Shown: positions 1-64,000, counted from the stretch's first letter. The stretch is 64,000 nt of DNA from Phoronis australis (GCA_002633005.1 NMRA01000531.1:202590-266589); one strand, 5' to 3'. Numbers and translations are program-made. Notes: a model not told the origin generated them from the sequence alone.

Positions 1-1719
1 TGTAACATGCAATATTATGGTAATGTGACACTTGTTTTGTTGAATTTTTGTTGGCAAAGGTACACATCAACAAAATTGTGAGTTTGACCTACTTTTCGAA
101 AGGCTGACATGCTTCAGAATGGAGTAGTTTTTGTAAAGAATGGTTTTTGGGACATGACTTGAGCTTTTCAATTTTTATGTATACATTGCAACTCAAGAGT
201 ATGGGTATCAGAATGACAACTGGCAAATTTAAGCTTAAAAGAGTATAAATTACTTAGAATCTTGGTAAGAATTATTAGTCTTCTTGCATGATATTGGACA
301 CATCACCTGATCAGTGGTCTAACAAGATCCCTCTTCTGGCCAGGGGTTCAAATCTGTGATATTCTCCTTATTGTACAAACACTAGTCCGCTACGGTATCG
401 TGACAACCAGTCGATGGCTTGAATTCAATCAGACTCAGTTGGAGACATCTTACGTGGCCATAGATATAAAAGCTATCTTGTGCTGTTCTAAATCGTGATA
501 TGACCAACACATGGCGTGTAAGAAGTCTTACTAACTGTCATTCTCTACTTATTTTGTGTAAAAATAATTGCCAAAATGGCCTTTTTCCCATTTTGTCAAG
601 TGCTGGTTACATTACTGCAAAAAGTTGATTTCAACATCAGTACCAACTATGATGGTTACAGACTAAAATTTTCTGAATCTATTTTTGTGGAGAAATTTGA
701 CTAAACGGAATTTCACTTGTCAGTCATGCTGTTTGCTAAATCTGAAAAATTACCCTTTACCATATCAACAGGTTTATTTATAACAGCACAAATAAACGTT
801 CAAGCCAAATGCCCTAATGTTGTGGCATAGAACCAGAAAAGGTGCTGGGGTTTTCCAGAAAGTCTCCATGCCTTGTTAGCTTTGTAGCCTGGCTATCGGC
901 CTTTGAACTAATAAAAATGACAAACTTGTCTATTGTTCCTGGGTGAAATTAGTTAATAATTACTTTAGTTATATTGAGCATGACAATGTGTACTATGTGA
1001 TGTAGCGACATTGACTGTAAACTTTGCTATCTGCATGATGTTCAGCTCTGCCAGGCAGGTGATTGTTGGTATCACTGTCAAAATGTAGACTGTGGTCAGA
1101 AGTCGCTCCTTTCTGGGTCATGCACAGTGAAACCCTCCTATCATTATTGTCTTGACCTGGTTGAGGAGTGCTATGGTTCTGTTGCCCCCATTTAAAGGTT
1201 GGATCAGTAATTTATGTCTTTTATGGGATAATCTAACAGTGCTTGTGAGTTGACAAATCTTTGGATTTGGCCAAACCTGTACAAAACTATAAATTTTAAC
1301 TCTGTAAAAGTATGTATATCTCAAAAACTTACTGTTACTGTGTTTTACAATATTTTCTTTTCTTTTCATGCAACTTGGAGCATTTTGGAGAAGAATGCAT
1401 CAAGCACAGTATCTGAAAGTTTCACATTAATATGATGAGCCATCTCTGAGATATGGTGTTGTGAAGTTAGCCAAATTTGGGCGTTCTTTTGGGGCCTACG
1501 TAACCTAAGAGTAGACAAAAATGTTCAAATGCTATTTGAACAGAGATTTTTATCTTACGAGCATAGCTTATTAAAAGTTGGTTTTGAAACTTAAATAAAT
1601 TCCAAGGCACTCATGTTTATGTAAAGTAGCAAGTTAGAAGCAACAATTCTATCAATGTTTACCAACGGTGATGTTATTATGCACATTGGCACAGGTTAGA
1701 TGAGCTATTGTGAACTCTG

Positions 1720-2259
1720 AAGCATGTTAAATGGAGTGAGCGCCCGCGAGCGATTTGAGCGCCCTCATCTTGAACAGCTGTGTTTACGTTAGCGCTCGTA
1801 AGTGCTCGCAAACAACCTCGAGAGCATGTTCGCTTAGATTTCCAAGATGGCGTCCTGCCGCGAAGGCTTCACGTCTGCAACATATGAACCCATTATGGTT
1901 CTGCAACACGAAAACTAAACTCAAAAGTTGACCGACTCGTCCGAAAGTGCGACTTAAATTGCGGGTCTCTGTAGCGAGGAACAGTTTCCTTGACGTAATT
2001 TTTTATTCTTGTCATTCCAAAGCCTTCACAGTTGTTGTCTTGGGCTGCCGATGTTAATATAGGCAAAGATTAATCATAGCCATCGCTCAGTACGCTATAG
2101 GAAGGACTGTTAGTGTTAAGCTCCTCGGCTATGACGTTCAACACTATCTGCTTCAGAGTCGCCATACTGGATCGCACAGTGAGCGCTCACAGCTGTTCAG
2201 GAGCTGTTCCTTGTGTTCGCGAGTACACGCTAGCGGGCACTCCTCTGTTGAACACGCTT
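1720..2259 (-). mobile_element. PIF/Harbinger-derived MITE, copy A
   Basis: TIRs AAGC(A/G)TGTT..GAGTGAGCGCCCGC; CTG on both flanks (1717-1719, 2260-2262); reverse complement of copy B over its whole length. Confidence 0.75.
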
Positions 2260-2762
2260 CTGGTCTAATGACAAAATACAAGTTAAAGCGGCATATTTCT
2301 TTACGTCCAGAGATTTCCTTGTTTTTTCTCGCACTATATTTACTGTTCAATGTTGTCGTTATGGAGATTAGGTAAAAAAGCATACCGTTAGTTTGTCCTG
2401 GCTTGTGCCCCGATTCATTTTGAAACTTGTGGTCACTAATATAACGCGTCTGCTCTCATTAATTTCTGACAAGGTCTCCAATTTTTTTAAAAGCCCCACA
2501 GAACAATGTCTTACAGCAACACTACTAGTAAGATTATTGTGGATAGTAAACAATAAACAATGTATATGTTAGAGTTGTCAGTGTTTGTTGCTTCTTTATA
2601 ACGTTCTACGCAATGAAGAGCCTTGGTCATGTTTACTTTTTATCAAGAAAAGTTGGCTGAGGAAAAACAGGATTGTTGTTTCTAACTGCAGTCATTCACC
2701 AATAACAACCATCTGATAGGCTAGATTCCCAGTAAGTGTGTGTATATTCATAGGTTGAGCAG

Positions 2763-3308
2763 AAGCGTGTTCAACAGAGTGAGCGCCCGCTAGCGTGTAC
2801 TCGCGAACACAAGGAACAGCTGCTGAACAGCTGTGAGCGCTCACTGTGCGATCCAGTATGGCGACTCTGAAGCAGATTGTGTTGAACGTGTTAGCCGATG
2901 AGCTTAACACTAACAGTCCTTCCTATGGCGTACTGAGCGATAAATATGATTAATCTTTTCCAATAATTATTAATATCGGCAGCCCAATTGACAACAACCA
3001 TGAAGGCTTTGGCCCGACAAGAATCGGAAATTACGTCGAGGAAACTGTTCCTCGCTACAGCGACCCGCAATTTAAGTCGCAGTTTCGGATGATTCGGTCA
3101 ACTTTTGAGGTTAGTTTTCGTGTTGCAGAACCATAATGGGTTCATATATGTTGCAGACGTGAAGCCTTCGCAGGACGCCATCTTGGAAATCTAAGCGAAC
3201 ATGCTCTCGAGGTTGTTCGCGAGCGCTCGCGAGCGCTAACGTGAACACAGCTGTTCAGGACGAGGGCGCTCAAATCGCTCGCGGGCGCTCACTCTATTGA
3301 ACACGCTT
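2763..3308 (+). mobile_element. PIF/Harbinger-derived MITE, copy B
   Basis: TIRs aagcgtgttcaacagagtgagcgcccgc / gcgggcgctcactctattgaacacgctt; flanked by CAG and CTG; internal remnant PTRIGNYVEETVPRYSDPQFKSQFRMIRSTFE (~3014-3109) resembles the N-terminus of Harbinger transposases. Confidence 0.75.
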
Positions 3309-5007
3309 CTGGTGAAACAACTCCAAATTGTGTTGCTTGCCAATTAAGGAGCTGTTTTAAGAACCACCAAATCTACACAAAAATATGCTGTTGTTTAAAA
3401 CATCATATTTAATCCACGTGTGCTCGTTTATTGATCAAAATTGTGTTTAGCATTCAGTATCATCAAACTTATTTTACCGAGTAAAACCATTTCCACTAGT
3501 CATACAGAAATTGAGGCTCTAAACATTACTTGTTTACCGGTATATTGCAAGCTTGTAACACATTCTGTACAATTTTATGTATCTAAAACTTGAAATTTGG
3601 AAATCATTTTCGTAAACTATTTCTCTGTATGGGAGCTCACAAAATGTCACGGATTTGATGACATGTTGATTGGCTTGTGTTGGTGGGGTCTGGAATCGAG
3701 CAAATATCAGTCAGAGACCCCACCTAGTGGTTACCCCACAAAGGCAGACAAATAAGGTGTTAAATGTCACCACTTGCAGCTGAGACATAAGTGTGTGTAA
3801 ATGATTTACTACGGTAAAAACCTCACACACACTCCTTCCCCTACCTGGTTGACATGAGCTATGCCCTCGACGTGAGCACCCCCATGGGTGATTTGAAACT
3901 GCTGATCTTCTGTACATTTTTCTTTTTAATGATTTGTGTAAGCTGGTGTTCTCCAGTGTTGAGTGATCTTGGATAAGATAATATTGAAAGTGCAACGGGC
4001 ATACAGGTAATTAAATCATACAATGAAATTTAGTTTTTCATTAATGTATTCAGCTCATTTTCTTGATCTGGGTCAATTTTTGATTTCCCAACTAAGATGG
4101 TGGGTCAGTCATAGGTTAATTTTTATATTAAGTGCGAAAATTAAGCTTTGCTGATGGGAGGATTTGTAATCTCCAGTTTACACAATTTGAAATGTGACTT
4201 TTGTGGAGTGTATGGAATAGTGTTTCAACTAATATCACTGACACACTGTTTCATAACTGTTCAAGGTGAGCCACTTTGTTCCAGTAAACACATCAAGGAG
4301 TGGCTCTTTTACTGTTCTGCTCGGGGATATGACCCATATTCAGCTTAACGCCCACCAATGTAATTTCCAAATTTTCAGTGTTAAGCACTCATTCATGACT
4401 TTACGGCTACCTTCACTTTATTCTTTTAAGACTTCCTTGAAAGCACTCGTGCCTGTGAATCCCCATCTTAAACAAATCTTAACTCCTGACTTGTACATAA
4501 TTTACTTGCGGTGCCTTTAAAGAACAGTACAGTCAGATATTCAGCGGTATCTTACTCTATTCAGATGGGAAAAGACCACTCTACTAATGTTTCATTAGAA
4601 TACATTTTGCATGCGAGTCTGACACTTCGGCCCAAATGGAGTGTTTGGGTGAACAAGTGTTTCCTTTAATCACTCATCTGGCTTAATGCCCACCCCTGGA
4701 TATTTCCATTAACTGGTCCAATTTCAGTGTTCTGGACTTGAACGTGTATGATTAAGGTAGAGCTTGATAAGGTGACAATGACTACAGCATCCTAACAATA
4801 GCTTATGAGCTTTTTGAACATATTCCAGTTGGTAAATTGTTTTGGCCAAAGCATTCTAGGCCCTTTCTGTCGTCATTTAATGGTCATGGAAAAAATGTGA
4901 GTACCAAAACAGCGTCAACAGTGAGATCCATTGTTTCGGACGTCCTTGGTCCTGTTGTATTATTGATTATATGTCACACCTTCACGGCCTGTTGTTGTTT
5001 GTTGTAG

Positions 5008-5174
5008 CGTCGTCTTGCAAGGTGCACGTGGACTATGAATACACGGCTGAGCAGGAAGATGAGTTAACTTTGAAGGTAGGGGATATAATTAGCAATGTGA
5101 AGAAGGAAGATGGTGGCTGGTGGGAGGGTGAACTCAATGGCAAGGTGGGCATGTTCCCTGACAACTTTGTCACG
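5008..5174 (+). CDS. SH3KBP1: CIN85/CD2AP-family adaptor, coding exon 1 in this window: SH3 domain A
   Basis: tgtag|CG acceptor (phase 1), ACG|gtgagt donor (phase 0); encodes [55 protein letters not shown], a canonical SH3 domain. Confidence 0.93.
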
Positions 5175-5922
5175 GTGAGTTGGTCGCATTTCTACTTCAT
5201 GAGTTGTCAGTTTATCAACCTATTGAACAAGGCTTGGCATAGTATTAGGTTTCCTAATTAACAGTTAACAGAGGAAAATGAAACAAAATCAGTTATCGAT
5301 TCCTCTCATCATGCTGAAAGTTTGTAAAGCTGAGTAGCACCTCAAATTACACCCTCTGCACTTTGCTTTCATATCGGAGTTAAGTTGTTATGAAATGGCC
5401 TACACACAGACACACCAGTGTTTTTAACCACAACGGAAAACCTGAAAATCTTAGAAGTGTGCAAATGCAACAAATTTGCCGTAAGCGACTTAAGCTCCAC
5501 CTAACGTTCTCCATGCAAATTTACTTGCCTTGTTAACTACATGGCATTTATTCAGTTCTAATGGGTAGTGTCCAGTAGTTGCTTAGCCTAATTTAAGCAC
5601 CAAAAACTTTGTAGTGTTGTCCACATTAAGAACTCCACTGAAGTTTTCGTTTGTTGTACATCACTTGGGAGGTCCAAGGCATACGCTTTTACAATAGTTA
5701 ACTTTTGACAAGAAAGAAGAATTTAGTTATGTGTTTTTAGGGTGAGTTGGTTAAACTGGTATTACTAGAAACTTGCTGTTATTTGTGTGTCGGTGTTTCT
5801 TCTTAAAAGTGCACTCTGCCCTCTTTAGCCGGCTAAATAGAGCAGAGTGCAGCTCTACGTGTAGTTTGAAGTTTGGAATAGTCTTATCGCTGCTAAATCC
5901 ATCTGGTCTGTGTTGTACTTAG

Positions 5923-6067
5923 GAGATGAAGGAGCCTGTGGAGGTGAAGAAGACTGAGAAGAAGGAACAGCGTCACAGCCAACATGGGGCCCACATCACA
6001 GCATTACAGGACAAACTGGGCAAGGGGCTGGCATTGGCTGGGCCACAGGCGCAGGTCAAGCATAGAG
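5923..6067 (+). CDS. SH3KBP1: CIN85/CD2AP-like exon 2 (SH3A-SH3B linker)
   Basis: cttag|GAG acceptor (phase 0), AGAG|gtcagc donor (phase 1); EMKEPVEVKK...QVKHR; phases match both neighbours. Confidence 0.8.
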
Positions 6068-6331
6068 GTCAGCGGTTCCAATCAATCACTTGTGATCGCA
6101 CTGTACTTTTGACTATTCCTTTAACTGTTGAAATGTGGTGGCCCCTGCAGGGGTATGTGAAATGAAAGTTTAGGGGCAGATGTTGCACCTTTTGGTATTC
6201 AAAAACAGAGTAAAGTGTCTCAGAAGTAGTACTCCACCACTTCCTTATATTTTCTCAAGACCAACATGTTTTGCTGTAGACTTGATCAATCAGTTCAATA
6301 TTGCATCATTGGGTTGGTAGTTGAAAATGCT

Positions 6332-9008
6332 GGACTCAACTAAGTACCCTAAATCTAATTTGTGTATTTGTTTGGTTCTTTACTCTCAGATGTAATATTT
6401 TTTATCATTGTATCTTTATTATGAGCTCCTCGATCTCTGATTAGTGACATTTTTAGATAATTAAAAACTGAGCCTGTAATTGAGTCATAATAATTAAGGA
6501 CTTAGTCTTTAAATTAAGGGCGTTGCATGAAAAGCTCCCTACATATTTTCATTAATATTGAGAATTGAAGGTAGAGTTCACTTTCAATTAGTATCAAAGA
6601 CAAAAATAGACTTAGTAATGAGACTCTAACAGCATGAGAAAGGACAATTGGTGTATTCACAAGCTAGTCGGTGGGCCAGATTTTGTAGGGCCTCTAGAAA
6701 ATGGTTTTTGTGAGTACTTTAGGGAGGCAATTTTATTTTGGTGTTTTTTAATTCATTTATTAGAGTGTTTTCAAAATCTAAAAAGTTCCCACACATAAAG
6801 TTGCACATTTTTGAGAAATTTGAGTTTGAAGTTACCTAATAATCACCAAAAGAGCTTAGTAAACTTATATTTGTAAAAACAACAGTGTTTTGGTGACTTT
6901 TTTGTAAAACAAGTAATATGGTCCCATCAGTGCCATTGTATTGAACAATATTACACTCACATTACATGTTTTACTATTGTAAATTAATTGTAAACAGTGA
7001 AATTTAAAAAAACGTAAAGAGACACCTAGTGGCAAAAATGCCATGAATGTTACTAGGAAGTTATTCTGGCATTGTCAGGCAACAAAAATAACACAAAACA
7101 CTTGAGACTGGGCAAAATTTGTGCCTCAATGACTAAAACAATGACTAACGGTGTAAAATACAGCTTGTTTGCATAATACACCAGAAACACGTTATAGTAC
7201 AAAAACAATATAGTTGAATGATCTCTGTGAATGTGCACAAAGACTGTATGAAAATAATAGATTATTCTAACAGCGTTTATCAAGCAGTATGAGACAAATA
7301 CATGACAATGATCAAAGTATGTACTTTCTATGACTTAATCAACAAATAAAATTAACTTTTTAATACAAAAAAGGAAATAACGGGGTTGNNNNNNNNNNNN
7401 NNNNNNNNNNNNNNNNNNNNNNNNNNNNNNNNNNNNNNNNNNNNNNNNNNNNNNNNNNNNNNNNNNNNNNNNNNNNNNNNNNNNNNNNNNNNNNNNNNNN
7501 NNNNNNNNNNNNNNNNNNNNNNNNNNNNNNNNNNNNNNNNNNNNNNNNNNNNNNNNNNNNNNNNNNNNNNNNNNNNNNNNNNNNNNNNNNNNNNNNNNNN
7601 NNNNNNNNNNNNNNNNNNNNNNNNNNNNNNNNNNNNNNNNNNNNNNNNNNNNNNNNNNNNNNNNNNNNNNNNNNNNNNNNNNNNNNNNNNNNNNNNNNNN
7701 NNNNNNNNNNNNNNNNNNNNNNNNNNNNNNNNNNNNNNNNNNNNNNNNNNNNNNNNNNNNNNNNNNNNNNNNNNNNNNNNNNNNNNNNNNNNNNNNNNNN
7801 NNNNNNNNNNNNNNNNNNNNNNNNNNNNNNNNNNNNNNNNNNNNNNNNNNNNNNNNNNNNNNNNNNNNNNNNNNNNNNNNNNNNNNNNNNNNNNNNNNNN
7901 NNNNNNNNNNNNNNNNNNNNNNNNNNNNNNNNNNNNNNNNNNNNNNNNNNNNNNNNNNNNNNNNNNNNNNNNNNNNNNNNNNNNNNNNNNNNNNNNNNNN
8001 NNNNNNNNNNNNNNNNNNNNNNNNNNNNNNNNNNNNNNNNNNNNNNNNNNNNNNNNNNNNNNNNNNNNNNNNNNNNNNNNNNNNNNNNNNNNNNNNNNNN
8101 NNNNNNNNNNNNNNNNNNNNNNNNNNNNNNNNNNNNNNNNNNNNNNNNNNNNNNNNNNNNNNNNNNNNNNNNNNNNNNNNNNNNNNNNNNNNNNNNNNNN
8201 NNNNNNNNNNNNNNNNNNNNNNNNNNNNNNNNNNNNNNNNNNNNNNNNNNNNNNNNNNNNNNNNNNNNNNNNNNNNNNNNNNNNNNNNNNNNNNNNNNNN
8301 NNNNNNNNNNNNNNNNNNNNNNNNNNNNNNNNNNNNAATTGATTTTCTTGGGAAATCTTGGATAACATCTGTATCACTTTCAGCAACTTCAGCTTTAGTA
8401 CTACTGTTGGTGCCTTGAAACGTTGCTATGCCGTTCTATGTCCTTTCAATTTTTTGGTCTGACACTTGGTCTTCTAGTCTACAGCACTCAGCAGTATACT
8501 GTAGGCTACCAGGACATGCAGCTGTTTTCTGCACAAACGTTTGTGATACCTCTTCTTCTTTTTGATCTACTGATCTACAGAGTTCCACAGTCAATCAGCT
8601 TTCGTCAGGAAGCTTTCCTAAGCTTCTTTAGGCTCTGACATCGCAATTTTGTGCTGTTTGATAAACCTTGAATTGTACAGGCATCACACTCCATGGGAGC
8701 AGCCATATTGAAGTAACTAAGCACAACAATACAATCTGGCTCTTTGATTGGTCAATTCAATAGAAAAGCGCCATCAAGTGGCAGTAATGTGCATCATATT
8801 TTGTGCAACAAAAACACCTTTTTTTAAAAAAAATGTGCAAGTGTAGGCGTGGGAACTTTTTGGAATTTGATTTATAGGTATATTATCTAGCCACATAGAA
8901 AAAACTAGGTTGCCCCCCCAAAGTACTCACAAGGATGAACGCTATGAGATCTGGCCCACCGACTAAGCCCACAAATATGCAGTAGATTTAGGGAACTTAG
9001 TTGAGTCC
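6332..9008. mobile_element. Small MITE interrupted by the Academ-like element
   Basis: Inverted termini ggactcaactaagtaccctaaatcta (from 6332) / tagatttagggaacttagttgagtcc (to 9008). Confidence 0.55.
6665..8965. mobile_element. Non-autonomous DNA transposon, Academ-like (contains the N gap at ~7389-8337)
   Basis: TIR tagtcggtgggccagat / atctggcccaccgacta with further subterminal inverted matches; 3-bp TSD AGC (6662-6664, 8966-8968); TAG...CTA ends fit Academ. Confidence 0.65.
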
Positions 9009-9180
9009 CTGTTTGGGACTGTTTCTTGCATCCGGGCACTGTTGCCTTCTCAAGTCATTTAAGTGCTCTGTATTAAAAAATACGCTCATTTGTTTGGATC
9101 TTATCTCGGTACCAATCAGTGAAAATCCAACTGTTTGGTGCTGAACTTCAATCATAGTGTTCTCTCGTCTTCCCCATCAG

Positions 9181-9293
9181 ATGACTCGAGCTCAAGGCAT
9201 CACAAACGAGCCAAGGTGGCATTCAGTTACTCAGCTGACAATGAGGATGAGATCAGTCTAGAGCCTGGGACGACTGTGGAAATAATCAAAGAG
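9181..9293 (+). CDS. SH3KBP1: CIN85/CD2AP-like exon 3: SH3 domain B, first half
   Basis: Pyrimidine tract and catcag| acceptor (phase 1), GAG|gtctgt donor (phase 0); RAKVAFSYSADNEDEISLEPGTTVEIIKE. Confidence 0.9.
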
Positions 9294-9686
9294 GTCTGTT
9301 TTGCTGTCACTCTTCAATACAAGTTAAGACTGCGTTTGAACTTCAAAGTCTCTCTTGGTTAACATACCTGAAAATTTTGAACGAAGACGAATTTCATGTT
9401 TGCAGGTTCTTCATGTTTTATTGGACACTTGGAATGGAATTGTGTAATGGAGTAGTGGGTAGAGTAGTAATGATTGAATTCTACTTGTAATTTTGACTCA
9501 CAAGTCAGTGTATTGAATTTGATTACCATGTGAAGCATTCAGAGTAACTAGCGTGTATGCTGCAATCAATAGGGGGTTCACTTTACTGCTCGCATGTTGG
9601 TCATATATCTAGCTGTAGGAAAGTTAACTTTGTAAAATACACTCTGGTAAATGAGTCAAATTGGGTATGGCAATTTATCGTTACAG

Positions 9687-9767
9687 CTGTTGTGGTACGC
9701 ACCCCACAGTACCGTACTGCAAATTGTTGTGGTACGCACCCCACAGTACCGTACTGCAAATTGTTGT
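9687..9767. repeat. 37-bp tandem duplication (~2.2 copies)
   Basis: ttgttgtggtacgcaccccacagtaccgtactgcaaa repeated. Confidence 0.85.
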
Positions 9768-9832
9768 GATAATTTGCAAAATGCATGTTTATTTGTTGAA
9801 ATTTATCAAAGTGGTACACTCTTCTTCCTCAG

Positions 9833-9935
9833 GAGGAAGAAGGCTGGTATCTTGGTATAGCTAAAGGCAAGCAAGGGCTGTTCCCGTCTAATTTTGTGGA
9901 AGTGATCGAAGATGAAACCCCAACAGAAATTAAAG
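9833..9935 (+). CDS. SH3KBP1: CIN85/CD2AP-like exon 4: SH3 domain B, second half
   Basis: cttcctcag|GAG acceptor (phase 0), AAAG|gtagca donor (phase 1); EEEGWYLGIAKGKQGLFPSNFVEVIEDETPTEIK (not in the ORF track). Confidence 0.92.
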
Positions 9936-10981
9936 GTAGCATACTTCTTTTACTTTTTCTCATAAGAGGGTATCGTTGATTTTTTATAAAAAATTCACGT
10001 TTTATGTTTTGGTCTTTGCAAATCTAGAAATATAAGGGGGTAACAACCGGAACTTTAATTGATGCCTAAACGGTGGAACTTTGGCTAAAATGTGAAATAT
10101 ACATGGGTTACCGAAAAGACATCTCTGATTACATTAATGATTGGAATCCTTTTGAAAACCAATTAATTTTTTATAAATTTCAGATTTTTGGTTTTAGCGA
10201 CTTATTATATTTCCTGGTATACTGATTTTGTTTACGTTGACTTAAGTAAAAGTTTTTCTTGAATTAGAGTTCCTCAAATTCAAGCCTTTTGGCTTCTATG
10301 CAGGTTAGTACATGGTAAATTTGTTTGATGTTTTTTTCTTAGCGAAAGTTTTGTCCACGAAATATGAACATTGATTAGGGGGTCATCGGGTTCGTTTTTG
10401 AGCTGTTTTAGCTTAGCAACGTCTCATAAGAATGTTTAGTTTGATCTCCCTAAAAGCGTGAAAACCTGATGCGTGCTGGTCACTAAGTTAGCATAATGCG
10501 CCAGATTCCTGAAACTCACAGAAACCTGCCCTGTAGTTGTCAGGGTCTTCATGAGAGAGGTTTTCAACTCTGCCAGTTTCTTTCAGGATTATGTACAAAC
10601 TTGTCCATTTTTTGCATGCTATTTCAGTTAGACATGTAACAGGACCATCTAAATGTGCTTGCTTCTTTAAGTGATAAAATACTTAGCTGATATGATAATT
10701 TTAGACACCAACTCATTAGTTACCTGTGGTCATCATAGCTGTCCCTCCTTTTTCTCATTCCCATGTATATACCATATAAAAGTTTTATTTATTTTGAATT
10801 CAGTCTGTAAATCCAATTTGTAAATACTGTTTAATTTTAATGTATCTTAATTTAATCTGTTTATATATCTTACTTTATTTAATTCAACTTTTGCTGCAGA
10901 GGACCATGCTGGATATTAGCCTTTGGCTAAAGCATGTTTGATATCTATTGTATTTTATCCTCTACAAATCAGAGTTTGTTA

Positions 10982-10982
10982 A

Positions 10983-11014
<32 letters not shown>
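10982..11014. repeat. (ATT)n microsatellite
   Basis: About 11 ATT units directly before the HINE-like element. Confidence 0.9.
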
Positions 11015-11015
<1 letters not shown>

Positions 11016-12075
11016 GCGCCCACATATTTATATGTGGACGCATTATGCCGTCATCTCTGTCCGTCCGGGCGGCGTCCGCTGCTCTATCTCCAAAACCCTT
11101 TGACATACGTTCATGAAATTTGGCACATATGTTCCATTCATGAATGGGACGGCATGTGCGAACTTTCGGACGGATCCAACTACCGGTGTGCCCCCTAGTG
11201 GCAATTTTAGTTTTTTACGCTTACCTTTGTATCTTCAAAAGTCCTTAACGGATTTTCATGAAATTTGGTATGTAGGCACCTATTAGTGAGATGACGCTAT
11301 CCTCCCGTTTTCAGATGGATTCGACATAGTTTGCGCCACCTAGTGGCCATTTTTAGTGTTTTCGAGTCTGTTTTTGTGCGTCCACCCCTCTATCAACCAA
11401 ACCGCTCAAAGGATGATTGTGAAAATTGGCATGTATGTGCTTACTATGTAGAGGACGGTTGACGATGATTTTCCGACGATTTCGACTACTGTGGCGCCTC
11501 CTAGTGGCAGTTTTTTTTTTTTGCGCCCATGGCTGTATCTCCCAAACCGTTTGCAGGATCTTTACTAAATTTAGCAAGTGTATTTATGTGATGTTGACAA
11601 CGGACGATGACGACTTTAGGATGATTCTGACTACCGGTATGCCTCTAGTGGCAATTTTAGTATTTGCCTCTAGTGGCAATTTTAGTATTTTACATTGACC
11701 TCTGTATTTTCATAGGTCTTCAGGTGTATACTTTGTGTTACTTCGTGACTATGAAGGAAAAGTTCCAAGTAGAAATTTGTTTCTGGCATTCTAATGCTGT
11801 GCTAATTTCGTATATTGGTAAATTTGTTTTTAATTCTATGTTTCTGTGGTGCTTTAAGCAACTGGTGTATAGGATGTGCTTGTATTATGAAGATTACTCA
11901 CATTTTGCCCCTAGCCTGTTGAGGAGACAATGTTCACGCCTTTCCATTTTGCTAACTACAACATATATATATGCCCTCTACTGGCCACTTTATGGTACCA
12001 ATATACAACCCTAGAAGGATACCGTTTGCAGTGCAATTGTGGGCACATTTCAACGCTCTGCGTTGCTCTTGTTAT
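11012..12075 (+). mobile_element. Helentron/HINE (DINE-1-like) non-autonomous element with internal tandem repeats
   Basis: 5' palindrome (tgcgcccacatatttatatgtggacgca), GTCC run, recurring ctagtggc(a/c)atttt / gaaatttgg core units, 3' stem-loop caacgctctgcgttg; related copies at 50043-51000 and 56575-57048. Confidence 0.65.
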
Positions 12076-12344
12076 TATTTGCTTAGCATGCTTACTTGTT
12101 AAAAAATTGTCGCGCGTTCCAATGATCCATAAACTTTTGACAGTCAGTTTCCAAAGTTAAAAGTAAGAAGTGGTGCTACTACTTTTTGTTAATGTCACAT
12201 GACAGCAACCAAAGGGTTGCACTGTTTCCTATTATTTTTATGTTATTGTAGACAGAGTGCTCTTTTGTGATGTTGACATTACTGTGAGGTGCAGATCCTC
12301 GGTGATTTCCATGTCAATGTTCACCCTGTTGTGTCTGGTTACAG

Positions 12345-12494
12345 AGCCCCCTCGTGAACATCGCCCTCCACCCCCAACTCCTGACAAAGAACCACAGCCT
12401 GAGCCTGAGCCTGAACCTGCCAAACCTAAGAAGATCCAGGGAGTCGGCTTGGGCAATATCTTTAAAGAAGGCCCCATTAAACTTCGGTCTACAG
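12345..12494 (+). CDS. SH3KBP1: CIN85/CD2AP-like exon 5
   Basis: acag| acceptor and ACAG|gttcat donor (phase 1 to 1); PKKIQGVGLGNIFKEGPIKLRST matches the conserved CIN85/CD2AP motif PKKxxGxGxGxIFKxxxxKLR. Confidence 0.9.
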
Positions 12495-13452
12495 GTTCAT
12501 TAATCATATTGCACGCCATTAAGTGCTGATTAGTACAGTGGCATCATTTATCATTCCTCAAAAAGTCAAGTTAGTCACTGCCAAGTTAGGAGTATGTACC
12601 AGGAATTTCTGAAAATAGACCCTAATTGCAAAAGTACGCCTGTGGTTGTTTTTTCGGTAACTGTTTGTGTGTTTTGAAAATTTGATGAATCGTTCTAAAA
12701 TGCGTATATAATATGAATTGAAGGGAAATTTTGTTATTTTGGTAGCACATTTTTGGGATCGCGGTTTTGCTCAAATGACTATCATTTAATGAGATATTCA
12801 TGGGCAACTATGTTCGTAACAAGTCATACTAGCTCAGCATGAAGGAGAGTTTTAACGCATGCGAAATAAGTATGGATGAATAAAATTCTGAGTTGTGAGA
12901 TACAACTACACACATTACAAGTGCTGTTTATCCAAACTGCACAAAAAATTTTGTTGCATCGCTTATGAACTTTTTGCATTTGTTTCTTTGTCAGTACTAA
13001 CCAATGGCCCTTTTAATTTATGGGGCTACTCACATTTACTGAAGGATTTTTCACTTTTACATTCTTTAAAATCAAGTCTCTAATAGATAACAATTGATAA
13101 ATATTTGCTTTAAAACTGCACAATAAAATGTTTGGCACTGTTTTTGAAAATATGCCCCCCTCCATTTCCTAAAATACGCCCGGGTGTATGTTCAGTTTCA
13201 CTTGACGTTTTTGAAAGTTCGTTTTACCGAATATTCGCCCATGGGTCTGTTTTCGGAAATTTTTGTTATTAGTTTACCGTGACGTGCAAAGAGTCTGGTT
13301 ACATACAATGTTTTCAGAGTGACTAGTGGGTTACCTTTATTTTGTTGGAAATGAGAACGACGCTGGAATCTACAGTTTATCAACAGACTTGTGTATGAAA
13401 CCATCTGTGTATTCTTGGACGTTGCTTAACATCATGACTGTCTACACTTCTG

Positions 13453-15352
13453 TAGGGCTGCCAACTATTACGGATTTATCTATTTTATGGCCTAAAAATC
13501 AGTAGGTGCAGATTTTCTGATGTTACAGATATTGAGCATTTAATTCTCTTCATAGAAGTCAAATTTGGTGTCCGATTGATAAAGATCGAGACAGACAATA
13601 CCTAAAGTTATGGAAATAGCCGAAAACAAAATCGGGCCAATAAGACATGTTCTGAGTGCTAGTACATAATAGAAGTTGCGTATGAAATTTCCCTTTCGTG
13701 ATTGACCAGTTGTTATTTGCAAAGGACAGGCCAATGAAGAATGGGCTTACTTGGTTTGTCATTGTGGGGAATCATATGCTTTGGAAATCATGTTAATGTG
13801 TCGAGAGCGAAATTTCGGAAACAAGTATATTGAGGAATTAGATTACATTAGAGAATGGAAACGAGTATTCTGAGGAATTAGGTTACATCAGAGAATGGAA
13901 ACGAGTATACTGAGGAATTAGGTTACATCAGATAATGGAAACGAGTATACTGAGGAATTAGATTACATTAGAGAATGGAAACGAGTATACTGAGGAATTA
14001 GGTTACATCAGAGAATGGAAACGAGTATACTGAGGAATTAGGTTACATCAGAGAATGGAAATGAGTATAGTGAGGAATTAGGTTACATCAGAGAATGGAA
14101 ACGAGTATACTGAGGAATTAGGTTACATTAGAGAATGGAAACGAGTATACTGAGGAATAAGATTACATAAGAGAATGGAAACGAGTATACTGAAGAATTG
14201 GATTACATCAGAGAATGGAAACGAGTATACTGAGGAATTAGATTACATTAGAGAATGGAAACGAGTATACTGAGGAATTAGGTTACATCAGAGAATGGAA
14301 ACGAGTATACTGAGGAATTAGATTACATAAGAGAATGGAAACGAGTATACTGAGGAATTAGGTTACATCAGAGAATGGAAACGAGTATACTGAGGAATTA
14401 GGTTACATCAGAGAATGGAAACGAGTATACTGAGGAATTAGGTTACATCAGAGAATGGAAACGAGTATACTGAGGAATTAGATTACATAAGAGAATGGAA
14501 ACGAGTATACTGAGGAATTAGATTACATAAGAGAATGGAAACGAGTATACTGAGGAATTAGATTACATAAGAGAATGGAAACGAGTATACTGAGGAATTA
14601 GATTACATAAGAGAATGGAAACGAGTATACTGAGGAATTAGATTACATAAGAGAATGGAAACGAGTATACTGAGGAATTAGATTACATAAGAGAATGGAA
14701 ACGAGTATACTGAGGAATTAGATTACATAAGAGAATGGAAACGAGTATACTGAGGAATTAGATTACATAAGAGAATGGAAACGAGTATACTGAGGAATTA
14801 GATTACATAAGAGAATGGAAACGAGTATACTGAGGAATTAGATTACATAAGAGAATGGAAACGAGTATACTGAGGAATTAGATTACATAAGAGAATGGAA
14901 ACGAGTATACTGAGGAATTAGATTACATAAGAGAATGGAAACGAGTATACTGAGGAATTAGATTACATAAGAGAATGGAAACGAGTATACTGAGGAATTA
15001 GATTACATAAGAGAATGGAAACGAGTATACTGAGGAATTAGATTACATAAGAGAATGGAAAAGGGATTTTGCATTTAGTCACGCTGACTTCACCACGGAT
15101 TGTCTTGATGTCTGAAACACAGGTACGGATCAGGAATTAAAAGATATCAGGATTTGTGGGGTCTTGGTAGTGTAGGAAGAAATCAACCATACCAACATCA
15201 AAAGCTGAAGTTGCCTTTTTAGATTAACAGGATATAATGGAAAATTAAATTTAAACAGAAAATTGTTGTTTTGGCGTGTTTCGATATATAGTGCTGTTGA
15301 ACTGGAATGAAGTGTGCAGGTTATGTCCTTCCTTAATGAGTTGGCAGCCCTG
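13453..15352. mobile_element. Possible hAT-type non-autonomous element carrying the 40-bp array
   Basis: Inverted termini tagggctgccaact / agttggcagccctg; no clear 8-bp TSD. Confidence 0.45.
13818..15061. repeat. 40-bp minisatellite, ~31 copies
   Basis: Unit gagaatggaaacgagtatactgaggaattag(a/g)ttacat(a/c/t)a, contiguous with no spacers. Confidence 0.97.
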
Positions 15353-15554
15353 TATCTGATCCATGTGTAGGATGGGTTGGCAGTCCTGCATCTAATTCAT
15401 GTGTAGGATGGGTTGGCAGTCCTGCATCTAATTCATGTGTAGGATGGGTTGGCAGTCCTGCATCTAATTCATGTGTAGGATGGGTTTGGCAGCCCTGTAT
15501 CTGATCCATGTGTAGGATGGGTTTGGCAGCCCTGTATCTGATCCATGTGTAGGA
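15340..15554. repeat. 36-37-bp minisatellite, ~6 copies
   Basis: Unit gttggcag(c/t)cctg(t/c)atct(g/a)at(c/t)catgtgtaggatgg. Confidence 0.92.
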
Positions 15555-15613
15555 TTTTTACCATTATCTTGATGACGTATACCAATAAGTTTTCAACATT
15601 CATGTCTTCTTAG

Positions 15614-15678
15614 CTGGGTCTGCTGGCAATAAAAAAGGTGAACATAAAGTTATTGGTGCTGATCTTGAGCAAAAAGAG
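15614..15678 (+). CDS. SH3KBP1: CIN85/CD2AP-like exon 6 (65 nt)
   Basis: cttcttag| acceptor, GAG|gtgagt donor; AGSAGNKKGEHKVIGADLEQKE; supplies the phase 1 to 0 change needed between exons 5 and 7. Confidence 0.8.
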
Positions 15679-17387
15679 GTGAGTTTGCATCATGATCATT
15701 TGACAGGTCCTGATAAAATTAGTCACAAGGTTACATGGTATGGATGACAACCGCCAGTTGATTTTGAATTTGATTTGACAGCTGTAGCACCCCCTGTTGA
15801 CTGTTTGATTATTGTCACAAACTTCCTTTTCTGTCAATTTTTGGATTAACGACTTCACAAATTTTGCAGAAGCATGTTTCAGAAATGTCCTCTTGATTTT
15901 GGGATGAATTGGATTCCCACGGCACACTCTGCTGGCAGTTTTAATTTTCGAATAAATATTTTTGTCTGCTCATTTTTGGCAAAATGAGTTTACTAATTTG
16001 TCCAAACTTGTCCTTCAGCTGTCATAAAGGATTGACAGATTTTGATGAAACTTTACCCAAATGTTTTTGCCTGGAATGTTCTGGAACCTGTCCATTAACT
16101 ACAGGGGCACCCCTGTTGGTCATTTCAGTTTTCAACAAGATATTGCTACATCAAAATTTTCATCAGAGTTATCTTTGTTTGTTAAGTAATTTGAATACAG
16201 CTTGCCAGATTTTTATTGAAATTGACATAGATATAATTGTTCTGAATGCAACCACCCAAGATTTTTTATTTCAAGTGACTTCTACCCCCTGCCGAACGGA
16301 TTTTATTGGAACAGCCTTAAGATTATATTCAATTTTGCATAGCAGTTTTGAAAATCGGTTTCTCTTTCATGCATGGTTCTTTTCCCGTGACATGTGTTCA
16401 TTTGTGTTGCAATTTTCATTTGAAACAGCCATATCTCAGACGTTTGATTTTTCTTCGTGCAACAGAGATATCTGACATCAAAAATGATCACTTTGGCCAT
16501 GTTACATCTCTGTTGTTTGATGTTAAATAACAAATTTGGGACATGTTTCCCTGCGTGCTGACTATAAGAATACACAGTTCAAACATGGAGTCACCTCCAA
16601 CTTAGGTCTTTTGGAAATTCATGCTCAGAGCAAAAATGGCAAGTTTAATTAAAATGTCAGCTATGTAATTATAATTTTTTGTGTGGCATTTTAAGGTATG
16701 AATTACTAAAAAAGCTTCTTGAGTGCAACGAGAGACTGAAAGGCTCCAACGGCCGTGAACTTGTTCGTGGGACAGTTATTTTATATTTTGTGCAGCATTC
16801 CGCTGGAAATAAAATTATGGTCAGGAAAAAATGGCTAAGAAGACCCGCAGTTAAAGGTTGTGGTAAATTATTACAAACTGATGGGTCCAAATAAAACCAC
16901 ATTTTTCAAACTAACAAATTTGGAACTCTCATTTAAATGAATCTCTCTGCCCAGTATTCTTTGCCGAACTTAAAAGTGCCTGACTGGGTGGAAGTTATCA
17001 GGGGGGTGTTACACCCCCTAAACACCTGCTAGAAGTTTCGTCCCTGTTTGAGTGCATCTTATCCTGAAAGCCTGAAAGTTTCATAACAATCCACCAACAA
17101 ATAACAAATTTTGACCGTTGCTAGTGATTGCACCCAATGTTACATATATCCTCAAAGTTTACATGGCACTGGCAAATGCTAAAAAAATGGTAGGGAAATA
17201 GTTATTTTTTATTGAAATGTGCAAGAGCCTTAAACCTGGGGAATACCAACAAGCTTATTTAATAATTGAATCCATGTTCATAACATGACATAATCTCTAT
17301 GTATCTCCCACAGGACATTCCAAAGATTATATATATATGTATATACATATACATATACATACAATCTCTATGCTGTTTCTCCCACAG

Positions 17388-17469
17388 GACATTCCAAAGA
17401 AGGCAGAGAGTCAACCTCGACCACCATCACAGCCTCCACCAACACTACCTCCAAGGACAGCTAAGGCGG
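17388..17469 (+). CDS. SH3KBP1: CIN85/CD2AP-like exon 7 (proline-rich)
   Basis: ctcccacag|GAC acceptor (phase 0), GCGG|gtgagt donor (phase 1); DIPKKAESQPRPPSQPPPTLPPRTAKA. Confidence 0.85.
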
Positions 17470-17695
17470 GTGAGTGGATGCATGGGTGTGGGGATCAACG
17501 CTTGTCTGTCATCTACTCTCATGCCTGGGCTTTGGTTTGCTAACATTTCTGTGCTCTGAAATTTATGGTCGCATCTTTGTGCAGGCTCTGGTTTAAGGCT
17601 ATTTTGCATGTGTGTGTCAGTATCAATAACCTTCCTGTCTATGTTTTTCTCCACCTATCCTCTGGTCTGTCACGCCTCTGTTTCATTTCTCATAG

Positions 17696-20600
17696 ATCTG
17701 CACCCTCCCAACCAACCCTCACTGACTCGACGCTCATCACTAAACCAGGCTAAAAGAGAAAACGCGTCAGGTTTCTCCAGCTGTGCCGATGCGGAGATTG
17801 ATCAGGAAAGTAACCTGTCGCATGATTTGTTTGATGATGCAACTGTAGATCAGGTTGGCATTATTTCTCCACCTTGCTCATCCGACAGTGCTAGCGAATT
17901 GTCTGATGTGCCAATGAACCTCACTCCACTGAGTAGAACCCGTGAGACACCACCGCCCAAGCAGACCTTTCGGCGGCGGCGCTCCTCCAGTAAAAAGAGT
18001 AGTCCTGAAGTCTCACATGAGGATGAAGATGTGGATCGTTTGGTTGGCAGTTTTTCGTTAGTGGAGACAGAAGCTAATAAGAGTTGTGAAGAACAATTCA
18101 GCAACACCCTTGAGCCTATCCTGGAGAGACAAGAATGCACTACATCTGGAGTGCAGCCAAAGCAAGTATCACGCAACACAGCTTCTATGAAGACTAAAAA
18201 ATCTACAAAATTTGCCAGATGCGGAGCTGCATCTAGGGCTCCAGTTGCTCGAAAGAGGTCTGCTGAGCCCAGCTTTCATCAGCCAGAACCACTGCATTCT
18301 GATAAACTGAAGAGGACCAAACGCAATAGCAGTGCTCAAGAACCTCAAGTGAAAGCTCAGGCTCGCAACCCGAGGTCCAACAGGCTTACACCGCAGTTAC
18401 CATCTAATTTCTGCCAGACAACTGTAAGTGGCATGATGCAACTTGGGCATGGGTTTGTCACTCCACCTGTTGCCCAATTGAAGAACTACCAACGTCCTGC
18501 GGACCTGAGAAGACTGTGTTTTGGGGGCAGAGGGGGAGGCAGGCATGCAAAGCAGCGTAATCATGACTGCACTAATGGTTCAGTTTCCAACCCCATACGC
18601 CCTACAAAGATTACAGATAGTGTCCGTCTTATACGACGGAGGTACAGTAAAAACAGGCGATTGTCTTCTGATGATCACTTGAACAGAGATCAGTGCATGC
18701 AGTTTCCAGAGGACTTCTTGAATCGAGAGTGCTCCTCCACTGAACAACTTCCTAGTGTTGAATTGCCTGATCTCAACCAGATCCAGAGGTCCTCGTATGA
18801 TCAGCAGGATAACTCACCCATTGGCCTGTTGAATGATGTGCTGTCTCTCGTTTTAAGCACAACTCGTTTTGATGAAAGTTCATCTAAAGCATTTACAACT
18901 GCTGCAGCTAACGTGTCCCCATCAAATCTGGTTTCCACATCCACTGCCTCAAATAAGGTTTCTGGCGCCGGGGGACAGAGACAAAATCTTGATGTTGTGA
19001 GGCACGTAAGTGAGCATGCTCCCGACAAGGGGTTCCCTAGTCACTATGGACGACCACAATCAGCTAGTCCTGATAGTTCTTACTCTGACACTAAGGTTGA
19101 CTTGAGAAGCCATCAGAAAGGATCTAGCCCCATATTTAAGGGTACCGTGTGTAGTTCTGTGAGCATTGACAGTGGAAATGTGTCGAGTTCCTATGATGAA
19201 CTGCGCAGAATACTGTCGTCAGAAAGCAGTAGGTCCACTCTGGCCAGTTTCGCATCACTCTTGGGTCATGCGTGTTGTGGTCCAAGCCATGGAGCTGTAG
19301 ACACGAAGGACATCAGTGTAGCTGATGATTCTACTCAGACAGTCAGTATCGATCCTCAGCTCAGTGACGAGGCTTCGTTAAATCTGTGTGATTTTTTAAT
19401 TCAATATATATGCAGTAAAAAGGAACAGAGATCTTCACGATCTGAGGAGTTGTCTAGTGGTCAGCAACCTGCCTCTTCCAGTATACTGCCTAACCATCAA
19501 CCAGATGTTAACGTTTCACAGAAGAAGTTCGATGTTGAAGATGCAATGTCTTGGGATGACTGGTTGAGGCTTTATGCTCCTAGTAATCAGCATTGCTCAT
19601 CGTCTGGTGTTTCCCGCCACAGAGACACACCTTATCCTAAATTGAAAAGTGTTGGCCATCTGCCAGTTATGTCCCAGTCTGTCTGCCCTCCACCCTGTGT
19701 GACCACTTGTCAGCAGGATCAGTCCCATAAACCTTCCGCTGTGCAGACAGAATTTTTGCAGAGCTCTTCTGAGCCACCTCTTGGAAGTAATGACAGCAGC
19801 ACTTCTGGTTGTGGCCTTCAGCAAAACGTCGCTACAGCAACGCCAAAACACAGTGCTGTTGTACTCTTGGACAAGCTCATGGAGAATGCACTGTCATCTA
19901 ATGAGGGTGAACGCAAGAAGAAACTGGAGAAGATATTCAGCTTTCCCAGTATCGCACATTTTTTGCAGTCATTGTCCTGCAAGGATATTAGTGCACCCAG
20001 TTGTGATGACAAAGTAAAATCCAATTCATGCTGTAGCACGCATAACAAGGACCAAGATATCTGTCAAAGTTCTGGCCAATTGTTTAAAAGCCAAAATCAG
20101 AAGCTAGCACAGAATGAGAATAGTCGAAATGACCCAGTCATTAACAAGTGTTGTGAACTATTACTAATGGCAGCACCAGAGCCCAGTAAGTACAATGAAC
20201 CTCATTCAGAGCGAGGTAAAATTTCGAACACCAGTCATTCGCTTGAGCAAGTTTCAAAGAGTCCCCTACAGACACCAGAATGTAGAATTGAAGAAACTTC
20301 AGAGAGATCTTGTAACAATGCGAGCTTTCCACATTTGGTAGAGCAAATGTCAAGGAGCCATATTTGGAAGCCAAAAGACCATACTGATATGACGTCTGAC
20401 ACCTTGTCGTCGGATAGACCTGTCATTCCAAGTTTAGCACTTTTGTTTGATCAATTGTCTCGATGTCAGCTTCAAAATCCTCCAGGCCAAATTGATGACG
20501 TATCTGATGCGGTTCCTCCTTCAGAGAGAACTGCTAGTATTCCCGAGGTATTATCCAGTCAGCTTCAAACATCTCGAGGCCAAAATGACATCACCCCTGA

Positions 20601-23600
20601 TGCACCTTCTTCAGATAGAGCTTTAAGTGTTCCAAGTTTTGCTCACTTGTTCGAACAGTTATCAAAAAGTCAGCTTCAGACACCTCATGACCAAAGTGAT
20701 AACAAATCTGATGCACCTCCTTCAGATAGAAGTTCTAGTGTTCCAAGTTTTGCACATTTGTTTGAACAGTTATCAAGCAGTGAACTCCAGACACCTCAAG
20801 AACAAAGCGAAATCACACCTGATGCACCTCTTTCAGATAGAATTTCTAGTGTTCCAAGTTTTGCACATTTGTTTGAACAGTTATCAAGCAGTGAACTTCA
20901 GACACCTCAAGGACAAAGCAAAATCAGACATGATGCACCTCCTTCAGACAGTACGTTTAGTATTCCAAGCTTTGCACACTTGTTTGAACAGTTTTCAAGG
21001 AGCCAACTCCAGACATCTCAAGATCAAAGTGACATCACATCTGATACACCTTCTTCAGGTAGAACTTCTAGTATTCCAAGTTTTGCACAGATGTTTGAAC
21101 AGTTATCGGGAAGTAAGCTCCAGGCACATCAAGACCAAAGTGATAACTTATCTGGTGTTTCTCATTGTGATAGGACTTCCAATATTTCCAACTTTGCGCA
21201 CTTGTTTGAACAGTTATCAAAAAGTCAGCTCCAGACACCTCAAAACGAAAATGACATCACACCTGGTGCACCTCCTGCAGATAGAACTTCTAGTGTTCCA
21301 AGTTTTGCACACATGTTTGAACAGTTATCAGGAAGACAGATCCAGACACCTCAGGACCAAAATGATATCACACCTGATGCACCTCCTTCTGATAGAACTT
21401 CTAGTGTTCCAAGTTTTGCGCACATGTTTGAACAGTTATCAAGAAGTCAGATCCAGTCGCCTCAAGACCAAAATGATAGAATGCCTAAGGCACCTTCTTC
21501 ATGTAGGAGTTCAAGTGTTCCAAGTCTTGAACACTTGTTTGAACAGTTCTCAAGGAGTTGGACCCAGACACCTCAGAACCGAAATGATAACATGCCTGAG
21601 GCACCTCCTCCAGATAGAAGTTCAAGTGTTCCAAGTCTTGCACATTTGTTTGAACAGTTATCAAGAAGTCAACTCCAGACAACATATGACCAAACGCGTG
21701 GCTTATATGATGCACCTCCTGATAGATTTTCCAGTATTCCAAGCTTTGCACATTTGTTTGAGCAGATATCAAGGCGTCAGTTCCAAACACCTGAAGACCA
21801 ATTCAATAAGTCGCATGATGCACATCCCTCAAATAGAGTTTCTAGTATTCCAAGCTTTGCGCATTTGCTTGAACAGTTATCAAGGAGTCAGCTTCAGAAT
21901 CCTCAAGACCAAACTGAAAATGTATCTGATGCACCTTCTCCAAATAGAACGTCTAGCGTTCCAAGATTTGCAGATCAGTTATCACAAAGTGCGCGTAGTA
22001 TTCCCAGCTTATTTGAACAGAAACCAAAATGTGTGGAGATGCATCACGAAGAAACTAGTACAAGCAATTTAAAACCACCCACATGCGAAGTTAAGGTTGG
22101 CAAAAGTTTCATGGACTTTGTGAGATCGTTTGAACAATGGTTAGGAAATCTACAGTCAGGTAGCTCCTGCCAATCTACATCCCTTGGTGAACCTGCAGTA
22201 AAATCAAAAATGAAAACCAACGGCAAGACTTCTAGCTTGTCAAGCCTTGCTCAACTCTTCAGTCCACAAACTTTGGAAGTGCCCAAGTGTGATCAGAAAT
22301 GTGGAAGTATGCTTGGGTCATCTAGTGTCTCTGCTTCAAATTCACATAGGGTTAGTGGTATGATGCAGACTAGAACATCTCCAAAATACGGAAATTGTGA
22401 AGAAAAACAAAGGTCAATGTTGCAATATCAGCCCGGGCAGCTTTGCTCAGAAACACCAGTTCGCACTCAAAGTATTCCTAATCTAACTTGTTCTACTGAA
22501 GAAGTTAGTAAAAATAGTGGTACTGCAACTACGAAAAGACCAGTTGACGAAAGTTGTTTAAAAAGTGCTGCGAGTAGCATTCCCAGTTTTGCCCATCTCT
22601 TTGAATCCTCTTCTGGTGTTGACCCTGGCACTGCATCACAACAAAAGGTTGCTGTTGGCAATAACAAGACTGAACCTGTTCCTCAACATCCAGAATCCAT
22701 CTGGAGCAGCGCTTACAGCATTGCCAGTTTGCTGCAGCAGATGTTTCAGCAGGAGACCAGCAACCAAGGTTGTGGTGTTGATGCACTGACTGATTACAAA
22801 GACAGGCACGAGAATCTCCCTAGTTTAGAGGTGCATGATCTTTATCAAAGGAAATCTGATGAAGGTGCTGGTATTCATCAGTCTGCCTTTTCACCCATGA
22901 CGATACCTCTTGGAAGCCCTGTCGAGACCCAACAATCTTGTCATCAGCAACCAGCATCTTCCATTGACGTCACTTCTCCGTCATTGAACACGAACAGGAA
23001 TGAAAGTGTCTTTGATACCCATACCTGCCAAACACCTGCAGATCATGGTCAGCCTAACAAGTGCAGTAACCAAGACGTATTTTGCATCAATGATCTCACT
23101 GTACCTGTGTACTTATGGATGCTCTCTCGTGGTGGTCAGTTGCTTGCTTCCTTGGGGCAGGGTCATGATCCCAAACTACCAAGTTTTGTTTTATTCTTCA
23201 ACATTCCTCCTTGGATGCTTGCCAATTCTTTTCCCTTCGAGAGCTTCACTCATTTTAGCCCAGTGCCTAGCACAACTACTCAAAGTGAGCACTGCACGAA
23301 TGACATTCATTCCGTGTCAGCGCATGCAAGTCAACCTTCTCAGTCAATCCCACAGGCTGATCTCCTTCAGTTCATGCACTTTGTCCAGCTCATAAACTTG
23401 TTTACGCGACACCACAGCCCTTCATCACCTTTGACCTCTTGCCCTGTCCACCAACTTCCTCAAGACCTTCAAAGATCACCTATTCCGCAATCATACTGCT
23501 CAGATAAAAATGTTAGCAGGCACTCTCCTGTGGCATGTGCTCCTATTCAAGCGTCTATTTTAAAGAATGAGTCAATTGTTAATTCTAACTTGGAGCTCCG

Positions 23601-26600
23601 GAGCACTCAGTCTAATGTTGGTGTTGAGAACATCAAAAATACCAATCAGGACACACAACCCAGTGTACATCATTTGTCATCTTACTACAGTCAGCATGAA
23701 ACTTCAATTGAAAATCATGTCAAAAAAGTTCCTGAAAAGCTGAAAAGCATGTCACCAGATGTGGTCAAACCTGCACAATGCGAAGTGGCCAGCATAGTTC
23801 AACAGCTTGAAGCTCAGAGTGCTTTGTCTGGGTCAAACCTGGAGGACCCTCCAGCTCAAGATAGACAAAGATCCAGGTCATCCAAATGTACCAGTGGTGC
23901 TTCTAAACTGATCAATGAATGCTGTTCTCAGGACATTTGTGACAAGGTTGATGAAAATGGTGCACAAAAAGGTTGTGACAATTCTGCACATGAATTTAAA
24001 AATCAGCCTTCAAGCTCAATGTTCACAAAACGACAAAAAGTTGATGGGCCTGATTACAGTGGCAGTTTGGTCAGTGGTAGGTTGCATGGTTGTGGTTACA
24101 AAAGTCAATACATAAATGATGCCATATACGATGATCAGATGTTGGCCTATCTGTCTCCTGAACTAGACTCCCCAGATGAGTATGACCCCAGTGATAGTAG
24201 AAACGAAGCGTACTTCCTGGGTCCTACTCACAAGGACCTTGACGAATGTTTTAAAGGTATTCATAAGGCGTTAGGGTTACCTAGTGATTCTGAAGAGGAT
24301 AGTCCTGGTGAACAAAAAGCTGACTTAAGAGCCGAGTTAGAACAGTTTGTTGGTAACTGCTTCAAGGAGGAACCTTTAACTGAACAGCTTATTGAAGAGT
24401 GTTCTCTCACTCAAGATTGTATGCCTAACCAACAGCTGTTAGACTCGGACATGTCAAAAGATGACTCATGGTCTTGTGATCTGGATGGTTCTGATCATGT
24501 AGAAATGACTGTGTCCTATGCAACTAAGGCTAGCAAACCACAAAAGATGTCTCCTGTTCGTGGCTTCAAGAAGTTGACAAAGAAAATGTCTCCCAGCATT
24601 CATAAGTTCAAGAAGAGGTTCAGCCCTTCGGGAGGTTGGAAAATGTGGGCTGGCAAAAAGTTGTCAAAGTACAAGTCTATGTCTCCTAATAAGAATTGGA
24701 CCATCAGCACAGAACCACAGCGACTTAAAATTGTTTCTGATAGTCTTACTAGCAAAGCAAAGACACTGCAACAACTGCAACTTCATGGGGAGCCATCCAA
24801 AAAATCTCAAAGCCTTGCCATTGGTACATTATCAAATTGTACCGAAGTTATAACTGCTGAAGATAGTGATGAGATGTCAAGCAGGACCTCAAGTCCAACG
24901 AAAAAGAACAGGAGATTCCTGTCCCCTCCTCCAAATGCTGGCAATGTTGGTTCGTTGATGTCGTCAGCCTTTTTTGGGCTTGAAGATTCATCATCTGCTC
25001 AGAAGCTGCCTTATCCTGTCGATAATGAGTTTAGCAAAATGGTACTTAAAGACAAAACTGTTGACTCAGTAAGTGAGAAAAGTGAGGTGAGTGGTCAAAT
25101 ATCAGAAACAGCAAGACGATCTCCTCACAATGAGTTCTCTTCAAGACCAGAGAGTTATACCACATGCAGTTCTATAGCCGGGAAAGCACAATCAATGTCA
25201 AGCCAAGACCATGTGGCAGAACATTCTTTCAGTTGTTTTACCAGTAATCATAGCTTGTCACGGCCTATTGTCCCTGCGAGTCATTTTTCTTCACATGACA
25301 GTTTGCAATGGAGATGTAAGGCCTCATATGAAGTGCCAAGTATCAGCTGTGGCCAAGACGCTTATGTTCACACATCTTCATCCAAGCAAAGTTTCAAGCA
25401 AGAACTTGCTAACTTTCTCAGTAGAAGGGAATTGAGACCTGGACTTCCCAACAAAGATGCAAGTGCTGCTAAATTGCACTCTACAAGTCTACCAAGGCAA
25501 CCAACTGATTGCTCAGACATTTCAAGCTTTGGACACATCTGTAATAAGTACAGAAATAAGACTTTACCAGGAAGATTAGTCAGCGCATCGTCAGAAGAGA
25601 CACCTGTTGATAATGAAGAAACAACAAGACTACAGATGGAGTTACTAAGCACTGCGAGAAACAAGATGGACAATGTCCTGTCTCAGTTATCATCTGCATT
25701 TCACCAGATGTCTGAAAGCCAGATGGAGTTACCTGTTCAAGCTGTCTGTAGACATACTGGCTCAAGCAAAGGTAAAGTTGAACAGCCTGAACAAAATGGT
25801 AATAACTCCAACATATATCCTTCACACACCACTGATGGTGCTAATCACGTAAATGTCTCCAGCCCAGACATGATAGCTGATGGTGTATTCTCTCCTGCCC
25901 TTTGTGCTGTTAAAGAAAACTACATGTCTGATTTGTCATTGTCGTTTGATGTTGGTTACAATTCATCAACTTATGGTGCTGAAAGTTGTGACGAAGCTAT
26001 CCAGAACTCGAAATCCAATGTTCAAGACCCACTTTTTCGCACAAGTGACCCGCAGTTGCTTATAGATGGTCTTGGTAATCAAAACGGCGTTGCTATGGAT
26101 ACAGTAAATAAACTGACTGTCGAAGAGTCTGGTTTGCCTATGTCGGAAAGAAAGATAGATGGCAGTGTTAGCTCAACCAGCTCTGGCAGTATTCCTGAAA
26201 ACGTAGAGGATTCTGGCCATGAGGTCATGTACTTGGACACGTGTGCTTTGTTAGAAAATGAAGAGTCCCCTGCCTCGTCAGATGGATCTTCCAGTGCACA
26301 GACAGAGTGTGTTAGACATGAAGGATGGCCTAATGATAGTGCATGCCAGAGAACGTGCTCTACCCCTCTTGAGCAAATGTACCAGGCTCGACCGCGAGCA
26401 CAAAGCAATGTACACTTGAAAAACTTCCTGAAGATTGGTGCTGCTCACATGTTCAAGACTCCAAGTTCTGAGGAGAAGAAGGCCAGTCAGTGGGTGACTT
26501 CAATTATAAACTCCAAGAATATTTGTGAATCGCCTGTAGTGAGAGAGTTGAGCTGGGATGACTATCACGATAGTCCAACATTCCTCAGTCCACTCTGTCA

Positions 26601-28089
26601 GCCTTCAACTGGCACTGAGGTGCCAGAGCCAAGCAACAACCCATGTGACATTAAAAGTGTTAAAGGAAAGCCTGAGAGGGAACGATGTGCTACGTCTGAG
26701 GTTGAGGAAGTTGACAGTGCAACAGAAAAATGTGGTGGACATGATAGCAGTGTGAACATTGACAGCTTTGAAGAGATTTTCTTAGATCCTTGCTGTTATG
26801 AGATCAGTGATATTCACTACTCCAGTGATGTGAGTATTAATAAAGACACGAATGTACCAAACGAAGCATCTCCAGAAGCAATGTCTCTGTGCCTTGCTAA
26901 CTTGGACGTCAACACACAACAGTACTATTCACTTGCGAGTGGTTCCTTGTCTCCGTCTGAGCCTAGAGTGTCTTTGGATTCAAACAAAGGCTCTGGCGTG
27001 ACAAAAGATGACACAGTTGTTGAAATGGATCCACCTTCAGATTATTGTGCTGATGTGCCATCTACTGAAGCCATGAGAAAACCTTTATGTACAGAAGATA
27101 TCATTTGTGAAGGAAGGAAGTCAATGAATGACAGTGACATTTTTCCACAAAAAGCATATATGCCTGCCACACCCAGTATTAGTCGAGATATTTCTCTCGA
27201 TTCCAAGAGAAGTCAGTCATTGGAACGAATCCAAAAACATCTGGATTCCATTGGGGAAGCTTGCGCCACTGTTGCCGATGGAAGCTTCTCCCAAGATGAA
27301 GGAAGTCTGCTGGTCATTCATGACTTTAATGAACTTGAGAAGATAGTCCGTACAGAGTTGGATCCCAAGCCCTTCTATGACTTAGAAAAGGCAAAACCAC
27401 TGTCGGAATATGATGACACTGACAGACCCATGGCACAAGATGTTTTTACAACTGACGATGTCAAACGAGAGTCCTTAGACAGCGACACTTCTAGTCTTGT
27501 TTCTACAGACACCTTGATCCACAATGACCGGGGTTTGGTTGATGAAGGAGATATGGAGACCGAGTACTATCCTTATGCAAAGGAATATATGGATTGGTAT
27601 TTTCCTTCAACATCAGCCTCTCTAGAAAAGTTGCCTACTTTTGATCATGATGTTGAAAACTTTTCAAAACTCGTAAGTGACAAGTGCAATGAGTTAGAGG
27701 GAGAGTCACAAAATTCCACCGCACTTGAGACAAGTTGCACTAGTGGCGAAACAGGTGGGAATGTTTCAGGTGTGAAATGTAACTCTGATATCACCTTTTT
27801 GCTCAGTCCTCCATTTGAAGATAGCTCATTGATGTCCAGCATTGCAGCGCTTGTGTCAGAGCTGATTGAGCAGGCATCTGAAGATGCAGCCAGGGAATTG
27901 GGTCAAAGAAGTTGGTCAGAGGTGGCTGTAGAAGAAGAACTTTCTGTGGAGGTATCCATTCTGGACAGCTCAGCAGAGGATCAGTTGCCCACCATATGTC
28001 CCGCTAGTGGTGCAAGCACTTCGTTTCCAAAGTCTGCCATGTTCTCTGATGAGGAGTTACCTGCCCCTGAGGAGGAAATGCGAGAATAG
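17696..28089 (+). CDS. Giant (~10.4 kb, ~3464 codons) putative alternative terminal exon of the CIN85/CD2AP-like gene; Ser/Gln/Pro/Asp-rich, probably disordered
   Basis: Stop-free ORF 17608-28089; pyrimidine-rich acceptor tttcatttctcatag|AT at 17695/17696 is phase 1 and in frame with exon 7; TAG at 28087-28089; AATAAA at 28404. Confidence 0.82.
20314..21990 (+). repeat. 111-bp (37-aa) coding tandem repeat, ~15 copies
   Basis: Consensus (V/I)PSFAHLFEQLSRSQLQTPQDQNDITPDAPPSDRTSS; ttccaag(t/c)tttgc recurs every 111 bp (e.g. near 20740, 20851, 20962, 21073). Confidence 0.95.
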
Positions 28090-28403
28090 TGAACCAAAAC
28101 GCACCACCTGATGAAGTGTTGCAAAACAGCAGTGGATGTCTCATAACATCTTATCTGCTCAAATTTTGACTGTGACTTTGCTTCTTTTTCTGCTGCGAAC
28201 TTTCCTGTCTTGACTATTAACCAGTTACTGTTTTTCTTTCGTAAGGTTTGTGTATTTTTAATCTTAATTGTTCAATGTAATTTCATTCTTGTTTACACTT
28301 GAGAGTTGTGGTTAGGGAGCAGTGTATTAGTTTTCAGTTAAGTAATTCCAGTGTTGATAGATTAAGTATACCATTTGTGAATTAGTTAATATTAGTGTTC
28401 TTG

Positions 28404-28409
28404 AATAAA
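28404..28409 (+). promoter_or_regulatory. Candidate intronic polyadenylation signal for the giant-exon isoform
   Basis: First AATAAA seen after the giant ORF stop, ~315 nt downstream, with T-rich sequence around it. Confidence 0.5.
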
Positions 28410-29404
28410 CAATTCCCTGTTCTCTAAATACCGAGTTTTCTACAGATTAAAGCCTATCCTTTAGTTTTCGTGCCAAGCAGGCAAACAGTTTGTCTTACTG
28501 TTGCGACATAACATTCAACTTAAGCATGCGTGTATGGCTTCAGATAGCATTAGACTGCTTGCCTGTGTTGCTTATTTTGCTAGATGTTTCAGGTTCACTG
28601 GTCCTTGAAAAGACCAGCCTTGAAAGAAAGGCTGTAGTCCAGTCTTCGGGTCAGTTTACATTTTTATTAACTCATTGAAATGATATTTTGTTGTTTCTGC
28701 CTTATTGAAGTGATAGAGAGGAAATTCGAACTGTTCTCTGTCTTGCTGAAACGTTGTTTCATAAAGCATTTTGACATGTGATGTGTCAACTGAAAGATTG
28801 CTCTGTCTTCTTTAGGAATGTGTTTGAGTACTTCACAATTGGTACATTGCAGTTTTGATACCAGTACTGATCACTAAAAATTGACCCACATTTGGTTTAG
28901 TGACAACATCTAATCCGATGTAAACCAGCTTCTGTCAAAAAATAGCTTTTGATATAGGCGGGCCCACATGATAAGATCTTTCGTTGGGAGATCTTGTGAT
29001 TTTTTATCAGCAACAAATTGTGTCATTTGGCTTTTGTTGCCAACCTGCACATGATACTGTTTTTTTTTTCATTGGCCAGGTTGTTACCAAGGAGACATTG
29101 AATATTCTGGCCGTTACCAAAATTGGTTCTCACTCAAATTAGGTCATTTATGGACTTGAGAAGAAGTGACATTTTGTAATTGTTTGAGACCAGGCTCAAC
29201 ACGTTGGCCTGTCACAGTGTTTCTTTGTATACACAGAGGATGGTTTCTAGTTGTTATGTAATGAATCATCAGTTCTTTCCATGTCAGTGAACCACTTATA
29301 TGAGTCGGCAGTATAATGAGACCAGTTTTAAAGTATTTAGTGGTCTAAAACAACAGTTTATTTAGTTTGGGAGGTGACCTGGTTTATAGTAGCTGTAACA
29401 GATA

Positions 29405-30563
29405 CCGTATTCGCCGTAATAACCGCCCAGGGCGATTAGAAAAGTTTGTTTTGGGGGGGGTGCTTATTATAACCCAAGGCCACTGAAACCCGGTCTCCGA
29501 AACGGGTGAAATCGGAAGGTAAGTTTCATCATATTTACGCTCTCTGTGACGTATCTGTAATCTATGAAAAGACTTTCTACAAAACCGTGGTGCATTGCTA
29601 TCAAACTTTGCTGCTAAATTACGATCATTTTACAGAAAATTGTGCTGAAATCCCAGGGCGAAAACTCGCCGACTGCCTGCCTCGCAATCGTCGATATGGC
29701 GACTTTAATGCTTGAATAAAAATACAGTTTCGACTCGATCAAATGACCTGAAATCCTTATATTTTCCTAGTAGTGTCCCTAAGATTTTGAATTTCCCGTG
29801 GAGTCTGGATCACGGCAGGTTTAAGTACAAATCTGTGCTAGGACATTGTGCCAACTACATGTATGATCGGTGCAACATGAGAAAAATGTCTGAACTAACA
29901 CATGTTGTCACGTGACGTTTGTTTTNNNNNNNNNNNNNNNNNNNNNNNNNNNNNNNNNNNNNNNNNNNNNNNNNNNNNNNNNNNNNNNNNNNNNNNNNNN
30001 NNNNNNNNNNNNNNNNNNNNNNNNNNNNNNNNNNNNNNNNNNNNNNNNNNNNNNNNNNNNNNNNNNNNNNNNNNNNNNNNNNNNNNNNNNNNNNNNNNNN
30101 NNNNNNNNNNNNNNNNNNNNNNNNNNNNNNNNNNNNNNNNNNNNNNNNNNNNNNNNNNNNNNNNNNNNNNNNNNNNNNNNNNNNNNTCCTGATGAAAGTG
30201 GGAAATAACTACAAAGCAATCCCATAGACAAGTACACTACTTCTGTTCTGAAAGGCCAGACCATTGGTCCTCGCAATATCAGCAGAACTTTTGTGTTTGT
30301 TTTGAGGCATGGCGGAAGTTTGAAGTGTATAGTCACGGCTAAATACCGGCGAGGCTCGTGGTCTACAAATTCTGCACACAATGATTTTTTCAGGACTGTC
30401 AGATATTATTGATAAATTGAAGACGTTACTGTAGAATTATAGGATTGTAGGCAAGGCATTTTTCGCACGTACACATTCATGGACTGGGCGCTTATTTTAG
30501 CAAAGTCCGAAAATGCGTGGGGGGCGCTTATAGGGGCATGGGCGGTTCTTACGGCGAATACGG
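29405..30563. mobile_element. Tc1/mariner(pogo)-type non-autonomous element (contains the N gap at ~29926-30186)
   Basis: TIR ccgtattcgccgtaataaccgccca / tgggcggttcttacggcgaatacgg; TA on both flanks. Confidence 0.75.
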
Positions 30564-31329
30564 TAGTTTGAGAACTTTGTTTTCATTCTGTACTTGTTCG
30601 GTTTTCGGTATTATATCAGCATTGGCAAGTGATGTGCAACCCTAGTTATGAAGGCAGTGGGAGTCCTGGAATATTATATCACTGGTGCTAATTATAAAAT
30701 ATACACCTCAACTGATAAAGCTGAAGTGCCTTGTGGTCAACGGTAACTGTTTGTCAGAAAATATGTTTCATGCAGCTTTTAAACTTTTTTAAAAACCATT
30801 TGTTCTATATGCTCGGCTCTAAACCATTGTAATGTTTCGTGATCACACCATATCATGTCCACTGTTCTCACGTGGTTAGGACATCCTGTGTTGTATCTTG
30901 AATTGATCATAGGCTTCTCTGCCATCTCCGCATATGCCATTCTGAACAAGCAGAGTTGTTATGATTTCATAAATCGCAAACAAAGTTTTCCAAATTCCTG
31001 AAAAGAAGAGTTACCAATTTCATATCTTTCCAATATGAACGGTTGGGTAAGTTTTCATAATGAGAATCTCAAAATGTTAGTATTTGATTTGAGTTTGAGG
31101 TTAATTGTGTCGATGTTTGATTGTGTTTGCTTGTTAGACTGAAGCTGGTGTCCAGAAACATCCTTAAGACTCAAAAGTACTGTGCTTACGGAATGACATC
31201 TATGTTGTATCTTCTGCAGACCTAAGCACTGTGGTCCTCATTGTTGACAATTTTTTTCGCATTTCTTTCATTTTGCTAATTAAAAGACGAAATTCATCTT
31301 TGTAGAATTCAGCTGGTACTTTCTTGCAG

Positions 31330-31514
31330 CTGAGCGGGCACGCGTCGTGTACTCATATGTAGCTGAGAATGAAGATGAGTTGAACCTGGAGGTTGGTGAA
31401 ACGGTGGTTATTCTGGATAAAGACTTAGAGGACAACGGGTGGTGGAAAGGAGAGGTGAATGGTAAAGTGGGCGTCTTCCCTGACAACTTTGTGGAGCTGT
31501 TGCCTCTAGAAGAG
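31330..31514 (+). CDS. SH3KBP1: CIN85/CD2AP-like exon 8: SH3 domain C
   Basis: ttcttgcag|CT acceptor (phase 1), GAG|gttggt donor (phase 0); AERARVVYSYVAENEDELNLEVGETVVILDKDLEDNGWWKGEVNGKVGVFPDNFVELLPLEE. Confidence 0.93.
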
Positions 31515-31881
31515 GTTGGTGATAGCTCAGGAGTACTCCCTCTTATGCTTGTATAATTGTAGTCTCTAAGGTATTTTTCAAACTGAAGTGTGTTTTATTG
31601 GTACACGTATTTTAAGAGATCATACAATGGGGTAATCTGAAAAGGTAATGAGGTGAATTGTGTCAACAAATATCAAAACGACCCATTTTCACTTACCTTT
31701 TCTCCACATTGAAATATTACGTTCTTTAGTTTGTTGCCTTCGTACCAGTCGTACAATTTGTGTTGAAGATTCTTTGTAAATTCAAAACAAAACACATTTT
31801 TTAAAGATCAGAAAGGGCCTTTCTAAAACTTAACCTCTATTCAGGAAGAAATTGCTTGTATGTCATAATGTTTCTTCTTAA

Positions 31882-32196
31882 ACGTGCATTTCGCCCTGCT
31901 TAGCTGGCTAAAAATGAAAATTGAGTTGGGCATTTTACTCTCATCAAATTGGTCTCATGATATTCCTTGGCATGATGGTACTCCATTTTCATTACCAACT
32001 CGCATCACATGCAATGCGTACATGTGTCATTTTCAAATTTGCAATTTTATGAATGGTGGTGGCATCCCAACTAACTCTGAAGCATTTCCTTGAGTCACAG
32101 GGATTTTTTTACCAGGAACGGAATTCATGATTATGAGAGTAAAAGTTCTAATTCGATTGTCATTGTTTAGCCAGCTGAGCAGGGCAAAATGCACCT
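31882..32196. mobile_element. MITE with TTAA target duplication (Kolobok-like)
   Basis: About 65-bp imperfect TIRs a(c/g)gtgcattt..ccctgct.agctggctaaa; TTAA at 31878-31881 and 32197-32200. Confidence 0.7.
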
Positions 32197-32367
32197 TTAA
32201 CCACTATGACATATTGAAAACTTTTATTACTGCTCTATAATTTCTGCCTCTAATCATGTTATTCACAATTATTGAGCTTATCATCTTAATGAATCTCTTT
32301 GATCACTTCCAAGGAGATTAAATGACATTTGAATTTTCATCATTTCGCGGTTTTTGTGTGATCATAG

Positions 32368-32497
32368 ATCAAACCCAAGAAGCCTCCACCACCGGCGGTT
32401 CCTGCCAGCACCAAACCAGACCTTCCTCCAGTAACAAAGGCAGAGCATCACCACCATCGTCATCACGAGAAGACTCCAGCAGAACCTCCTAAAAAAG
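32368..32497 (+). CDS. SH3KBP1: CIN85/CD2AP-like exon 9 (proline-rich region)
   Basis: catag|ATC acceptor (phase 0), AAAG|gtactg donor (phase 1); IKPKKPPPPAVP... matches the PKKPPPP that follows SH3C in CIN85/CD2AP. Confidence 0.9.
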
Positions 32498-35339
32498 GTA
32501 CTGGTCGTTACTATCACACCAATTGCTGGAATGTTTTTACATACTGTGGATCACTGTCATGTTATATACTATCTATGAGATTTGTCCTGTGGTCTGCTTT
32601 CGTTTTGTCAAGAAGTTTGTACAGTGTTCGGTAACTGTAGACTAGATATACGTTGGGTGGTGCTAATGAATAAAAGGACCTCTTGGTATCTGACAGAACA
32701 AATTGTAAACAGTATGTTATTCACTAGGAACAGGCTGTTTATGTAACAAAGGGTCCCATGTGACTACCTGAATGCATAATTTATTTTTACAGTTAGTCCT
32801 TTATAATCATTCAAATAACTCTAATACAAGGCCATTTGGTCATTTTTACCATTATGATGCTAAGCATCAAGCTGATTTGTTCAGCACTTCATGAAAATTA
32901 TACAATAACGAGCAACCTGCAATTAAAATCGCTGCGCAGCAATTGAGCAAATATTTACCTCCAGTCGTGAGAGAAATAAGAGACAATTTGAAATGTTGAA
33001 AAGCTCATTGTACCATGGTAAAAAAATCTGACTGAATGACCTCATTCTCAAGTTGTTCACCAGACTTTGATGCTGACACAGGCTGGATGCAAGACAAGTA
33101 AGACTTGATACTTCACTAGCTCCACCCAGTGACTGTTTAGCATGGGAGCATATTCCTTACAATAAAAAATTGAGAATTATCCTGACTGATTCCAGTGTTT
33201 TGATCAAGAAGTACCCTAGACTAAAGAATTCCTAGATGCATCATGTTGAAAATGGTGGATTTTGCGTTTTGGTCCATGTGGATCAGATCTTCTTTTGGTT
33301 TTGAATCAAGATCTCTGCCAGCAAATCCAATGGACATGCGTGTGGCTGAAGCCATTAACGTTATTCTAAAATGTGATTCACTGTAATGTGCAATAAAATT
33401 GGAATTTACAGTAATTAACTAGTGAATGTCCTAAGCAATCTTACTGAACAAGCTTAGTTAACATCAGTGTAGTTGTGTACCACCATCGGACACAGTGGAC
33501 ACAGTATTCATGATCAACATTTCTTCTAATCAGTGTTTGGTCAATAAATTATGCTTCCCAGTTTTACTTATTTCAATGAAGGATTATCCAAGGTAGTTTA
33601 TCACTAGTGTCTACTCAAACAACTTTGATGGCTTGTCTCTTTAGTCCACATGCAAGGTTGTTAATCAGTAAAATGCAGGCATGTATTTTTTGTGTAGGTC
33701 TGTGGTTAGTGGAAAGAATGTGGGGATGAGAATCTTGAAAGTTTAAATTTGTTAAGTATTAGTTTTTCAGCGGTTGACATCAATCCCAATTATTGTTGTG
33801 ATTGTTTTTTTGCGCTCTGGGGTCTAGTGCTAGCCACATTTCGAGACCACAGTATTTTCATTAATAATTGCGGTGTCTTACTGTTGGCAATCTATCATGG
33901 AGCTATTTTCAAAGCGTGTGCCAGTTATTTTGTTCCGTACCTTCATTTAAAAATTCATGAAAATTTGTACTAAACTGTTGAATTTTCCAAATATGGGCTT
34001 CAAATACAAATCTTTTAAAAGCAATCTTTAATTAACAAAGGTTCTTTTTACAAGTATCATTGAGGAGAATGCACTGGGAATTTTCTGAGTTTCCATACGG
34101 GTTTGGTGTAGATATGCCCTCATCTGGCAAAAGTTCACCAGGATGTATAAGATATTTTTGTATTTGACTTTTGGTCCAAATATATGTCCTGGATTTATGT
34201 CAGTGATTGTTTTCTTACATCTGGCTTTAATAACTTTGTTTGCTGTTTTGAGCATTTGCTTGATTTAAAATCACATGGCACTACGATGCGCGTGGGACAT
34301 AATCAATGGCATAATGCATCCAAGGTTTTTATTTGGTGCTAGCACTCACAAGAGGCCTGACTCAATCTGTGCTTGTTTGTGATGAGTCGGACGTGGCACA
34401 GCTGTTTCAATGTTGGTCAAATTTTAAGCTGTGGATCATATTCAAGTACCGTCACTCACTTGGTGATTGAAGCATTGCTTCTGTTTTGGCTATTTAATTT
34501 AATTTCTGTTCTGTATGCCTATTTGCCTTTTTGCCTAAACAATAAAATTTGTTGTTTTCCATATTCAGCTTCCTTTCAGTTACCATGTGCTCTACAATAT
34601 GGGCAAGCCTGCTTTTCCCAGTGTCGTTCCTTCCTCAGCATGCCTGAACTAAACTCTGCACCCTAAAGTTTTGATTCCATTTTGCAGATTGCAGAATTTC
34701 AATGGGCAAAAATGGCGGTACTTGTGATTTTGTTGAGGCTTCGTTCCGAAAAACTAGCACCTATTTTAAAAATCTGAGACACGGTTCCCTCAAAAATGCC
34801 GCTATCAACATTTCGACAAAAGACCAATATGATTGGAGGAACAATACTTTTAAAATCTCTGTTCTAAGTCAAAAAATACTATTGAAAAAGCACACACATT
34901 TCATGAAAAAATATAGACAAGTAAATAAGAAAAATCAATTTTGTTAGAAAATTCATTCACCTTTCAGAAAATACTTTGTAGGGGTTAGAGCTGACAGAAT
35001 TTAAGATATTTGCACATAAGTACAATTGGTACAAATATTCAGTTATCTTAATGAGCCCATTTCTCCAAACTGAAGTGTGACCATTGATTGGTTTGTGCAG
35101 GGTTTATTCCAACAGCTTATGTGGGGCTTAGGTAGGCCGTGCTCCAGAGGGGGACAAACAATGGGAAGCCATAGGTGTACATTATGTTTCCCCCATTATG
35201 CTGCATAAAAAAGGGTTGAGCAGATGGTGAGTACAGACCTGTGGACATCCTCAGATCCTGTGCCTGTAAGCCTTTCTCCTCCAATGTACCTATCGTCTTT
35301 ATGTCGCTGTTGTTTCTCTCTGTCTACGCTGCTACTCAG

Positions 35340-35498
35340 ACAACAAACCACCACCTGTTCTGCCTGGTAAGAAGCCCGTACTGCCTCCACCAGTTAGTAA
35401 GAAGCCTGCTAAGCCTCTACCAGAAGCCAAATCATCAGCAAGTACACACAAGGCAAAGGAATCTGTAGAGAGAGAGAAGCCAGCCGTGGCTACATTGG
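35340..35498 (+). CDS. SH3KBP1: CIN85/CD2AP-like exon 10 (proline-rich region)
   Basis: actcag| acceptor and TTGG|gtaatg donor (phase 1 to 1); DNKPPPVLPGKKPVLPPPVSKKPAKPLPE... Confidence 0.87.
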
Positions 35499-36681
35499 GT
35501 AATGGAAACTATTGGCATGTGCTTGGCTTGGTTGATCACTGTTGTCAGTGCAAATGGCAATGTATATTTTTGCTCATTCAGCATTATGCTCATAGTGGTG
35601 CTCACAGTGGCAACGTAGTATGTGCTAAAATTTGACTTAATTTTGTGCAATTCTGGAAATTAACAATGTCATAAAAATGTGCTATTCTAAGCAAATGGGA
35701 AATTGCTGGTTGTAAGCTGATGGAGTCTGAAATTTTGGAACAAAACATGTGAATTGGAGTGTACTTGTTATAAGAAAAGAATTCAAAAAGTTTTCTTTGT
35801 TTTGAAAAGGTTACCTTGGGATTTTTTCTTTGCAGATTCCCCTCTTTTTGTGTTCACTGTATAATTACATTTTGCAACTCTCTTGCTTCATCTTATGACA
35901 AAAAAACAGTCGAACAGAAAAGTAGGAGTGTGTGGCGTGCCTGCTAACTACCAATTTTGTTGTCTGGGCAGATATTTTGTGAGTTTGTATATTGACTTAT
36001 TAGTTTGCAAGAAGACATCCACGCTATTGCACCCGCAATGTTGTTGCAAATTCAATCGTGTCCGACAGCTTCCAGCGCATTCGTTGTATTTTCTGCCACA
36101 TTGAACACAAAGCATTCCGTTGATTTGTACACCTACTGTCACACTGTCCCATTTGCAAGCATATAGCTTGCACCTTGTTAAGTATAAAAAACAAGTGATG
36201 GTTGTCGTGTCTGTGCACACGTTGCTGTTGTTATGACCAGCTCCATTCCTGTGAATACTGCTCAATGTTATTGTATGCCACACCCGTTCATTTTGCAATG
36301 CAAGACTATGTAACTATGACAGTCTTATCTATTGTGGGAAGCTGTGACTGAGCCAATGACTTCTGCACTATTAGGTGTAAGGGAACTTGGTTCACATTAA
36401 CTGGGATGGGAGCTGGAAGTGCCTTCTGTCCACCACGTGTGGGTTTAACTGGAAGACAAGTCATGATTTCCCCTTTCAGGTTGCCATAAGTGGTAGAGCA
36501 AGCAGCTTTGGTCTAACATGGCTATGTTTGATTTAACTGGCAGATTAATTGCTGTGTTCCAAGAAATCCTGCATCCAGGAAAAAGTTTTGTAGTCATTGG
36601 TTGTACATCGGTCTCTATTATAATGAATTATGATGCAGTCGTTTGGTTGGTGATGGATGTTTGGTTCTAATTCTTTCACAG

Positions 36682-36839
36682 GCGAAAGTAAGGATGAGTT
36701 GGACAGTGTTGGTGCTACAAAGCCTCTAACACACTTAACGACCACTAGGCCAAAGGGACCGACCAATAAAAGGCCACCATCAGCAATGTTAAAGAAGGAG
36801 TCATCTCCCCCTATGTCCAATGATACACATACTGAGGAG
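36682..36839 (+). CDS. SH3KBP1: CIN85/CD2AP-like exon 11: capping-protein-interaction (CPI) motif
   Basis: ttcacag| acceptor (phase 1), GAG|gtaggt donor (phase 0); LTHLTTTRPKGPTNKRPPS fits the CPI consensus LxHxTxxRPKx6P. Confidence 0.92.
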
Positions 36840-37963
36840 GTAGGTGCTGGTTATCCCACCACTTTATTCTTTTTGGCTGTTGGAAAAGACAAAATCAAAA
36901 CGAGGGCACTTCAGTGTGCAAAACTGGCCTCGAAATGTTTTAATGGTGAGGCTATTTCCCTCGCCACTAAGACCATCCTGAGCATTTTTGTGTCAAAAAG
37001 CTCTTTGGAAAATCACGGGGCTGAGTAGCTCTTTCAAAATTTGACCACTCCAATTTAACGGCATTTTATCACCAAACTAGTATTATCATACCAAGGAAGA
37101 ACTAGTATTATCATACCAAGGAAGTTTTTCGAATCAATTTCATGGGCTTAACTGGCATATTTCTTAATTTTGCTTTTAAGCAGAGAGTGGAAAGGATGAT
37201 GTGCATTTAGTTTGGGTATCAGATAATGAATTTGAGTCAGTTATTGTCACAAACTGTGGTTTCTAGTTACTTAACTTTGTGATGTTTGGTACAGTTAATT
37301 GTAAAACATCTGTAAAACCAGTCAAAAAAGTTTAGGTTAGAAATTGATGTTTTTCTTTCTTGTATACCTTCTTCAAACCATGCTACTCGCCGTCACAAAT
37401 CTTTGTTAGATTTTAACTAGCTTGCTCTTAACCAGGGCAAGTGCATTATTAACAGTAGCCGCGAATTTGGAGCATTAAAGTACATGACAAAAGTAATTTG
37501 ACCAAAAAATTTCCTCACCCTGACCACTAATTCTGTTAATTTCAAATTTAAAGTGATAGGTAATGACTATTTAGGCGACATACTTTTCACTACAGCGTGG
37601 CTTGGCCACCTTACTACCTTTCTTAATTAATTCCTCTTCATCTCTTCATTCTGGTAGAGAGAGAAGTATACTCTGATATTGAATATGTCTTCTGCTCAGG
37701 TGTCATGACAGGGAATTCTGGGTCGTTTTGTCCGAATGCTTTTGGCGTGCACATTATGAGCAGAAGCCCATGTCGACCTAGTGTGTTGAGTTGTAGCACA
37801 AACTGTTTCCCAGTCCCCAAACAAAAGACTATTGTCCTAAAACTAAACATCACAACAGTGTTGGGCCATTCACAGCTAGAAGATGAGAAATGTAACATGT
37901 ATTGTAACATGTTGGGGTATTGTAACAAAATAAGTAAATCCTTGCTGTGCTGTTCTATTTAAG

Positions 37964-38018
37964 GTGGTTCAGAAACACAACCTGAAGGAGGAGCCTATCC
38001 TAGAAGTTCCCAGCAAAG
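37964..38018 (+). CDS. SH3KBP1: CIN85/CD2AP-like exon 12 (55 nt)
   Basis: ctatttaag| acceptor (phase 0), AAAG|gtaaag donor (phase 1); VVQKHNLKEEPILEVPSK; supplies the required phase change. Confidence 0.78.
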
Positions 38019-39208
38019 GTAAAGTCAAAACATTGCTGTGAAGTATGAGATCTGTAGCTTACTTGTATATTTGTATTTGGGCTAATTACAGTGCTCGGCG
38101 CTTAGCTTAACGCCAAGTCGCATTTGGTGACTTGGCAAAAATCCCAGGTCTCCAAATAATATCTAACGTTGCCAATTTGACGCGTGCTCCATTTTTAGGG
38201 TCTTGCCCATATCTCTGCAATTTCTCCCATTAACTGTTGTGTATTCATTCCCTAACTCAATTCTTTCCGTCAAGGAACAAACATAGAACGCAAATGATCG
38301 CATACTCTGGTCACGTGTATTTCACCGATCTTGCCCGATTGTCGATTGTCGCCGATCATTTCGGTCTTTCGTCTGTTTACTTTCTGTTGCTGACTGGTGT
38401 GGTGGCCATTGCATTGATTTCTCTAAGTAAATAGAAAGATTGTGAAACAAACTTTAAGGTAACAAATTTAGGAAAGTGTTAATGTTTGGAAGTCAACACG
38501 AACTTTGAAATGAATTTAGGAAGAATTGTATTCCTTATATTACTCATATTTGGGGCTTGGAAAAGCACTCGTCTGACGGTTTGCTATTGCCAGACTCGAA
38601 AGTTGATTTGTGTTATTTAATGAAGCAAGCTGTATAGAATTGTCTGACAGTTGTTTCCTACCCAAAAATCTTTTCTCGTCTCGGCATAGAATAAGTTGAG
38701 ACCAATTTTATAGCTGAAAGTGGTTGAAATAAATCAAATGTTTATTCTTTGATGGCCAAAGACTTTTTGATACCCATTTGAATTTCATGTCTCTTAAAGC
38801 TGAGAGAATCGAAATTAAAGTTATTTTTGAAAACCCATCAATTTGCCATGTTCTTATTAAGAAAGTCTGTTTTGCTGGATTTCCTTGTCATTGGTCAAAG
38901 GAAGCACAGAAATCATAAGAGGTCTAAGGAGATGGTCAGTACCATTGCCTGGCTGGTGTACACTAGTGACTCAATTAGAACCTCACTTTAGTGTTTAATT
39001 GTCAGGTTGTCATGACAGTTGTGCAAAGCATTTACTATTGGAATCATTACATATAGTCGATGCATCTCAGAGCTAGAAAATTTCAATTTTTTTGTGTATT
39101 CTTTTTCTTTTTAGTTAACAATGTCTTCACTCACCAGGCTTTTCGTCCTCTAACCTTGTCTCATTCCCTTGGTCACTAACTCAGTTCTTGTAATTGTACC
39201 TTTTCTAG

Positions 39209-39534
39209 AGCACAAGCCGCCAGCCCGACCAGCCAGTACCTACATGAAAACTGCTAATCACGTGTCCGACTCGACAACAACAGGTGGGGGAGAGAGTAGT
39301 GAGGCCATCGCAGACTTACGTCAACAGATAGGGAAGTTGAAGGAGCACAGTGTGAGCCGCGAACAACACGAGACGCTGAAGAGAGAGCTGGCCAAGTTGA
39401 GGGATGAGTTCAGCCATTACAAGACGAGCACGGACAAGAAAGTTAAAATGTTGATGAGCGATATTGATGAAGAAAAGAAGGCGCGGCTGACGATGCAAGT
39501 GGAACTAGATAGGTTGAAGAAACTGGTGGATTAG
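39209..39534 (+). CDS. SH3KBP1: CIN85/CD2AP-like exon 13 (terminal): C-terminal coiled coil
   Basis: ttttctag| acceptor (phase 1); ...DIDEEKKARLTMQVELDRLKKLVD* resembles the CIN85/CD2AP C-terminal coiled coil. Confidence 0.92.
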
Positions 39535-41335
39535 TGAACGAACGGGTATGGATAGTGGTGGCAATATTTTGTTGACTCTTGTAGGTAAGATGAAGGTAAT
39601 GCTGATTGGTTGGTGAAGTAGGAACTATTGTTGGAAAGCATTGACAACATTTACCAAGTGCTGTTTTTGTTCATGGTTATCTCTCCTATTGAAAGCTTTG
39701 GATGGAAAACTTGCTCGTGAATTGACAATTGCATCAGTAGGTGGTAAGATATTAGTGCTTCTCAAGTCTGATGTACCAGGGAAGTCTGTTAGCTCACAGC
39801 TGTTCTCACTCACGTGTTGCGTGCTAATCGATTGTTGTCACAGCTCCAAGTAAATTTGGCTAGCTCATTAACTAAATGTTTAGTTCTACTTTAAATTTAC
39901 TATACCTAAAATGATGGGAGTTCAGTAGAATTGGGTACATAGACTATGCAATTGACTAAGAGAAACCCATAAGTGCATATCAGTTTCAAAATGTTGCTCG
40001 TTAAATTATATCCTGACCAAACGTCTGAATTCTTCATTTTTACAGTCACCTTGTTTCTGCGTAATGTTTTGGTCCGTGTTCACTTGACCCGCGCTTTGTG
40101 TGTTGATCATTTGTTTTTCAGATTTTGATATTGAGGTATGTCATTCATGGCTTGGTAGTCGTGTAGTGTTCTTTACATATTTTTGTCTAGTAATGAGATA
40201 TGGTTTCTCTAACAGTTCTTATAATTATAGGCAGATAAAACAAATTAATTTGAAAGTATGGGTCTAGTGCAAAATATTACTCATGCTGTGGCTGAATGCT
40301 AGTTCAACATGTAATTTCTTTGCTACTGGGTAGCAGGTACGTGGGATATGCTTATGAAACCATGTGCCAACATTTTGAGCAATGGAAAACGTTGATTTGA
40401 CTCTAGATGTAATATTAGTCCTGGAAGTCATTGGCCATTGATGACCACAGCAGAATAGCAAGAAGGGTTTCTAGCTGAACACCACACAGATGAATTCCTG
40501 TTCATTGTCCAGCTTGTACTCCAGACTGTTGTTCAATTTTTCGATAGTTAACATATGTGCCATTGAGGTTTTTGAAGCATGTATTTTGTTGCTGATGATT
40601 TTGATTACGACTGGCTACATTCTCAAGTGCTGAATTCATTTTCTTAACTCTATGATGATATTGACTTTGCGTGTTCGCTTATTTTTTTGACATTAATCTA
40701 TTTCATGGAAACAGAAGTAGGTGAGGCACAACACTTGATCATGAAATGCTGTTATTGGACATTAAGGCATTTTCAAGTCGTGTTTTATGATGAAGTTAAT
40801 TATTTTCTTGTTTGCATGTGCATCTTCACATCATTCCTTTTCCAATCCTCATATACCCCTATTTTCTGACTTTATGTGTTTGCAGCCAAGCTGTGTCTTC
40901 TACATCCTGTTTTTAGCTGGCAAACACTGTCCCATCAAAATTTTATTGTCTTGGCTTTAGTCTAAAATTATTAGCCTGGTGGCAGATTTAGCTTACGACT
41001 GAAAACTAGGGACTAGCATTTGTCCTCATCTAATGGGCAGTATATAAGTTTCAGCTTCTCACCACCCATGGTAAAAATTCCAAAGGCCTTTATTTTTGAA
41101 GCAAGTTTTTGTCTTTTTGTTGTAGATACAACAACCAATTACAGAAGTTGGTGTATCACTCCTCATGTGAATCTTATCTGTAACCATTACCTAACTTGAA
41201 CATACTTATCTGGTTTGTGAAATTGTATATATAATGTATTGTTATATGTTTATAATTAATTTTGCTTAAATATTTATGATTATTCGTACCTGGTGTCACT
41301 TGAAGCACTATCAATGTATAAAGCCCACATACTGT

Positions 41336-41341
41336 AATAAA
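41336..41341 (+). promoter_or_regulatory. Candidate polyadenylation signal of the canonical CIN85-like transcript
   Basis: AATAAA after an AT-rich, 3'UTR-like tract and followed by a GT/T-rich element. Confidence 0.4.
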
Positions 41342-44300
41342 ACTGCTGAACATTTTTTCTGTGTACAGGTTTTCTCTTGGTAAATTGGCTGTCGTAATAT
41401 TTTGGAAATCAAACTGTATAATTGCACAAGAAAGAATGACAGATTGTACCTGTTGTTATGTGACACTGAACAACTAAACAAGGGAAACACAGACAACGAA
41501 GTATGAACAAAGTATGGAAAGAGTTGGGAAGAGCACAGCAGGTGTGTTTAGTTTTATTACTTTAATTGTCCATCTCAAAAAATCCAGTGGTAGGTATTAG
41601 AAAATAAGAAAAACTTTTGCTTGGAATGACCAATGACAAAAATGAGGAAAATTTTCTAGTTGATTTATTGTTCCACAGTATCGGTTCAATAGGCTTGAAT
41701 GATAGATATTTTTGTGTTGTAAAATTTAATTTAAACATTTTTGCATAAACTAAGTCTAAATAATGACAAAAAAGAGACGAGAAAAGAGGAAATCGAAACC
41801 AAAAAAGAGGAACTCTTCTTAAAAAGATTAAAATTCCAAGCCTTGAGAAGTCTGAGGGTGGGTACTTGCCCAAAGGGTCGAGTGGGTTAATGTTAATACC
41901 CAGAGTCACACTGACACTGGACTTCACATACGCACAATGTCTTGACCCAGCTTGTTTATTTTGATCCAAATACTGTGGCTGCATGTAAGGAGGTGCACTG
42001 CTCATGCCTTGGTTCTTATGTAAAACCAGTACAAAACATTGGTCAAGTCAGTTGTACACAAACTGTGAACACTCGTTGTGCCTAAAAAGATTAGCTCGTC
42101 AGTTACAAGTATAAGAAAACTAGAGATAGGTGCAACAAGACTTTATTAACACAGTGTATCCATTTAATGACATAAAATATGTCACACTTTTTCAATTATA
42201 CAGAATTTGTTGAATACACGACACTTTTCATTTTTCACGGTCTTTATTCCGTTGCGTTCATACTTTCTGAACAAAACTCTACTTTCTACTGAACATAGAT
42301 ACAGTAACTGACCTAGCGACATAATTAAAAAGACACACTTTTTCAATGAGAATAATTCCAAACAAAAACCCTTATATTTATATGCTTCGTTCTGGAAGCA
42401 TAATCAAGGCAGAGGAAGTTCTTGTCTCACCTTTGAAAACTGTGTTACTTGAACACCCCGCCCACTGGGGTTATTAGTCACTTTAAACAAAATACAAGAA
42501 CAGCAATGCACATACAATTTGATACGAAGCTAGCTCAAAACTATTTAAGAAATTAAGTGAACAAAAAATTTTGTTTTTTATTAAAAGCACCTTCTATATA
42601 TCTAGCCAGATCATAGCAAAACTGCTACATAAAATAGCAAGTTTGTTCTCAGAACTGAACAGGTCGAAATCCAGGAGAATAAATAGTGTTATTTTATCAA
42701 ACAACAAAACACTTAAATCGTCATAAGGTTGAGCCATTGGCAACCATTATGTATCCTGTAACTGATATGTTTGTAATCTCTCAACAAATTCTATCCTTTA
42801 TTTCTCTTTGATCTCCACTACTCAATAATTGAAAAAACATCCAAAGGCCCCTCAAAAAGAGTGAGCCAGCACTGAAGGTTGTGTAGCACCTTAACTTGTG
42901 TATTTAGCCAAATTGCTCAAAAACTAGACATCATTAACTGCATTAAAGTATATATTTTCTGAAAGATCAGCACTTGTAGAATGTGATTTATGCCTGTACC
43001 AATCTGCTACCTTGTGTTTTTAGTAAAATTTAGCAAAAAGGAAGGTACAACCATAACAAAACAACGGTATCAATAAAATGACCAGATTTTGTTTGATATA
43101 AATGCACAAGAACTTTCAAAACACCATTGCAGTTTTCTCACTTTTTTGCTTTCTTTTGATGCCGCTTTTGAGTTTTTTCATCAAAATCATAAGTTAAATT
43201 TCTGTTGGCCTCTCGTGCAAAAATGGAATACATTCAAATTAATTCCCAAAAGCATTTTGGCAAGCAGTGCATTAAATATGGTGTCTAAATGTTTGATGTA
43301 AATAAGACCATGAAGTTTCAAAGTTTCCCAAATCTGGCCATTTTTCGATGGTCTAACATAAACTTGACGAGCCTGTGCATTTACCTAAATATCTACAAAA
43401 CACTAGATTTTAACTCAGTAAACACTACATATTTTATGAAAGGGACTTTGTACTAATCGGCGGTAATTGGGTTGCCCAACAATGTCTTTGGCAAAATTTA
43501 GTAAAAAGAAAGGTACAGATACCAGAACAAAAGCATTAAATACACATTCAAATTTTATTTCATTATTTATATCTCAAAAACGGCATTACAGTTTTCTAAA
43601 CTGTCATTTTGTTTCATGTAACTAACTAAAAGTTCTTTCATCAAAATCAAACTTCTGATTGTCCCTCATGTATAATTGAAACAGATTTTAAACACAATTC
43701 CTACCACAGTATTGGAGAACACAGTATAAAGCATGGTATGAGTAAATTTCATTATGAATCTGATCACCGATGTATGAGATATTATGATCCGAATCTAGCC
43801 ACATTTGAACATTTTGTCTTGGGTCCTACATAACCTTACAGACAGCAAGATTGGGACAGAAAAACACGACACGCAATTTACAGCATGTTTGAACGGAGTA
43901 GTAAGATTTCTATCTCTAAATACAATTTGCTTTAAGTATATAATAGACATACAATCAACGAGACAAGGACACACAAACAAACACAGACATGCATATCAGA
44001 GATTCTTCATTAAATACCGGGTAAATAACCTATATCAAGTATGTAGTTGTTAGCTATAAATGACCAGCCAGGGTTTCCGTTGTTCAGTATATTGCACAAG
44101 CTCATTATTTTTTAGAAGGATGTTTTTTGGATACTCAGTTCAGAGTACTTGTAAGAATATACCACTGACATCTCTCCAGGCACAAACCACCGTAATAACA
44201 TTTCAGGACTACAGCTTTTGTACACCTGACCTAAAAATTAACTTAAAACTGGCCATGGGCTTTGACCAGTGTTTGGATTCCTTGCTTAGAAGGTGGAGTA

Positions 44301-45317
44301 TTAGTTCATCTTTAAGCTCTGTGCATATTACATGTGCAATTTACCATCATATGTTTAAGTACTCTTGTCCAACTGCAAATAGAGTGTTACAACATTATGA
44401 TGGTTTGGAGCTAACTGATTGAGCAGTGGTTTTATGAAAACACCAATGACTTAAATGAGATCTAGTAAAATTACTGTAACATAATTCTGTAATATCCAGG
44501 AAAAAATAATATACAGGCAATGGAATGTGTGTTTAAGTATATATTATGTTAAAATCATCATTTAACCACCAATCATTAAAGTGCACTAACAATAATAACC
44601 AAATGACTTTGTACAGAAGCCAAACAATACTGCAATATACGCAGAGTACAGGAGGATAAAATATAATGAGATGAATTTTCACACGTTTATACATATTACA
44701 AGTAAAGTCAGTCAAGCATGATTGGTGACTCATGAGGGCATTCTCCTGTTTAGTGACTTGACAGATGTAAAGGGTTGTGAGCCTGTGATAACATCTAGCT
44801 CCTTTGTTAACTGACAAACAGTCTTTTGTCTGGTATGACAACAGGCAGGCCAATTATCTACCAGGCTTATTACAGACTACATGTGAATACAGAAAGCCAA
44901 TTGGTATGTTCCGAAAGAATAGATTGTCGTAATTTCGGTTGTAGTTGGACGACTTTGGCGATTCAAAAACTAAACATGATCAGCATTTGGTGAGAAATTC
45001 AGAAACGCTATTGGTTTATGTTCAAATATGTAATAATAACTTAACTTATATTTTCACAGTACAGACCAGTCAGGCTAGATATGATCCTACTGGAGATTAG
45101 ATTCCGAACTTGTTGCTGAGCTATAGAATCAAACAAGTTGGGAGCAACGGGAAAACCACGTAATGAGGAAGTCTAACTGTCCTGGTGAAAATGGGATAGA
45201 GCAATTCTTACTAGTCTGAGGTGGTGTATCATGCACCATTAAATTGACTGAAGTTAAACAATATATCCACCAGCCTCCTTTTCATGGTATTCACTGTATG
45301 TGAGGCACTCGATGTAG

Positions 45318-45538
45318 CTACACTGAACTTTCCTTCTTGTACTGTTCAGTCAGATAAGTAAGAAGATCAGAACTTCCGTTGTCACCGGAAACACTTTCAC
45401 GTGCAATGTGTACAATGTGGTCTGGATTTGCCTCACGTGGGCATTTGTTCTGGAATATTTGGCACCCTTTGACGACTACTTCGCGAATTTGGTTGGGGTT
45501 TTCCATAACTAGGTTTTCAATTTGACCACCGGTGAAAC
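45318..45538 (-). CDS. Death-domain protein, terminal exon
   Basis: ctattttcag| acceptor (phase 1); GFTGGQIENLVMENPNQIREVVVKGCQIFQNKCPREANPDHIVHIARESVSGDNGSSDLLTYLTEQYKKESSV*. Confidence 0.72.
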
Positions 45539-46630
45539 CTGAAAATAGTAAAGTCAGTAAGTGGCATTTCATTGCCCAACTGGTACTCCAAATGCTTCCT
45601 CCAGGTTGTGATTGAAAGAATTCCACATTACAGTATGTTAACAACTGGATTTTTCAGGAAACAGAGACAGAATCTGTCAGAGACAATGGCGGACATTGCT
45701 GGTAAATTTTTGACCAAGATCCGCCACCTCATTATTACCTGTGGTTCATTACAGGCCAACCATCAGAACACAAAGCCCAAATCCGATTATCTACATGCCC
45801 ACTGTAATTGGTTTACACACAAACATGAACTTTCTGTATATAGTTTTAAGATGAGCGTGTGATCAGAACACACACACTTGCTCAATTATGATTTATGCCT
45901 TTGTGCATCAATTTTGGGGACCCCTCTTTGTCAAGTGCCATGCTTTTGTGTTTTCCTCCACAAGGCTTGAATATGAGCACCATGGCTGTATGTAAAACTA
46001 AATTTCGACATGCATCAATTGTCAAGATATTTTTGACACTGCGGTCCATAGAAACACTTGCAACCCGATCTGCTTAAAAGTTGTTACGTTCCAAAAAACA
46101 CACTAGCCAAATTCACGAGAAATCCTGAGAGGGGTTTAAGAGATGCCAAACAGATGCATTAGTATGGTTTAACAGGCTACGCCATAAACACTATCAGAGC
46201 AATTACTGAATACACAAATAACATTTAAAGTTAATAAAAATATGTTAACCGTACTCACAGCAAAAAATACAGGAATCACTGAGGCTTTCAACAGCTATTC
46301 GCCATCTTGTTCACTCTCATAATGTCCACTAGGGAGGAAACGTCTGCTCTTCAATAAAGATTGTAGATTCTGAGAAATTGGTACTTCCCACTGTCTATTC
46401 AAGCTTTAGCTGTGAATTGTGATATAACTCCTTCACTCCAAATTTGAACCAGATAAAATCTTTGTCAAGGATTGTCACTTCAATTCAGTCAATAGCATAA
46501 TCCCCACAACAGATAAATTGGGGCTGCTAGGTCATCTATGTTCTGCTAATCTAGTAGCCAATGACCGATTAGATTCACCAAATGTAGCCTGCTGAGCAGT
46601 CCCAACAGTGTAAAGACTGATTCACTCAGT

Positions 46631-46927
46631 ATGAAAGAAAAATCTGGAACTGTGTATGACATTAAATGTAAGGACTGCCCAGTAGACTACACTGGTGCAT
46701 CTAGTCTGGCTACCAGATTAGCAGAACATAGACGGCCTGGCAGCACCAATTCACCTGTTGTGGGGCTTATGTTAGAATCTGGATATGCTACTGACCTTCA
46801 AAATGATTTTAATGTGTTCAAGCGGGGAGTGAAGGAATCTATTCATATCGCAATCCACAGCTCCAGCTTGACAAGAGATGATGGGATATACCAACTTCCC
46901 AGAATCTACAACCAATATTCCGAATAG
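46631..46927 (+). mobile_element. Penelope-like retroelement remnant (GIY-YIG endonuclease C-terminus)
   Basis: KSGTVYDIKCKDCPVDYTG...LATRLAEHRR...KRGVKESIHI...LTRDDG. Confidence 0.75.
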
Positions 46928-47621
46928 CAGACACTTCCAACCTGATCATAATGACACCTAGTGAACATTCTCGGAGTGAACGAGATGGCATATAGCTATC
47001 GGAAGACTCTCAACGATTCCTTTAATTTATTGCTGTGAGTGCGGTGTAGATCTTATTATGATGATTACCTTTCACCAACATTTTAAGTCGTTTACTTAAT
47101 TTCCAAGTCATTAAGAGACCTCTCTTTGAGTTACTGACTCATGGAGATGCTCGGCTTTGTCGGATCACAAATTTCTCATGAAAGTCGTTTTTGTGCATTA
47201 AAGTTTCAAGGTTTGGCACAAACCAGTGCAAAATGAATCGAATAGACTCTGTGAGGAGGGTCTTGTAGGATTATCTGAGTAGGAGCATAGCTTGAAAAAT
47301 CTGTATCTAACAAATTTCCTAAGAGAGATCATGGTTTTAGTTTCAACTATTAGGAAGAGCAAAGTTTCAAGGTATGACACAAAATGTGTGCACTGCAAAA
47401 CATATATGGATTCAGTGAGGAGCAATGTGTGTCTCATATATGTATGTCTATCTATTGTACAGTATTACTACAGCACGAGCTGTTTAAAGATTGCTTGAAA
47501 TCAAACTTACAAATATTTGGCAGCCGGGATAAACAACTATGAATTTTCCCTGTACAGGATCTTAAAAATAATGCCAAGTTTCTCAAAAAAAAGTAATAAT
47601 ACATATTAAAGGAATAAGTTG

Positions 47622-49195
47622 AGATCGTTCAAAAAACTGACTCAGTTCATTTCTGAATTAAGTCTAAAATTTGTCTCAACTTCTAATTTTTGAAACTTCC
47701 ACATTCGGTAAGATAGTTAAAATGAAGGCAAAAACTTATTTTAAGTAAATCTCTTAAAGGCAAAGGCAACCTTTTTTCACGCCATTTTCAGCAAAAATAG
47801 GGTTCGTTGATTATCCCAGACATATTTTTCACTTATTTACAGCTTTTCGTAATTTAATTAATTACTCGTCGTCTACTCCGGAAGTGACGTTTTGGGAGGC
47901 AAGAATTTCGCGCCAATTTCTTTTCATACTTTCCGACTGTTAGAGCAGTCGAGTCAGTCATTGTTCTACCTCGGTTGTGATAAGTTCGGTCGTCATTTGC
48001 TTTTGAGTCAGTCAACATGCCACGCTGTTGCTGCCTACCGAGAAGTACTCATTATCGTCTCACGTACAGAGGAATAACTGTCCCACTTGCCCGAGTGTCC
48101 TGCGACACACTCCCAGTGGATGGTGACTTTAGCACCCAAACTGCTTACATCCCGCCGTGCGACTCCCTCGTCACACACATGGCACCTTCTAAATAGCTCC
48201 AATAGAACTCCACAACAAACTTATCAAACTTAGGCTCAACGATCTGTTCATTGGATGACGAACTGTCCATTTCACTGGGTGCCAAACTGGGCCTGTATTC
48301 ACTCCCACTACTCAACATCGCTGCAGGGCAGCTTACAGACTCTGGGCTAGAGACAACAGCACATGGGGAATCACTGCTAGTTCCTTGAATTGCACGCTAT
48401 AGCATAGGTGACAGTAGATGAAGTGCCTCCAGTCACTGTTTATAGTGGCCACAGCTCGCAAGGCTTCTCGCTTCAAAAACGCACTTCTCGGGGGTGGCGA
48501 CGGCCGACGGGGCACTGCCGGTATGGAACCCTTCTTCAGGCGTCGTTCCGCAGGGACCTTCATCAATTCAGCGTACATATCTCTGTCATAATCTAACGGC
48601 TGAAAATGCTTGCCACTGCTTTGTACGTTGCGTGAACGGGTAGCGCTGCGTTCTTCACACGAACGAGCTAGCCAAGTACGGCGAAGTGCGTCATCCTTCA
48701 GAAAGCGATGCAAGTTACCCAAAGCGCGCGAGACGATAATGAGGACATCCTGGTACACGGCAACAGTGCGGCATGTTGACTGACTTGTAAACAAAAGCAA
48801 ATGACGACCGAACTTACCACATCCGAGGTAGAACAATGACTCACTCGAAAGCTCTCACAGTCTGACTGTATGAAAAGAAATTGGCGCAAAATTCTTGCCT
48901 CCTAAAACGTCACTTCCGGAGTAGAGGACGAGAAATTAATTAAATTACGAAAAGCTGTAATTCAGTGAAAAATATGTCTGGGATCATCAACAGACCTTAT
49001 CTTTGCTAAACGTGACATGAAAAAAGGTTGCATTCGCCTTTAAGAGATTGACTTTAAATAAGTGTTTGCCTTCATTTTAACTATCTTACCGAATGTGTGA
49101 ATTGAAACGGGCTTGAGACAAGTTTAAGTTCCACCTTAAAATTGATAGAAATTTAAGATTGGTCTTAACTATGTCAGTTTTCCTGGAACGAGCCT
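47622..49195. mobile_element. Palindromic MITE host into which the Kolobok element inserted
   Basis: Inverted match continues outside the TTAA sites: acattcggtaagatagttaaaatgaaggcaaa / tttgccttcattttaactatcttaccgaatgt. Confidence 0.55.
47758..49039 (-). mobile_element. Kolobok-type DNA transposon, internally deleted, with THAP remnant
   Basis: AGG...CCT ends, TTAA on both sides (47754-47757, 49040-49043), ~300-bp TIRs; frameshifted THAP (MPHCCRVPGC...LHRF..D...RRTWL...KHF...RLKKGSIP) and a CxxC...CxxGH...W motif (LLELFRRCHVC...WECVAGHSGKWDS). Confidence 0.8.
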
Positions 49196-49294
49196 CAGGA
49201 TGTTGTTCATTATATATAATTTTAGGCAGAAGGGAAGTTTTTATGTCTGGTAGTTTCTTGCCATGCCTGAAGTATTAGAAATTAGGAGCCTCAC

Positions 49295-49375
49295 CTAATT
49301 CTCCTAGAAATTTCTTGAAGTCATCTCCAAGCACATAATCACCCAAGTATTCAGCAACATCTATGAATCTATCAC
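49295..49375 (-). CDS. Death-domain protein, penultimate exon
   Basis: cattgtag| acceptor and TTAG|gtgagg donor, 81 nt, phase 1 to 1; DRFIDVAEYLGDYVLGDDFKKFLGEL joins GFTGGQIE to give the death-fold LGF...QI pattern. Confidence 0.72.
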
Positions 49376-50042
49376 CTACAATGAAAGCGTCACAACTTTG
49401 GTTCAGGTGCCACAACTAAAATTCTTTGAACACAATGCGGGTCTTCATTGCCACAATTGTATCCCGAAATAAAACAGCAAGATCAACGTAGAGCACGTAC
49501 TGATGCACCCACCTTGTACATCGCAAAGGGTAAACAAATACGAGCTTATAATTTCAAATACCTCCGCGGTAGTCAAGTACTTACTTGGTAAATCAACAAC
49601 AGTTGTGCAGGCTCTCTTCATTGGGAACACATACTGGAGCACATTTTACAAAATTATTGTGCATCGAAGAACGTTACCGTAATGTATGGCAGATGCAATA
49701 TCATTAAGTCACGAGGGTCCCCACAGTAGTTCAAAAATTGATACGAGTCATGCTAATTCCCTAATAGCAACACGCATGTTGAATTTCTTGAAGATACATC
49801 AGAATTCAAACTTGGAAGATCTTAATGCCCCAGTGTTAAGAAAAGTAAAATTGCCACTAGAGGGCACTACATCACAATTAACAATTCGAAAAAGTTAATG
49901 TCCGGTCAGCCATGCCCTTCTCAGTAGGAACTCATCTGCCAACTTTCAAGAATCTTTCAGCAGTTTGTGAATATTAGGGAGCAAGAGAGAGAGGACGAAC
50001 CCATCTGGACACATACCAGAACTTCGTTCAAAGCCAAACTTC

Positions 50043-51000
50043 AAAACAAGAGCAACGCAGAGCGATGAAATGCACCCACAAATGCACCGCAAACAGGGTG
50101 CTACTAGGGTTGTTTATTTGTATCATAAAAATGGCCACTAGATGGCGCAAAAACTTCCAATCCATCCGAAAACGGGAACATGCCTTCACTTCTTTCATAG
50201 AAAGCAGTTTACCAAATTTCAAAATAATTTGTCTAGGAACTTCTGATCAGGGAAACCGAAAGAAATGAAATTGCCACTAAGGAGCATAACATTCGTTGAA
50301 TCTGCATGAAAGTCGTTGTCATCTGTTGTTAGCTTCACATAAATACACTTAATACTAAATTTAATAAAGATCCTGCAGTGGGTTTAGGAGATACAGCTAT
50401 GGGCACAAAACAAAACAAAACTACCACTAGGAGGTGCAACAATACTTAAAGTCATCGAAAAATCATCATTAGCCATCGTCTTCATAGTACGAACATACGT
50501 GCTAAATTCCACAATCATCCTTAGAGTGGTTTGGTTAATAGAGGGGTGGACGCCAAAAAACTTGAAAACAGTAAGAATGGTCACTAAGTGGTGCAAACTA
50601 CATCAAATCCATCCAAAAACAGAAGGATATTATCATCTCACTAATAGATACCTATATGCCAAATTTTATGAAAGTTCATTGAGGACTTTTGAAGATACAA
50701 AGGTAATCATAAAAAACTAATTAAAAATTGCCACTAGGGGGCACACCGGTAATCAGATCCGTCCGAAAGTCGTCTGTCGTCAACATTACATAAATACACT
50801 TGCTAACTTTAGTAAAGATCCTGCAAACGGTTTAGGAGATACAACCATGGGCACAAAAAGAACAAAACTGCCACTGGGAGGCGCCACAGTAGTCAAATTT
50901 GTCAGAAAATCATCATAAGCCATCTTCTTCAAAGTAAGAAGATACATGCCAATTTTCACAATCTTCCTTAGAGCGGTTTGGTTGATAGAGGGTTGGACGA
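50043..51000 (-). mobile_element. Helentron/HINE-like element, 3' part
   Basis: aacaagagcaacgcagagcg...gcacccaca is the reverse complement of the 3' end at ~12036-12075; same core repeats. Confidence 0.65.
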
Positions 51001-51809
51001 CCAATCCATGTCGCAGTTTGTTGTCAGATTTCGGACACCATCGATTTTGCCGTCTTTCTCATATTTCTCGAATTTGGGACGGCCAATGTTGCCTATTTCT
51101 AAAAGTTCAGACAGTTTCAAAATAATTATTTTCTCGCTGTCTTAAATTCGGGAATTTTTACTGTAAGTTGAATTGTCAGGGCATGTCCTTTTATGCACTG
51201 AAGATGGTCTCAAAGAATAACGAACTCTCAGTTCTTTGCAAGCCCAGAAATCACCTGTTATCAGTGTCCAGGAGAAAAATTTCACAAGAGCAAGAGGTGC
51301 AAATCAAAACTTGGCTTAATTCATGGCTGTTAACACACCATCATATCAAAGGCTACCGTACTTTGAAAACAAAAAAAATCTGTCATGGATATAATTTTCT
51401 TCAGTAACATAATAGGAATATCAAATTAATTAGCTCTGTTTCAAAACTGGTTAGTCACAGTAGAACTGCACTGCTCATTCAATAGTAATTTTTATTTAGT
51501 CGTCACAAGATCTAACTGGAAAATTCATGATACACTTGCTATGTAACAACTAGCCTATTGATTAGATAACACTGCAGATAAAGGGGACACTGATTAGATT
51601 TGAAAATGGAAAAAGACATATTTTTGTTGGAAAATACTGAATTTCAGCAGGATCTGAGTTATTAATGCCAAATTTGATAAAAGGAATAATCATAGAACAA
51701 AAGTAATGAAAAGCTTCTCAGGATGAATGTCAGATGACAGAAAATGTCACCAGGCATCATACCATTACAGATAGTCGATTATAACTAGGACAGGTGTATA
51801 AAGAGTTAC

Positions 51810-51875
51810 CACTACTTGTAGGATGAAATGAAGGAAATTTGTCCACTGTTCCATTCCCTGTACGTGGCACTTGTC
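51810..51875 (-). CDS. Death-domain protein, linker exon (66 nt)
   Basis: ttttcttatag| acceptor, AGTG|gtaact donor, phase 1 to 1, open frame GQVPRTGNGTVDKFPSFHPTSS. Confidence 0.55.
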
Positions 51876-52316
51876 CTATAAGAAAAATAAAACATTGAGT
51901 GAAAGGGCTCTAGAGAGCGAGACATAGCAGGGGTGATGGTGATAATAAATAAAGAAGATTACATAATTATCTGTTGCTTTTGAAAAAAAACAATACAACA
52001 AAAAAGTGTTTAAGTATGATTCATTAAACAAAATTGTCACCACATCCACCATATCGGATGAAAATAAAACAATGCACTGTGTTTTAAAAAATAACTTTTT
52101 CCCAATTTTGTGATAAGATCAAACAATTAATAATATTCTTTTGTCTAGTAAACTAAAAATGGTTACCATGGTGACATTACCTCAATGATGAATTTAATGT
52201 TCTTGCACCCGGTGTGAGTTTTTCAGAACTTCAAAGCCTTAAAAGGTTTGACGTAATTTTTTCAAGTCATAGAAATGTCCATGCATTAACCTATTAATTA
52301 AACAATAAGTTCCAAT

Positions 52317-55300
52317 GGGGCTATTCGGAAAATCTACAATAACTAGAGGGCGCGCGTGTACTATTGGTGATAGATTAACAGCCTCGATTTCGCGAGCCCC
52401 TTAATAACATGGTGAAATGGCTTGCAGCCGTGCCAACTGAATCTGAGATTGCGTGAAAAGGGTGCTTCTATGACAAAAAGTAAGCACGACCTTATACAAA
52501 GGTAAGGTTTGTGATTATTTTAACGATTATTCCATGATTATTCTACTGATGCCTGTTAACTGAGGTGCTCGCCGATGTCGACTTCGTGGCAGTCGTCGAT
52601 CGGGTTAATCTGTTTGTTGTGATATGTGTTACGATGCTTGACCTAGGAATCGGGATCTTTTCGTACATCAAAGCATTGTTATTGTTTGGAATGATTTCTA
52701 ACAGTTTATCAGTGACAGTTACATCAATCAATGCTGAATGTTTATGCAGTCAACTCGATACAGGCTAATGAGTTAGGGATTACAATCCAAGCCTAATGGC
52801 AAGGGGTACATGACAAATATCTTGTTTACTCCCTACCATATGTCTTCTGAAAATCTATTACATGTAACCTTTGGTTTTTAGCTTTGAGGGCTTGTACCGT
52901 GCAGAGGAGATATGCATCGCTTATGCACCGTCCCTGAATGGACAAAAATTGGTTTTAAGCGTTTGACTGCAGCTAACCAACAAGATCTTCCCATCCACTG
53001 CAGATCTGTTGTCAAAGCCTACTTTCAATATTGGAGACAACGAACAAAGCCTTTGAAAAGGAACAGCTATTTTTAAAGAAACGTATGTAAGTCATTTTGT
53101 TAATTTACTTATTCAGGTCCTTAGCGGGGGATTGGCATGNAATATTTGGTGCAACTGAACGTGTGGAAATAACAGGTAATACATGTTTGGGGGAAAGAGC
53201 ATGGTGAGGTAATTCTTAACCTTCATGAAGTCCCTTCAAGTTTATTTCATGAAACTGTTTTGCTATCAATTGTAAACCCATGAATATGTATTACATGTTC
53301 TGAATTCACAGTGACTGAATAGTCTTAACTCATGCCTTGAAATGTTACAAGTCGTTATAAATTCAAATGACTGCCATTTTTGTGAAAATTGCATTTTTGA
53401 TGGTGCCTTACGATTTGTAATTACTCTTAAACAACAGAACGATTATCCATCATTTTTAAATGACCCAAGTCTTCATATCTTCTATTAGAAGAAAAATTAA
53501 AAGTCTGAGAAACGGTTCCCTCAACCTTAGACTAGAAGTGTGCTTGACAGACCCATGTACCTTTAATCTAAGTTTAAAATTGCTGAAAGTATCAAAATTA
53601 AAAAGGCTTGAAAATGGGTAACAAAGGTTTGAAGTTGTCTCAAAATTGTATATTTTGCAGACAAGTGATGTGTTTAACGAATTGTTATGGCTACGAATGA
53701 TAAATAAAGACACAGTTTTATGCAATACTTATTATATACACCCTGGGTTTCTGAAAATAGTAATTATTTAATTTTATGTGAAATTGTAGAGCAGTCACCA
53801 TATATTTTTGAAAAACAGGGATGGCATTTTTGACCCAATCTGGAGTACTTAATTATTCATATTTCAATATTTGTTCCAGGTTCAGTAACATTTTAAGGCC
53901 ACCTCAAGCTGTATCATAGGCAAAGGCAAGCTTTGTTACTCCGTTCTCTTCCCACAGCACTTCCACACACCAGCAGTGCGGCATGGCACAATGTGCAAGT
54001 CAGTGGCCCAGGAGAAATGTGAATCGCAGTACTAAGTTACCATAAGACAATGTGCCAGTGGACTGTCTGTGTATTCAGAGGAACTATATCCGACTGCTAC
54101 ACAAGCCTTGTTGGTGAGGATGCCCTTTCATAGGCAATGAGTCATGTGTGGACAATAGCTTATTTCCTTTCCTGGAAGAAACATGAGGGACTGAAGCTAA
54201 AGAAGACCTAATGACACTCTGGTCTAGTTCAGGGTCTGATTTTGGGCTCAAAACGATTCAAGTGATATGCTGCTCTGTTTACCTTCAAGGGTCTAATTGT
54301 GAATGTTATTGGAGCTGAATGAGGTTACATGAAAGAAAGCCACGTGTCGAAACTGGACCTTTTCTACAAGCGCTTCTATAGGCCACTGAAACTAGATCCC
54401 AGTGAAATGAAAGCCAAAAGCTGAGTGAGATTAACTTTTCCGTTCACAAGAAAGGCTTTATACTAATGGTAAAAACTTTTCAATTTGGTACACATTATGG
54501 GAAAATGACATTCAGTAACTGCATCGATTGTCTTATTGTCAGTAGAAAGCCCATTAATGTTACACTTTGATGATCAAGTAAATTTTTAATCAACAGGCAA
54601 GTTTGTCACTAATTATTGAAACCACAATATTTCTTCAGTTTTAAAATCCCATGCATTGCACTTGTGCTTATTCTTGATAAAGCTGAAGTGATTACCAAAT
54701 ATGCTTGCGAATTGTCATTTTCCCGTTGACCTATAGAAATATGCAGCGATCAAAATGAAGTATTCCCTTTGTTTGCATTTGATTTGTTTGTCTTAAGAAG
54801 ACCTTTGAACAATTTCAAGGTTTGTGTTAACTTATCTATGAACAAAAGTTCCGCATGCAAGAAAAGTGTGTTTTCAATTGTAGCTAGCTGGATAAGAATT
54901 TGCTATGCACAAGATTTGAGAATAAACAATTATCAGTGTATTTAAAAACAAATGGCAAACTGAAAAAGCACAGAAAGAAACAACATTGCGACGAAGTCCA
55001 TAATCAGGCATATCAAGTGCTGAGTTTCTGAATTACGTTCAATTCTCTCAGGTTATTGCTGAAGCATTGCTTTTCACTTTGTTCAAAGGTAAAATAGATG
55101 TTTGGGCGGTTGGTTTCAGTTGTTTTCTCTCACCTGTAACAGAATAGTCGGAGAAATATTAGCAAATTGTAAAAGAAAAGACAAGACAAAACTACTTTTG
55201 TAAGGCAGAAGATACTTAACGTTTCATCTTCATGTTTATATGTAGAAACTAATCCTTTTGTACCCAAGTCTTATTTAATATCTGAATTACAATATGTGAA

Positions 55301-56109
55301 ACAGGCTAAAAGTGATTTAACAATGTGTATTTTCATGACACTTAAAATGTGCTTCTGATCTCAACAAGTAAAATTCATTCTAGGTGTCAATTTTTTTTCC
55401 AACGCAATGTTACCACATTTCGTACTGAATTAAGGCTTATTCAATGTTAATTTGATAACTGATCTGGTAGTCCTGGGAGCGGGGTCCGTGATAAAATAAG
55501 GAAACTCACTCATCTAGAGAATTTTATTGGAAACAGCATAGTTTTGAAGAGAAACTGCTGTGAAAAAGTCACCCTTGACTTCTGTGCATCATGTACCATA
55601 CACCTCTTATTTTGGAAGCACTCCCACCCAGGACAATATGGGCATCCGAGTCCCGGGTGAGTTTCCTAAAAGAAACACTCAGTTCCACTCAATAAACCCG
55701 TTATTCAGTGGGGTAACTGGTGGGGATAACATCGCCAAAGATGTTGACAGAAACTGATTGCTAAAAACTTACCAAGTAATGTTGTGTAGTCTCCGAATGG
55801 AACTGCATAGTCATAGAGCACACACGGGGCTTCAGCATCCATACACTTTTTGACAGTTAGTTGACCTTTTTGACTTCTTGACCGCAATTGTCCACGAATA
55901 TAGTAACCTTAGGTCTTTTGGGAATTTGTGGCCACCTGTTGAAGGCTTGCACCAGGGAAATTAGCAGTAATAAGGCTTAGCGCGAAGACCGTATTTTGAT
56001 AACAATTCCATCTTTTACCAGTTGTTTACATGCAGACAACCACGCATGCGCAATTCAATCACCACTAGTACAGCAGCGACACCGCTAGGAGAATTCTCCG
56101 AATAGCCCC
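52317..56109. mobile_element. Degraded DNA transposon, ISL2EU-like
   Basis: About 60-bp imperfect TIRs ggggctattcgga(a/g)aat...ctag...tgtacta.tggtgat; AT on both flanks (52315-52316, 56110-56111); decayed plus-strand peptides (GFKRLTAANQQDLP; SHVWTIAYFLSW) weakly recall SWIM/YqaJ proteins. Confidence 0.5.
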
Positions 56110-56378
56110 ATTTCATGACTGCACTGCAATGGAAGTTCCCATAGAAAATCCGCACTTAGTTCCACCTTCCCTCTCAGTATCTCAGAAGAGAAAACATTAC
56201 CAAGGAAAATCTTCTGAATACAGAACGTTTTCAAGAGCAATTATGATGATTTAATTTCATGAAAATTGATTTATGTCGATCTTCCCTAAAATTCCATGTT
56301 GCACAACTTTCTAAGGCATAATTTCTTAAAAAAGCAGAAAAACTGCTTCATCACATTATTGTTCATTATGCCACTTAC

Positions 56379-56408
56379 CATTTTGAGCAATAGTGCCGTT
56401 CGAAGTAC
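56379..56408 (-). CDS. Death-domain protein, candidate 30-nt microexon
   Basis: ttattttcag|GTACTTCGAACGGCACTATTGCTCAAAATG|gtaagt, phase 1 to 1; GTSNGTIAQN. Confidence 0.5.
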
Positions 56409-56574
56409 CTGAAAATAATCAGGAATTTTAAAAGGGCGATTAGCTACTTGTAAGCCTTTGATAATGAATTCTTTGGAGAAGTGCTTTGCAAAATAAAAAA
56501 CATTGATACATCCAGGTCATCGTCATCCATTTAATGTGTTCGTAGAAATAAACTTGCCAAAATTGCATAAAGAT

Positions 56575-57048
56575 CCTAGAGGAGAAACAGTTGCAGACAA
56601 GTCATGGAAAAACAAAAAACAGCCACAGTAGTCGAAATCATCTGAAAATATTTGTCGCTGGAACAAAAATTGTTAATTTCATGACCAAAAAACAGACTCG
56701 AAAACAGTAAAAACGGCCAATAGGTGGCATAAACTACGTCAAATCCATTCGAAAATAGAAGCATAGCCCCATCTCACCAATAGATGCCTATATACCAAAT
56801 TTAAAAAAATTAATATGTTGGGTACCTTTAAAGGCACTGAGGTAAACGGAAAAAATAAAATTGCCACCAGGGGGCACACCGGTACTCGTGTCCGACCAAA
56901 AGTTCGCTCGTGCCGTCCCATCTATGAAAGGAACACATTTCCAAAATTTCATGAACATACGTCAAATGGTTTTGGAGATAGAGCAGCGGAGGCCGGATGG
57001 GAATGATGGCATAATGAATCCACGTATAAATATGTGGGTGCATAAAAA
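56575..57048 (-). mobile_element. Helentron/HINE-like element, 5' part
   Basis: ggcataatgaatccacgtataaatatgtgggtgcataa is the reverse complement of the 5' end at 11012-11048; the rest aligns to ~11050-11400. Confidence 0.65.
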
Positions 57049-57400
57049 TCATTAACACCACATGGATTTTGTAGATGCTTGACGGACACACAACAATGAC
57101 ACATAAATTACTTACTACCAATCATAAAATGAGCGAACCATTCTTTAAAGCTCTTCTGTGATCAAGAGAGTGCTAACAGGGTGGGATGTGGAGGGCATGT
57201 TAGCACTCTGGGGGAATTCTGGGGATACATAAAATTACAGTCATCCTTCACTTAAGGTAAGTTCGTCTAACTGTATAATTTTATTCCTCCCAGAATTCCC
57301 TCGAGTACTACCATGAGATTTGAAAGTTGATCACAGAAAGTGAACAGCAAACAACACCAAATGTTTTAAGTAATTTGTATTGGTAGATCAACGTATACAA

Positions 57401-58330
57401 TTATTGCAATACAAATTCTGCCAAGGTTTTAGATTTTCTGTTGATAGGTCTCTTGTAATATTTGCTAAATGTCGAAGGCCGTGACCAACCACCTGCCTTC
57501 ATAATCTCCTCAACAGTGGCTTCAGACACACTAGCTTTGCTAACAGAAGCTGATCTAACACTACCGGATTTATATACATTGATATTTATACCAGCCAGAC
57601 ATTTCCGATCCATCGCCGCACAGTATCACCTGTGGCTGCTTTATACGGTCTAGTAACAGTAAAAAATAGTGCTTTACATGACCCCCGATAGTCTAGAGTA
57701 CGTTTTAAGTATACAGCCAAATAAATGCACAACCGCTTATCTGATGGAAAAGCTTTCAGGTGTAACAGTTCAGGTTTATAATTAAGACGGCCTTGTTTAA
57801 GATCCTTGCTTGCAATGGTAAAGGTGAATTTAGAGGCTGAAATGTTCATGGAATCTACATTAAGGGCAGAGATGATCTTTGGACGTTGTCCAGTGAGAAT
57901 TAGGATAAGCATAACAGTCTTCATAGTTAATTTCGCTATTGGTAACAACTTAGCCGGACCCCATGATTTTAAGAAATCTAACACTACATTCACGTCCCAG
58001 GCATCAACATAACGAGGCCTAGGGGGTTCATATTTGCAACACCCTTCATAAAACGAACTACATCTGGATTAGAGCCAAAGGTCTCATTGCCTGGTAAAAT
58101 CATAACCGAAGAAAGTACAGAGCGGGTAGTGTTAAGGACACTGTAGCCCTTATATAATTATGGTTGACAAGTGTTTGGAGAAAAGAAAGTCCCTCTCCTA
58201 CAGGTGCAAACACTGGAGCAATGTTCCTCTGACTACAATAGAGAATCCACTGTTTGATGTAGCAGCTGTAGAGGTCTGAAGATTACTTTCGTCGGGACGC
58301 CATGATGGTGGTGATGACAGATGGGCTGTA
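57401..58330 (-). pseudogene. DIRS tyrosine recombinase (stops and frameshifts)
   Basis: LTMKTVMLILILTGQR...; SVRSASVS...IMKAGGWSRPSTFSKYYKRPI with the catalytic Tyr region; split across ORFs 57586-57993 and 57401-57613. Confidence 0.88.
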
Positions 58331-58760
58331 TCCTTTTGTCTGTAGAGCCTGCCTGACAAGCGCGTTGCCATCAGGTAGAGTTTGTCCATTGGCCGGGCCT
58401 GAGGTCTAGAAGGCAAAACCAAGGTATGATTAGTAGCTAGAATGATAAACGGTGTTCCCATAATCGTAGGAGTCATCATAGTAAACCAGGGCTTTGTTGG
58501 CCAGAAGGGCACAATGATAATACCATCAGCCTCGTCCATAATCCATTTTTGAAAGACTGCATTCAAAATCGCGAAGAGTGGAAAAGCATAAATCAATTTG
58601 TAATTCCCCCAATGACACATAAAGCTACCCACCAATGCAGCTTCTGGGTCTGGTTGCCAAGAGCAATTAAAAGGGTTTCACCTTATAATTAAGTCTTGAT
58701 GCGAACAAATCAATGGAAGGGGTCCCAAATTTTGTGCAAATTTTCCGAAAAACATGTGTA
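58198..58760 (-). pseudogene. DIRS adenine-methyltransferase-like domain
   Basis: IDLFASRLN...; YAFPLFAIL...IIIVPFWPTKPWF. Confidence 0.8.
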
Positions 58761-60071
58761 AGTTTCATCTTTGAAAACCCGGGATGCTGTGTCTGCAGCG
58801 ACATTTTGTTTACCAGGGCAAAAGACAGCTGACAACCAAATGTTTCTCTCGAGTAACCAGAGCCAGATTTTCCAAGTAAACTTGTTACAGTGATATGAGT
58901 GTACAGAGCCCTGATGACGTATACACTGCATTGTTGTTGTGTCATGACCCGTAAATGAATATTTCTCATGTCCCCAAATACAGATTGTAAGGAATGATTA
59001 ACTGCAGTGAGTTCAAGCCCATTAATATGCCAAGTAACTTCAGAGTAATCCCAACGCCCACCAAATGTTTCATTCCGAGAAGGAATATTGCAACCCCATC
59101 CCTGTAAACTAGCATCGGTGTAGAACACACAGTCAGGGTCACCGAGGTACACTGGAGCAAAGCAGTGAACAACATCAGTGGTCCACCAAGATAGATCTTG
59201 ATAAGCAAGTTGACTAAGGGACATGACACTCTCAAAGTTACGACCGGATTGCTGCAGAGCAACATTCTTGTCTATTTCCAGCTGCTTTGTAAACAGTTGC
59301 GCATAGCGATTGCCAGGGTGGGTTGCCAGCAATGTACCCACTAACTTTGCAATATCCCGTACGGAGATACAATCCATACGTAAAAAATCATTCAGCAGAG
59401 AGATAATCTTCTCTGCTTTGGACTTAGTCTTACTGACTGAAACCAAGATCTTGTAGTAATGTTGCTGTCAGTACCCCATCATTTTCACACTTGCCAGGGT
59501 CAGAATTCACAATTAAGGTGTCATCTATGTAGGCCGTTATAGTGACATCATGAACGCACCGAAGTTCCGTCAGGGGCACCTTAAGCAACTTAGTGAAGAT
59601 ACGCGGTCCTGAACTTAAACCATTCGGCAAAGCCGTAAATTGGTAAAGCACGTTATCATGCCTGAATCGCAAGTATTTCCGGTGATGTTTGGCTATTGGG
59701 ATGCTATAATAAGCGTCAGACAAATCTAAGATGATAAAGTAACAATCCTGTGTCACTAAGCGAAGTGCCGATTCAAAGGTATCCATTTTGAAATGATGAT
59801 AAGCAACATAAGAGTTTAAGGTCTTCAAATTAAGGATAAACTGAAGCTCATTTGCAACTTTCTTAGGTCGGAGAAAAACGGGAGACACAAATTGTCCAGT
59901 AGAGTGAGGACAGCGTTCAATGACTTGTTTAGCCAGCATGGATTGAATTTCTCTATGCAAGAACTGTTGCTTAAGTGGCAAAAATTTTGCATTGATACCT
60001 GGTCGTGTTTGAGTAGGAAGCAGGTAAAATTCAATTTCATAACCGGTGACAATGGCCAGTAGCCTATGCAA
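58760..60071 (-). pseudogene. DIRS reverse transcriptase and RNase H (frameshifted)
   Basis: HFKMDT, LDLSDAYYSIPI, LPNGLSSGPRIFTK, YIDD; RNase H motifs TDASLQGWG and HINGLEL; frameshifts near 59440 and 58940. Confidence 0.92.
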
Positions 60072-60289
60072 GGATCCTTAGTAATTTGACGCCACATAGG
60101 GACACAGTAACTATAACCCTTCTGGCCAAGGAGGTTTCAAGGTCAGAGAGGACCAAGGATATTTTACTTACGAAAGATGAGTCTATTTCCGGTTGGCAGT
60201 CTGTCTGGTGGCTGTGGCTGGCTTCCGTGACGGTTGCCGTTTGTGTGTGTACTGTTGGCCTGTCAAGAGACAATGCAAGAGTATTAGTA

Positions 60290-61630
60290 GCAGATTGACA
60301 AACATGTCCACTACGAACTGCAACCCGCATAAAATTTGGTGCATTCGACAGTACAAAGGAATGCTTACCTAAAAAAGGGCGATAGACGTGTTGTGGCTGG
60401 TGCTGATAGGCCTGTCTGTAGGAGGCAGGGTAGGGCGACGGCCGGCATGTCGTGTGTCTCGTAGTCATGGGAGACCGGGCGAGATTAAGGGCCTGAGAGG
60501 CCTGCTTACACTTCTCCCCCAACTGGTCTCCAAACAGGAGCTTGTCGGAGGTACTGGCCTTGTTGAGTGCCGAATGGTACTTGGAGTTGAGATGGGGTTT
60601 GATAATGTCCCGTCGAGTAGAATTAATCTTTGCGCTAGCATACCCCAGGAGACCTAGCGCGTCCACAGTATTATCCACCAAGTCCTTGGCGTTTAGATGT
60701 TTGGGAGCTGTGGTGATCAGGGTGTCAACGAGTTTAGTCAGGGGAATGGCCGCCCTGGCTATGGCCGATTGTGCAGACTTCAACTGGCCGTCTTTGAATT
60801 TCACCGTTTTGTGGTTTTGCACTATGTCTGCGATTTCCTCGTTCAAGTCAGTCTTGTGGACTGCGATGTTGTCGGGCCGGGGATGTTTATCATGTGCCTG
60901 CTTTATATCGAAGGACTTACCCCCCTCCCATAGGGAGTTGACGAGGGATGCAACAGCGTCCGATACTGGCGGTGCTTGTTCCTCGGATTGGTCCGCCAAA
61001 TGGGAAGCCAGCAACCCGACAAAAAGCGGCTCAGCACTGTGGGGGAGAGGCACTCCAGAAAGTGGCAGGTCCGGCGAGGTGGAAGCTGTCTCGTCTTCAG
61101 AAGTGCGCATAGTCCTCCATGGGGANNNNNNNNNNNNNNNNNNNNNNNNNNNNNNNNNNNNNNNAAGCTGTCTCGTCTTCAGAATCGGAGGGAGCGAAGT
61201 GCGCATAGTGCTCCATGGGGACGGGTTGCGGCCAGTAATGATAACCGCCCATGTGTGGGGGTGGTGACGCGTAGAAGGGTGGCCAAGACGGCATCAGCGC
61301 CGGGGGATTGAATAAACTCCGGTCCGTGGTGGGTTTCGGAGTCTGGGCGGCGGTGGCTGAAGCGTTGGTGGTGGTCGTTTCGCTCGGCGGCGGCTGATTG
61401 TCAGGCGACGGAGACCCTGTCAGAGAATCGATTGACGGCAGGTTAACTGAAGATGTCTTTTTCGGGGGCTTCTCGGTCGAAGTTGAACCAGATTTTTTTA
61501 TCGGTGGAGTCCTTCGGCATGACGAAGTGCTGTCTTGTACGCTATGAACAGGCAAAAACTGCGATATGACCAGGCCTGCAACAGCAAATGCGCTAAATAC
61601 CCGAGGGTGGAAACTGATTGGTGGAAACAA
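60290..61630 (-). pseudogene. DIRS gag-like ORF1 (spans a 39-N gap)
   Basis: Low-complexity N-terminus followed by HPRPDNI...KFKDGQLKSAQSAI...INSTRRDIIKPHLN...LLFGDQL, typical of DIRS ORF1. Confidence 0.7.
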
Positions 61631-62743
61631 ACCACCTCCGCAAGTGACCTCACAAGTGCAGCAGGATTGGCTGTAAAAGCCCGCGCTTCATAATGTGTGA
61701 ATGACAGATGCGTTCCTAGGGATTAGAGCGGGCAGCGAGTGCAACTCAAAAAACCCGGGGTGTAACCGGAAAGCGATGGCAACCGACGACGACGAACAAA
61801 AGAGTGTCAGGATCGCTGGCGTCGACAGTGCCGAGCACAAAGAGGGCACATTCAGTGCAAATGTCAAGAGCGTGTACAAAGTGGTAAACAATGTACAGCT
61901 GTGCGTGGGTATGACGTAACGTGTTAGTACAGTGAGGCACACAAAGAAATACTTGACTGTTGAGTCATGCGAGCACCATGTGCGCTGTTCCAAAGGCCTA
62001 AATGTTAGTGTTAAGTACGCAAAGAGTTGAGCGTACGAGGATAGAACAACTATTAACACTCCACATGGCCTGTGTCGAAAAAGGTGTCGGGTCACGGAAA
62101 CCCCAAAGCAGGTAGGCCAGAAAATTACGATGAGGCAAATAGAGAGTCGTAATGCTCAGCGCCGGTAAAACCGGGCAACGTGTGGCCCGCCGAGTCACAC
62201 AGAGTCGGTGAGCTCGGTCGTCCAAAACTTCCAAGTTGATATAAGGATAAGAAGAAAAAATGCTCAGTAGGAAAGAGTTACGCAATTGAGTGTGGTCGCG
62301 GTGTAACTTGCGCAAATTAACCTCCCAAAGGAAAAAACACGTCTTCCTCTAGACGATAAGTCTGTGGAATGGTCCGCTTTGCGCATGTCCGTATCTCATG
62401 GTAGTGCTCGGGGGGAATTCTGGGAGGAATAAAATTCTGCAAATAGGTGACCTTTGAACTAATGTTGTACCTTGGGGGCTCACAACCTGCATCATGCAGT
62501 GTTATTCCCCAACAATGGATACGGTTTAGTGATTTATGGCGGATCACTTTTGACACAAAACTCATTCGTGAAAACATTTGGCAATTTTCAACCTACTTCC
62601 TGTTCACATTGTCGCTACATGTTGCGATTTTTACTAATTTGACAAAGCAATCACAGAGATAAGGAATTTATGGGCAAGTTCCACTTTAAGCAGAGTTGAA
62701 TTACTCCTCCATGATGAACATGACATACTTAAACAAAGGATAC

Positions 62744-62877
62744 GGTATTAAGTGCCGACAGACCAGCTTGTAATGTAACTACAAAGATATAGAGTCACTG
62801 CTCAACTGACGTAGTTTAAAGTTCTCATGTCTGAACTGTTCCACCAGCATTTGCCAGCGATCTGCAGACAAGAGTTC
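62744..62877 (-). pseudogene. MAEA: MAEA/Gid9 (CTLH E3 ligase subunit) exon with frameshift and in-frame stop
   Basis: ELLSADRWQMLVEQFRHENFKLRQLSSDSI / [12 protein letters not shown] closely resembles MAEA ([42 protein letters not shown], from recall); 2-nt shift near 62788; donor GTATCCTTT. Confidence 0.8.
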
Positions 62878-63692
62878 CTGTAAGAGACAACAGAGGGCAT
62901 GTGGTACAACAACTACAGATGAGGAAGACGAACAGTTTTTTTTTTGAAACGCTGAACACTAAAAACAAAATGGCGTTTGAACATAAAGGAAGCCTGATGA
63001 CTATTCAAACAGCAGCCTGGTAAAGCATATCTAAAAGGCAAGTACTTTTAAATGCAAGTTTTAAAATGCAAACTTTTCACGTGTTTGCTAATTATTAAAA
63101 TAAGGTCTCAAACAAATTTTAAGGGACAGATTTGCCTGGCCAGGCAAAGTGCACGTCAACCACTTCGTATTTGATAAATATGAAGAAGTGGAAAAGTATG
63201 ACATAAAGTATAAACATAATTCTTCACCTATAAACACAACTAATGGACCTAAATTTGGTACACCAATTCACAAACACAGCTCACCCACCATCAAATACAT
63301 TTAAACGAGTCATAAAACGTAGCTTAGCACCCAAATAACGCAACATCAGACTCACAAATTCGTCTCATAGATCGCCTCACACACTACATGGACATAGAAT
63401 AAGGGTACTGCATTTGATGGTGGACTGTGCGACGTTTAAGTGAGTAAATAAACTGAGTTTGCCTGGACTTTGGGTGACGTTTATAGGGAAAGAACAGAAC
63501 TCTGTAAGTCAGTGCAGTAGCCACTGACTTCATTGTTGTTAATATCTCAGGGACTCCTTTGTCTCCCCCATGGGAACCCACCATGTCCCAAAAGTGTATG
63601 GGAACCAAGTTCAGATAATTACTACATCGGGGGTGTATGGTGCACTATTTGGCTTTTCCATGAAACTTTGATAAACAAATGTAGTAACATAC

Positions 63693-63804
63693 TTGATAAT
63701 CAGATACAACTGTGTCTGAACAGCAAGCAGCCAGCAGTTCCATAACCTTTTGAACTCTCAGCTGATGGCTGTCACCGGCGGTGGAGAAATGCTTGCGTGC
63801 GTGT
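63693..63804 (-). pseudogene. MAEA: MAEA/Gid9 exon (CRA domain); frame open, grouped with the broken exon downstream
   Basis: gctttcag| acceptor (phase 2), CAA|gtatgt donor (phase 0); HARKHFSTAGDSHQLRVQKVMELLAACCSDTVVSDYQ resembles MAEA RHARKHFS...VRQAMGMLAF..DT..SPYK. Confidence 0.78.
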
Positions 63805-64000
63805 CTGAAAGCAAGAGCCAGGCCATTTTAACTTCATCGTGACCAAACAAAACATTGATAGGATTAACTATTAAACACCACATGGCATAGAATCAATCTG
63901 ATTCCCCACATTTGTCTAATTCTAGTTGTGAACCCTAGATTGGAGTGCCATAACTGTGTACAAAATGTTCACATGTGTAAGCAGCTTAAGGTTTTGTTTT

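Follow-up and report, generated by a model that had tools for sequence, protein, structure and literature searches.

The host gene and the exons common to both forms

Analysis of a 64-kb stretch of Phoronis australis DNA (the window) indicated that it carries a CIN85/CD2AP/Cindr gene, since the best matches over the full length were SH3KBP1/CD2AP and the phylogenetic trees agreed with this assignment. The short form is about 40% identical to lophotrochozoan SH3KBP1 along its full length, and the trees placed the Phoronis gene outside the molluscs. Pfam identified three N-terminal SH3 domains on the exons starting at 5008 (SH3A), 9181 plus 9833 (SH3B) and 31330 (SH3C), while the Pro-rich region and the C-terminal coiled coil of the short form were recognised from the translation and the homologous ends, the Pfam coiled-coil matches being below the cut-off. 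RNA evidence came from stranded reads of runs X1, X2 and X3 (read counts are given in that order) and from one contig in X4. All features are listed in Table 1.

For the exon 12345-12494, 31/20/11 reads show its end as a loose end ahead of 15612, and the last shared exon contains a match to PxxxPR (PTLPPR). An earlier note on this DNA had assumed a 4-nt ATGG first coding exon, which was not found, as none of the 15 of 29 joints listed enters 5008; the first coding exon probably sits upstream of the window.

Table 1. Features of the CIN85/CD2AP gene of Phoronis australis, in window coordinates.
Feature	Position	Strand	Evidence
Exon, SH3A, shared	5008..5174	+	Pfam SH3_1 E 1.7e-16; joint to 5923, 18/17/7 reads
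Exon, SH3A-B linker, shared	5923..6067	+	Joint to 9181, 17/22/10 reads
Exon, SH3B first half, shared	9181..9293	+	SH3 profile positions 1-27, weak alone; joint to 9833, 32/21/4 reads
Exon, SH3B second half, shared	9833..9935	+	SH3_2 E 9e-6; joint to 12345, 30/20/2 reads
Exon, Pro-rich linker with family-conserved GxGLGNIF..GPIKLR stretch, shared	12345..12494	+	Alignment with 16 homologues
Exon, linker, shared	15614..15678	+	Joint to 17388, 28/15/14 reads
Last shared exon, phase-1 donor (branch point)	17388..17469	+	Sequence; four joints leave the donor
Giant alternative last exon, coding part (hybrid codon, 3,463 codons, TAG)	17696..28089	+	Frame; joint 17469-17696; depth
In-frame tandem repeat, 111 nt x 12.8	20557..21972	+	Unit ends in an amphipathic PSFAHLFEQLS-type motif
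Predicted helical hairpin	27202..27354	+	Single-sequence AlphaFold2 model; sole stretch of pLDDT > 70 in the last 529 residues
Giant-form 3' UTR with AATAAA 28404 and ATTAAA 28446	28090..28451	+	Sequence; depth drop
57-nt in-frame exon, short form	28593..28649	+	In: 13/9/5 reads and X4 contig; out: 13/16/4 reads; in frame
SH3C exon, short form only	31330..31514	+	SH3_2 E 1.1e-15; best matches named SH3KBP1/CD2AP; joints
Two Pro-rich exons, short form (32368-32497, 35340-35498)	32368..35498	+	Joint 31514-32368, 19/17/2 reads; translation
Putative capping-protein-interaction-like motif LTHLTTTRPK (exon 36682-36839), short form only	36726..36755	+	Translation; homologues
Last exon of short form, predicted C-terminal coiled coil	39209..39535	+	Translation; homologous end in relatives; weak below-cut-off Pfam matches

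Splicing and transcription of the giant exon

The giant frame is open from stop to stop between 17560 and 28089 on the + strand (3,509 residues), while the remaining five frames of 17696-28089 contain 104-392 stops apiece; from the base make-up such a frame is expected by chance at about 1e-88. The donor 17469|gtgagt and the acceptors 17696 and 31330 are all in phase 1, and the frame ends with its own TAG at 28087-28089; these features, with the AATAAA, are as the earlier note had described them.

Splicing from 17469 into the giant exon, full coverage of the exon on the sense strand and an on/off pattern between samples were all observed. The joint 17469-17696 accounted for 17 of 37 donor reads in X1, 14 of 25 in X2 and 0 of 7 in X3, about half of the donor's joins in X1 and X2. 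Mean depth on 17696-28089 was 23 in X1, 21 in X2 and 0 in X3, where each of the 17 bins was empty, with depth of 9-40, on the sense strand only, along the whole exon in X1 and X2; the giant-exon share in X3 is below about 0.4%. Four joints leave the donor, including ones to acceptors downstream of the giant exon, as for an alternative last exon, and no joint lies inside or leaves 17696-28592 among the 12 joints listed (listing threshold 3 reads). X1 and X2 have common alleles absent from X3 and the run labels carry no tissue, so that this comparison does not separate tissue, sex, stage and individual.

At the 3' end the depth drops from 30/28 to 7.6/9.6 (X1/X2) in the bin 28055-28649 and stays near 3 on the sense strand on to 29244, in reads that show no poly(A); the giant transcript is probably cleaved near 28430. 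Both SH3 domains are presumably carried on the giant transcript, the SH3A joints having 35-39 reads in X1+X2, a number not above what the short form alone could yield, from short reads that cannot phase SH3A.

The short form

The commonest route to SH3C leads from 17469 to 28593 (13/6/5 reads plus the sole X4 contig) and includes the 57-nt exon, which a second acceptor at 28584 extends to 66 nt; 16 reads leave this exon in X2 against 9 that enter it. The direct joint from 17469 to 31330, predicted earlier, was found in 7/2/2 reads, and SH3C is reached through another acceptor, at 31306, as well (3/4/4 reads). The joined exons give 3,739 residues for the giant and 612 for the short form, so the lengths of 3,740 and 613 proposed earlier are reproduced by adding an assumed Met, but with the 57-nt exon, which had been missed, the main short form comes to about 632 aa. 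A loose read end behind 32497 matches the beginning of the exon at 35340. The putative motif LTHLTTTRPK matches the corresponding stretch in homologues and fits the consensus of the capping-protein-interaction motif, with no Pfam match.

Composition of the tail and selection on its reading frame

The giant tail is 16% Ser and its last third is acidic; Ser, Glu and Thr together with Asp, Lys and Pro make up 46.7% of it, against a codon share of 32.8% for these residues. The tandem repeat at 20557-21972, absent from the earlier description of the tail, consists of 13 copies of 37 residues, and 12 of 12 array copies had a hydrophobic moment above the 80th percentile. The 3,460-residue tail is likely disordered, as judged from AlphaFold2 single-sequence models with mean pLDDT of 39.6 and 38.1; such models are poor for any orphan, and low pLDDT is no proof of disorder. 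The predicted hairpin had no fold match at E 0.001 (Foldseek).

Pfam found no domain in the tail, and none of 2,996 candidates among proteins of 1,929-6,141 aa in a set of 5.8 billion proteins was related to it. A search of PDB sequences gave no match for the entire frame and, with the repeat, one designed helical bundle at E 0.026, while the ESM Atlas gave no usable match for the repeat region, nor for a scallop tail. AKAP, SxIP, LIR, RVxF, BC-box and PxxxPR patterns were not enriched in the tail. An A-kinase anchoring protein was not supported, with one match to the amphipathic R-subunit-binding helix consensus (27841-27876, a low-confidence helix) against 1.67 expected, nor was an EB-binding SxIP protein, with 8 matches against 6.2 expected (P 0.27).

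Purifying selection acts on the giant reading frame, as the earlier note had suggested from its lack of stops and transposon insertions between repeat-rich introns. None of the 36 variants listed in the frame is a stop and the only listed indel is +3 nt, while 14 of the 36 are silent against 8.1 expected (P 0.016). Within the 13-copy repeat the motif has a dN/dS of 0.32 against 0.72 in the repeat linker (the unit at tail residue 1348, one codon short, was excluded), and no stop was found against 7.6 expected (P 0.0007). Constraint on the frame is loose overall, since 22 of the 36 variants change a residue and pN/pS is about 0.46.

Predicted long forms in molluscs

RefSeq predicted models of a chiton and eight bivalves carry two SH3 domains and then a tail of about 1,300-1,600 aa, branching just before SH3C; clams, oysters, mussels and a scallop are the bivalve groups concerned. 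The long models, named 'uncharacterized', are XP_064604049.1 (Liolophura), XP_076078692.1 (Mytilus), XP_021359394.1 (Mizuhopecten), XP_045197889.2 (Mercenaria), XP_060557523.1 (Ruditapes), XP_056016431.1 (Ostrea), and XP_062573779.1 and XP_061193527.1 (Saccostrea). Eight mollusc models have exactly two SH3 domains and a long tail, three of the 11 long CIN85-type matches found having been set aside: one of Dreissena (P0222) with a duplicated N-terminus and a tail plus SH3C, likely a merged model, one of Mytilus (P0088) with a kinase fusion, and one of gar (P0223) with an N-terminal extension and three SH3 domains. The earlier note knew of no described giant CIN85 isoform; we likewise found no paper on one, but these automatic models of shorter mollusc versions already exist, and the giant form is likely old and so far undescribed.

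The mollusc long models resemble the Phoronis giant in their two SH3 domains, the branch before SH3C, a Ser-rich tail with an acidic end and the lack of SH3C and coiled coil; they differ, as automatic protein predictions, in tails of 1,330-1,613 against 3,464 aa without detectable similarity and in that no 37-residue array was seen. The giant exon position is probably common to Phoronis and the molluscs by descent. It is unlikely that the giant isoform, though real, arose independently in the Phoronis lineage and that molluscs converged on it because a new last exon in the intron before SH3C leaves two intact SH3 domains. In its favour, three methods detected no homology between the Phoronis and mollusc tails (best BLASTP E 0.058; motif profiles equalled by 8 of 200 shuffled decoys; hhalign probability 0.08), the Phoronis tail is 2.1-2.6 times as long, and Lingula, two nemerteans, seven gastropods and Octopus have a top-numbered isoform of ordinary size, as do amphioxus, a sea cucumber and three bivalves. 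Against an independent origin, in 4 of 4 mollusc species with both compared the long and short forms are identical as far as the boundary that precedes SH3C, and the residues on both sides of it start with G, as phase 1 demands, so that boundary and inferred phase are the same as in Phoronis. The tail make-up is also similar, with an acidic last third in all ten tails compared. Mollusc tail identities fall with distance (88/63/58/27%), chiton and bivalve tails having short motifs in common, and with identity down to 27% between orders, tails of different phyla would be expected to have lost their signal. The long form is, moreover, overlooked by annotation even among congeners, as it is absent in M. 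californianus and present in M. galloprovincialis and M. edulis. A D-I/V-T-P-D word common to Phoronis and mollusc tails was not significant (19 of 200 decoys equally good).

Going beyond a shared position, there is about an even chance that lophotrochozoans ancestrally had a giant CIN85/CD2AP last exon whose position and frame, not sequence, were kept for more than half a billion years, giving, in place of an adaptor that clusters and caps actin, a two-SH3 scaffold of 170-410 kDa used by a single cell type (germ cells or neurons), and that this family is the second after ankyrins with a phylum-spanning giant isoform.

Proposed function and comparison with known systems

CIN85/CD2AP is usually viewed as an adaptor of 70-85 kDa that works through its three SH3 domains, by binding capping protein and by clustering via its coiled coil. 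The reading that we prefer, at a probability of about 0.6, is that the eighth exon is spliced either to SH3C or to a coding exon of 10 kb, which two RNA samples use and the third does not, and that the latter choice likely ends the transcript and would give a 411-kDa protein of two SH3 domains and a likely disordered tail. An abundant, strictly on/off isoform that trades SH3C and the capping and clustering parts for a tail five times the normal protein would be a new usage for this family.

The giant protein is probably made. Its two SH3 domains would still dock PxxxPR partners at membranes or junctions; lacking SH3C, the capping-protein motif and the coiled coil, it would neither cluster nor cap actin. 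The tail may work as an extended spacer with short amphipathic helices in 13 repeats, which would bind one partner many times and so assemble a large structure in a single specialised cell type.

CIN85/SH3KBP1, CD2AP and Drosophila Cindr resemble the short form in their three SH3 domains, Pro-rich region, capping-protein-type motif and C-terminal coiled coil (PMC3181483, PMC3135365, PMC2290846). The CIN85 isoforms described there lose N-terminal SH3 domains or gain small inserts, the C-terminus being common to the mouse ones (PMC3135365), unlike the Phoronis giant, which retains the N-terminus and has 3,464 residues in place of the entire C-terminal half. Drosophila Cindr is described as being brought to junctions by its SH3 half on its own (PMC2290846).

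Giant ankyrins (AnkG 480 kDa, AnkB 440 kDa, Drosophila Ank2 L/XL, unc-44) likewise use one huge, alternatively spliced Ser-rich exon, with lineage-specific repeat arrays (PMC5135030, PMC5422562), and their conservation of position rather than sequence is probably matched by the Phoronis exon; their long exons stand at one site without sequence in common across phyla (PMC5135030). The CIN85 exon, too, is a single exon of several kb that is alternatively used, but it belongs to another gene family, is terminal and removes functional domains. A neuronal giant isoform that organises axonal membrane or microtubules in the giant-ankyrin manner is quite improbable. The exon length (10.4 kb, against an ankyrin mean of 8.1 kb), the lineage-specific array and the probable position-only conservation would suit it (PMC5135030), as would the reported nerve enrichment of mouse CIN85-xl (PMC3135365), but about half of the joins in X1 and X2, with less than 0.4% in X3, would be hard to obtain from scattered neurons, the tail composition of 46.7% falls below the more than 55% of Ser, Glu and Thr together with Asp, Lys and Pro given for ankyrin exons (PMC5135030), and SxIP is not enriched.

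For the on/off isoform itself the germ line, at somewhat less than even odds, is a more likely site than neurons, which are unlikely; ciliated tissue, muscle or a particular life stage is possible, though less so than the germ line. About half of the joins of a broadly expressed gene would mean a sample dominated by expressing cells, which favours the germ line. The germ-line guess also cites the action of Cindr at male ring canals (PMC13216642) and the presence of SH3D21 in spermatids (PMC13373224).

It is very improbable that the exon mainly turns off full-length CIN85, by early termination and a two-SH3 competitor, with the tail as loosely constrained filler: the loose constraint (also in the repeat linker) and the absence of domains agree with it, but a short stop exon would suffice, and 10.4 kb free of stops, frameshifts and transposons amid repeat-rich introns, like the selected motif in 13 copies, argues that the tail has a job. 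It is hardly credible that the open frame belongs to a separate nested gene, or to a domesticated mobile element, joined by read-through splicing noise, since, although the frame is open for 45 codons 5' of the acceptor, with two ATGs, and a M. edulis model and one contig likewise begin in the intron, the joint reads (17 and 14 in X1 and X2) equal the depth at the giant exon start (12 and 14 at 17769), no Pfam element domain and no further copy was found within the window, and mollusc long models carry SH3 domains; with transcription end to end, the nested gene and the lack of transcription that the earlier note had weighed against its own proposal both fail.

The two-form CIN85 gene offers a second case beside ankyrins for asking what giant exons conserve once sequence is lost, and one reachable at once in the RNA atlases of oyster, mussel and scallop, where the models are already present unlabelled. 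It would also explain the splitting or misnaming of the CIN85/CD2AP gene in some bivalve annotations.

SH3D21/MNMIP1, which we take to be a paralogue of CIN85, is a separate vertebrate gene, unlike the Phoronis giant isoform. It resembles the latter in joining SH3 domains to a long disordered region in a specialised cell, being described as a spermatid (manchette) protein (PMC13373224). Its microtubule contact is made there by one SH3 domain directly followed by a polyproline stretch (PMC13373224), which by analogy may correspond to the SH3C end that the Phoronis giant isoform lacks.

Gene identity and open reading frame

Analysis of the frame that contains the giant exon, the probable alternative last exon of the gene, indicated that it is free of stops over 3,509 residues, while each of the five remaining frames carries 104-392 stops over the exon; the probability of such a frame under the base composition is about 1e-88. 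The host gene was confirmed as CIN85/CD2AP, with three SH3 domains and best matches named SH3KBP1 or CD2AP, and its short protein is ~40% identical to lophotrochozoan SH3KBP1 along the full length. The donor, both acceptors and their phase, the stop and the downstream AATAAA are all present as the earlier note had described them. The lengths of 3,740 and 613 aa proposed there were reproduced by exon joining plus one Met; RNA joints revealed a 57-nt exon that had been missed, and since it is included the main short form is ~632 aa instead. No joint entering the SH3A exon was found among the joints listed (15 of 29); the first exon probably lies upstream of the window.

Features of the window (X1-X3, RNA read runs)
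Position	Strand	Feature	Observation
1719-2265 / 2757-3309		Inverted repeat-element copies upstream of SH3A exon	91% alike over 556 nt
5008		SH3A exon	
9181, 9833		SH3B exons	
11005-12073		Intronic repeat	Very deep coverage (600-1,300) of one strand in each of X1-X3; related copies at 50045-51004 and 56685-57052
13341-13800		Signal in intron after 12494	Sense-only depth 2.5 in X1, 4.3 in X2, none in X3
13817-15061, 15336-15555		Tandem arrays in intron before exon 15614	40 nt x 31, 97% matched; 36 nt x 6
17290-17328 / 17364-17408		Short copy of exon 17388's acceptor and start, ~75 nt upstream	No joint to the copy listed
17469		Shared donor	
17560-28089	+	Stop-free frame	
17560-17695		Open stretch 5' of giant-exon acceptor	45 codons
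17696-28089	+	Giant exon, coding part	
20557-21972		Tandem repeat	111 nt x 12.8, 78% matched, 1% indels
28087-28089		Stop of giant frame	
28404		AATAAA	
28593-28649		Small exon	57 nt
28650-29244		Signal 3' of small exon	Sense depth ~3 in X1 and X2, 0.3 in X3
31330		SH3C exon	
47700-48064 / 48727-49097		Inverted pair similar to that at 1719-3309	
57586-61690	-	Broken retroelement	

Splice choice and expression

The four RNA runs analysed all carry one species label; X1-X3 are stranded raw RNA, 18-19% of each run being read, and X4 is a set of contigs. Reads join the shared donor to the giant exon, as had been predicted (17, 14 and 0 in X1, X2 and X3); the same donor was joined to 28584 by 0, 3 and 0 reads, to the small exon by 13, 6 and 5 reads plus a single X4 contig, and to the SH3C exon by 7, 2 and 2 reads. 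Of the joins from this donor, the giant exon took 17 of 37 in X1 and 14 of 25 in X2; in X3 it took 0 of 7, a difference with Fisher P 0.014. Its depth in X1 and X2, on the sense strand only, was 9-40 across 17 bins of 17940-28054, and was zero in all 17 bins in X3, which puts the giant form there at ~0.4% or less. A nested gene with transcripts starting inside the frame had been considered; the depth at the exon start (17769; 12 and 14 in X1 and X2) agrees with the 17 and 14 joint reads, which rules out a major internal start. No splice out of the giant exon was found among the 12 joints listed. The giant splice form is real, expressed and regulated; since X1 and X2 have alleles in common that are absent from X3, tissue, sex, stage and individual are confounded in the contrast between them.

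Joints between the upstream shared exons were all observed (18/17/7, 17/22/10, 32/21/4 and 30/20/2 reads in X1/X2/X3). The joints of SH3B and linker (50-53 reads in X1 plus X2) exceed the short-form level of 36-38, so that the giant form likely carries SH3B; those of SH3A (35-39) do not rise above that level. In the bin 28055-28649 the depth drops from 30 and 28 (X1, X2) to 7.6 and 9.6; a sense depth of ~3 persisting to 29244 in both runs counts against a clean end, and no poly(A) reads for the giant form were found among the loose-end rows listed. Wherever the transcript ends, the giant protein ends at its stop. Also speaking against a clean end, the small exon has 16 reads out vs 9 in for X2; for X1 the numbers are 13 vs 13.

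The signal 3' of the small exon may stem from intron retention or from transcripts that read through a giant-form poly(A) site. The signal in the intron after 12494 follows the giant exon in its pattern across the runs and could be another short last exon or a repeat; a strong acceptor was looked for there and none found. The open stretch 5' of the giant-exon acceptor holds two ATGs and would encode a hydrophobic peptide; it probably results from the pyrimidine tract. The M. edulis model P0306 and the contig-derived protein P0309 likewise begin within the intron.

Selection on the tail

The giant frame is under selection. Of 156 variant rows 40 are listed, 36 of them in this frame: 14 silent, 22 changing and no stops. 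The listed silent variants exceed the 8.1 expected (P 0.016; pN/pS ~0.46), and the sole indel listed within the frame is +3 nt. Across 12 units of the tandem repeat dN/dS was 0.57 overall, 0.32 for the motif PSFAHLFEQLS and 0.72 for the linker, with no stops vs 7.6 expected (P 0.0007). The motif would be amphipathic if helical, and a single-sequence model puts nine low-confidence helices in the array.

Predicted long forms in molluscs

Relatives of the tail were found neither in Pfam, among proteins of 1,929-6,141 aa and PDB sequences nor, for the repeat region, in the ESM Atlas. The two-SH3 half of Lingula SH3KBP1, searched against proteins of 1,237-3,530 aa, gave 72 matches, 11 CIN85-type and the others intersectin-like. 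Of the 11, eight combine exactly two SH3 domains with a tail of 1,330-1,613 aa that lacks SH3C and coiled coil; they belong to Liolophura (a chiton), two Saccostrea, Ostrea, Mercenaria, Ruditapes, Mizuhopecten and Mytilus galloprovincialis; M. edulis is the ninth species model with a long form, and all are automatic predictions. Accession runs indicated that mollusc long and short forms are isoforms of one locus, and in all 4 species for which both forms were available the residues are the same up to a boundary just before SH3C. The residues that follow are G/V, G/E, G/E and D/E in these species and D/A/G in the window, all with G-starting codons; judged from protein models, the boundary fits the same phase-1 intron as the window's.

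Mollusc tail identity is 88, 63, 58 and 27% as distance grows, and short colinear motifs are common to chiton and bivalve tails (pairwise E 1e-7 to 5e-6). Three short motifs kept from chiton to bivalves (columns 905-945, 1705-1745 and 2055-2125 of A1, the mollusc tail alignment) are the best leads to tail partners; none was found in the window's tail. The Crassostrea and M. edulis RefSeq models P0134, P0145 and P0217 (384-403 aa) hold the C-terminal half only, from SH3C or just after, and may reflect a gene split in annotation by the long last exon, or an internal promoter.

The tree placed the window's gene outside the molluscs (mollusc branch support 100/99; AU P 0.016), with Lingula and Owenia as its closest neighbours at moderate support; this placement suggests that the DNA comes from a brachiopod, phoronid or annelid. 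BLASTP, motif profiles and hhalign detected no homology between the window and mollusc tails; what these have in common is limited to their position, a high Ser content and acidity in the last third. The top-numbered isoform, by convention the longest, is of ordinary size in Lingula, Lineus, Tubulanus, four Haliotis, Babylonia, Littorina, Physella, Octopus, Branchiostoma, Apostichopus, Argopecten, C. virginica and M. californianus; the last case indicates that annotation can miss a long form within one genus.

Proposed mechanism and known systems

Cleavage within the intron would make the giant exon terminal, and the product would be a 411-kDa chain of SH3A-B and linker, without SH3C, capping-protein motif and coiled coil. 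The tail may act as a long arm bearing repeated short helical binding sites; a scan of the tail with AKAP, SxIP, LIR, RVxF, BC-box and PxxxPR patterns gave no enrichment. PxxxPR motifs are ligands of CIN85 SH3 domains, and CIN85 also binds capping protein (PMC3181483). In Drosophila the SH3 half reaches junctions by itself (PMC2290846). The giant form, without the C-terminal half, would thus keep its SH3-based targeting, yet would neither cluster nor cap actin.

As expressing cell type we guess the germ line (rough probability 0.45), since a share of about half among the joins of a gene with broad expression would require a sample mostly of expressing cells and, by analogy, since Cindr functions at male ring canals (PMC13216642) and SH3D21, with SH3 and a disordered tail, works in spermatids (PMC13373224). 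Other tissues or stages are a somewhat weaker possibility, and neurons a weaker one still.

[quoted passage not shown] In mouse, at least 10 CIN85 isoforms with a common C-terminus are known (PMC3135365). Neither a giant CIN85/CD2AP isoform nor a mention of the six mollusc locus ids was found in the mostly open-access literature searched.

Mobile elements

Between the copies of the second inverted pair lies a fragment resembling THAP, with an E of 5e-4 that is below cut-off. The broken retroelement carries a reverse transcriptase (RVT_1 E 6e-15). Downstream of it, a frame with no Pfam match resembles a tyrosine recombinase, which would make the element DIRS-like.
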